This document shows, one piece after another, positions 1-64,000 of a DNA stretch of 64,000 nt (position 1 is the stretch's first letter; each line of letters opens with the position of its first letter). The DNA is taken from contig NC_087251.1 in the NCBI RefSeq assembly GCF_037042905.1, positions 8,248,001-8,312,000 of the forward strand. Direction: 5' to 3'. The stretch is from Lytechinus pictus (taxonomy: Eukaryota). Made by a program: the position numbers and the translations under genes. Under the pieces are notes generated by a model. It worked only from the letters and a program-made list of their open reading frames with translations. It had not been told where the DNA came from and ran no database searches.

Positions 1-174
1 GTCATCTATGTCTCTGTAAATCTTTATCAGCCAGTTTGGTTGGTTGGTTGGTTGGCGATGTTTACATGCTCATATTTAAGGAATCACTGTACATGACCAT
101 TCTCTCTGTCATCTTCTATTGAGTTAATTCTTTATAGAACATAAAGCATTGTAATTTTATATATATCTACCCAG

Positions 175-3100
175 GGCTACATTATTCAAAAGAGAGAAAA
201 GAAACCCACAGCATCACAAGATGGTGAAGATTCAGAACTATTGACGTAAGTATTTGATTTATCAATGATACTGACATTATATCTGAAAGAAAATGATTTC
301 TTTGTGGTTTTCAAAGTATAATAGTTTAATATGTTGGTCATCGTTGTGCAACTTTTGAGTTGATGATGATCACTCATTTTCAGACAAATCTCAATCCCTA
401 AGAATTTTTATACAAATTTTCTGATATATCGCTATGTTAGGCATGTCCACTCGAGAACATGAAATTAACTGTGATATATGTATATCTAACAGCATGCAAG
501 CCACAGCAAGTCATTTGTACATTAACACTAAACTTGGATTTTGGCATCAGCTGATCTTTATTTTGATTTGATTCGCTTCATTTATTTATTCATGGTAAAA
601 GCCCTATTCAGGTGCTAGGCTGTTTTACAAAGGGGCCATGCAAACGAACAAAAAAAACTCTTACATATGACAATGAAAATATACATGATATACAGAGATA
701 AATGAAATAGAGTTACCAATAACACAATGAACAAACAAATTATATAGAAATAGAATAAATTTATGCACATGTATGTAAATTCAAGATATAAAATGGATAA
801 GGAAGTGAGAATAAAAGGGGAATAGTTGACCGAGCCATATAAACTACATGGTTATCGGTATGATTGAAAGTATTCAAAGTGATAAAAAAATGGAATTAAA
901 TTAAATATTTGAGAAATTGATTTGTTATGTAACTTCAAAGTAAACAGGGTATTTTTGTACAGACTCAAATAAAAGAAACATTTAGTTAGAAAGGTAGAAA
1001 AACAAATTGTGAGTAATTTAAGACATATTCTGGAAAAAATAGTGGACATTCCAGTCTAATGCATAGAAATCATTTTCATTAAAATTCTTGTAACTTCTGT
1101 AGGTTCTGTAAACGTGGACTGTTTTGATAGCGAATATTTGGTCTTTCCCCAGATGAAATAAACAAATGAATGGTCACTAGTACCAATATGCATAACATTA
1201 CTTACAGCAATGTTGTATAATTTTTTGTAAAAATTAAGTTGATCATTGTTGATGTATCAGGAGTGATTCTTCTTTTCAATGATCTGTACTAAAGGAAAGT
1301 AGTCACACATTAATTTTTATTTATTAGTGTAACAATTATCATAGTCTCTTGCAAGGTAATAACAGTTGAAATCATGTAGAGAAAATTATACATGTATCTT
1401 TGTTTTCGTAATCTGCTTTCATTAAGATCACTTCAACAGTATCAAATAAAACAATATTAGAATTAGGCAGTCTGGACCAGGCAATACCTATTATTGGTGA
1501 TGATTTAGGTTGCATTACTTCAGTGTCAACGACATGACTTCATCCATTATCAAGTCTTACCTCAATTTATGGCTCAATCTTTTCTCATTTACTTAAATCA
1601 ATACTCCGCGAATATTATGATCTTTCTTGTAGACAACATAGTCCTCAATAGTATTCTGCCATCAAATATTTTTCCCACAAATGATGAGTTTCATTTAGTG
1701 CCAACACGTCGAATCCAGGCTCCTGCACAGTAACTTCCACTTCATCAAGATTCGGGAGAAGTGACCTTATGTTATGATGTGCTATTCTAAGACCACTTTT
1801 ATTCTTGATTTTCATATTGTTATTTAAAAATAGTATGCTGATTTATGCACATCTTCATCACCGTGTCTTACTGGTTGGTGAAGAATTAATCTTCATGATT
1901 ATTATTTTCTGATAATAGGTCATCTTTAATAATAGGATCATCTTGTGAGCCAATTGAGGTTCTCACAAATTTTTTTTTTAGAACTACAAATAATTTCATC
2001 ACGATTATTAAAGGGGAATCCAGCCTTGGCTATAAAATGTTGTGTTGGGAAGGAGAAAAATAATTTAAACAGAATGGTGAAAGTTTGAAAGAAATCAGAC
2101 AAGCAATAAGAAAGTTATAGCTGCTATAAATTGAGATCACTAATAGTATGTAGATTTCAAATTGGCAACTGGGTAAGTAAATTATGACAAGGGGCAAGGA
2201 CAACTTTCCATAGGCCATGTACTTTATTATCAGGGATTTGTGGTTTTCTCCTAAGTACCCATTCCCCTCGGGTAGTAATCTAAATATAATCTGGGTGGGT
2301 GTTTCATAAAGCTGTTGTAAGTTAAGAGCGACTTTAAGAACGACTGGTGATCCTTTCTTGTGGTAAATGGTATATTCATTGGCGACGGTTTAGCGCGTAA
2401 GAAGGGATCACCAGTCGTTCTTAAAGTCGCTCTTAACTTACGAACAGCTTTATGAAACGGCCCCCAGGTAGTTAATGTCCTCATGAAAGAAAAATATAAC
2501 TTGAAATAAAACCTTTGGAAAAAATGACATTTTAGCCATAATAATGTATTGGAGTACATGGAAGAGTAGTCCTTGCCTTACATCACTATGACATCCCGTA
2601 TGCGGCCAATTTGAAGTCTCCATGGGTATAGTGATTACCAATATTTACAACTTTTAAAAATTCATAACTTTCTTGTTGATTGTCCAATATTGTTCAAACT
2701 TTCACCTATCAACTTGTCTGATTTTCTTTTTCTTATAAAAAGAAGTTTTTATTTGGGTTGGATTCCCCTTTAACATTTAATTGTGACGATTGTTGAGGAT
2801 CATTGTCTGGAATTTAGTAGATTTCATCGCTGCCATCGGCATTTTCACAAACATGATTATTACTTGAAAAAGAGTCTGTTACATTAGTATTATGCCATTT
2901 CTTAACGTTTCTGACAATACAGTCACTTTTGCAATGAGTTGTCTCCAGGAATTTTTCGATACATATTCCATTCACCGAAGTAGGCCTTTACAAATATTGT
3001 ACATTATCTTTGGTTTCGTTTGCAAAAAGTAAGGCTCTCTCTTCATGGCCAAGAAGAAAGGACAGGCCTTGATCTTTTGTCCATGTTGACCACAATTGTG

Positions 3101-5346
3101 ACACTGGAGTTCAGTTCCAGGTCCATATGATCCTGATCTGTGGTTAAGCTCTCCTCAGAAAGAGCATTCTGGTAGAATACCTCTATTGATAATATACACA
3201 TGAAACCATACTTTAAAGCTAACCTCAAACCTAGTATTAAAACTCACATTTGTATGGACCAAAAACCCTATCAGAACCCTGACCCTCAACCCATGTGTTT
3301 TGATAGATTTAGACAAGAGTAGTAGTCCCAGGAGCAAATTCAAGTTGAAATATGATTTTTTTATTATTTCAGGTACACTGAGTTTCATCCATTCCTGTTT
3401 AAACAACATGAATCACAACCATACCTAGAATTTGATACATTTGATCAGGTAAGACAATGAGTTATGGATAGTCATATTAAAGAAAGAAAAGAAAATATAT
3501 AGGCCCGGGACTTTCGGGTATTTTTGTCTTTGGGTACCCGCGGTAATTTTCGGGCGGGTGCCCGAAAATCATGTTGCATGAAAAAGACTGGTGGAACAAC
3601 CCCCATAACACAGTGGCATAGGTAACGTCATCCAGCCACTGCCACAAGCCAATTTATGAATGAAAATACAGCGTCGTATTGCATCGTGTTTGTGAATCTA
3701 TCGCTACGTGCACAAAGTCAATTGATTTCAGGGTTTCGGAGCATCGAATGCGCCAGCCAATCATGACCGCGTTACCATTTTTGGTTAATGATGAACTGAA
3801 AAACGGTAACACAAACGTGATTGGCTGGCGCTTCATATGCTCAAGCTGCAAAAGAAACATGGCGACGATTGAACGATCTCAGTCACAACTTGAGAAACTT
3901 GTTGATTTATAGATATTTCAAGGGTAATTGGTGAGATTCAAAATGAGACTTGTTCTTTTGTGATGAATTACAATCATGTCTTACACTATGCAATACAAAT
4001 CATATACATGTACGTTATACTGGTAAGCAATTTTCGGGTATCGGATATTGATTTTACTACCCGGGTACCCGAGGCTTCCCGGTGGACCCGGGTACCCAGG
4101 TTTTAGTCCCAGCCCTAAAAATATATACTACTCTAATCTTTATATGGAATTCTGTCAATAACCCCAATCACTCTTTCTTAGAAGAAAAGCTCTGTGTATA
4201 TTTGTAACATTTATATCAAGATATTTTGTTTCCAGACCTATCATCCCCTTTCCTCTATTGATAAAGAAATGTAAGTGTTCTACATGCATTAAAATTAATA
4301 CAATTGAACAATATATATTTTTTTATTAAATTATTCTGACAATAGAGCTCCCACGCCCTTTGAAAGAGATCTTTGTATGTTTTGAGTGTGGTTTATGAAT
4401 CAGAGTTCCATTATCACCAGTCTGGATTTATATTTGTCCCAGTATAGTAGGAAATTGGAAAGGAAGTTATTAGTTAGGTTGGCAAATTTCCAATCCTCAT
4501 TGGCTGGCATGTATTTCAACAATAACAAAGAAACAAAACTAGTCCTGTGAAAAGGCATAAACAGCTCTAGCAGTATTAATAGTAGAGTAACTTTCCCCCA
4601 ATTTGATCAGGAATCATTGCACCATTTTGTGTAAATAACTGCTTTGTATGATCAAAAACAGTAATGTGCCCATTAAAATAGCTCTTGGCTATTCTCTCAT
4701 TATTGATATTGACCCTCACTGCTGTTGTGTTTGTAGCTCGTTGAGAGTAGAACTCATTTCACATCAATAAGCTTCTGAAAGTCCAAGATATAATTGTCTA
4801 TTGACAGAATTTTTATACTGTGGGAGACATAATTCAAAGGATAAATTGCATGATAACATGGTTATTTTGGCTACCATATATCCAGTTCATCTTATGTGTT
4901 TTTATCAAGAAAAAACAACAACTAGTGTTCATTTAAAAAAAGGAGCAGCATTTTATTACTGAGCAAGTTTAACTGATATTGATCTGATAACCTTCGTTCC
5001 AGGCTGTGGATATGTTCTTTTCAATGATGGAAAGTCAGAAGTTAGATATGAAGGTTCTCCAGCAGGTAAATATAGCATTCACACTTTCTCAAACATAGTT
5101 TGACAAGGTAAATTCACATACTTATTATTTTTTTTTTATGATAAAGACATTTTTTCATTGTCTATCAAAATTTTACAAGGGGTTGTGTATTTTTACTCTC
5201 TCTATTGATGACAATGTTTGTGAGGATGATGATGATGATGATGATAATGATAGTGATGATGATAATGATAATGGTGATGATGATAGTGATGATGATGGTG
5301 GTGGTGGTAATGATGATGATGATGATGACAATGATGATGATGATGG

Positions 5347-5392
<46 letters not shown>

Positions 5393-8300
5393 AAATTTCT
5401 CAACCATTTTTCCCTATTTTTTGAAGGAAAGAGAAGCATTAAAAAAGCTGGACAATGTGAAGAAAGATCATGAAAAGAGAATCAATTCACTTCAAAAGAA
5501 TCAGGTAAACATTTGCAGTATACTTATATGACATTCTAAATCACATGAAGAATTGCAAGCATTATATGTTATCTGTTTTATCTATTTAGGAAATTTATAA
5601 GCTTGTTTACCTCTTACTGTTACCGCTTACTGTTTTCTACATTCTGTAGATGAAAAAAAATCAAAAATCAAGTTTGGGAATGAGCATAAGAAGGGAGGGT
5701 GAATCTTATTGATACAAATAAACTATAAATAAAGTAAAAATAAATTATAAAAGTGTTCATACAAATTCTTGATTAGGTATATTGTAGATAAGATGTGATG
5801 TGAAATAATTTTGTGATATGGTGGCTTGTTTGTGGAAACATAAAACCACCGGGTTGTTTTTCCACCCTGAAATATTGTATTTCTTTTTCTTTACATGGGC
5901 CTTCGTGAAAAATAATTCAGATAAATTAACAGCGGGAACTAATGATGTAAATAACTAAGTTTTAATCCTTGTGAATTGGAAAGAATTATTTGTCATGTCT
6001 TTAACAGGAACTAAATGAAAAGAAAGGAGCACTGATTGAAATCAATCTCCCTCTGGTAAGTATCATGGTGGATATTAATTTCCTTGATAATATGTATGGT
6101 TTGTAGTCACATGTTGGTATACTGCTACCTTAGAGACAGAATTTGATGCAGACCTTTCATACATAATCCTTTCTATATGATATTGTTCATTTACAAACTT
6201 TGAATGTGTAGTATGATTCAATGAAACGCTCGCTTATTGTAATAAATTGAAATCTTCTCCACTTCATACAATTAAAAAAAATATAGAGAGTGTGTGACAT
6301 TACCATTTGTTTCATTTGGATATCATCTTGATTTTGTGTTTTGTTGAAGATAAATAAAAACTTTAATAAAAGTTATAACTTTCTTATTTTACATCCAATT
6401 TTGATGAAAGATTCAGAATTATACTTGTTTGATTTTTCTCTATTTCTTAAAACCAAGTTATCATTTAGATTGACTTGGCCTTTGATCAGGAATTGTTTAC
6501 TGAATGCTCCATAATTCCATTTCTGAGACACTATTTTACATTTAGTCTTTTTAAAAATTTAACAACGTTTTAATGTTCAAATATGAGTATTTATTGATGA
6601 ATAACACAAATGGTATATTTCTAATCCCTTTATTTGACAGTATTGATTAATCGCTTCTTGTAAGAACGTAAGGGTTAGGTCTCTGTTGTAGAGGAGCAGA
6701 TTGTTTGTTCATCCTTTGTATTCACAGGTTGAGCAGGCCCTTCGAGTAGTCCGTAGTGCAGTAGCTAACCAGATAGATTGGAAGGAGATTGAAAGTATCA
6801 TCAAGGAAGCTCAAACACAAGGTGATCCTGTAGCATCAGCTATCAAAGGCTTAAAACTCGACACGAATCATTTCCAAATGCTTCTCAGGTTAGTAAGTCA
6901 GGGCTGTCGGGGATTTCAAGTTTGATAATGACATTTTGATGTTGAGCTACACACAAAATTAGATATAAGACTGGTCTTTAGACAAATCTCACTTGGTTTT
7001 GAGCTATCAACAATTTAATCTGGACCATGTATGTAAACTCAAAGTTGATTAAGCTATGGAAGAAAATCTAACTTGTCCTTCCAACATTGACACCAACACT
7101 GAACACCTAATTACTCTATATTTCAGGATGCAAATTGATCCAAGTCTGTAGGCCATGCCTTTGGGTGCACTCTTTGAATTTGTCTTAATGTCTGAAAATG
7201 TGTCTATCAATCGGATCTTGTGCAGCTGAGATCCAATTCCCAGTGAAAATTGAATTAACTCTATAAAGCCACTACGTGTTTTGGATTTGAAATCCTCACA
7301 TGTTGTGAGGTATTCACTCCTGTGAATTTTTTAATGATTAGATCTATTAAATTGAATGAATAAACTCATTAGATGTGTATGAATAGCAAAATAGAGAATG
7401 CAATCATGTTCATTTTGTTTGTTGCAATTCCTAACAGGTACTTGGTGATCATCAATGCCATATAAATTCAATTTCACCCATGATGTAATATGAGATTAAT
7501 GTATATTTTGTGCATGCTATTAACAGGGATCCTTACATGCAGTATGATGATGAAGGAGAGGAGGAAGAAGATGATAGACCTCAACCTTTACTAGTAGACA
7601 TTGATATCGCCCTCTCAGCTTATGCTAATGCTAGAAAGTAAGTGGATCTGTTCTTTTTTCACGGAACCACTTTGAAAATGGGAAATTGAAAGTTCTCACT
7701 TAAGATGTTCTTTAATCAGCGTTGGCATTGATGAATGTTCAAAGATAGTAATATTTCTGTCCCGTATTGAGACTTGGACATGAAAGATATCACTTGAAAA
7801 CCCCTTAAATTTTGGCTCTTCAAGCTTTTACTAACCAGATGAAATACATGTATTTCATCTGTCTTTTTGAATAATATATTGTAATTTCTGTACAGGTACT
7901 TTGTTCAAAAGAAGACATCTCAAAAGAAAGAACAGAGGACAATGGAATCATCAACAAAGGTAATGATATTTACAAATATGGAAAATATACTAAACTTGAA
8001 TGACACTCCTTTCCCTTCCTTGCAACTCCTCTCTTCCTTTTGTTTGTCTTTCTCTATCCATATTTCTCCCTCTTTCTTTATCCATCTCTCTTCCTCTCTT
8101 TCTTTGAATTGTAAATACTACTGCTTTTTTCCCTTATGACATGTGTTCTTAATGTACAAGAAGTATATACCGGTAAATGATAATCTGGACCACAATACCA
8201 ATATGTGTTAAGGATAATATTTTACTTTTAAATTCTTCTAACTTTGTTTTTTTCTAACGTAAAATTTTGCAGCCTTACAACTTCATGTTTTTACCTTCTT

Positions 8301-11300
8301 TTCTTCTGACTTTCTGCTCCACCCCTTCCCTTCACTCCCCTCTCTTTCTCTCTATCCCTTTCCACCCCCCTCTCTCTCTATCTGCTTCTCCCCATCTCTC
8401 TCTTTCCTTTCTAGAATTCCACAACACATGTAGTTTCAATACCATACTTTATCCGTATTATTTATTTTGTAATTATCTGTGTTATTGTTTGAATATTTTA
8501 TGTGTCTTTATTACCTTGTGAATACATCGCAATTCGGCCTTAGCCGCGATGATGTCTTGATTTTTATTAATAAACCATTTATCTATCTATCTATTTTATT
8601 GATAGCTTTACTATAACATTTTTGTTTCTTTTCAAATTTCAAACCAAACTGCAATCTATACAAGATCATTATGAAATTTATTTGAAATTTAATATTTTGT
8701 TGGCATTTCAGACCAAACCTGCATATCAGAAATTTATGATTTTTATGTACAAATGAATAATGGATACCTTTGTGGAAACAAATGGATTTCCAGTGTACAA
8801 AGATTTATATGATTACCTTGATAATGTTCAGAATACCACTATTTTTATCTTCTTCTGTTGCAGGCTATTAAGTCTGCAGAGAAAAAGACTAAGCAAGCTT
8901 TGAAGGATGTTGCTACAGTAGCAAGTATCAACAAATCTAGGAAGACATATTGGTTAGATTTCTTTTTATTTTGATTTTTTGTGATGAAGTTTGTCTATAC
9001 CAAGTATTTTCTTTATGAAGCAAGTGTTTAAATATAGGGATATTAAATGACCAGATAATGTAATGAAAATTTCATGATACTTTGATTTGTGTTATGCCCC
9101 TATGCTTTTGTAATATCTATTTCAGTTTATCTATCTCAGACTATGAGCTGTTTTGTTTTTGTTTGTATTTCATTTCATTCATTTATAATTTCTATTTCTG
9201 TTGTTATGGAAACAGGTTTGAGAAATACTTCTGGTGCATCAGCTCAGAGAATTATATCATAATTGCCGGACGAGATCAACAACAAAATGAGATAGTTGTC
9301 AAGAAATATCTCTCTCCAGGTAAAATAATGGCTTCATATTAATTTGAAATTAAACTTTTAACTTCTATATTTGTTTTTGTATAGATGTTCATGTAATTCG
9401 TATGAATTTTTTAAACAGAGCAGATGAGTTGTAGGAGACTTGAAATATTGGTGAAATTTGAACAGAATGACACCACCTTCTTCTCTTCTTGTCTCTTCTT
9501 GTCTCTCTCTCTCTCTCTGGTTCATATCTTTGACTATATTTCTGTCTTTCTATCTACCATATATTATTACCATACGACTCTGTTTTTGTCTCTCTCCTTG
9601 AATACAGGAGACATCTATGTCCATGCTGACATTCATGGAGCTAGTAGTGTGATCATAAAAAATCCTAAAGGTGAGGTGATATACCAATTTCATTTCATAA
9701 CTCTGGGCAATAAATAGATATTTCATTGCTGCAAAATAGTTCATTTAATTAGATGTACTTGTTTTTATTAAAATAAGCAACATATCCATGATAGAGGTGT
9801 ATGAATTAATATAAAATACTGTTCATGCAATTTACTATGAATTATTTTAAGAAATGAATAAAGTACAGTGCTGTCTCAATATCAAGTGTCCAAAACAGAA
9901 AATTTTTACCAATCAAACAATATTTGAAAACCTTCAGAATATTCATAATTTTGTCCATATTTCATATTGCCAAAAATATTTATTTTTGTTTCAAAATGAT
10001 GCTAGGGGGTCCTGTTCCCCCTAAGACTCTTCAAGAAGCAGGTACAATGGCCGTGTGTTACAGCGTTGCTTGGGATGCTAAGGTTATTACTAGTGCATGG
10101 TGGGTACGTCATGATCAGGTTTCAAAGACCGCACCCACTGGAGAGTATCTTACTACTGGAAGCTTCATGATTAGAGGTAAGATCATTGCTTACCAGGGTC
10201 CTCTTTCGTGTTGTTGAAGACAAAGGACAGAATTTTTACCACACATTTGCTTTGAGCCAATCGAATGGCACAATTGTTATATCAGCATGTAACTTGCCAT
10301 TGGTGTCATATTTTTTATATTGGCTGATTTCCAGCAAAACTAGCATTATTTAGAAAATGAAATTAAGGGGGGGGGGGGACCATTTTAGAGAAAATGCCCT
10401 ACAATAGATTATTTCTTTTAATACATTGTTGTGAAGACATGAATATTTCAGTTTTCAGTTTGTGATTGTTATTTGTACAGAATGATCAGTTTATAAACAC
10501 TTGATATATGAGCATTTTTTTTTTCATTCTTAGCTATTACTTACATATTTTTGGTTCCATTTTCTGTTACAGGTAAAAAGAATTTCCTTCCACCAACTCA
10601 ACTTGTGATGGGATTTGGCTTCTTAATGAAGGTATCTTGTACAGATAGGGAGCTTGTAGATTCCAATCTCCTATGTATCATTATATTGTATTTAAAAATT
10701 ACTGTAGAAAAAATATGTATAAACTTGGAGGTTAAGATAATGGTATCTCCACTGTTTCAAATATTGTAAGACTTGTGTTACTTGAGCATCGAGATGCTTT
10801 GCTATTTTAGGATCTGTGTTATAGTCTGTAGTGTGAATAGTACAAGACCACACTGTTTTCACCCTCATACAATTATGGTAAATGGGCAAGAATTTTATTT
10901 CTCACAGTCACATAAAACATTGACCAGCCCTTTCCAGTAGAAAAAAAAATAGTTCTCAAGTAATTGTCTCTTTGAAATCTTCTCCCTGCAAGCATTTACA
11001 GTTAGTAAATAAAGAGTTTGATTTTAGAAAGCTCATTCCACTTTTGTGGTGATACATTTCTGTAATGTTCCTTGTTTTATTTCATCTCATCTAAATTCAG
11101 ATTGATGAGAGTTGTGCATGGAGGCATAAAGATGAGAGGAGAGTTAGAGGGACAGATGAAGAAGATCTATCTTCAGTTGCTGACACAGTAGAGGTAAGAT
11201 GTTAAATAGTGTATGTTTCATGACTTACACAGAAATATTGTTACAGATGCAGTATAAGTGTAAATTAGTGTTAGATAAATGTTGAATAAGCTTGTGCGTA

Positions 11301-14300
11301 AATGTTGTATGCTTTATTGTTGTAGAGCACACAATATATAGTGGTATGTGTTATTAGCAAGTATAATTATGATGAGTTAGATTTTTCATAAAACAAATGT
11401 TAATAGTATCAGCTCAGCAAGGTATGGGTGGTTCATCAACTAAAATTTGTTTAAAATTAATTTTTCAATATTGATGAAATACCTCTTATATTAAAGAGGT
11501 AACATAGATCTAATGATCAAATGTTACGCTGTGCTTTCCATAGATCTGTAATTGACCTAACCATTAATTTGATGGACCCTTTTTATTATTGCGATGATTT
11601 GGATATTGTATGCATAATATTTGTTTGTTTGGGCTTTTCTTCATTTTGTTTTATCCCAGACTGATATCATTGTTGAAGATATTGAGGAAGAAGATGATGA
11701 GGATGAAAGTAAAGAGGAAGAGGAGACAGAGCGTGATCTCCATGAAACAGACAGCATACATGAAGATACTGAAACAGGTTTGGTCTTGGGTTCCAATTCA
11801 TTAAAATGCCGTCACTAGCAAATTCTATGCAACAAGACAAATGTACTGTCAGATGTCACTAATTCTATGCAGTTAGTAATATGACAATGTGCTGTCAGTT
11901 AATCAAATGACATTATTTCAGAATCTCTAATGATTATTTTTTATAAAACTGTTAAGTTATGCACGATTGGAACATGATCTTAGGTCTTTATAACTCAATT
12001 ACATAGGGATATATCACTTGGCATGAGAAAGGGCATGAGTCGTGCATAGAGTCATTTGTATCTTACAAACAGCTTTATGAAACACCCACCAGATCCTGAA
12101 GCAACCCCAATATCTTTCCATGCTGGTTTATAATGTACATGTACAAGAGAAGATGATGAAATAATGTCCAATGATGTTTGTTAAACAGATATCGTCAGAT
12201 ATTATTCTTAGATTTACAAAGTTCTGTCAATATGTTTCATGTTGATGAAGAATTGATCGCTTTTTAAATAATGCACTTTACTGTATAAAAGCTTGCAGCA
12301 CCTTTTCAAACAAGCCATGATTAACTTTCTTTCTTTTTCCTCCTCTTTGTCTGTCTCTCTGCCTCTCTCTCTCTCTCCCACTCTATGTCAATGTGGATAC
12401 ATCAAATTTTCTTATTTCTTGTCTTTTGTCTCCCACTCTCTCATAGTAAACAATTAATTTTCCCAAGTTTTAAAATAAAAATATGTTGAATAAAATTTCT
12501 GCTGTGATTCATTGAAATAAATTTAGATTTAACTGAAATCAAAGTGGAAGAAGAAGAAGACAATACTGATGGTGAAGTTGCCAATGTGGATGAGGAGGAT
12601 GAGAAGGAGGATGATGATGAGGAACATTCATCAGAGGTGAAACAAGAAGCCGATGATGACAAGGAGAACTTCTACCCTGATACTACCATACAGCTCCATC
12701 ATGTACAAGGTGAAAGGTAAGATGGTATTATATTATTTATAAACAAAACAAAAATATTCTTGCTCAGAAGTATCGTGAGGCTGCAATAAACATACTTTCT
12801 GGTGGAGCTTCTTTCTTATTGGGCTTGAAATTTTAAGTAAAACTTCTCTTTAAAGTACCTATGCCTTCTAACTACCATGGTAGCTCTTCCCAATACCCAA
12901 TCAAAATTCAGTTTTAGTAGAAATTTTATCCATTTCAAAATTCTGTTTTTTTTTTTTAATTTAATACAGTGGAGATCAAGGCCCTGTAATGTAAAGGTTT
13001 ATGTTGGATTGCAATAAAATTAAAGAATGATTCTGATTGGTTCCTGGTCATTGTTCTCACTAAATGTGTTTGCAACAATGATCTTGATTGGACATTGCCA
13101 TGTTGTGATTGATAGACAGACATATATGTTACAAAGCCCAGGAAATATGTTGTAGGAATGAAGATTGTATTGTGTTATCCAGTTGCAATCAAGTGTTGTA
13201 CCTGGTCTCTGTAGATAGTAACTCTTTGGAAACATTAAGATTTATGGGTCACAAGAGAACTGAAGGGTATCTAAAAGTATATTTTGATGCAAAATAGAAA
13301 CAACTAACCAACAGTTCTCAAGATTTTCTGACACAAACTAAACTGCATGTATTCTGCATCAGCCAAACTGAAATATGTATTTAATCAGTATCCAGTGCAA
13401 CCTGCCTTTGACTAAATAGTTGATTTCAAACCAATCCCTAAAAATATATTTTCAAGTAATTACAATGAACAACTCATTTTGAATTAATGAAATGATATGA
13501 CCATTTTCAAATATGAAAGCCAACAAACAAGTAGATTTATTAGTATTTGACATCTAAGCATGAATAAAAATTAATTTCTATTTTATGAATGGTAACACAA
13601 TTTTCAGGTATGAGAGCCATCGTACCCGTGGATCTAGTATGATGAGTACTGGTAGTTACCAGTCTGGTGATGGTGATATTGATGAAGAAGGCAAGGCTAT
13701 CATCTATCTAGGAGATGATAAACCCATTGTTGTTGGAGGACCCAAGGCTCAGCCTCAGGTATGTATCAATTAAATAGAGTCTGTCTGTCTGTATGTCTCT
13801 GTGTATCCTCTGTCAATCTATCTCTCAATATTTTCATCTTTTAATTGAAAACATCTTTTGTTTGATAGTTGTTTATCTTTCCATTTTCTTTTTCCTATTT
13901 TCTTATTTATTAACTGTTTGTTTCCATCTTGATATTTGTGAGTATTAAGCATAAGTGATGATTTTATTAAAGATTTATTTGCTCACATTTTCAGCCATAC
14001 TGTACAATATTTGAGTCAGAATTAGTTGTAGGATATTTTATAATCTTCAACCTGGAGTGATACAATTCATGTTTTCTTTTAAATGTTTGATGATATTATT
14101 AAAAGAAATGTTCAGTAATACATACGTTTTAAACTTCATAACATTACCAATTTCTGTCATTTATAGGATAATCATAAGGAAAGTACAATATTTTATTGCA
14201 ATAATTGTAATTGTAATTTTCTTACAAATTATGTTTACAGCATAAACCAAATCCAAAATTGTCTGCCAAGCAAAAGAGGTGAGTACTATCTTGGCATGCC

Positions 14301-17300
14301 ATTCTATACACTCCATTTATTCTTCTCTTTATTATTTGTTTTTAATTATGTTTAACGTTTCGTATCATTATGAGTATAAATGCCTGATATTTTGGTGTTG
14401 TTTTTTTATAACACTGAAATCAAATCAACTTCAAAATTATGTATACATAAGTTTTTTTTTTTAATTGTTGACTTTGAAATCATGCTCTTGTTATTTCTTT
14501 ATATATTTACCATGTGTTTAGAGCTACAACAGTGAGGCTGTCAAAGGTGTTTATGAATAAATATTAATAATTATCTTTGTTTGAAATGATAGAATTTGGA
14601 AGCACTGCAACATAAATTCACTACTGTCAAGGTATATTTTTAAAATACCTCTATTAATACAGAGATCTTAAAAAACAGAAGAAAAGACCGGATGGGTCTG
14701 CCCCCATCAGATCAGATGAAATCCAAGCAGACACTGGTACTAAAGCTGAGGATGAAGATAGCCAGGAGGAAGAAGAGGAGAAGAATGAGAGGATAGGAGG
14801 AGTGGAAGATAATGAAGTAGAAGAGGGAATGACAGAAAGACAGAATTCACATGAACCATCTGTGTCAAGAAGTGTCTCGCAAAACAGTACTGTAAGTATA
14901 AAATGACACCCTTTTCACCTTCTTCTGATGAAATGGCTCTCTTATCTTTTAATGAATCTTAACCTCTAGTAAGCCATTTTGGTAAATATTTTTTTCAAAC
15001 ATGTCTACTGGAGGTGAAAATGCCAAAAGCAGGAAAGATTTGGGGTTTATTTTTGATAAAATAAAATATGCAGTAGATCAAGTTAGTCAATTTGTTTGTA
15101 CATGCTACTCTGAATTTTTAAATGAGTACTGTATGCCTAATGCCTATTATCTTTGGTCATTTTGACCTCCAATTAGAAAAAAAATAGATGATGGAGGTTG
15201 TTATTAAAACTTAAATATGCATTCCTGTATCTAGAAATATTTACATTATTTTTTTTCTCTTCTTTGTGTTTTAAATATATTGCATTATATGATATTGAAT
15301 GCTTTTACAAATATTTATTCTGATATATTTTTTTCTTGATGATTAGATTCTTGTTGATATTCATGAGTTCTCTTCTTTATTGTACATAGAATGCAATCCA
15401 ACCACCAGCCAAAAGAGGCCAAAAGGTAAATATAATTCAAATTCAAAATTATGTTACCTTTTATGTTTTCATATTTTTAATGCCATTTTACTGCATGTGT
15501 AAAAACAAAGCATTTTTCTATAATGAATGCATTGAAAAAAAAAAAAAATTCAAGTTGAGAACATGATGTCCCCCCTATCGTTATTTTTATACCTACCCTC
15601 TCCCCCTTCAGTCTCTCTTTCTCTTTTTCTCCTGTTCTTCTGTTTCTCTCCAGATCTTGCTCTGTATTTGCTTATTTATATATACATACTGATGTGTGTT
15701 ATGCATATTGTAATGCATGCAGATCAGTTGCAACATTTTTTACCAGAAAATTGTGTATGAATTGTTATCTTATAAATATCCGAAATCGATTTTTTTTTTA
15801 TCTGATCAAATCAGCTATTCTTACAAGAAAATGAGTCTTATGAAGTTAAATGTAGGAACATGTATATCTCCCTTTTCATTCCAGCACAAACAGAAGAAGA
15901 TCAAACAGAAGTATAGAGATCAAGATGAGGAGGAGAGAAGACTTAAGATGGAAATCTTGGCAGTAAGTAAAATTGATTATAAACCAAATGGGTGTGAATG
16001 ATTTACTAAAGTTGTATATTGTGCTTACTTCCATGGAATAAAAAAATGATATTAATTGATTACTGGACCCTGTAGCACAAAGATTTGTGATCAATTACTT
16101 ATTTAAAATGAAATTATTAATTGAAAGTAGATTTGTTGAAAACTGCTCATGCAACAGTCATCTTGATCAGCCATTGCCATTGTGCAATAGATTGAAACCA
16201 TTGTGGTACTGGGTGTAGAACATTTAACAAGAATATGAAAATTATGGGTTCAACTCTGAGATATTAAAGAAAGTGTCTAGTTATCTTTATATCCTACATA
16301 AATTAAATCCTGTCTGCTGATTGATTTAAATAGCATCACATGACCAAAATTATTCTCACTATTTTGCGATGATGTTGAAAATGAATTGCCCACTGAAGAA
16401 AATTTACTATTCCATGACGTCAATGATGGAATAGTGCACTATTCCATCATTGACGTCACAGATCTTGCAATCTCTAGGGTGCACCGGTCAGCGAGGTGAC
16501 TCTACCAGGCACAAATCCGCATTCTGCTGAGCATGTGGCTTCAGGAAAAGTAGGTCAATCAGTGCTGCGAGTTATCTTTATTTTGGTTCAGATTAAACAA
16601 AGATAAACTATGAGTAGTTCTGACTTATTAAATGTAGGATATAAAATACCAGGCCTTTATTTCGGAAGTAGAGAGGGAATTATTCATCCTCGGTTGTACT
16701 GGCAAAATTACTATTTTCCCCTTGGTGCTTTGTCCCTCAGGGAAAAATAGTAATGCCAGTCAAAGCCTGGTATATTTGTATACTGCGTATAGTGCGTTGT
16801 GTGTAAACGTCTCTCCCCTGTTTCATAGATGCAGGCTATATTACAGTGGAAAACACTCCGTCCCTCGGATAGGACGTTAAATGGAGGCCCCGTGTAGAGG
16901 AGAATCACCACCTTTGCACGTTAAGAACCGACTGCACTATTTGAATAAGAGTAGGGGGAAACCCCGGTGTAGTGGTCCACCTGCATTCCCCAACCAGTTA
17001 TCGGGAGGAGAGACCTGCGGGTCACAGTTCTGTGTGCGCGCCCTTCTTGGCGACCCAGATTGGCTGGCTCCTCCAATGCGCCTTTGAATGTCTTTGACAG
17101 ATATATGGCGCTATACAAATGCTGTGCATCATCATCATATACTATTTCTGACTAGTGAAAAGCAATTACTCAATGTTTTCTCCACCTAGCTGTAACCATG
17201 GCAATCTCATATAACCCTTTATATCTATACATCTCTCACTCTTTCTGTCTGTCTTTCTCTATCTTTATGTCTGTGTGTGGCTCTGTCTATTTATCTATAT

Positions 17301-20300
17301 GCGTCTCTACTCTGTCTCTGTCCCTCTCTCTCAACAGTCTGCAGGTAATTCTAAGGAGGTCAAGGGCAAGAAAGGAAGGAAAGCCAAGCGACAAGAGGAG
17401 CAACTCAAACAAGCATATCAACACCATCAACAAAGACAAAATAAGAACTCTAAACAACATCAACACCAAAAGCAACATAGCAGTAAAGACAGCCAACAGA
17501 ATTCACAAAGAAATTATAGTAAGAGACAAGGCATGTCAGTATCATCCCAAGGAGGTCAGGAGCAGGGTCAAGTGTCAGAGGTCATAGAAGAGATTCAAGG
17601 AGCTGACACTGAAGTGGCATCAGAGGAGATAGTGGAAGGAGATGGAATAGAGAATGCAGGACAGTCAGGTAAGAGGAAACTGTCAATTCAGAATTATCTT
17701 CTTCAGTAAAATTTGGATAAAATCACAACAATTTACTCTTAGCAATGCGATGCATTCTGGGACAAAATAGACTAAAAATTTAGATCTTCCTCTGATCGGC
17801 TACTTTCTTGTCAACTTTTAATATATATTTTTTGTGAACAGAGATATCTTTTCACTGTTACTATTGCAGATTCGAGTTTTTGGTTGATAAAAAAACCATA
17901 TATGTCTGCTGTAGCATAAAGAAAAAATCAAATGATGTGCTCATGTTTGGGAAAGTTAGGTAACTTTAGCAAGGAGGAAATAATGGGGTGCTTCTATAAA
18001 TATCTATGCATATGCCTAGCAACATATATGATCATTTTAGTCCATGGCTAGGATTTTCTGTGTGTCATTTGTTATGATGATTGCTACATATTATATAGAT
18101 GACTATTTTGATAAATTCTTAAAACATTGTAAAAAATATATTTGGTCATTCTTTCTCCACTTTTGTATCTTACTCAAAATTTCAAGGAAAATACAATGTT
18201 TTGTGATCCTTATTGATGTCTTGCTAACACAAAATACCATGCGAGGAATTTTTTTTCTTTTAGGTATGATTGTTTATATTGACTTTGTATATTAAACAGA
18301 AGAATCATCTATCAAGCCTGTAGTAAAGACACATGTCTGGGAAGCTAAGAAAAGGAAAGGAACCACTGATGAACAAAATAAGGTACTGGTATTCTATTTC
18401 TCCTTTTCTCTCTCAATTCAAGACTAACTGCTAATTGTTACACCTGTGAAATGTTGCAAACTGAGTTTAAAAGAAAATACATTAAAGTATGAGAGGGAGA
18501 GATTGAATGACAAACAGAAACAGATTTACAGACAAAATGATAACATAGCTGGCTAGCAATAGGGCAATAGGGCTACTCTTGCTACAATAATGGCAAGCTT
18601 TCAGAAATATACTTACTTCCCCTTTCATTGCTTGTCTGTATCCCCATTGTATCAGAATTGACAATTTTTTTCTTTGATTCATAGGAGGAGTCTGATGATG
18701 AGATAGATGCAGCTGATGCTAATTCAAGATTGATGGAGGTAGATTACAAACAAAGAAATTATGACCTAAAATATTTTTCAGTGTAGACCACAGGTTAGCG
18801 TGCAAGACACTAAATATTTTAAATGTGTATAAAGAATGCAATGTCATAAAGAAACAAATTAAAATTTTCCTCTCGCTATTTTGTTTGCTTAGATTCAGAT
18901 ATTTATGTTATTGATGTGTTATAGGTATAATCACATGCATTTAGTGCAATCATTTTGGGCCACAATGTGCATGGATTTAATCAAGATAAGTTATAATTGG
19001 CATCAGGATACACATATGTACAGTATTTTATATGTCATTTAAGAATTATTAACATTAGAATTTGCTGTCATTTCTAATGTTCCCTTGCTTCCATTCATAA
19101 GATATTGTATCTATCATGTGTCATTTTATTGGTGTGTATTAGGTATTATGCATATTTTTAGTGACTAAAGACTTTTCTTTGTATTAGAGATGTAATGACT
19201 GGTATAAAAAAACAATTGAAGGCTGCTGCAATGTAAAAATGAAATACCAAGCTTATGTAGAAATTAATTGATGAGATTTTTTTTTTTTCAGGAGAGTGTA
19301 TCTGTTTTAGATACCTTGACTGGTTGTCCTGATCCTGAAGATCTTCTCCTGTTTGCCATACCAGTATGTGCTCCTTATAATGTTATGAACAATTACAAGT
19401 AAGTTAATCAGTCGTTCATTCATATACATCTAAATTCTCTTTGATCTCAGGATTTAAGTCCTTCTACATGTGTTGAATGAAGACTTCAAGTTGATAAATA
19501 TTCTTCTTCCCTTGGCATGTTATTTGTAGACTTTATTCTCACTCAAGTTAAGTTCAGTTCTATTTTTAGTTGTTTCTGGAATGTAATAACTTTTTCATTC
19601 TGTCACTTTCCCCAAAAAATAAAATGTAAAATTGTATGATACAAGTATAAGAATTTTTTCCTTGAAACGAAATCACAAGAGTTAAAGATTTACTATTCAA
19701 AGTGAGCCAGTTGTGAGAGGAAACATTTCAAATCGTGCTCAATTATTAACACATCATATTTGTAGTACATTCTTACATTAATTAAGTCATCCAAATATTG
19801 TGAAATCATGAAATTCCTTAAATTTTTAGTCCAAATTTGGGTGGTCATTCAATTGTTTTTTTTTTTATCAACTTCATCTTTTAATGGTTACAACAGCCTC
19901 AATTAATAACTTAAAGTAGAAAGCATAACATTATTTGTGTTTTAAAATTGATTTTCTACAGATTTAAAGTCAAACTTACTCCTGGAACAAGCAAAAAGGG
20001 AAAAGGTACATACATTTGAAAACTTATTCTGTAACTTTATAATATTGTATTAAACCTGTGTTTGCATCATTGTTAAAAGTTTGACAGATATTAACAAGTT
20101 AATGTGTATATATTGGGTTGATAATGAATTGATGATATTATTGGAAATATTATTTGAAAATAACTTTCAATAGAAGAAATAAATATTTATTGTTTTGTTT
20201 TGATCAAAGAAATAAGACTGGCAAAGGTTATATTCCTTATTGATTTCAAGATTGCATAATCCTCTTTCAAAGATGAACAATATTTGTGTATGCAGCTTTA

Positions 20301-21516
20301 TCAATTACATTATTATTTTGTTTTATGCTTCATAGGTCAAATATTGTTTGTCACATATGACCGATTAATGTCTTATATACTTGACTTGAATGACTAATAT
20401 ATTGAAATAGTATTTGACCCATAGTTTTACTTGTTGTATATGGCTAAGTAGTATCGTATGACACATGAATTACGTTTCCACAGACAAGTTTTGAACTGTA
20501 TGTGACTCACTATTTGACTTTAATATGGTAATTGTAACTGTTACATATGACTCACATGTGACCAATATATAACTTTTCTTCTGTGTTTGTCTATTCTATT
20601 CCTGATCAGCTGCTAAGACTTCTCTTAATATGTTTCAACACTCCAAGGAAACAACACCAAGAGAGAAAGATCTTTTTAAGGGAGTCAAGGTTTGTATTCA
20701 AAATACTTATAGTGTTCATCCTAAATAAACTGATCCACATTTATGAAAGTATACTGAATATTGGTGTGGTTTTATTGAAAGTTTGATATCTAGTATTTTT
20801 TAAATTTATCCATCCACCAGAGATGGTCTCTGAAAGTAATATATCTGCCTGTCCATTTTTTTGTCCTTATGATATGAGACATTTCTTGACTCATACAGGT
20901 GGGACAGTAAAGTTATTAGATTTGGGGGTAATGAGAGTAAGGGTCAAATATTACAATTATATTATACTTATAATAAATTTTCAAATTCTTTAAAATCTTT
21001 ATTATGAATTTGCAATATATTTCTTATATTGGCTGATTTGTGCATCTCAACTACTCACAGTTACACATCCATTTGTTATTGATACAGAAAACTTTCATCA
21101 TTCAGGGATGATGAATAAAATAATCTTTAAACTTCAACCAACATGATCAATTATTTAGGGCGAGCTTTCAACCACTCCTGTGGACTTTCTCAAGCCAATT
21201 GATCAGTCACACACCATTTATTTTGTTTTTGTGTGTTTTTTTAGAGAGAGACAAACAAGGTTTTTAATTAATGTATCTATTTCAGTTCTGCAACACATCC
21301 AAGTGTATAACATTAAATGATATTGATGTAATTTCAAGTTCATTTGGTGTTACCAAGTATTATCTCTATGTATAGTTTCAGTTCAGTGCTATGAAATCAG
21401 CTTTATGACCTGTTGTTTTTCTATATTTTTTTCTTCAGGATGCAGATCTTTCAAGGAATATACCAGGGAAGGTGAAGCTGTCTGCTCCAAATCTCAATCA
21501 GAAGAGAAAGAAATGA
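175..21516 (+). CDS. NEMF: NEMF / Rqc2 ribosome quality control factor, 5'-partial, 28 coding exons (~955 aa visible)
   Basis: Hand-spliced GT-AG exons: 175-245, 3373-3448, 5003-5065, 5427-5504, 6008-6055, 6728-6888, 7527-7637, 7896-7959, 8864-8952, 9216-9319, 9608-9670, 10006-10176, 10573-10631, 11101-11193, 11660-11777, 12527-12716, 13608-13758, 14241-14278, 14663-14891, 15390-15425, 15885-15962, 17338-17668, 18300-18382, 18685-18738, 19292-19398, 19962-20005, 20610-20689, 21439-21516 (TGA). Total 2868 nt with frame conserved. NEMF motifs recognised: [85 protein letters not shown] (NFACT-R), [73 protein letters not shown] (NFACT-C). Confidence 0.96.
556..1700 (-). mobile_element. Degraded L2/CR1-group LINE remnant (endonuclease traces plus 3' tail)
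   Basis: Minus-strand traces [24 protein letters not shown] and DFNC resemble APE endonuclease motifs. The 3' end near 556-640 resembles the LINE end near 26205. Boundaries approximate. Confidence 0.5.
2012..2769. mobile_element. Kolobok-like MITE (TTAA TSD)
   Basis: TIR AGGGGAATCCA(G/A)CC, flanked by TTAA at 2008-2011 and 2770-2773. Confidence 0.85.
2294..2464. mobile_element. Palindromic MITE (PIF/Harbinger-like) nested in the 2012-2769 element
   Basis: ~65-bp inverted arms (gtttcataaagctgtt..aagagcgactttaagaacgactggtgatcc) with CTG/CAG flanks. Related ends near 12091 and at 51485-51631. Confidence 0.75.
3500..4117. mobile_element. hAT-type MITE with 8-bp TSD
   Basis: TIR TAGG(CCC/GCT)GGGACT; exact 8-bp TSD AAAATATA (3492-3499, 4118-4125); subterminal CCCG/GGGTA motifs. 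Confidence 0.88.
5205..5393. repeat. Imperfect (GAT)n microsatellite in a NEMF intron
   Basis: Run of GAT/AAT/GGT triplets between exons 5003-5065 and 5427-5504. Confidence 0.95.
8420..8595 (+). mobile_element. Short 3'-end fragment of a CR1-group LINE
   Basis: gcaattcggccttagccgcg stem-loop, AATAAA and (TATC)n tail. Same end structure as the minus-strand LINE end at 54285-54345. 5' boundary approximate. Confidence 0.55.
16286..16776. mobile_element. Non-autonomous element with asymmetric inverted repeats and a terminal hairpin (Crypton- or Helentron-like, unassigned)
   Basis: tttatatcctacat (16286-16299) pairs with atgtaggatataaa (16632-16645), followed directly by a hairpin ataccaggc...gcctggtat (16646-16773). 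Internal perfect 44-bp palindrome. Confidence 0.6.
16785..17138 (+). mobile_element. Deu/Nin-domain SINE (DeuSINE), 5'-truncated
   Basis: Central ggataggacgttaaatggaggccccgtg...gcacgttaagaacc...aagagtaggggaaaccccggtg resembles the Deu domain (recalled, not searched). L2-type 3' tail gcgcctttga...ggcgctatacaaatgc followed by (CAT)n. Confidence 0.72.
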
Positions 21517-22795
21517 TAGGATTTAAGGTTTAGATATCCACGACATAGTCTTCCTTGTATTTTGATAATGTAAGATGTATTTCAAGACATTTAATAATAA
21601 TGTAAGATGTATTTCAAGAACTTATTATTACCATCTCTGCATTATATTGTAATGCTTTAATAAGTTTGAAATCCAAGCTTGTTAATGCAGTCACCGCTCT
21701 GACAACAAAACCTTGTTTCTCACAGAGTGAAAAAACGTTCAGGAGAGTGGGGAAAAACATGGCAGCCAAACACTGTTTTCAATATGAAATTGTTCCCTTT
21801 GAAAATGTGTAGTTGCTTCATGTTTTAGATAGAGAGCTTTGATTTGCATTTTTTAAATGGACATCCTTTGGTAGATCTAGTCATTCAAACTTAAAAGTGA
21901 TTTTCCTAAATATTTGGAGTACAAGGTCTTGTAGCCCTAGTAGTGCATGTAATTGTTCCATTTAAGTCCATTTGTAATTAACTTTTTGACTATTTATCAG
22001 TACTGCATCTTGTAAGAAAAGTTCAGATGTGAAGGTTTTCATAAGTGCAGATTTTAAATTTAATTTTAAGTGGATTCAGTGACTCATAACCTGAGGTGGT
22101 ATTCTCGAACACTGTCTTAACTTTTGTCATAAATTTTGTCATTTCTCCCCAAGATGTGATACCGCTATGATTGTCACAAATTGTATTCTGAACATTGTCT
22201 TTTCCCTGTTATATCTCTCTAAGTTTCTATCCATCTTTTCGGAGGCAAACCAATCAAAATCACTGTTAGTTCCGAGTGGGAGCCCTTCTAAGCAATGGGA
22301 AGGCCCAGGGCCACATGGAGCGTCTGAGTAGCTGGCATTGTACAATTGCACATATATACATGTGCTTAATTACAAAGAGTAACAGAGGAAAAACAGAAAA
22401 AAGGGAAATATGTAGGGCCTAACTACCTGTAGCATGAAAAATATTTTTGAAAAATTGTGATGGATGAAGAATGAAATTGATACAAAAATCTAATTTTAAA
22501 AATATTGTACGCTTGACATATTGTTGGGTTGTTATTGGAATATTATGGTACTAAAAGAAATGACAAACTTTAGGACTGCTAGACCCTATCATAAATGTTA
22601 TCATTTCATTTACTTGTATATTTGAATTATATGCACATTTATGAACTGCATATTTTTGTGTGGGCTAAAGACAAAATTTATGACAATTTTATGAAAAAAG
22701 GTATGACCTCCACCAGAATACCGATTTTTTCATATCTCTGTGAAAAGACAAAATATTGAGAAAAGACAATGTTCAGAATACCGCCTTTGATTATA

Positions 22796-22938
22796 CAGGG
22801 ATGCCAGTTTTCAGGCAAAAGCCTGAATTCAGGCTCTGGCAGTTTATTTTCAGGCCATAGTTTTAGCATTTTTGTGTACAAAATATTGTATTCTAGGTGA
22901 TTTTCAGGCCCTCTGATCAATTCCAACTGGCATCCCTA
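22796..22938. mobile_element. 143-bp MITE with 6-bp TSD (hAT-like)
   Basis: TIR (C/T)AGGGATGCCAGTT; TSD ATTATA (22790-22795, 22939-22944). Confidence 0.8.
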
Positions 22939-23217
22939 ATTATAGTATATTACTTCTAGCTGGTGAGGAAGGATGAATGGCAGCAGTAGAATCATACATC
23001 AGCATGATGGGTCGTATTTTCTGCCTATGTTCTCTCTTTTCATATTGAAACATTTCTGAAATTGGGCAAGAGGTATCATTTAATTACATAAGATGGTATA
23101 AACAAACAAATTAAATGGTTATAGAGGAATGTGTTGGGTTGTAAGGAACATTAATAATTGGTAAATTATGCTGGATAATCATGATGGCATGGTTTTGTGA
23201 AATTTAGCATAGCAATC

Positions 23218-23435
23218 TGTACTGACCGCACAGAAATGTTGTTAGCGCTAGCAATGCGCTAACAGAGGCTTTGTTACAACCGGTAATATAGCAGCGGTGC
23301 CTAATGTTACAACAATGCATTACTTACACATTGTATACATTGAAATAAATGTTTTGACTGCACAATCCGAAAGATGTGAATGGGCTTACTGTTAGTGCTC
23401 TGTTTGGCTAACAATGTTTCTGTGCGGCTGGCACA
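23218..23435. mobile_element. MITE downstream of the NEMF stop codon
   Basis: Imperfect inverted ends ccgcacagaaatgttgttagc / gctaacaatgtttctgtgcgg. Confidence 0.6.
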
Positions 23436-23929
23436 GGCCGTTGTAAAGAAGTGATGTCATAGAACAAATGTGAATGAAACATTTGAATTGAAACAATGAG
23501 ATTATATTGTTAATTTTAACCAAAAAGAAAATTCGAATTGAGAATGATTGACTGATATCTACTAGGATGTAGTTTGCTGACATACCAGCATGGTGAAATT
23601 CACACTATAATTGACAGGTGGCTTGATGTAATCAACATTATTGATTTGGAATGTTGGGCTTTAGGAAGAATGATGTTCATTACAGGAAGGTAGATTTCAG
23701 TAATGTACATCATTCCTTTCTCAGTCAGTCAACCCTTTGAACTTGCTTTATGCTAGTTTGTAATTTATTTGCAAATATGATACTACATTTGAATTTCCAT
23801 TTTCCTTCTCTCAACACAACATACAATACCTCTTTATTTCATCTTTAACATACTCTGGGTAACTGGATTATTAATTTTCAAAGGTTGGTAGCTCTGTTTT
23901 AACAATATACAAATAGCGAATAGGTATGA

Positions 23930-26900
23930 TAGTCGGGCAGCATATGTCATCTACTTCGACAAATTGGCTAAGTCTGATTTTTCACTTTTATGTGATTGGT
24001 GACATCACAAGGAACAACTTTCAACTTGGTGACAAATTTCTAATGGTCATCTTGACCATGTGAGGGGTCAAAATGTGGTCAATAGGGGTCTATTTTGGAA
24101 ATTGCCCCGATTGTGTCGAGTCATACATCAAATTGTTTGTTTTGTTATACTGAACAAGAAAGTGTACACAACCATATGCTCTTGACCTCCCGTTAGAAAG
24201 TTATGACCGGAAAGGTAAAAAGGGCAATGAACTTTCGAGAAATGGCAAATTACACTGAAATTGTTAAGAATGCTCTTTTCCGTGTTTTTACGCATGTGTG
24301 TACTTTTTTATTTTCGATTTTGATAATTCCATCGTTAGAAGTCCTTATCCAGAAGATATAAAGGGTCAAGACAAGGTCAGGGAAAGGTCAATAGCCACAA
24401 ACTTTCATTGGTAGCCAAAATACACTAAAAGCGATTAGAATCTTAGAAGTTGGTTCTTTATTTTGAAAAGACTCTTTCTAAGAAGACATCCATTAGATGT
24501 GCTCACTTCGGAACAAAATAGAGATACCGGTAGACGTTGAATACATTCAGTAGTATTGCAGGAATACTTTGAAACGACTTGACAAACCCTAATGCCCTTA
24601 AAATCGTATCATCTTCATGATGTTATAAGTGCAACCAGCTCTTTCCTAGTTTCTTGATTTAGGAATTCAATTCAAGTTCAATTCATTTTCCATTTACTAG
24701 TTTTTGATATGTAAAGAAGCATTTTATCCATTTGCTTTGTACAGAATATTTTAATCAATAGAAATGATTGTAATGTATTGGGGTATATATGTGTAATACT
24801 ATGTTAACAGAGTAAACACACCGATTGATCAGTGCTTCCAGCTCCTAAGAAAGATGCCTAACATCTTATTTGGATTAACTTGCGAATAAGATAATGAGGT
24901 TAGGATTGAGAATGATGTGATAAGTAGTGCTCCAATTGCTCCTTAATTAATTCTAATGTGACGTTATTTCTGACAATTTAGAGGCAACATCGTGCAGGTA
25001 TGCTCATTGTAATCAGTCCTGGGTGTCCATCATGCTGATGTGATATATTCTGACCATTACTCGATGTTTGGAGCCAAGAAGGACTACACATTTCTGATTA
25101 TGTGCTGCCATTAACATGGCTTGTACTATTTTATCCTCGGATTTTATCAAGTGTGTTTTTTTCCATGAGCACACAACATGAAACTAAACTTAATATAAGA
25201 TACAGATTTTGTGTTTTTTCTTTTTTCGTTCTTGTTTTTCCGTACTTGCTGAACTACCTGGATGTTGCTAGAAAGAATAATCACATATGTCCATATGTCG
25301 ACCACGGCCATACCGCAGCGGGGGGGGGGGGGGGGGGGGGGGGGGGCTGCCCTTAGAAATTGTGAAGACTTGCATTTTTTACTGAAAAATAAATATAATT
25401 GACCAAAAGTATGCACGAAATCCTTAAATTTCACTTTGCAAAATGCAAAAGGGCCCCAATGATAAGCTCAGAACAGCACATGCACCAGAAATGTGTAGTC
25501 CGTCTTGGCTCCAGAGATCGAGTAATGGTCAGAATATATCACATCAGCATAATGGACACCCATGAATACAATGAGCATGCCTGCACGATCGATGTTGCCT
25601 CTTTGCCAGAAATAATATAACCGTCACACATTAGAATTAATTTAGGAGCAATCGGAGCCCAACTTATCTTCAATCCTAACCTCATTATCTTATTCGCAGG
25701 TTAATCCAAATGAAATGTTAGGCATCTTTCTTAGGAGCTGGGAGCACTGATCAATTGATGTGTTTATTCTGTTAACATAGTATTATACTTATACCCCAAT
25801 ACATTACAATAATATATGTTAATTAAAATATTCTGTACAAAGCAAATGAAGAAAATACTTCTTTACATATCAAAGACTAGTAAATTGAAAATGAATTGAA
25901 CTTGAATTGAATTCCTAAATAAATAAAAAAACTCGGAAAGAGCTGGTTGCACTTATCAAACCATAAGATAAGATTTTAAGGGCATAAGGGTTTGTTAAGT
26001 CGTTTCAAAGTTTTAATGCAATACCATGATACCACACTGAATGTATTCAATGTCTATCTCTGTTTATCTATTTTGTTCCTAAATAAGCACATTTGACCCC
26101 TTTATATATAATGTTTTCTTAGATAGAGACTTTTCAAAATAAAGAACCCACAAAAAATTAGACTTCTAAAATTCTAACCGCTTTTAGTGTAATTTGGCTT
26201 CTAATAAGATAAGATTGATTTTATTTATACATGGTTAAAAAGCCCAAACAGTTCACAGACTGATTTCCATTGGTTCCGTGTGGAACATAATATACAATTG
26301 ACATAGTAAATATTTTAAAACCAGTGTTTAACGAACAATATATATGAAAAAATATGTTAACCTAAACAGAAGCATCAATGAAATATTACAAAGGAATCAT
26401 TGAAAGGTGAAGAGGAGGGGAGGAGAAGAAAAAAGGAAGAAGAAGAAGGGAAAAGTGAGGAGAAGAAAAAGACAACGAAGAAGATAACAGAAGAGGAAAA
26501 AAGAATAATAATGATAATAAGAAAAAGACGAAGAAATTATATACCGTTCTCAAAAACATCAATAACATACAACATGAAATATCTATCGGTAATTCGAACA
26601 ATGCGGTGCATACATGGTAATAGTAAATGTGAACATGAAAAAGTAAAATGTCAAAGTAAATACATGTTTCTATAATGGCCAATCGAGCACAAGAAAATGA
26701 ATACATGATTTATCAATGTTAAAAGCTAAACACATAAAAATGACTGGAAAATTTATGATAACTAAACATGCACTGAACATAATTATAAAGCATTAAAAAC
26801 TTGGTTAATACTGAAGCTTGCCATATATAAAGCAAAACATATAAACGATTGGAAAATAATACATGTACTGGGAACAGTAAATAGAAATTGTCTGTTGATG

Positions 26901-27668
26901 TTTGATGAAAACAATTAAACAGAATAATAGTCATTGTGATCCACATTCTAAAGATAATCTCTTAAGACCTGTCTTGAAATTGTGTTTCGTTCGTGCCGCT
27001 TGAATATTTGTGGGCAATGAGTTCCACATACTGGCGCCTCTACATAAACATGCGCTTTGCAGATTCAGTCTTTATTTGCATTATTTCCAAATTGAGATTC
27101 CCACTTCTTGTGTTATGTGATCTTTCTTTAAGGAAAAATCTATTGATTAGGTATGAAGGGGCTAAGTTATTGAGTATGTTTAACATCATTAGTGCAACAC
27201 TTTCTTTCCTTTTCTTTTCAAATTCATCCCAATGACAGTTTGTTGACCTTATGACCTTTCCCTGACCTTGTCTTGACCCTTTATATCTTCTGGATGAGGA
27301 CTTCTGACGATGGACTTATCAACATCGAAAATAAAAAAAGTACACACATGCATAAAACACAGAAAGTTCGTTGACATTTTGACCTTTCCGGTCATAACTT
27401 TTTAACGGGAGGTCAAGAGTATATGGTTGTGTACACTTTCTTGTTCAGTATAACAAAACAAACAATTTGATGTATGACTCGACACAATCGGGGCAATTTC
27501 AAAAACTGACCACATTTTGACCCCTCACATGGTCAAGATGACCATTAGAAATTTGTCACCAAGTTGAATGTTGTTCCTTGTGATGTCACCAATCACATAA
27601 AAGTGATAAATCAGACTAAGCCAATTTTTCAAAGTAGCCGGTAAATCATGACATATGCTGCCTGACTA
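23930..27668. mobile_element. Foldback / long-TIR non-autonomous DNA transposon (Academ-like termini)
   Basis: Left arm 23930-25107 is inversely repeated at 25474-~26204 plus ~27229-27668. Termini are TAGTC...GACTA with a 3-bp TSD TGA (23927-23929, 27669-27671). Spacer 25108-25473. The Academ assignment is inferred from termini and TSD only. Confidence 0.82.
26205..27228 (-). mobile_element. 5'-truncated L2/Crack-group LINE inserted in the right foldback arm
   Basis: Minus strand reads LNNLAPSYLINRF..HNTRSG..KTESAKRMF/RGASMWNSLPTNIQ..FKTGLK (ORF2 C-terminus), then 3'UTR, AATAAA and a simple-repeat tail. Absent from the left arm. Confidence 0.82.
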
Positions 27669-30389
27669 TGAGTGCAATGGTGCGAGATTTCGCATGAGGT
27701 GAAAGAAAGAATAGTGTTTCTTTCTTTCACCGAATGCGAAATCTAGCACCATGGCACGAATAAGAATAATCGCTATTTGTGTTGTACAACGCCTCAGAGT
27801 TTAGCGAAAGTATGAAAAAGAAGTCAGAGTTTTTCCCTGCAGTAATCTATGAAAAGGGAGCAAAAATATTGAAAGCAAAAAGCAAAACCCACAAGCACAC
27901 ATGATCTTGGGCAGCATTGCGCATTTAGCCAGCAGGCTATACGCGTATTCATTTTTACTAAGCGCAATGAATTAAATCGTATTGTGATGTCACCTCCTTA
28001 AGCCGTGCAACGGTACATTTTGGATGGTACGTCGTGTGTGCAACGGTACGAATGTTTGACATTCAGCCTCCCATTTGCTCGCGTACAACAAACTAAGTAG
28101 GCGTTGTACAATACATAATATCTGCTGCAATTCACTTACTGACCTTCAAAATCCAATTATTCTTACTTGATGAATGAAATTGTTCACTTTCCAGTACTTC
28201 AGAACTGTGAATTAGATTTTAATCATTATAAATGTGATAAAAGAACAAACAAGGGTTTGGAAGATTAAAAAATTAACCTATTCAAACATATTTATTTTAA
28301 AAAATTTGATTATGCCTCTCAAAAGGGGGAGGCACAGGCCAGATGTGCCCCCCCCCCCTTGATCCGCCACTGGTTGGTATAAAACAATCTTGCTCAGGTT
28401 ACTATTAAGTTCCTCTAAAATAAATTGGATTTAATTTGATTTTGCATCTTAACCTGTTAACCTTTTATTTTGATGTTCCTTTTGCTTCATTGCTCGTACA
28501 TTACTTTCATCTGTGTAGAAACTTTAACCATATTGTTTATACTTGATAATACTATTTTTATGAAGTCTGATATCAATGGTATTCATGAAGGGGGATGAAA
28601 ACTCCATTAAGATATGAATGAATTGTATAACTGATATAATTTTATATTTCTGGTCACAGCTTTCAATGTACTCTATTGTTTTTTACTGTGATATATAAGT
28701 TTTCTGTTAAAAAAATTATATGTATTTGGACCCAATTACCTTCTTATACTGAGTTTTCACTGCAAATGAAAACATCATATAATGAATGTATAAAGTGCAA
28801 TCTAAAATAAATCATGATATTGATAAATATAACATGTTGTCTTATTTCATTATTTATTATGTAAACAAATTTGTTTGTTTTTCTCTGTCATTTTAGTAGT
28901 TACCATTTGACAAAACTGTTATTGTCACAAAGGTTATGTTATTTAGTATGTTCTCATATCATCATTTGCATGAAATTTCTTTAAATACTTACCAAACATA
29001 TTCAACACATTCATATTTTAAATGTCTTTTATCAGGAAGAAGACAAATTAATTTACAATCTATTTCAGAAAAAAAATTCTCTCTTAAAAATGTATTCATC
29101 AAATGCATAATATCCCATGATAACATTCCCTAAATTATACCCCACCCATAAAGTAAGAAGGAAAGAAAGAGAGAAAAGGAAAGAAAGAGAGAGAAAAAAA
29201 AGAAATAAAGGAAAAATGAAGAGAACAAAAAAGGACAGAAAATCAGTAGGTTTAAAACTGTGGCAGGTAGAGGGGAGAAAGAGGATGGTGAGTGAGAAAA
29301 GAGAATGAAAAATTTAAATTATTAGAGGGAGAAATGCTTTCCACACAATGTCCAGATCTCCTTCGGGTGCATTAGATCATTGGTGAGTGGTAGGAGAAGA
29401 AAGAAATAAAAGGGGGAAGTGGAGGAGAAGGGAAAATAACATAGAGATGTATCATTAATTTGGTTTTCTCTGGGAAATCATTACTGAATTTCTTATGATA
29501 AAAACAAACAAACATCCATTGTTTCAAACTGTTTATATTTTGAAGTATTAAAAGTCATGTTGAAACCTGCATGATTCTTGATTCTCTAGCTTCATTCTTC
29601 TCCTTGATAGATCTCTTCTTTAGTCTCTTTATTTCTTCTCTATCGAGGCCTCTAGAATCTAGATCATGTTCTCCATTGATTTCCTCTTCTCATGGGCCTC
29701 ATGTCCTCCCTTAATTCTTTTACTTTATCTCATCTCTCTAAGTTCTCGTTTACTGTCTTATTTCTTGCCCTTCTCCTTTCTGAGCATATCTTCATTTATC
29801 CTACTTTACAAATAGCAGTACCCTATAGGGGATCGGGGGCTTCCAACGGGGGGGGGGGGGGGGGGGGGGGGTGACCTTCTTTCTTCTTAATTGTTTGGTT
29901 TACTAGCCAAGAATAAATGACTTGCCATTGCTTCTTGGAGTTTTTTTTCTTTGAAAGGATGAATATGGCTTCTTTCCCTTCTTTCTTTTTTTCTGTTCTA
30001 TATTCGATTTTCTTTTCCTCTACTTTTCTTTTTTCTTCTTTCCTTTTTGAAATATTTTTTTGAGGTTTCTTTTCTGTTACTTATTCTTTCTTTTTTGTTT
30101 GTCTTCCCCCCTTTTTCGTTTCTTTTTCGATCCTTTTCTTTCCCTCCGCTCTTTTTTTTTTTCTTTAAATCCTTTTCTTCTCTTTTCTTTTCAGTCATTC
30201 TGAAAGGTAGGAAGATAGCCTTTGCCGTGGAAATTGACTATTTCATACTATAAGTTTGCCCCGGTACAAAAATATATTTTCTCTCGATTCGAGCCATTTT
30301 TTTTAACATAATTAAATTATTTTAGATTAAAAAAAAAAAAATTGTTATTTCATATCCTTTATATATGAAAGGATAGATTGTATACTCAT

Positions 30390-30625
30390 TGGGTGATTTC
30401 AAGTCCGGTGTTGGCCTTGGTGTTAGTGTTGGAATTTGGATTGCTTCCCCGAGCTCCAAAACTCATTCAGATTTTGTAAAACTGATCCAGATCACATTAT
30501 TGACATCTCAACAACTAGTGAGTGACTTTTCGGGACCATCTTCATGTTATGTTTGGTGTTGAAATCGTGTAAAAATTGACCTACCACCAACACCAAAAGG
30601 TCAACACCGGACTTGAAATCACCCA
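30390..30625. mobile_element. MITE ending 40 bp upstream of the kanadaptin start codon
   Basis: Perfect 24-bp inverted ends TGGGTGATTTCAAGTCCGGTGTTG / CAACACCGGACTTGAAATCACCCA, extending imperfectly inward. TSD unclear. Confidence 0.8.
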
Positions 30626-30665
30626 GCATTGTGCTGGGTATTGTACCAAAACTAGATGGGTAAAC

Positions 30666-33600
30666 ATGGCCACCTCCATGGAAGAGTCAACACAATCTTC
30701 AATGATGATGGAACAAAACGAAGAAGTGTCATCGAGTAGCGATGATTTGGATTCGAATCGTTGTATGAATGCAGGTGAAGTCTCATCAAGCAATACTAGG
30801 CCCAGTGGAATTTCGAGCATTATTAATGACGACAAGTCAACTGAAGACGGATTAAGCATTGAAGAAACATCGAGCGCTGCTGCTACCGAATCTTCTCGGG
30901 ACGTTTCGCCCAAGGTAGCGGCTTGCGTATCCAGCACTGATACCAATATGCCTGCTGAACCTTGCGACCATGATAATCCCGCCAATGCGAAAGACAATGA
31001 CAGCGAAATGAAAGATGAGCAAGGAGCAGATTCATTCAGTTCATGTGATCGAGGAGTGAAAGCAATAGAATCATCAGAGTCAGGATTTAAAATGCCAGGC
31101 ATGCCAGATAAAAACTTCTTAAACCCGAAACCTGCTGCACAGAAAAATTCTGGCAATGTTAGTGACAGTGTCATCATTGACATTAGCAAGGAAACTGCAT
31201 CATCGTCAAGCTCAGATTTCACAATTCCATCGTCAATTCAAGGACAAAAGAAGGGTACATTTGCATTTACTTTGCCCAAAACTCTTCCAAAATCAAAACA
31301 TGGTTCTTTCCAAGCAACTCAATCAAAACAGAAAGAGCCAGATAAAAGTCCTGTTTTGAAGATACATGATAAATCAGAAGACAAGGGAAAGCCAGCTGTT
31401 AATGCTCCAACTCTTCCATATAAAGAGCCTTCTTGGAGTGGCATCCCAAGCCAGGAATATCATCTGGAAGTATTGAAAAACGGAAGCATTCTCTCCAAAC
31501 TCACACTGAATGACAAACCATTCCATGTATTTGGACGATTAGCATCTTGTGATATTCAGATGGACCATCCTTCCCTATCACGTTATCACATGATCCTTCA
31601 GTATAGACCTACAGGTGATGGAGAGCATGATCCAGGGTTTTATGTCTATGATCTTGGAAGCACTCACGGATCTTTTCTCAATAAACAGCAGATTAAAGCC
31701 AAAGCATATTACAGAATGAATGTTGGACATATGTTCAAACTTGGTGGAAGTACAAGACTTTTTATCTTACAGGTATCTGACCTACAGGCGTTGAAAGGAA
31801 GCAATTATGTTTTTTCTTTCATGTTTTTATTTTTTTTAATTGGTCATTGATTCATCATAGTCATTATACTTTTTTATTTAAGTTTATTCAGTTCATTACT
31901 AATTTCATAATTATTCATTTTTAGGGTATTTTATATTTTCATTCTTTTTGTGGATGATTCAAGATCTCATCAGCTGGCATGCCTTATGTAATAAATTAAT
32001 GTAGGCCTATGTAATAGAGTTTCACTCAATAAATTAATGTAGGCCTATGTAATAGAGTTTCACTCAATAAATTAATGTAGGCCTATGTAATAGAGTTTCA
32101 CTCAATAAATTAATGTAGGCCTATGTAATAGAGTTTCACTCAATAAATTAATGTAGGCCTATGTAATAGAGTTTCACTCAATAAATTAATGTAGGCCTAT
32201 GTAATAGAGTTTCACTCAATAAATTAATGTAGGCCTATGTAATAGAGTTTCACTCAATAAATTAATGTAGGCCTATGTAATAGTTTCACTCAATGTTTAA
32301 TGTAGACAGAATAGGTAATGTTATATCATACAGTAAAATTTTCACAATTCAACCTACCATTGGTGAATAGTCTTGGAATTCAAAGCAATTTTTGGCTACA
32401 TTATATGAATTTATTATAAAATGTGTAGGCCTAAATTTTGATATAAAATGTGTACATTTCTCAATGGAGTTGCTTTGATATGGATTTCATGAAAAGCGCT
32501 ATATAAGACTAAGTTATTATAATTATAGTATTATTTAGGCAGAGTTACCTGTAAAGCTAGAAATTTACAGTTTAACAAAACAGGCTTCGATCCTAAATTT
32601 AAGCATTTGTTATCCTAGCATTATTATTTTTATTTCAAGTTGACTCAAAATCAGTTGGATGATTATTTGTGATTTCACTCTGGATAATCCATATTTTTCA
32701 TGAACATAGCCTATGTAATTTTGCAAAATTTACAGGAAATATTTTTTTTAAATTCCACTTTAGAGAGAAAGACAAGTTTTCAAATAAAAAAAGGGATCAG
32801 TTAGCAGATAGTAAACACTAAATAAATACCCTTTTGATATCTAGATATAACAACAGAAGTTAGAAAGCCTGGTAAAATATATAATATAAAATATGTTTTA
32901 TGGTACTATTTTTCAAATCTGCAGTTTTGTAAACTGTATTAGATTTTTTTGTGAATCCTATTTATCATCTTTCAAAGATAAAGTTTGGTCTGCAATAGTC
33001 CATAAAAAAGAAAACAGACATATAAAAAAAAATATTGATGAAAGGTCAATCAAATAGAATTGTGAACTGAAACATCTAAAAGGAAAAGGTTAATATGCCA
33101 TCATCTGAACATGCTTAAACAGATTTTCAAACCAATCCTTTTCTTAGAGATTTGTTTTGAATAAGATTAGTTTAAATTTTGAGATAACCCTGGTTGGTTG
33201 ATTCTACTACAAGTTCATGAATATTTGGTAGGGTACTTCATTAGTTTTTAATGTTCATTGTGATTCCAGAATAGTGATTGCATAATTACTTTTGAATGAT
33301 TTTAATTTATAAAGTATCATAAGTACTCATCACCTCTCTGTAATATCTTTTCCACTTTGATAGGGACCATCTGGTGAACAGGAAGAAGAATCTGGAATGA
33401 GTATCACAGAACTGAAGGAACTCAGAGAAAGACAGATGATGCAGATGGAAGAGAAGAAGAGGAGAAAAGAAGAAAAAGAGATGGAAGATATGAAAGCTCG
33501 AGAAAAGACATCAGAAGGCATTGATTGGGGTGAGAAATATAAAACCTTCACTCGCAGGCGCGGATCCAGGAGGGGGCCGAGCCGGCCCCCCCTATTTTTT

Positions 33601-36600
33601 GACAACCTGCAGAAAAAGTGTACTCTTTAACTTGATAGAAATTATGAAAGACAGAAAGAAAAGTAAGAAAGAGGTATTATACCCATGATGTGTAATTTAC
33701 AGCCTCGTAACGGCCGGCCCGACCCCGAAAGGAAACAAGAAAAAGGTGAGGGAAGAATTGGAAAATAGACTTTATACAAAAAATTTCGCTCGCGCTTCGC
33801 GCTCGCATTGCCTGTGTAATGAATCCCATTCAAGAGGATTAAATGGCACTTATATATCCAGTTCTGAAATCAATTTGCACACAATATTTTAGCTCGCACA
33901 TCAAGCTTTCGTTATTTTGTTTGATTTACACAAATTGTTAGTCTATATCACAATTTTCAGCTCGCGCTGCGCGCTCGCATTGTTTGATTTGTGAGTTACC
34001 TATCCTCTTTGGAAATTCTTACCGAAATTTGTCAAAATCTTCTTTTATCATGTCAGTATATCAAAAAATTAAGCTCGTGCTTCGCGCTCGCATTTAATTG
34101 TTTGAGACACACAGCTTTGTTCTTTATTAAAATAAAAACGCGCTTAGACTGTCCAGATTTCAGGTCGGAATATCAAAAATTTTGAGCTCGCGCTTCGCAC
34201 TCTCATTATTTAATTGGTGATACTTGTAATCCTCTTCATTTATCACTAAAAAAAGTCCTAATTGAATCCTCTTTTCACGTTACTATAATAAAATTTCGAC
34301 TCGCGCTTCGCGTTCGCATTGTTTAGTTGGATAACTTATCTTTTTTCATGATTATAAAATATCCTCAGAACCTTCAGGTCTAAGGACATAAAATATCAAA
34401 GAATATGAGCTCGCGCTTCGCGCTCGCATTATATATTAAGACCACATGAGATACCTTAACTTGTTTATAACAATAAAAACTTACATATACTTAAAACTTC
34501 AGTCTTTAGTTAGGACTACCCCCTGAAAAACCAACAAAAAATCTTATTATATAGCGGCCAATCGAGAAAAATGTTGATGAAAATATTTTTCGCCCCCCCC
34601 CCTATTGGCGAAAGCTGGATCTGCCCCTGACTCCCATGGGTGAAAAAATACATATGTAGCACTGTGACTATTTGAATAAATCCAAAGATTGTTGAATTTA
34701 ATGAGTGTATGTCATTCACAACATTTATAGCCTACTTTTTTAAGCACTGGATAAAAGTTGCATGAAATAACTTACCTTTTTATTTGCTTCAGTAACATAT
34801 TGAGTCAGAATTAATATATGGGGAATTACAAGTGGAGTTCTTTGTGCTATTACTTAAGAATATGTATGACAATGATTATATTTCCCAAAATACCTGTCAA
34901 ATACAAACTTTCTATCTTTTTAATGAAATGGTGATGACTCCTTTAAAAAAATCATTCAAACATGCACACCCTTGTTGGTCATGTTATGACAGTTACCACA
35001 ACTACGGTATAGGTTATATTCAAATTGTAAATTCACACATTAAGATGAACTATTAAAGGTAACACAAAGAGATGTGAAGTAAGTTTATAGTCAACATTTC
35101 TTCAACAACCTTGTCCTAAATGCTTTGTGTATTGATAGGTATGGGTGGCGATGAAGATGAAGCAGATTCTGATGAAGAAAATCCCTTTGCTGTGATAGAA
35201 ACCCAAGAAGAGAGAGAAGCTGCTTATATCAAGGATCCTAAGAAGACACTTAGGGGATTCTTTGAAAGAGAAGGTATGAGGTCTAAAGATCTAAATCAAC
35301 TAGTCGGGATATTGTCTAACCTGCCAGATGCCAGTTGCTGTCTTTTAAGAGTTTAATGTGAATTAAAATTAAATGTAAATTCCCTGTGCTAGCAATCATA
35401 TGAGCATGTTAGTAAGATGTTACCTACTGCAAATTCATCTCTTAGCTTAATTATATTTAAATACCATATTTTCATCAGCATTTACAGTATATGTCTAAAG
35501 TCAACTTCATATTTATCTCTGTGTAAACTATCCTCTAGAAGGCATGTATTTGATGACCCTCTCAATTATTTGAAGAGTTGTCTAATATGATATCAATGGC
35601 AACCTTGAGATGAAAGGCTCCTTATCAAGGCAACATATGCAACATAAGTTTATACTGGCTATTTTGATGCAATTCATCCCAGAATATTTTTGTTTGAATG
35701 GCAGACACTAAGTATAGTTTGCCAACTTGCTATAACATGTTGGATAAAACATTGATTATTCTTATGCACATAAGTACAGGAATATTTTGAATCTTTGCAT
35801 TGCTTAATGTGTGGTAGTATCATTATTCCACTTTACTTTTGATTTCTATAAAAAACATGAGTATTATTACCCGTACTTTTTTCCCTTTCTTTCTTAGATG
35901 TTGAGTTAGAATATGTAGTAGATGAAAAAGGTAGTGGCTTCAACCATCAGTATGTTTGCAGAGTGCAGTAAGTTACATGATATTTTTAAATTTGAGTTCA
36001 GTGTTTTTTCTGTCATTCATGCTTTCTTGGATTTATTGAAAGCAACGTTCTCGCTACCACGTGTCACGGTTGGCGGGCGCCGCCAACCCTGAAAATTTTC
36101 AGGGCAAATCCGCCAACCGTGAACTTCCCCGACAACCGTGGCCGACAACTGTAAAGCAGGGAAAGCAGGCCTAGATCTACACAAAAACTGAATAATATAT
36201 TTAAAAAATAATCTGCTTTTCAGATCCTAAAATAAACCTGTCGATTATTTCGTTCACGATTTCTTCCCAGGATTTCTGTGACTCACTCACTGTACTACTA
36301 GTGCGCTATATACGATACGACCTCGACTCGAGGCCCAATCTCTTTTGTGGGAAGCGCGAAGATGTTTACCTCGCATTTGCGTATCGCATTGCTCACATTA
36401 TTTACATCTTTAAAATGGTAGTAAATACGCTCAAAAACAAGTGAGGGGAGAGGGGTATCGTGGGTTACTGGCTTGGGCAATGTAATTTAGATTATTACGA
36501 ATTTCAGTTGATATTGTCACTTATTATGTCAAAAATAAAGTGTGTCAAAATTACTATCAAAATTCGATCGAAATATAGTTTCATCTCGTCCCAGGCCCCA

Positions 36601-39600
36601 GCCTTTATAGCTACATCTACATGAATTCATTAAATGCATTTCTGATGACACTGCCGTAGAGCGAATTGAGAAAACTATTCAATGATCACGTTAATAATGA
36701 CAAAGCCAATGGAATGGATTGATATAATGTGCGACTCATTTACTTACATCAAAATGATTTATTCACATTTAAATTCCGATTTTACTCCATTATTTCCAAA
36801 GTCTTGATCTCTACATCGATCTTTTGAAACTGTTGATTAATTTCGCGACGGCGTGTCTACCAAGTTCTGTGCCACTGCACTTGCGCTCGCAAAACGGTCA
36901 CATTCATAATACAAATCGCACATGGCATCAAAATCCTTGATCCGGCCGGGGATCCGATAGTCTTCCAAAATTAGATGGGATCCAAAACTAATTTAATTTG
37001 ATTTTTGTCATATATTCATTGAATCTGTTATAATTTTCATAATTAATAATCGATCTTTATTAATATTATTCACATTTTGTATCATTACGACTCATTTTTT
37101 AATGTGAGTTATACGTACAGTGTATTTTCATTTGTATTGTTCTTTATTACTCTTTGCCTGCCAATTAAATAATGAGCGCACCTGTCACGGGCCTGAGAAG
37201 TGTTTTTAGTCATCACAGTGAATGCTTTATGAATTTGTTGTACAATTGCTTAACTACGATTTAAAATAAAATATCATTTGAAATCAATTTGTGTAAAGGA
37301 AAAAAAGAGAATAATGGGGGGTGGCCGTGAGCAATGTAGATGAAAATGATGGGATGTTTGTGACTTTGTGGGGAGGGGATTGTTCGTAGCTAATGAAATT
37401 GATATTCATTTATGGATGTGTCTACTGTGATTGTGGCTGCATAATCTTTATGGCGATTGGAAAATCCACCTTGGGTCGGGAGGGGTACGTGATTCAATAG
37501 ATTTCGATAGAAGTACACATTCAACAAAGTGGAATTGGAAATTCATTCACAGATATTCGTTTCAAGTACGAATTATTGAAGTTGATATGTGTGAATGTTT
37601 AAGAGGATATCGGATATGTATATCGTTTTTTCACGCCCACAATGAGTTGCTAGTATAATTTGAATATCGTTGGATGAATTTTTCAAGTTCACTTATGTCT
37701 TTATGTTTTTTTATATCGGAATTGTGCTTTTAATATATGAGTTATATCTTGACAACGTCGTTAGCCTAATTATACTGCGAGTGGATGATATTTATGAAAT
37801 GAGTTGGAATGTGAACGAGACGCCCCAAAGCCGGTGGCACGTGATCTAATTAGTATTCACTTTCTGGGTTGAGCCAATCATTGTGCCTGAAAACGGATTT
37901 CCCCAAATTCCCGCCCTTGGAATGTGTCCCACGTGTGTGACCTGTTAACCTGTTGTTTGATTGCGAATCAGCTGATTTCGTGACCTCAAAAACTCTTCAT
38001 GGTGTTTACGCTGGATGGGGGCTATAAAATTAAGAAGATCTTTCTCTTTTATTCATTTTTAATAAACTGTTCGTGATTTTCAAACTACACCTATAGTGAT
38101 ATTGTGATGAAATTTATTGAATCACGTACCTCGATCATCCCACTCATGGTGCAAGAAAATATTTTTTTAATTCACCAAAATATACATGTAAGAAAGATTA
38201 TTCGGCCGTCATCATCGGTAGAAGTACAGACACGTCTATAATGTATTCGCTTCGAATATTGACTTCTTCACCAATCCCACACACACGATCTCAACATCCC
38301 CTTGTCATTGTCCACGCCACGACCCCTCCCCTATCGCTCTCTCCCTTCGACCATCCTACAACCCCACCCCTCTTCCTCTCTTTCACACACGCTGTATTTG
38401 TAGGCCTACATAATGTATTATGTAAAAATAGAAATCTTGTTTCCTGTCAATTAACCTAAACTTTCCAAACATTTTAAATCGCAGTTAAGAACAGCAAATT
38501 CGTAATATTAGAGTATTATGAATGACTAAAAATATTTCTCACGCTCGTGATGAGCACAGCACATTAATTATTTTATAGGTGGGTAACGAACAATACAAAT
38601 GAACACAGCAATAATTGACAGTGATAAAAGAATCTCGATTGGAAATTATTAGTATAAACATCATCAACAGAAGTCTTATGGGAGTTATAGTTTCAGTGAG
38701 TATCGAATAAACCAAACAAAAAACCATGCAAATTATATAAGTTGGGGACCCCGTCTCATGAATACCGATGCCCATTATTTGGAAGCCTCGGAAGAAAACT
38801 TCCGAGGCTTCCAAATAGTACCTCGGTCACATTTGCTCTACGGCGAGTCGAAAACAGCCGTTTTATTCATTTTTATTCAAACCACCTATATTCAGCTGGT
38901 ACAAAAAATGTTAAAACGGCTGTTTTCGACTCGCCATACGGCCGCCGTAGAACAAATGTGCTCGAGGTATGAAGTCGGAACAATCTTTGGATTTAGTAAG
39001 GGCGTGACGCAGCGCAAGCTCAAAGGGCTACGCAACATGCGGTCCGTAGATGCAGTCGGTCATTGACATAAGAAACAACACGCATTCACAAAATTAATCG
39101 CACTTTCTAAGGATGTAGCGATATCGATCTGAACATTGGAAACTATATGGAGTTAATTTATCGATGTGAATAATCTATAATATAAACTGTAAGTATAAAA
39201 TGAGATTGACTTCAATTTTTAAGTTATCAGTAATTGCGTTTCTGCTTCAATCGCAATTCGCGCAACCGTTGCGGCTGTGTGGCCGGAGAAGCATTAAATA
39301 GACATAAAATGTGGTGCATTTAGCAGCAATCTAAGCTCGTCGATATTGATATTTTCGATAGCTACCGCGCTTTGCGCGGGAGGGGGGACACCCCCCTCCC
39401 GAACCCTCCCCCCGTGCGTGCTTCGCACGCACCGAGGCCGCTGCGCGGTACCTGCATGTTATGCTTCAGTCGGAGGTCACATGGTAAGGTCAAAGGTCAT
39501 TTTCAGGTCAATGTTAAAGCTTACATGCAAGACTTTCTTATGACACCTAACTCCGCAACCGTAAGTCACTTTTCAACCAAACTTGTATGGTAGATGGACT

Positions 39601-41764
39601 TTGGGGACCTGCATGTTAGGCTGCAGTCAGAGGTCACCTTGTAAGGTCAAAGGTCATTTTCAGGTCAACGTTAAAGTTTACTTGCAAGACTCTTATGACA
39701 CCTAACTCCGCAACCGTTAGTCGCTTTTCAACCGAACGGCTGCAGTCAGAGGTCACATTGTAAGGTCAAAGGTCATTTTCAGGTCAACGTTAATGTTTAC
39801 ATGCAAGACTCTCTTATGACACCTAACTCCGCAACCGTAAGCCACTTTTCAACCAAACTTGGATGGTAGATTGACTTGGGAGACCTGCATGTTATGCTGC
39901 AGTCAGAGGTCACATGGTAAGGTCAAAGGTCATTTTCAGGTCAACGTTAATGTTTACATGCAAGACTCTCTTATGACACCTAACTCCGCAACCGTAAGTA
40001 ACTTTTCAACCAAACTTGTATGGTAGATGGACTTGGGGACCTGCATGTTAGGCTGTTGTCGGAGGTCACTTTGTAAGGTCAAAGGTCATTTTCAGGTCAA
40101 CGTTAATGTTTACATGCAAGACTCTCTTAAGATACCTAACTCCGCAACCGTAAGTCACTTTTCAACAAACTTGGATAGTAGATGTAGATGTACTTAGGCG
40201 ACCTGCATGTTATGCTGCAGTCAGAGATCACATGGTAAGATCAAAGGTCATTTTCAGGTCAACATTAAAGTTTACGTGCAAGGCCCTTATGACAAGTGTT
40301 ATTCCATCCCAGTCATTTCACAATGAAGTTTTGATACAATTCTGTTGCGTGCCCTCGCAAATCACGATATTTCTGGTTATTTTCATAAGTGGGCTAGACA
40401 CAAAATCGCTTTTGCCTTGTTTTCAAATCAATATCTTTATTTTTCAGGGACCTTGTAAAATTAAGTCTGTTCTATAATTTCTGTAAAATCCTCACACCTC
40501 CTGCATTCATTCATTCATTCATTTAGTAATACATAAAAGAGACTCTTTCTAATCACAAATATCATATGGATATAGCTTGCCCGACGACTAGGAGCCAACC
40601 GACCGTTTTTATTGTAAATGATAAAACAAATATCGAACTTGCAGAACACCGTTCTTGATAGATATTAGGAATATTATGCGACAAGTCAGACCAGTTGAAA
40701 AAACCAGAGGTAAAACTCGATGAGCAAAAACTCTGGAAAAACTGTGAGAGACTATTGCAAAACCCCCCTGTAAATTTGTTTATCAGATTTACCATAAAAT
40801 GTAAGAATTTGAACACTTTCACTTTGCAAATTTTAAATTCTGTAAATTTGTTGTGACGAAGAGAACAAGCTAGAATGATACGCCCAACGTATCCCTACCG
40901 CATATTATCCTTTCTTTACGCGCTCCAATGCACCAATGCACTTTTAACTACATTCCACGGAGGCTTCGAACCCCATTGACCATGCATTCCTGCAAAGTTT
41001 ACGAACAATAACGAAACAAACAACATTTACCTGCTATACAACCGTACCGCAGGTAAATAATAGTCTGTTCTATAATTTCTGTAAAATCCTCACACCTCCT
41101 ACATTCATTCATTCATTCATTTTAGTAATACATAAAAGAGACTCTTTCTAATCACAAATATCATATGGATATAGCTAGCCTGACGACTAGATTTCAAAGA
41201 AAGGGGGCAAAGCGGGGAGGGGAAAATATTAGGCAGTTAATTGTTTTCGTAACCTAGCAACATAAAACAGGTTGCGATATACATGTATATTATTATTATC
41301 ACATCAACCATGTATCAAAAATTTGATCTAAATCTTATTAGTATTATTTAGTTTTACTTATTATATCTTATTTGCATTTATACATTTAACTTTTGGAAAT
41401 ACCATTAGCACTGAATTGAATCCTTAAAACCAGATTACAAACGGCTCATATTTGGCAAATACTCCTTATTAGGATACCAATATTGTCAAGCTGAACTTTG
41501 AATTGTAAAACACATGACATTCAAAACACTTAACGATGAAACTGAATCCATTTTGTCAATGTTTCTATATGATTGACACTTGGCTATCGAGGCATTAAAG
41601 TAATGAATCTAATTTGATAATACCTAGTGGCCTTTCTTTCTGGATATCTAAAAACCATAAAACATACCTCCTAATAATTATGTTAAGAATGGTAAAATGC
41701 TTTCTTCTTTTTCTTCATTTTCTTTTTTGTCTGTTTTGACTTTATGATTATTACCTCTACTAAC

Positions 41765-41795
<31 letters not shown>

Positions 41796-44700
41796 TTATT
41801 ATTGATATGTAAAGAATCACAAATTTAACGATTTTGTAACCAACAATTTGTGGCTGATACTATCGTCAACGTATCCATCTTTTGCATTTTCACTCCTCCA
41901 TCGTCCATGCCTTTTCCATAATCTATCTGGCACGGATGCCCTGGCAGCTGCAGTAGCCCCACCGGCTCTTAGAGAATGCAACCCTAAGTTTGCTTGACCA
42001 CAAACTTCCGTCATCCTATCTACCACCATTTCCCGAGCTCTGGTGTAACTGATTTTCTTATTTTTCTTCACAAGACATCGTTTTTCTTTATTACAATAAC
42101 CAGGCTTGAACAGATAATGATCTGAACTTTCCGCAATACCAGCTAAATCAATGTATTTTCTTAGAACCTTGATAGGACAAGCACTAGAATGTCCTCTACT
42201 AATCAAAACTTCATTCCCTCTTCTATATTGATCAGTTTTACTCTTATGGACATTCACAGAAACAAAAGATTCGTTGAAAACAATATCTGAAACCTTAAGT
42301 GACTGCACCTCGTCAAATCTAAGAAATCCAGTATAGCTGATTACGATGAATGCAAGATCCCTCCAAACTAAAACATCTGACGAATCTTCGTACTTGTCGC
42401 ATAACTCAACTATCTGATCTGATGTTACGATGTCCTTCTTGATTACTGGTCTCGCATTCAGCCTTTTAGCACTTTCTAGAAGGTTTTTTACGAATGCATT
42501 GTCCGTAGGATCAGACATACCCGAGATGCTATGCGCCCATTTGATGCTGTAAAGTGCTGATTGGATAACGCTAACAGATGAACCCTTATCTATGAGGCTG
42601 GAGATATATAAGGCTACGTGAATGGGCTCCGCTGGCATGGCCTTACCCCCTTCTGAAGAAATAAAAATGCTCCCTTTTTTTAATGCTGCCATGTATTTTG
42701 AAGACGTACCTTCGCTCCTCGCTCCGATAAGTTGGCTTGCCATAACGCCCATCAGCTTCTCAAGATTCGGAGATTTCACACCAGTATCATGTAGCAGATC
42801 CGAGATAACCTCCTTGACATTTAGACCTGTATTCATGTAAAAGAAAAACATGCGTCTGATCTAGAATCGTACCTTCAAAGCAATTAGATTAAAATTACTT
42901 TTAACATTTCCAAAAATTCCATTTTTACCTTTGCCTTTGGTAACTGATTTTGAAGAGATAATCTCGTAATCTTTAATAAAGACTCGGAATCTTTCACCAT
43001 CCCAAATCTTAGGCCAAAAATAAGCTGACTTCCAGAAAGGCACCATAAGCGTGCCGCTTGCCTTTTCTCGCATTATCTTATCCATGACTTGAGCGATCAA
43101 ACGAGGTGGTGGAACCCACCAATTTAAGGACGTTCCACAGTTAAAGTGAAATCCATGTCATTTTCACCAAACTTTGCACATAGATACTTTAGAACCTTAA
43201 TATTCGAAATATGCAAAAATTAACATAGGTCCATGTGCTTGATTTTTTGCTATAGAGCTTCAAAGTTCACCCAAATTGATGTTCTTAAGAATTGCGCATT
43301 CAAAAGAATTTTGCATTTTTAGACCTCCCAAGATTACTACAATGAGTTTAAACCTCTATTACTCAGTCAGAATACATGAAAAAGTCATCAAATTTCGCAA
43401 GAGAGTTAATAATTGTATCGTTATAATGGAGAATCTATTCATAGTGCTATTTGTTTGCAATTTTAAGTTTAACAGCGCTCTCATTTCTTTAAAAAGGCGT
43501 AAACGATAACAAAATCCCAATCTAAAAAATGTAAAATTTCAGTAACAAACTACAAACGTACAATAAATGCTGCACTTTATTCAAAATCCATGTCATTTTC
43601 ACCAAAATTTGCAGAGTTGTAGAGGAAGGTATACCTAAGAGGTACAAACATTAAAAAATAGGGGTTCATGTGCTTGTTTTTAAACTATCAGCATTTTTAT
43701 TAGAGCAAATGTGCTTTTTAAAACACCAAAAATGCGCCGAATGCTTTGTATCTATGTGAAGAAAAAATAAAAACCACTCTACTATGTATTCAAACTTGGG
43801 GTAATATTCGTGATTCTTGGCAGCAATGCAGAGTAAAGTATTTTGAAATTGTAGAATTTTTTTTTTGAATGGTCCATGGAACAATTCCATTTTTTAGCTT
43901 CATGAAATGACGCATCGGATCTGCAGTTAAAGTGCAGAAGATGAGAAAAATCAGCTCAAACCCGCAGCTAATTAATCACCTGTTCATCCATTGTGACGTC
44001 AGCGCGCAGAGTGTAAACTATGCGCAGATCATAATGCGCACAAACATTACTGTGGAACGTCCTTAATGCACCATCCCAGTCTTGTGAGAATGCATCTATA
44101 CCACTTGTTCCAATACACCAAGCTCTAGAATTAAACATTTCACATTTAGTATTATAATTGCTAGCAAACCTATCCCACACGTGTGGCCCCCATCTCTCAT
44201 TCAAACTATAGAAATTTTTCCAACTGATATGCCAATCATCGCTATCGGTGACACGACTGAGTCTGTCTGCTTTTTGATTTTCTTTTCTGGGTATCCACAC
44301 GGGATATATCTTCATATTCTTCTCTTCACAAATGCTCTCTATTATCATAGCTTTCCTCTGAAGCTCAGGGTTTCCACTCCCTGCTTTCACAATTTTCACA
44401 GCATTCTTATTATCTGTATACCATCGTACATTGAGTCCTTCTACGTGAAATTTCAATGTCATGGCCATTCTCACAAAGGCCTCGAGCTCCCTCCAAGTCG
44501 AGCTCTGAATCTTCTCTGATTCTGACCACGTTCCCACCACTTCCATATCGTAACCATCTACATATCCACCATAACCAAAATCGGATGCGTCTGTGAATAC
44601 AGAGAAATGGCAATTTAAAGCTGACTGCATGGGCGCAATGTTTAAGCGATGTATATTACCCTTCCAGAACATTAGTTCTGCCATAACTTCTGGAGTAATT

Positions 44701-47700
44701 AGCACTGGAGCATTCCAACCTGCTCTTGTATTAATACAATGAAAACAATTCCTAGTTCTCAGTTGCGCTAAGGGACCCATTACTGTGTACATTGATGCAA
44801 TAATTCCCGTTATGCGGGCTAGAAATCTAACAGATACGACCGGGTTCAAATTGACTTTGGCTATAAAATCTGATATTGAAGTCTTAAGTTCTTCAACTCG
44901 TTTAACCGTTATGCTAACCTGAAAACTATGGAAGTCCCAGTCTAAGCCCAACCATTTAGCCTGTGGTTTTGGCTCCCAATCACATTTCTTGTTTGCCAAC
45001 AAGAAACCTAATTTTCTCAAGTCCAATTGCACATGCTCACTAAATGATTTTGCCTCTTCCAAACCATCAAGACCTGCTATGCCATCATCCAGAAACATTA
45101 TAGCCTTATGCCCTTGGTTTCGCCAATGAGATACTACTGGCCTCATTATCTTGGAGAATACATAACCCGCGGTCGACAAACCGAATGGCAGTACATTAAA
45201 GACGAAATATCGTCTCATCCCGTTGAAATTCCATGCAAAGCCCAGGTATTCTTTATGATCATCATGTATTTCGATATGGTGATATGCCGATTTTAAATCG
45301 TAAGTAAAAACAAAATCCCCTTTTTCGAAAACATCGCAAACAGCCTTGGCGTCCTCGTACTTAAATTTCTGCTTGAACAGATGCGGATTCACGTGCCTAC
45401 AATCGAGCACCATTCTTAATTTTGCCTTGTTCAGGCATGACAATTCTCCGCGTTTCCGCGGATTTCCGCGTTTTACTTTTTTGTTTGCTGAATTTCCATT
45501 TTTTTTACTCCTAAAACCCCCACCGGGGCGTTGCCCCTGGACCCCACCCGTTAGCAGCGAGCGGCAAGCCGCTCGCCCGGTGGGCTTCGCCCACCGTCTT
45601 GTCAACGACATTTCCAAAACCCTTTCAGCTTTTTTTTTCATACCCAATTTTCATGCCTGCTTGTTATTGGACACTGTTAGAGGATTAATCACTTTTGGTT
45701 TCTTTTTTAGCTCACTTACACACCCCTTTTTGATTAGCTTTCCGATTTCTTCCTCTACAAAAGATGAATTTTCGATTGCTGATCGATTATTTCTTAAATC
45801 TTCATTGTCAGGCATTGTCATGAAAGGTTATACATACCCCTTATCTAAAATAGATAGTATTTCAGAATTTGCACAGTCCTATTTCTTTCCAATAATCACT
45901 GCCTTTTTTCAACCTTCCTACCGGAGATGGACTTTTACATTCATCATTCTCAGTATTATCACACTCATGTATACTCTCATCCTTGTGAGCCCGATTACAT
46001 AAATAATGAGAAATATCACTTAGCTTGTTAAATTGACTTGACACGGGACTGGCATAACTTGATCCGGTTTCCTTGCATTCTGCCCTCCAATGACCAGGTT
46101 TGCCGCACGAGAAACATGCTCCGGGTTTCTTCCCCGAAAATGGCGAGGCGTTGACAACAAAGGCGGATCCTGAAGAAGAAGTGCTGTTCTGCTGATTAGC
46201 ACCAAAATAGGGACGATATGGGGAGAATCGGGACACTCTTTTTCTGAAGAAGCTTTCCCGCCTTTTTCTTTCTTTGGGCCCTAGCTTCAGCTCTCATGAT
46301 CCGCTTCTCGTCATCTGAATCGTCGGCCAAATCGTTTCTCACGTACTCGTCTACCGTAGTCCATCCGCCTTCAGAACTGTCCGCAAGCTTGATTATCTTT
46401 TGCCTGTACTCAATTAACTCCATACCTTCAGCTAGTTTTGATCTTCTCCTTTGGCTCCGTCATGTTCTTCACTCAGTAGGACGTCAGCTTGCTTGATTTT
46501 CCTCAACACCTTCGAATTTAGCTTGTATTGTTCCTCGTTACCCCTACGTCGGATATTGAACTCGTCTTTGCTTACTTCCTCTATTTTGGCTATTTGTATG
46601 TCGCTGAGGTCACGCTGGTTTTCGTTTATCTTCTGTTGGAAACTGCCCAGCTTTGAATATATTAGCTTATCAAGCTGGTTTAAGAGCCCAGCCTGGCTTT
46701 CTTTTATTTTTATTTCGACGAAATTCGCAACTGCGGACGGCTCCATAATGTCGTGTCGTGACGAAGAGAACAAGCTAGAATGATACGCCCAACGTATCCT
46801 TACCGCATATTATCCTTTCTTTCCGCGCTCCAATGCACCAATGCACTTTTAAAGGTCAAGTCCACCCCATGAAAATGCTGACTTGAATAAATAGAGAAAA
46901 ATCAAACTAGCATAGTGCTGAAAATTTCATCAAAATCGGATGTAAAATAAGAAAGTTATGACATTTTAAAGTTTCGCTTATTTTTCACAAAACAGTGATA
47001 TGCACAACTAGGTGAGTCAGTCGATGATGTCCATCACTCACTATTTCTTTTGTTTTTTATTGTTTGAATTATACAATATTTCATTTTTTTGAGATTTGAC
47101 AATAAGGACCAACTTGACTGAACCATATAGTATTAAACAATGCTAATGCCACATGTTTAAGGAGGAATTAATCGTTGTATCACTTGACAACGAGGAGAAA
47201 ATTAGAATATTTCATATTTGACATAATGAAATACAAAAGAAATAGTGAGTGGATGACGTCATAGTCTCCTAAATTTGCATACCAGCCAGGATGTGCATAT
47301 AACTGTTTTGTGAAATTCAGCAAAACTTTAAAATGTCATAACTTCCTTATTTTACATCCGATTTTGATGAAATTTTCAGTGTTATGCTTGTTGGATTTTT
47401 CTCTTTTTATTCAAATCAACTTTTTATTGGGGTGGACTTGTCCTTTAACTACATTCCACGGAGGCTTCGAACCCCATTGACCTTGCATTCCTGCAAAGTT
47501 TACGAACATTAACGAAACAAACAACATTTACCTGCTATACAACCGTACCGCAGGTAAATGATATTTTGTACAGCTCGTATTCAAATTTACAACAGAGATA
47601 AATCTTGGTCATGATAGTTATTTCATAACTTCAAATCTGGATTTTAAATTGGAATTGCATGTCTATGAACATCATTATACATCGTCAGTTTTGTCATGTT

Positions 47701-50700
47701 ATCTAAAGCTCCACAAATGTACATAACTAACTCTTAAAACTTGAACATGTTTCAGATTGCCTCTTGATGATTCAGTTGGTAATCCAATCTATGCAGAAGC
47801 AGCTGTATCAGGCAAGAAGAAAGAAGCTGTTGTAGCCTGTGCCTTAGAAGCTTGTCGTATCCTGGATGCTCATGGAGTACTCAGACAAGCTACACATGGT
47901 ATGATCACAAACATGCTTTTGCTTCTATCATTTTTGTCACTTCTTAGACCTACATGTACATGCATTCTATAAAATGTGACTGTAGATAAGTCATGATGGT
48001 TTTTTTCTGTGATTCAAATGAAGAAATTAAGATTTGAGGAAAAAGAAATGTTTTGTGTGACTTCACCTTAGTTTCTGAATTAAGGCTTGTACTCACTACT
48101 TCAGAGGCTGTGTCACATATGAAATTCATGTTGATTGTCAATGCAGATCTTGGCGTAGTGATCACAACTTGTTATAGACTTTATGGGCAATTATTGTCCT
48201 TCAATGCAATTATTCTCTACTAGCAGAGCCCGTGGAAATTCCACGGGTTTTGGGGGTGTGATTAAGTTAAATAGAATTTGTTGTAGATTGACATGTTTAT
48301 TCAAGATAGGGAAAGAAATAAACATTTGAATTTTTTAAGGGAAGGTTGTGGTTTGAAAGGAATGTGAAAGTTAGCTTTTTATTTGAAGTCGTAATTTGTT
48401 TTGAAAAATATATGATTGATTAAAGGTAATAGTGAGAAAGTAAAAAGTGATAAAGAGTATAGGATTATGGTTAATAAAAGAAATGCAGATAAGAGAATTA
48501 AAATGCTATTGAAGTTGGACGAATATGATATTTAGTTAAAGAAGCGTTTAAAAATATTGCCCCTCATTTTAACTATAAAAAGGGAAGTTTAAAAAGTAGT
48601 TGGTTTTGGAGGATTTATATTAACCCTTTTATTTACTTGTTCAACGTATTTCATTGCATTAGCTGATATTCATTTTATCGCCCCCGCTTTTTATTTTATT
48701 TTATTTTTTTACTGTTTTTTATTTCTATTGGTCCCAAAAAGTAAAGAAGGAAGAAAACATTTTAAAATGACGCAAGTTTATTTATTTTTTTATTATTATT
48801 TTTTTTTTGTCCCCTTTATCACTAAAAAAAAAGGATTAAAGAAAGAAAATAATAAGGAAGTATAAAGGAAAGGAAGGACGAAAGAAAAGAAAGAAGTGAA
48901 AAGTAAAGAAAGGATAAATAAAAGGGAAAAAGAAAGAACAAAGTGAAAGGAGTCAAAGGGAAAAAATGTAAAATAAAAGAAAAAGAAAAAAGTATGAAAG
49001 CAATGGGGAAAAAACAAAGAAGCCGTAGTTGCGATATGGACTGAAGTTAGCGATCATAATGATGTGAACCTGCCGCGTGGACACACAGGCGGCGCAGCGC
49101 AAACTGCCCCATCCTTCGCGAGGCAGGTTCACATTATTGTGATCGCTAACTTTAGTCCATATCGCAACTACGGCGAAGACGAAGTCCAACTGAGAATTCA
49201 AACGAAGGTGTCGATCGGCTGAAATTCAGGTTATGGATTGATTAGACATTTGGGAATAAAATTATTATATTGTGCCAAAATTAATTGGCGAAAATCACCC
49301 GGTGCGAAAGTGCATTTCAGTTGTGACAGAATGCCAAAATCTCATTTCACGTTCACTTTAAATTCTACACATGATTCAAATTAAGGCTCGCCATGTTTTA
49401 TATATATGTCCTTTTAAATGGTATTCGAATGTGGTTACGCCTTGTTTTTGTTTTCCACAGTAATTATTGCATGTAGGAACAGAAGTGAAATATTTGTTGT
49501 GAAGCACTGTGTGAATGTTGTGTGATCATGGAGCTATGGTGTGATGGTATTCTAATTAATTCATCATTTTTGTTATAAGACTGTAAACCTGGTGGATGTG
49601 AGGGAGTGGCCTGGATGAAAGGAAAGTGAAAATGTGTCCAATTACTGATTTGCATATGTGCATTCCCTACATTCCATGCAAAGAGTAAAGGAGAAGTCCA
49701 CCCCACCAAAAAATTAATTTGAATTTAAGGAAAAATAAAGTATTGCAGAAAATCTCATAAAACTATATGATTCAAAATTTAAAAAATTACTATTTTGACA
49801 TTGAGAAATTTGCCTAATTTTACAAAACAATTATATGCTCATCTTGGTCAATGTGCAAATTACAGAACCGATTATGTCACACACACTCTAATTTCTTGTG
49901 TATTTTTTTTTGTTTGATACATGTACATGACATGTGTATTTCATTTTAATTTTCTCATTTTCTTTAACAAATTTTGAGAGGGATTTTAATTCCTCCATTA
50001 ACATTCGTAGTTTCCATGAATGTAACATTTTGTGATTCGATGAAGAGTTTTTATATCAAATTTGCTAAAATTGATATAATAAAATGCAACCAAAATTTAG
50101 AAAGTAATGTGATGTGAGTGACATAATCAACTCTATTTGCATACCATTGTTTTGTGTATATAACTGTTTTGTGTTAAAAAAGGGAAATTTCTCTATTAAT
50201 TTAAAGATTTTTTGTGCACTTGACCTTTAACTCACTTCCCTTCCCACCCTTGCCCAAGTAAGTGTAATCAAGAACTTGAAAATCATAAGTGATTAAGAAG
50301 AAGTAAGATTTAATCATAGTTATTAATAGCTCCATGATTTAATAATACAGGCCTAAATAGAAATTCACATGAAAGTAAAAAGAGAATAAAGCTGGGTAGG
50401 AACGGGGAAGGAATATGATTTAAAGAAAAAGCAAAAATATATCCACACCACCCCCCGAAAAAAAAATAGAAAAAAAACACGTTTTGGCGGGATCGATCCA
50501 GGGTCCCTGCACACGTGAAAACACTGTGCTAACGTAAGTCGCCACAGATCGCTTTCACAACACAATTGGGTTTTTAATGCTATATGAAATTTTGTAAGTC
50601 TGTGCGCCGCTGTTGACCAATCAGAACGCGGCGTTCGGAGCTAGACGACCCACGTGACGCGTCTGTCGTCTGTCATGGTCGAATGTCGGGCTACAACACA

Positions 50701-53700
50701 CAAGTCTACGGGGATTTTCGGTGGAAGAATCGGACGATGACTTGGTCGTGCGAGGTCGTGATGGGCTGCGATTGCGGCGAGTCCGTGAAGAGTGGCAGGC
50801 CCGACACGCGGTGCGATTTTGGAGCCCGGGCGTGGCGGATCCCGGGAGGAGATACGGTTCAACCGATCACCCCCCTCCGGGCTTGGAGTATTCATGTAAT
50901 AGATTATACAATTTGGCTTAATGATGTCCATGCATGAAATGTGAATTATTTGTTTAGCCATTTAATAGCACTATTTTCATCAATATTGCAGAAAGTAAGA
51001 AGAGGAAAGCCAAGGATTGGGCCCAGGATGACTATTATGATAGTGATGATGATACATTCCTGGACAGAACTGGAGCCATAGAGAAGAAGAGGAAACAACG
51101 GATGAAGAAAGCTGGAATTCTTCAAGAGAAGGCTGAGACATATGACTCTCTGGTAAGCGATGGCATGGTGTGATTAAGATTTATGGCATTAGACTGTCTA
51201 CACTATTGACACTAATATATGATATTTAGTGGAAGGTTGCTGATCACTTCCCATCATCCTTGTAAGTTCCAGTGTCTAAATCCTACTGACGCATGAATAA
51301 TGATAATGATAATGAAACATAGTTATATTATAATGCCAAATAAATTGCTGAATTGTATATATCTTTTCACAGCCCAGGAATGTTTGATAAATTTTATAAA
51401 TATTGAATGTGACAAGCATCGTTTTATTGTACTTCACCATTCTCGATAACAATTAATTCAATTTTATACAGATATTGCCTACCAGGCGAGCGTTTCATCA
51501 ACATTTTTGTCTGACGAGTTGTCAGATCTGACAACTTTCCTTGATTCTTATTGGCTGAGAAGTACTGTTACTGTGGTAATTGTCGGATAAAACAGGACAT
51601 GTCGGATAAAATCATTTCATGAAACGCTCCCCTGGTGGTTGAATATAACATTTAATTTCCCCTACATAGTTATATTTTACTAAGGGATTATACTTTGTGC
51701 AAAGGGAAAATATTCTCTTGAGGGGGAAAATATAGCTTTGGAGGGAGTTGAAATATTATTTATTAAACAGATAAACCAGACCATTGTTATATTATACAGT
51801 CTATATAGATTTACCATCATAATCTTTGTTGGCGTTATGGTAAACCTGTAATACTGGTTGCAGCTCTGATCCATCTATGTCATAATGAAAATACTGCAGG
51901 CGCGTGCTTCATGAAATCTATGCGTGCAAACTAGTGAGTACATCAAGCAAATTACCTAATTAGGCCGCTTTTAAGCAGTGAGTAATATCAAAACCTAGAA
52001 TGTAAAGTAGCAATCCTTGCAGCTATGATCACGTGATGGCGTATTGACCTATGACTGATTCAAGATCTACTTAACCTATGTAATATTTCTGTGTTTATTA
52101 CTTCTTAGCTTGCAAAGCTTGCAGAAGTGGATGCTGAGCTTGTAGCAACAGAAAAACAACTTGAAGAAGCAAAAAAGGGTAATACTAATAGAATGATATA
52201 TTGATTTTAGTTACCTTTTGTAACATTTATCCCATGCCCCAAAACAGTTTTTGACATTGTTAACAATTTGCCGTTGTTTATTTGTAGTCATGATATAGCA
52301 TTGTGTATTATTTAGAGTCACCAGCTTTATTGCTCTCTATATCGTATCACATGTTTGTAATAAAGTATATTTTTAATAGATTATCATTTTACAGGATATG
52401 AATTGTTATCCAAATCTACAAAGCTTTTCTGTACTTTCTGAAGAAGACAAAATGCATATAAGCAGGAATGCCATCAGAAAGTGAGAACAAAAATGTTTTT
52501 ACTAAGTCTCAGAATATGATGTTTTCTCGTACACTTATTCTGTCTGGTAATTTTTGGTAATACTGAAATACTGCTTAATTCCATCTGCCACATAATCATA
52601 AGATAGCTATTTAGATACCATTTACGCTCATATTTTTGCATTCCATCCATCCCGATTGTTATTTGATTATTTTTGTTTTCTATTTGTAGTACAACAAACA
52701 TCAGGAGAATCTGACACCTTGGATGATTTCATAGCAAGCTTAAAGGCTGGGGGTAGTTCACATGATAGAGCTCAGAGGGCTAAACTTAAATTCAAGGTGG
52801 TGGATCTTAGGAAGGAGCAGTTCAAACTACAGAAGTTAATCCAGCTGGCCAGACCTACCCATATTCCAGAGCCACCCAAGTGAGTATCATTGTTTCAGGT
52901 TTATTTCTCTATTCGCTTTAAAAAACATTTGTATTACATTAATACCTGAAAACAATATTGAGATAGATATATCAAAATATTCAAGGGGGATTAAAAAAAA
53001 ATATTCTCAATTGTGAATATTGTGGTAATTTCAAATATTAATTCACGGAATACTTGACAACTGAAAAAAGGAGAGCAATAATGCATAAAAGCAATGCTTG
53101 ATTGAATATCAATTAGTGGAATGCTTTTTTTTAATGCGACATCAGTTGACCGAAATTTGTCACTCTTGATTGTTAAATCATTATCTTTGCTGTATTTTCA
53201 GGTTGAATCCTCTTCCGAAAGGCAAGACTCTTTCCATGATAGGCTCCATGAAATCCAAATCAAATTTCAAAGAAAAATTCCAGCCAAAGGTAGGTTTAGA
53301 CTAGTAGACTACTTTAGTGACATTTTGAGTTCTTTGGTATTTTCTGTATGACTTATGTTCTCAATCCCAGATGTTTTAATATCGTCTTGGAGAGTATGGT
53401 TAAATGTGTGATTAATTTTGAATGGGATGGGTTTTTTTTTTTAATTATTATTATTATCATTCTAGTAAATAACAGTCATTATATTCTGATCTTGCCTAGC
53501 ATTCTTGTCTATAAGATTTCACATTGTTGATACTCCACATGTTTATCAAAGATTTAGCATGGGTTCCATTTAATATCTCACACTAGCAATGCCAGGTTCC
53601 CATTTACTTCACCTTAGTTGAGTGTGTCAAATGTAGATCAATGATGATCGATTTATAAAATCTTCATTATTGTTCCCTCTTTTTTTAAAATCAATTTTTG

Positions 53701-56700
53701 ATCCTGTTTTTATCTGTGAATTGCAGAATGAGAAATTGTTATTTTAAAATCTACAGTATTCATACAGTATTCTATATTAAATTGATCTACCCGGTAATTG
53801 AATATTAGCATTTTATTTAAGTGCAAAAATGCTCTGAGCACCTTGTTTTCATGCCCAGCATTCCTAAGATTGTACAGATCTAGGGTCTTTGTTGATTTCT
53901 TTATACACATCAGAACATGACTTAGTAATTACTTATGACAGTGTTGTTCTTGCATTAACACAACAATATGAGATTTTTCTTTTGATTAACTTCCTCAATC
54001 TTCCCTTTGTCCCTCTTTCTTACTACCACAAGATTCAAATAAATGCTTTTAAGTTAAAAAAGGAACCAGAAGAGGAGATGGAAGAAGAAGAGGAGGAAGA
54101 GAATGAAGGTAATTAGCACTTGAAAACGTTGTGGAATGTGGAACCACATCAAGAAAAGTAAATATTATGTAATAAATTCTGAATTAAGAAATCTAAATAT
54201 GATATATGATATTTCATTCTTCCAAAGTTGATGGTATGATGATGACACAGTTTTGGGCATCCGCTATCATTATATGAAATTGAAAAGGTTTTATTAAAAT
54301 TATTGCACTTTGCAGCCAAAAGGCTGAATTGCGTACAATTTACAGTTATATATACATAGAGTGTACAGATTTAAAAACATTAAACTTGAAATGATGACGA
54401 AAATATAATGCAACTTAATATATTATGTATACTTAAAGGAAAAGATGAAGTAAAAGAAAAATACAAACACTGAAAGGTGGTGGTGGTGGAAGGATGCTTA
54501 TTGATAAACATCTTAATTCAAACAATAAAAACTTAGTTTTAAGCAGGAACAACAACGAAAGACAGGAGGGTGTCTGGGGACGAGCGAGCAGTCAAGTTCA
54601 ATGCACAGCTCCAGCCAGGGATTGCCAATCCCACCACAACACCATTCAACCTGAGCAATGGAATTGGTTATTCAAATCCTTCGCTCAGGCAGAACTTTGT
54701 AGGGTCAGCTAACTTCACCGGAGCTATGCATTAATAGGGCCGACAAACAATCACTTTCAAAACAAAACACAATTCATACCACGCTCCTCATTCATCCAAC
54801 AACCATAAAGACATACCGTCGAACAACTGAACTAAACACCTTGCACTCATTAAGCATACGGATTTAAAAAAAAAGTATGTGGGGGGGGGGGGTGAGTGAT
54901 CGCTCGTCCCAAGAATCCGTCCTGCTCAAACCTGAAAACATTTACTTAAAGTATAAAGGATGACGTAGTTTGTAAAATAATATAAATGTCTTCCACCACT
55001 TATAGAAATTTTGATAAAAATGAGTGAAATATTGGGATAAAAAATCCAAACATCGTTTCCTTTTAGTTGTTACAATGTGAAATACATGCATTAAAATCAT
55101 TACTAAAACACCTGTAAACCTATTCAATTATGTTTGAGTTTAAAAAGTTCTAAAAATTGTAAAATTGTAAAATTTTCATCACAAGCTTATGAGCTAATAA
55201 TAATAATAATAAACAAATTGGTATCAGGCGCGATGTATTAGCATAACACAACTTGCACAGCAGAGGTTTGTATGTATATCAACCGGGTAACTAAATAACT
55301 AACTAGTCAAGATCTGAATGCCAGTAGCAGTCCTTCGGCGGAACCCCACAACCACCCGTCCCATACGGCGCATGCACCAAACCCGCCCAATCCTCCCACC
55401 CCTCGCTCTCTGTCACAAGAGCGAAATGTACGAGCGCCAGGCTCCCGTGAAAATACCACATGGGACCGGTGACCGTGGGTCTCCCCAACGCCCAGCAACC
55501 AACATTCAGATCCTGACTAAGGAACAATACAAGCTTATTTCAAGTTAACGTTTAGTAAATTTATAAAGTAAGGTAATGGACTGTTTAGAAAACGTTTGGT
55601 TTTACAATGAAATTGACGATATTTAGTTCTTCTCCTCAATGAGTAATCAACATCGTTGTTGATAGGTAGCCAATGGTTACAAAGTGGACTGTTGGCAAGG
55701 GATACAGCAAAGTTCATACACAATTGTTTTCGTCTTTCAGATAAAGATTGTAAAGAACACACTTCTAAAGCATCAGACATGAAGACATGTTTTCAGTTTG
55801 TCTGTCATTTGATGATGTTTTCTTTTGCAACCACAAATGTTTGGCTTAAAATTACACTATTCAGGATAATGAAAGCATTTGAAAATGTGACAAGGTGAAT
55901 GTGTGTAAATTATAGAGCTGACGATAGATGAGGCTTTCTACATTTCAACTGTGTATAGATGAGAAACCATCTCATTATTTTTGAAGTTTTGCACTTAAGA
56001 TTTTTTTTCAAGTAATTAGGGAAAAGAATTATTCTTGAAATGTAATCCATTTTCTCAAGACATTTCAGTAGTTATCAACTGTAAATGTATTATTTATCAT
56101 TTGAAGGTCAAATATTCAGGTCTGTAAATGTAGGAGTCAAAATATCTTTTTGAGAAATGGAGAGTGTTACACAATGGTTTTCAATCAATGACATATACTT
56201 TATTCAACTATTCTGATTGGTGGAAAGTGGGTATGTTGAACAAATTAGGCATGCAACTGCAAATTTGAATGGTCATTGCAAGTCTTATGATTGATCAAGA
56301 CTTGTATGATGCCCAGTGGTTTGTAGAATGGAGTGTAACATGATTTGATCATCAAAGTTGTCTTCATATTTATTTCCTTGTTTATTAGATGCTGGTGAAA
56401 ATGCAGATGCAGGCATCAAGAATCAGAGTGCTCAAACAAAGCAGGTGAGTACTCTCTTCAAGAACTACATTCTAAAATGTTCACTTGGTACATGAGTGTG
56501 TATAACTGTAGCTTGGCTTGAAGCCAGGGTAATTACGCTGCATTTATTATAGAATGCTCTTATAAAGACCTTAGGCGTTATGTAAGCAAGCATAGTTTGA
56601 AAGTTTACAAAGAGGTTTTAGATGTATCACTCCAATGTTTATTCACCTTTTACCAACTCGGTTCTTTTCTATGGTCCTATCAGGTTTCATTAGAGAATAA

Positions 56701-59700
56701 AAGTGATGAGATTGTAGCACCCAACGAGGGAGAGGATGACTCTCAGTCAGCTCAGACTCAGAGAATGTATGGAGTAACAATGCCTCCATCATCATCATCG
56801 CCATCATCCAAGGAGATGAACTCTATCAATAAGATGGATACGGCTACAGAGAAGTCAGTATCTCCGCCCAAACGAGTATATGGTGTAGCTTTGCCCCCAT
56901 CAATGACGGGGGAGAAATCAAGAGATACTGTGGAAGAGGAAGATGTAGTCCCTGTGAAATCTAAAAGGATGTATGGACCAGCTATGCCACCACCAAGCAT
57001 ACAGGATACCACAGGTATTGAAGGTGGGATCATTTCTTGCCCTGGTTTCCATCTCTTTGACTTGAAAGTGGAGGGAATATGTAAGCATGAGGGAAATTGC
57101 TGGCAAAACTACTCAGACTCTGGGCTTCATTTCATAAAAACTTACTATTATGGTAACACTACTTTGTGATTTTGATGAGCTGCTGAGCCCTGTTACTTTG
57201 GTATAGAATAGTGGCAAAGTTCTATGAGATTAAGTTTTAATACAACCAGATCCAAGAGCATATACACTACATAATATGAACGCTTGATAGATATGAATTT
57301 CACTAAAGCAGCAAATGTATAGTAGTGGTCACACCACCAGAACTTTGCTGGAGCGGACCTTGAATGGAAGGGAGAGGGGGTCGAATTTCGAAAACACTCA
57401 TCACCGCGCGCTAAATGGGAAAAAAAATGAAAACACAGGCGTTTCTTAAGTGGTGCACTGCTGAAGACGCCGTTGCTTTAGCGTTGGTTTAGCGGTGACA
57501 CCTCCATCCCAAAACCAAACCAAAGTTCATCACCGCAATGGATCGCTGCTTCAACGCCTGACACCGTTCCAGCAATCCGCTGTACGCTCATAAAATGCAT
57601 ACAACCACTTTACCAAAGCTTTCAAGATTTCTGCGTTGGCCTAGAGGACCCAAGCGTCCACAAACTTGCATCTAGCGGTGCCAAACTTTGACTGGGCGTT
57701 GTTGGAGTGGGGGTGAACTTTTCGGGAGCAGAAAATTGCCCGCTCTCACTGCTTGCAATATTTTGTGCAGCTCAAAACTTTTGGAGCAGTAAGAGGGACC
57801 ATCAGCTGTGACTGAGCATGTGCTGTTTTATAGCCTTATTAAAGGTGGTCAAATTCTATTAAACGGTGGTGCACAGTAATGAGCAGTGATTAATTTTATT
57901 TCACCGCGCCAGCAAAGTTCTGGTGGTGTGACCACTACTTTATTGAAAAATTGCTGACATTACTTCTTGCCTGTTAATATTTATTGTCAAAGCAGAAATA
58001 GAGTTGTGATGTTGCTGTGGAATTTTGTGTGTGTTGCTTTTTGTCTCGCCTGCATAGCAGAGCGAGACTATAGGCGCCACTTTTCAGACAGCGATGGCGG
58101 CATTGTTAACATTGAAACCTTAACCAAGGTTAAGTTTTTGAAATGTCATCATAACCTAAAAAGTATATGGACCTAGTTCATGAAACTTAGACATAAGGGT
58201 AATCAAGTATCACTGAAGATCCTGCCTGAGTTTCAGGTCACATGATTAAGATCAGAGGTCACTTATGGTCAACAAACTTCAGCCATGTTGGAGTTATTTG
58301 AGGAATTGTCATAACTCTAAAAGTTTTTGGATCTAGTTCATGAAACTTGGACATAAGAGCAACTTGTATCCCTGAATATCATGTGTGAGTTTCAGGTCAC
58401 ATGATTAAGGTCAAAGGTCACGGTCAATAAATTTTGGCTATGTTGGGGTCATTTGAGGAATTGTCATCATAACTTTAATAGATTATGGATCTTGTTCATG
58501 AAACTTGGACATAAGAACAATCAAGTAACCTTGAACATCCTGAGCGAGTTTCAGGTCACATGACCAAGATCAAAGGTCATTTAAAGGTCAAACTTTGGTC
58601 ATGTTGGGAATATGTGTTGAATTGGCGTCATAACTTAGAAAGTTTATTGATCTAGCAAATGAAACATCAACATAAGGGTAATCAAGTATAAATTATTGTT
58701 TTGCACATGTCTTAGCTCACATGATCATGGTCAAAGGTCATTTTGGGTCAATGGACATATTTTATTATCATATTAGTGTTTTCTTCTGTGAATAATTATT
58801 CATTAGCTGTTTTCAAAGGCAGCACTGCTGCTATATTGAATTGCATAATGCAGGCAAGACTGCCAGAGGCGTTCCACTTGTTTTTAATACTAATTGCTCA
58901 ATAACTACATTCATCAAAATGTTGATGCATATTGTTTGCCAATGTTTGACTTCTTAATTTACAACAAATAGATATTGATGATGTATGTTTTGCACAAAAT
59001 CACTCATGTTCTTGAACTTGTCAATTCCTATGTGCTGTGATGAATGGAGATTGTGCAATCTTTTTCATTTGTAGAAAAGAGACTGGTAAAAGGTCCTTCT
59101 CGGGGGCCAAGTAAGGCAGAGTATATGGAGCAATATGGAGGAGATGGGTTTAATCATCAGTCTGTTGGAGGTATGTTGACATCATTGAGGGATAATGAAG
59201 GAGAGAAGATGGAAAAAGAAGGTGAAGATTACACAGATTGGCAGCCTCCTGCTGGTATGTATACACCAATCATCAAGTCTTCATTGTTACCAATTCATTA
59301 TCAATACCAAATAAAACACTATTATATCATCATTACAAAATCATTATAATAATAATGATGATTTTAATAATCTGGATATTTATGATATGCTTTAGACATA
59401 CTGTTTCCATATTGAAGTGCTTTTTAATACAGATTTGGTATCACCCTGGTCATCAAATTTCAATTCAATTTTATTGATATTTATTGCCATACCATAAAAC
59501 GAGACTTGGGTCTTGAAGTCAATTCTGAAATGTCATATAGTGTTTGTCATTATATTACATGGAAATAGCTCTTCGTTACAATATCTCAACCATATCGCTT
59601 GTTTGAGATCCATTATGTTGTGTCATTTGCATTAATGCTTGGCAAACCTTGTTAGGTATACATGCATATGTATAGGTATATAATTATTTGATGTCTATAA

Positions 59701-59790
59701 TGATGAAAATTTCTGTCATTCCCTTAACTTTTATCCTCAGATCAAAAAGGAGATGGACGGACCTCACTGAATGAAAAGCTAGGGTATTGA
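30666..59790 (+). CDS. SLC4A1AP: Kanadaptin / SLC4A1 adaptor protein (FHA domain, dsRBD-like domain, coiled coil), 14 exons, ~940 aa
   Basis: Exons: 30666-31772, 33364-33529, 35139-35273, 35898-35967, 47756-47898, 50992-51152, 52109-52178, 52690-52879, 53202-53289, 54033-54108, 56389-56444, 56684-57014, 59075-59254, 59741-59790 (TGA). Total 2823 nt, divisible by 3, all GT-AG. Motifs: [53 protein letters not shown] (FHA), [76 protein letters not shown], and C-terminal [21 protein letters not shown]. The start ATG is the first in-frame ATG (AAACATGGC context). Confidence 0.94.
31990..32294. repeat. 38-bp minisatellite, 8 copies
   Basis: Unit aataaattaatgtaggcctatgtaatagagtttcactc. Seven identical copies; the last has a 2-nt deletion. 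No spacers. Confidence 0.95.
33555..34629. mobile_element. hAT-like non-autonomous element with internal GCTCGCGCTTCGCGCTCGCATT repeats
   Basis: TIR CAGG(C/G)GC(G/A)GATCCAG, possible 5-bp TSD ACTC(G/C), and about 7 dispersed copies of the internal motif. Starts 25 nt after the exon 2 donor. Confidence 0.75.
38819..38969. mobile_element. Palindromic MITE, preceded by a perfect 19-bp-stem hairpin (38776-38817)
   Basis: tacctcggtcacatttgctctacggcg / cgccgtagaacaaatgtgctcgaggta, with inner arms ggcgagtcgaaaacagccgtttta / taaaacggctgttttcgactcgcc. Confidence 0.7.
39450..40422 (+). mobile_element. Helentron/DINE-1-like (HINE) element with ~157-bp internal tandem array, 5'-truncated
   Basis: About 6 units (starts ~39450, 39607, 39739 partial, 39883, 40039, 40201), each with AGGTCAAAGGTCA or a close variant. 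The 3' end gggctagacacaaaatcgcttttgccttgtttt resembles the end of the 58038 element. Confidence 0.65.
40853..41058 (-). repeat. Split direct repeat A2 (matches A1 at 46758-46852 + 47449-47559)
   Basis: gtgacgaagagaacaagctagaatg...aaccgtaccgcaggtaaat occurs twice, near-identical. Confidence 0.95.
41062..41190 (-). repeat. Split direct repeat B1 (matches B2 at 40464-40591)
   Basis: agtctgttctataatttctgtaaaatcc...gacgactag occurs twice and contains (CATT)n. B1 abuts A2 with a 3-nt linker. Confidence 0.95.
41817..42851 (-). CDS. Tyrosine recombinase ORF of the DIRS/PAT retrotransposon (open, ~344 aa)
   Basis: Catalytic R-K-HxxR-[H/W]-Y set present: [43 protein letters not shown]-terminal helical core-binding region (HVALYIS..YSIKWAH..DPT). 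Lies just after the RT/RH/MT ORF. Confidence 0.92.
   Translation of the reverse strand: MFFFYMNTGLNVKEVISDLLHDTGVKSPNLEKLMGVMASQLIGARSEGTSSKYMAALKKGSIFISSEGGKAMPAEPIHVALYISSLIDKGSSVSVIQSALYSIKWAHSISGMSDPTDNAFVKNLLESAKRLNARPVIKKDIVTSDQIVELCDKYEDSSDVLVWRDLAFIVISYTGFLRFDEVQSLKVSDIVFNESFVSVNVHKSKTDQYRRGNEVLISRGHSSACPIKVLRKYIDLAGIAESSDHYLFKPGYCNKEKRCLVKKNKKISYTRAREMVVDRMTEVCGQANLGLHSLRAGGATAAARASVPDRLWKRHGRWRSENAKDGYVDDSISHKLLVTKSLNL
43128..44062. mobile_element. Non-autonomous TTAA-targeting TIR element (Kolobok-like) inserted in the MT domain
   Basis: Perfect 14-bp TIR GGACGTTCCACAGT and TTAA TSD (43124-43127, 44063-44066). Purine-start termini suggest Kolobok rather than piggyBac. Excision restores [12 protein letters not shown] in frame. 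Confidence 0.88.
45432..45659. mobile_element. 228-bp MITE with CAGG termini and 6-bp TSD (hAT-like) inserted in the RT N-terminus
   Basis: TIR CAGGCATGA(C/A)AATT; TSD CTTGTT (45426-45431, 45660-45665). Excision restores [21 protein letters not shown] in frame. Confidence 0.88.
46020..46746 (-). pseudogene. gag-like ORF1 with CCHC zinc knuckle, frameshifted
   Basis: Three overlapping ORF pieces (46432-46773, 46196-46423, 45862-46236) read [16 protein letters not shown] / [39 protein letters not shown] / [14 protein letters not shown]. The ATG at 46746 lies immediately inside repeat A1. Confidence 0.82.
46853..47444. mobile_element. Kolobok-like MITE inserted in split repeat A1
   Basis: TIR AGG(T/A)CAAGTCCACCCC with long imperfect subterminal inverted segments; TTAA TSD. 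The intact A2 copy shows the empty site (gcacttTTAActac). Related copies at 49689-50226 and ~6240-6484. Confidence 0.9.
49022..49174. mobile_element. Palindromic MITE with 3-bp TSD, nested in the Helitron
   Basis: ~50-bp arms gccgtagttgcgatatggact..gttagcgatca..atgtgaacctgcc; GAA on both flanks. Confidence 0.8.
49689..50226. mobile_element. Diverged Kolobok-like MITE (relative of 46853-47444), nested in the Helitron
   Basis: aggagaagtccacccc ... gcacttgacct-TTAA, with shared internal motifs (tttgcata, atataactgttttgtg). Confidence 0.6.
51485..51631. mobile_element. Small Harbinger-like MITE
   Basis: gagcgtttcatcaa / ttcatgaaacgctc inverted ends with CAG/CTG flanks. Confidence 0.6.
54283..55780 (-). 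mobile_element. 5'-truncated CR1-group LINE (ORF2 C-terminus plus ~1.25-kb 3'UTR)
   Basis: ORF 55535-55780: [41 protein letters not shown]. 3' end gcaattcagccttttggctgc stem-loop followed by AATAAA. Confidence 0.78.
57321..57939. mobile_element. MITE with 31-bp perfect TIRs
   Basis: AGTAGTGGTCACACCACCAGAACTTTGCTGG is inverted at both ends. TSD not clean and superfamily unassigned. Confidence 0.82.
58038..58885 (+). mobile_element. Complete Helentron/DINE-1-like (HINE) element with ~140-bp internal tandem repeats
   Basis: T-rich flanks; subTIRs gtctcgcctgcat / atgcaggcaagac; short 5' inverted repeat (gtctcgc..gcgagac); about 4-5 tandem units; 3' end ccagaggcgttccacttgttttt. Confidence 0.82.
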
Positions 59791-60243
59791 CCATTTTGGA
59801 AAAAAGGAATTTTAATCCCTTTCCTTCTGCCATACATTGACAAAAGTAGGCTAATGACAGAAGATATGTCTTGTGAAAAGGAAAGATGTGTGCATCATTT
59901 ACACCAGCAGTACCCTTATATCTTGCCTAATATAGCTACTGGGAAGTTTTGTTACAGGATGGTAACTTAGAAGATGGTAGCTCAGAAAAACGTTGTTTCT
60001 ACTCAAACAGTCCCTCTGCATAAACACAAACACAAATCTATCTTCAGGTTCTTCATGACATTATTCATATAGAATAGTGTCCATTCTGTGGAGAAGAAAA
60101 CCCAAGCAATGCACTATATGTGTATGGGTATAACGTTGGCTGGCGCATGTGGTGTTCAAACGTAATAGCATTGATTTTAATTGTTCTCCCTAGATCTTCC
60201 AATCTCCCATCCATAAGTGAAGATACATAGACACATATATATA

Positions 60244-61229
60244 CAGTGCGTATCAGAAAAAAGTTTACACTTAGAAAAAGTCCTGTAAAATTATATATTT
60301 GTAATATCCTGAAGATTTTTCCACATTTTAACATTGTTACAGATCTATTCAAGCAAATGACGATATAACTGTCGAAAAATATTTCCGCTTGAGTGAGCAC
60401 CACTTACTTTTGAAAAGTTAGTAAAAAATGATTTGCGCAGAACTTTGAAATAGTTATGCGAATAAAAGTTGACCTTAATCATGAAGAACACATGGACTTT
60501 AGCTAGAAAAATTGATCTGAAGATATCTTTTACCTTTTTTAACTTGTTCTTTGCCCAAAACACTTTGAAGAGTGCCATTGCGCCCCACCCCACTCCCCCA
60601 CACACTGAGGCCATCATGGCCATTGTGACGATATTTGCTTTACACTGAGCTGTGATTTACATGAATTGGCTTAGGCTTGATTTTCATTTTGTTAATCATC
60701 GTCAAGCTTGGGAAAAGTGTGGAGAAACAAGTATTAAATGAAAAATGAAATGTTAACCCACTTTACAGGATAAAAACTTAGTGAAAAATGTTGGAGATGT
60801 CTGATGTAAGCTTTTATTTTATGTCCTCAGATCCAGCTGGCACAAAAAGGGTAAAAGTTGTGCTTACTAAGTGTTAACATTTTATGTTGGGTGGCAAAAT
60901 GGTTACAAAATGCTTGCATGCATCCGTTTTATTTCAATTTACTCAAAGTGCAAGGGAAATGTATGAGAAATGTTTCGCAGGGTAAGTTTGATTTCGCCTT
61001 TTCACCTTGACACATCGTGAAAACGAGCACTTCTGCGCAAACAGATTTCTGCGAGCTTTACAAAAATGGACAGTGCTCACCCAAGTATAACATTCTGTCA
61101 AAATTTTTACTTTCATTGGATAGATGAGACCCAAACCCAAGAATATATGTGAAAAAATTACCCACATGTTGTATATTTTTGAATTGCCAGGGCTTTTTCA
61201 GAGTGTAAACTTTTTTTTGATACGCACTG
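60244..61229. mobile_element. Tc1/mariner-type non-autonomous element
   Basis: TIR CAGTGCGTATCA(G/A)AAAAAAGTTTACACT with TA TSD on both sides. Confidence 0.88.
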
Positions 61230-61440
61230 TATAAGATGTTAAGATCAGCAATGTTAAAAAAATATCAATATGATAAATATATCAGTTGGCATTTGTAGGG
61301 TAGAACTGGTATTGCATAATCTGAAGTGGATTTATGATCTATGAAATTTATAAGTTTGTAATCCAAATATCCAATATCTGTTGGTCACTGTCCACCCAAA
61401 TACGGTACGTAAATTACCCATTATTTAGTGGGCATTTGAA

Positions 61441-61740
61441 TGATAATAATAAAAATAATTGGCATTTATATAGCGCTTTATCAATCTACGACTATTCAAA
61501 GCGCTTCACAATTATTATTACCCGGTCACTGGATTCATAGCATGTCAAGCAGCCTGTTAGGCGCACACTTGCTAAACCAACCACAATGACAGTTGTTTCC
61601 TACCGGTACCCAATTAGCACCTGGGTGAGAGTGGCAAAGTGTGGATTGACGCCTTGCCAAAGGGCGCTAGGCCATGGTGGGATTCGAACACACAACCCTC
61701 TGATTACAAGGCGAGATTCAGAACTGCTACACCATGATGC
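61441..61740 (-). mobile_element. Full-length tRNA-derived SINE with L2-type tail
   Basis: Minus strand: A box TGGTGTAGCAG, B box GTTCGAATCC, central CTCACCCAGGTGCTAATTGGGTACC (Meta/V-domain-like), tail AAGCGCTTTGAA..AGCGCTATATAAATGC followed by (ATT)n. Confidence 0.85.
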
Positions 61741-61876
61741 TTGAACTCCAAACCAGACAGCCTAGCTGGGTAATCATCAGTGATATTTAAGAGCAGTCTG
61801 TCAAAAGTACTTCAAATAACTATTGTTGATTACAAAAGGATTAAGACCATTAACGATGCTACTTAATTTGACCTGA

Positions 61877-63270
61877 TTTTTGTCTTGCCTGCATAGCAGA
61901 GCGAGACTATTGGCGCCGCTTTTCCGAAGGCGGCAGCGTCAACATCAAATCTTAACCGAAGGTAAAGTTTTTGAAATGACAGAATAACTTAGAAAGTATA
62001 TAGACCTAGTCCAAGAAATTTGGACATAATATTAATCAAGTATTACTGAACATCCTACCTTAGATTCAGGTCACATGACCAAGTTCAAAAGTCATTTATG
62101 GTAAATGAACTTAGACCATGTTGGGGGGATCATTATCAAAATCTTAAGTTTTTAAAATGTCATCATAACTTAGAAATTATATGGACCTAGTTCATAAACT
62201 TGGTCAGCAGCTCTATCTCAAAATATCAGCCTTCACGTAGTCTTCGCTCATCATCTGATGCTCTATTGCTCCAGACACCCAGAACAAAACACAAATGGGG
62301 GACCCTGCATTCTCTGTTATAGGACCATAGCTATGGAATCAACTGCCTATCCAATTACGCCAAATTTCATCAACAGAAGCATTCAAGTCCCAGTTGAAAA
62401 CTTGTTTAATCTCCCATAAACAGTTTAATATTGTGTTTATTCAGGAGAATTCAAATTCTATTCTTTTTTGTTTTCTATTGTTGTGTTTTGTGTTTATTTT
62501 CCATGAGCGCCATGAGCACAGAAAGGTGGACCTGTGCGCTATACAAGTAGCCACCATTATCATTATTATCATTAAGGGTAATCAAGTATTACTGAACATC
62601 CTGCCTGAGTTTCGAGTCACATGACCAAGGTCAAAGGTCATTTAGGGTCAATGAACTTTAACCAAGTTGGGGGTATTTGTTGAATGATCATCATAACTTT
62701 GAAATTTTATGGATGTTGTTCATAAAACCTTGACATAAGAGTAATCAGGTATTACTGAACATCCTGTGCGAGTTCCAGGTCACATGAACAAGGTCAAAGG
62801 TCATTTAGTGTCAATGAACTTTGGCCAATTTGAGGGTATTTGCGGAATTACCATTTTAACTTTGAAAGTTTAGGGATCTGGTTCATAAACCATGGACATG
62901 TGAGTAATCAAGTATCGCTGAATATCCATTGCGAGTTTCAGGTCACATTACCAAAGTCCAAGGTCATTTAAGGTCAATGAACTTTGGCCATGTTGAAGGT
63001 AATTGTTAAATTGCCATCATAACTTTGAAAGTTTATGGATATAGTTTATGAAATGTGGGTGTAAGGGTATCAAGTATTACTGAACATCCTGCCTGAGTTT
63101 CAAGTCACCTGACCAAGGTCAAAAGTCATTTAGGGTCAAAGAACTTTAACCAAGTTGGGGGTATTTGTTGAATGATCATCATTACTTTGAAATTTTATGG
63201 ATCTGGTTCATAAAACCTTGACATAAGAGTAATCAGGTATTACTGAACATCCTGACCTTGACCTTGATGC
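61877..63270 (+). mobile_element. Second HINE copy (same family as 58038), 3'-truncated and interrupted by a LINE
   Basis: Same 5' end ttttgtct(t/c)gcctgcatagcagagcgagactat and the same tandem unit (aatcaagtattactgaacatcctgcctgagtttcaggtcacatgaccaaggtcaaaggtcatttagggtcaatgaacttt). Confidence 0.82.
62205..62573 (+). mobile_element. 5'-truncated L2 LINE fragment nested in the HINE array
   Basis: KYQPSRSLRSSSDALLLQTPRTKHKWG/AFSVIGP*LWNQLPIQLRQISSTEAFKSQLKT; tail gagcgccatgag...gcgctatacaagt followed by (ATT/CAT)n. Confidence 0.82.
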
Positions 63271-63284
63271 ATTTAATTAGTCAT

Positions 63285-63487
63285 AAGGATAATAACAATA
63301 ATGATTATGATAATGATAATAACGATAATTATGAAAATAATATTAATGATAATGATAATAATGATGATTAGCCTATTGGTGATGATGATGGTGATGATAA
63401 TGATGATGATAATGATGATGATAATTATAAAAATAATAATGATAAAAATAATGATAATTATGATAAAAATTATAATAATAGTAATAT
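63285..63487. repeat. (AAT/GAT)n low-complexity microsatellite
   Basis: Imperfect triplet run. Confidence 0.92.
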
Positions 63488-64000
63488 GGAACTGATATAT
63501 ATTACAATGTTTGTAATATTTGTTTGTGCTGCATGATATTATCCCAGTTTTATTTGCATGAGAATACCCATTTCCTACACGAGGGTCCCATTGCATAAAA
63601 ATGACTATTATGTTAACTTTGCCATGCAATGGTAGCTGATCAACCAGATGCTGTTCTACAGCCAATCGAAATCAAGGATTCCATGCAAATTACCACTGGA
63701 TGGCAAAGTTACCATAATGGTAACTTTTATGCAACAGGGCCGAGGATGGATAGTGGCTAATTTAAAAAGAAATGCCTTTCCAAAGGACACAAGTGCTAAA
63801 GAAGGATTTGAACTACAGGCTTTGTGGTTCGAAGTTGGGAGACTTATCCACAGAGTCACAACGCCTTGACAGTCATCGTTTAGACACAAATCATTCAGTA
63901 TGATTTTGTATGTGTGTCTGAACAAAGCGCCTGTCTTTATCAAAGCTGTTCAGCACGAAATATTGTATTGACCTGAAAATGATTCTCAAACTTTTACCTA

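Follow-up and report, generated by a model that had tools for sequence, protein, structure and literature searches.

How a retrotransposon that carries a tyrosine recombinase (YR) makes and packages that enzyme, and in what form its cDNA enters the chromosome, is the question raised by an element in the window, the whole stretch of 64,000 nucleotides of Lytechinus pictus DNA analysed here. The circle model of integration in the order DIRS is largely untested, and the cDNA intermediate of DIRS-1 is experimentally single-stranded (PMC7192593). Taken alone, the copy in the window is an unremarkable inactivated transposon whose class is known and rare. Comparison with its relatives leads us, on balance, to favour an account in which the family would translate a Gag-RT-RNase H-MT polyprotein (RT, reverse transcriptase; MT, methyltransferase) from the full-length RNA and, by splicing, a separate mRNA for a Gag-YR fusion, and would integrate as a folded strand at the junction of its repeats B and A.

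The element occupies 7.1 kb of the minus strand (40464–47563), or about 5.33 kb once three nested insertions are removed, and is ordered 5′ to 3′ as A1, gag-CCHC, RT, RNase H, MT, YR, B1-A2, spacer and B2. Its features, followed by the neighbouring exons of the host gene, are:

47449–47563, minus strand: A1 repeat, 5′ part, opening with the inner hairpin at 47526–47559
46853–47444, no strand assigned: nested non-autonomous element with terminal inverted repeats (TIR), flanked by a TTAA target-site duplication (TSD), of very high copy number, putatively Kolobok-like
46754–46852, minus strand: A1 repeat, 3′ part
42861–46746, minus strand: the gag-RT-RNase H-MT region, one frame in the family but disrupted in this copy by 3 frameshifts, 1 stop and 2 insertions
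46426–46746, minus strand: N-terminal Gag exon predicted for the Gag-YR mRNA (ATG 46746; donor GT 46425–46424; frameshift near 46444)
46069–46119, minus strand: Gag CCHC zinc knuckle (zf-CCHC, PF00098, E 2.7e-6)
45432–45659, no strand assigned: nested TIR element of 228 bp where RT begins, with a 6-bp TSD
44943–45335, minus strand: reverse transcriptase core (RVT_1, E 8e-17)
44337–44609, minus strand: RNase H (RT_RNaseH, E 7e-4, below cut-off)
44067–44243, minus strand: MT domain, 5′ piece (Dam, E 0.012, below cut-off)
43128–44062, no strand assigned: nested 935-bp TIR element inside MT, with a TTAA TSD
42864–43127, minus strand: MT domain, 3′ piece, whose motif IV reads VPPP
41817–42860, minus strand: open tyrosine recombinase ORF (Phage_integrase, E 9e-9; predicted acceptor AG 42828–42827)
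41063–41190, minus strand: B1 repeat
41015–41069, minus strand: predicted two-stem fold of the B1-A2 junction
40849–41062, minus strand: A2 repeat
40592–40848, minus strand: spacer of 257 nt between A2 and B2
40464–40591, minus strand: B2 repeat, closing the element on its 3′ side
35898–35967, plus strand: kanadaptin exon upstream of the element
47756–47899, plus strand: kanadaptin exon downstream of the element

The sequence-only reading had reported split direct repeats without a TSD, their copies about 2–3% diverged, and the counts bear this out: the A copies (46754–46852 plus 47449–47559 against 40849–41060) show 5 mismatches in 210 nt, the B copies (40464–40591 against 41063–41190) show 3 mismatches and one internal indel in about 128 nt, and no TSD is found at the element ends. 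The gag-CCHC, RT, RNase H, Dam-like MT and open YR that it named all lie on the minus strand, the RNase H and MT matches falling below the cut-off, and the YR's catalytic residues (R, K, HxxR, W and Y) are all present. It had set the boundaries at 40464–47559; the 5′ end probably reaches about 47563, where public contig 10 of run X5 resumes. The terminal repeats are direct only, with no inverted terminal repeats (ITR) or internal complementary region (ICR) of DIRS1 type in the element; the long inverted repeats that were found are part of the nested insertions, not element termini.

Described beforehand as structurally complete, the copy does retain all its parts but is non-functional and almost certainly dead, since comparison with the sibling P0300 reveals frameshifts near 46444, 46232–46275 and 45875 and a stop at 45828–45830. 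The three nested insertions were recovered, each with its own TSD, as was the setting in a kanadaptin intron, antisense to the host gene: an FHA exon matches kanadaptin (4H87, E 7e-41), and the flanking exons run on the plus strand. Because the exon ending at 35273 and those at 35898–35967 and 47756–47899 join in frame, the host intron is placed at 35968–47755. The suggested comparison with an empty site succeeded in part: an allele without the element is present among public contigs, read except for 105 letters in the middle, but it is about 5% diverged and also lacks 36043–40463.

Less damaged relatives, which had been expected elsewhere, do exist. P0300 (XP_041483129, a Lytechinus variegatus RefSeq model) is 94% identical over Gag and RT, which it reads in one continuous frame before ending early in RT; P0301, an intact relative at 61% identity, is a Gag-RT-RH-MT protein of 902 aa, and both are annotated just as uncharacterized proteins. 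The X5 contigs skip two of the nested insertions exactly (joints 45425–45660 and 43123–44063). Gag and Pol form a single ORF in the clade of this element, and sea-urchin relatives of its YR are 55–61% identical to it; viral_contigs yielded no RT relatives and one marginal YR match, and no connection emerged to a gene-less split-repeat family of 8.9 kb in this genome.

Splice signals recurring among these relatives make it likely that the family produces its Gag-YR fusion from spliced RNA. The predicted donor in gag and the predicted acceptor at the start of YR are both in phase 1. All 15 gag matches have GGT as the Gly codon at the donor, as against 44% in RT (one of 16 rows, L083 1876, falls within RT and was excluded), and a looser search added GGT donors in L001, L018, L021, L022, L041, L057, L065 and L070, together with one non-GT case (L082) and three rows outside gag. 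With the non-retroelement YRs (L088, L089, L092–L094) left out, 26 of 41 loci place the acceptor in phase 1, the other phases having 10 and 4 and the control windows 0–7; in the L011 clade, five loci carry it in phase 0. Four proteins, P0429, P0422, P0378 and P0471 (460 aa), join Gag to YR exactly at the donor Gly, but these are gene models, three of them from the Pinctada and Ptychodera annotations, so that the predictor may have used the same splice sites. Gag proteins breaking at the donor form no clear peak (9 of 87), and RNA depth on the element body is 0 in X21 and 0–2.7 in X24, with no spliced read displayed.

The B1-A2 junction is predicted to fold into an outer stem, in which the end of B pairs with A, an internal loop, an inner stem of 10 bp and a loop of 14 nt. 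The fold has a z score of −4.2, none of 200 shuffles being as stable, and the covariation score of the named structure was reached by none of 500; pairing is 83% in the named register vs 33–58% in slid registers. Compensatory, two-sided changes affect 10 of 18 pairs among five close, hand-picked elements, and a model built from these five recovers held-out sites lying upstream of gag, namely those of L052, L033, L041, L049–L051 and L066 (E 5e-9 to 0.13). Two-stem patterns are common in AT-rich DNA, as judged from 222 background tiles, a background that replaces an earlier coding-region control (2 weak matches) which was too easy: a two-stem score of at least 13 is found in 18 of 31 families vs 46 of 222 tiles, and one of at least 17 in 10 of 31 vs 10 of 222. 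The pattern is absent in 13 families, several of which have no fold because the contig ends at B. Matches in L042 and L084 take flanking DNA as the outer arm, those in L025, L071 and L092 look spurious, and the 37 matches of the junction DNA pattern in viral_contigs, none with a hairpin, were taken as chance. No Rfam family was matched. Inverted protein-binding sites covary as well.

The positions at which copies end relate to this structure. In six families (L002; L004/L006/L053; L087; L090; the L018 group; the L057 group) the copy ends, as here, where the outer 5′ arm does, and in two (L011–L013; L042/L043) after the inner 3′ arm. The two positions are the two sides of one fold, and each coincides with a stem arm's 3′ end, which is where a YR that cuts a folded single strand would be expected to act. 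In the window, the fold model places the first base shared with the empty allele at 47563, matching X5 contig 10; a trinucleotide ATT core and a naive boundary, which predict 47556 and 47560, were rejected. Where a circular cDNA integrated by a YR was first supposed, a plain double-stranded circle is doubted, the junction fold pointing to a folded single strand.

In the model that we put forward, at a confidence just short of even, the family would integrate its cDNA through the predicted two-stem B-A hairpin, cut as folded single-stranded DNA. During reverse transcription the B1-A2 repeat would template a head-to-tail B-A joint, as in the published model, and the end of B would pair with A. 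The YR, riding into the particle on Gag, would cut 3′ of a stem arm, to one side of the fold or the other, and one strand would be exchanged with a target that is AT-rich and similar to the arms. Replication or repair by the host would complete the insertion, so that no TSD and hardly any shared sequence, or none, would remain. Taken together, the shared predicted hairpin and splice sites suggest that the family likely inserts in this folded form, with its recombinase fused to Gag.

The hairpin might instead act in the transcript, as an RNA signal at its B1-A2 joint for priming, template switching or packaging, with a double-stranded circle as the integrating form. The transcript contains the full fold at B1-A2, the loop sequence is conserved, and the sense fold is the more stable in 19 of 19 cases with RNA parameters and in 17 of 19 with DNA parameters; wobbles also favour the sense strand (G.T 8, A.C 0, where composition alone predicts 0.65 per case), a bias that an RNA signal would explain no less well than first-strand cDNA. 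Such a signal accounts neither for the coincidence of genomic ends with arm ends to both sides of the fold nor for a crossover that shares about one base and has a spacer without a match, and we regard it as unlikely. The textbook model, which reads the inverted repeat as two YR binding sites on a double-stranded circle and the folding as incidental, appears improbable, although the YR is Cre-like (E 8e-13), short palindromes lie at the crossover in some junctions (L018, L043) and circle integration has been published (accessible portions of PMC7192593 and PMC3266345). Crossovers lie outside the inner repeat, mismatches are strand-biased, and the unpaired internal loop is kept. Unlike a fixed core of 6–8 bp, the arms of this inner repeat lie 13–30 nt apart at variable distances.

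Folded-strand integration is proposed for an element whose class is itself very probably PAT-like, as initially labelled. The combination of RT and tyrosine recombinase without DDE integrase, protease or TSD is that of the order DIRS, and the echinoderm form of Pat1 is matched by the A1-B1-A2-B2 split repeats, by an MT domain following RT and RNase H (a weak match in this copy, with an MTase fold in a relative), by the Gag zinc finger and by a co-oriented YR with the internal repeats downstream of it. A Ngaro or rearranged DIRS1-like element is very improbable: the repeat order of Ngaro is identical and the structural traits are homoplasious (PMC4157794, accessible text), and the PAT assignment is drawn from layout and domains, but Ngaro has no MT, whereas 35 of 39 relatives match PF05869, the ITR and ICR of DIRS1 are absent, and L011, L053, L070 and L090 have the same split repeats. 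Domestication of the open YR ORF by the host, to which its 347 open codons and a single difference in 76 conserved columns might point, is scarcely credible, as RT is conserved equally (2 of 89), the copy is young, an allele without it exists, no RNA covers the YR in X21 and the Gag exon that would feed it is frameshifted.

The MT, whose function had been called unresolved, now appears as a PCIF1-like domain with a non-canonical motif IV. In N6-adenine methyltransferases the catalytic motif IV is [DNSH]PP[YFW]; in place of it the relatives, like the window copy, carry V/C-P-P-P/V/I, the canonical form occurring in 0 of 106 (of 120 relatives, those in which the motif was found). The MT of a relative has PCIF1/CAPAM as its best structural match (E 8e-5, Z 12.3; PDB 6IRX–6IRZ), a likeness proposed in the accessible part of PMC4738411, and the MT profile matched no PDB sequence. 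It is probably a catalytically dead, RNA-binding domain of PCIF1 type, against which a 2026 preprint holds that eukaryotic DAM domains keep their pocket.

If the account is true, a eukaryotic retroelement would use folded single-stranded DNA recombination, and the order DIRS would gain a concrete att site: a 55-nt substrate with predicted cut positions, alongside splice sites that can be tested. There would also be a practical side to a compact Cre-like enzyme that, in animal cells, inserts folded single-stranded DNA and accepts loose AT-rich targets.

Among known systems, the closest in layout are the echinoderm-form Pat1-like elements (SpPat1 of Strongylocentrotus purpuratus and its Lottia and Nematostella relatives), which, compared by description, have in common with it the split repeats, a zinc finger in Gag, RT-RH-MT, a YR in the same orientation and internal repeats not placed between MT and YR; the accessible text of PMC4157794, from which the echinoderm-form repeat placement is deduced, gives Toc and Kangaroo a Gag without zinc finger, and the nematode form and Kangaroo internal repeats between MT and YR. 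The parts of the literature examined mention neither a single gag-pol frame nor a Gag-YR splice nor a junction fold for Pat1-like elements, and our searches found no prior mention of the latter two. DIRS-1 of Dictyostelium shares RT-RH-MT, a YR and the lack of a TSD, and differs in its inverted terminal repeats, internal complementary region and overlapping ORFs (PMC7192593, accessible portion). PCIF1/CAPAM, a cap-specific adenosine methyltransferase, resembles the MT in fold and differs in motif IV. Integron attC sites and CTX phage, as presented in the accessible part of PMC3458562, belong to bacterial DNA elements of demonstrated activity, whereas that of the PAT-like element is deduced, and no likeness in sequence is claimed; common to both in the model are a tyrosine recombinase whose substrate is a folded single strand, exchange of one strand and replicative resolution. 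The junction fold has the attC/CTX arrangement of two stems round an unpaired centre with the crossover at arm ends, a pattern whose background rate is that of the tiles. By this analogy we tentatively suggest that PAT-like retrotransposons of marine invertebrates could integrate as integron cassettes and CTX phage do, through an attC-like B-A fold, a spliced, Gag-tethered YR and a single strand exchange.

The tyrosine-recombinase (YR) retrotransposon in the kanadaptin intron is a real, dead element of a known class. It points to two mechanisms that can be tested and seem not to have been described before, a folded repeat junction and a Gag-YR splice. The sequence-only reading described it rightly, its parts, split direct repeats (A and B) and host intron all being recovered. 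The FHA exon of kanadaptin matches 4H87 (E 7e-41) and three exons of the gene join in frame, with the element antisense in intron 35968-47755, as that reading had it.

40464 to ~47563, minus strand: PAT-like element, A1-gag-RT-RNase H-MT-YR-B1-A2-257-nt spacer-B2
46853-47444: insertion in the element, terminal inverted repeats and TTAA duplication
43128-44062: insertion in the element, terminal inverted repeats and TTAA duplication
45432-45659: insertion in the element, terminal inverted repeats and 6 bp duplication

The A copies mismatch at 5/210 positions and the B copies show 3 differences and one internal indel over ~128 nt, in line with the proposed divergence of ~2-3%. The description 'structurally complete' holds for the parts, all of which are present, and not for the copy itself, which is dead: the reading frame shifts near 46444, 46232-46275 and 45875 relative to the 94% identical Lytechinus variegatus sibling XP_041483129 (P0300), and a stop lies at 45828-45830. 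The YR frame is still open, with catalytic residues equivalent to those of Cre, and since RT is conserved as well as YR, this requires no domestication.

The PAT-like label, with which every checkable feature agrees, was assigned from layout and domains. Among 81 RT-RH sequences that include no named references, the element falls in a clade with SH-like support of 0.994, whose whole proteins measure 893-981 aa and in which Gag and RT share one frame in 9/9 classifiable members. Classifiable members elsewhere mostly have separate frames, and the sister group holds both arrangements (P0023 fused, L026 separate). RT-RH relatives are 39-55% identical, those with names being molluscs and amphioxus, and models from Lytechinus pictus, Diadema and Strongylocentrotus are among the YR relatives, at 55-61%.

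Less damaged relatives exist, as a Lytechinus variegatus Gag match at 94% and as contigs of sequencing run X5 (depth ~177, 4-6% different from the window) that skip the RT and MT insertions. Taken with the YR relatives, the Gag match points to a Lytechinus-like sea urchin as the probable host. X5 depth, which does not equal copy number, is 176-255 on the element body and 26-33 on single-copy host sequence. For the suggested empty-site comparison, one X5 contig joins 36042 to 47563 through 105 intervening letters; this allele lacks the element and also 36043-40463. Run X1 contains contigs that match this allele exactly. On the element body, RNA depth came to 0 in X21, where 6% of the run was read, and to 0-2.7 in X24.

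The neighbouring 36043-40463, all of it missing from the X5 allele, is a 4.4-kb, high-copy, gene-less stack of other mobile elements sharing the intron, with nested inverted repeats (37127-38603) and a 157-nt tandem array (39433-40294). Spacer plus A repeat (40592-41046) reach X5 depths of 280-1330 against 176-255 for the body, and an X1 contig of depth 45 against 3 matches 40741-41046 before continuing into other sequence; non-autonomous or sister elements probably share A and spacer. The 627-nt YR-to-B1 region (41191-41816), far longer than in the relatives L001 and L002, has a lower X5 depth (54-116) and a 27-nt sense poly(A) starting 26 nt past the YR stop, and may represent either a fourth insertion or a poly(A) tail that was captured. 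Elsewhere in the window, ~9300-17700 carries plus-strand exons of another gene, a candidate NEMF/Rqc2, and non-coding 23929-25107 and 25474-27669 form long inverted repeats (~81% identity), probably a foldback or MITE family.

The B1-A2 joint (41015-41069) folds (z -4.2) into two stems, an outer one that pairs the end of B with A and an inner one of 10 bp, with a small internal loop between them. This fold is kept with other sequence in L001, L002, L036 and L081; across these and the window, changes are two-sided in 10/18 pairs, and 0/500 shuffles attained the covariation score. In L052, L033, L041, L049-L051 and L066, a model built from the five sequences recovered sites that had been kept out of it, all at the A1 position. 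Farther relatives have the same plan with a different loop, the inner stem covarying in 8/11 pairs, and for their outer stem no alignment was obtained. An automatic scan found the pattern no more than 500 nt from the YR stop in 18/31 families, 10 of them at score >=17; because background tiles of the window carry it too (46/222 and 10/222, respectively), the two-stem pattern alone amounts to enrichment, not proof.

The end positions count for more. In six families the ends of other copies lie where the outer 5' arm stops, and in two families they follow the inner 3' arm; L084 and L079 are cross-family cases of lesser weight. In L071 the end comes 10 nt early, in L019 the start is late, and L006 and L069 continue through T-rich flank. 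YRs cleave 3' of their binding arm, and the two positions are where such cutting would cleave a folded strand. B2 ends at the outer arm and A1 retains the spacer with one mismatch, which predicts that an empty allele should match from 47563, as the X5 allele does; other boundary readings predict 47560 or 47556. At the crossover, target and element have about one base in common, and the target is similar to both arms. By analogy with attC, a folded single-strand recombination site whose unmatched spacer blocks a second exchange (PMC3458562), the spacer left unmatched here would prevent a second strand exchange. A serious rival is that the fold acts in RNA: wobbles favour the sense strand (8 to 0, against an expected share of 0.65), the opposite of first-strand cDNA, which is antisense. 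In the clade of L011, L015, L016, L020 and L025, a sub-lineage that is wired differently, the YR acceptor is in phase 0, and L011 belongs to the second crossover class, with ends after the inner 3' arm.

For the predicted splice, a polypyrimidine-YAG acceptor stands in phase 1 at the YR start of 26/41 loci, the window included, against 10 and 4 loci in the other phases and 0-7 in control windows. A Gag glycine near residue 109 is conserved, its codon being GGT, in donor context, in 15/15 cases versus 44% in RT. Among the best 150 of 1869 matches to a Gag N-terminus profile, three proteins switch from Gag to YR exactly at this glycine; a fourth join, in a full-length 460-aa Ptychodera model, clusters with one of the three, and P0452 has its joint elsewhere. 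These proteins are gene models, not RNA proof. Gag-YR would bring the recombinase into the particle, a carrier role suggested by a Pol that has no integrase domain. Near Gag residue 95, L005:455-570 is an intron-like break and L036:390-1249 an 860-nt gap. In L083:1-9421 a relative is present twice, the copies being 99.8% identical and lying tail to tail in one long inverted repeat, either a real inverted dimer or an assembly artefact. PAT-like retrotransposon sequence that is catalogued under bacterial or archaeal MAGs (L081-L087, L090, L091, P0030, P0121, P0232, P0286) is most likely host DNA.

PF05869 is matched by 35/39 of the relatives' Dam-like methyltransferase (MT) domains. The predicted L033 structure (pLDDT 92.5) best matches PCIF1/CAPAM (Foldseek E 8e-5; Z 12.3, rmsd 3.5, 138 aligned; next-best Z 9.9), and motif IV, found in 106 of 120 proteins examined, is canonical in none. 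Both results agree with PMC4738411, which proposes a PCIF1-derived, likely inactive MT; a preprint (10.64898/2026.05.21.726589) argues for a pocket generally kept, yet found no activity in E. coli. The MT may serve in RNA binding.

The class and its occurrence in sea urchins are already published. The literature covered, with the Poulter reviews, Repbase and Dfam outside its scope, holds no junction fold or Gag-YR splice for PAT-like elements, and a prior mention of either is possible. In PMC4157794, PAT is defined by split repeats together with an MT and Pat1-like elements by a zinc finger in Gag, and the sea-urchin form SpPat1 places its internal repeats differently from the nematode form. 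PMC3266345, PMC6681497, PMC9210276, PMC2685390, PMC3783388 and PMC13465315 give Ngaro no MT and DIRS1 inverted repeats, and a review quoted in PMC13003380 proposes that Ngaro obtains its YR through frameshifting instead.
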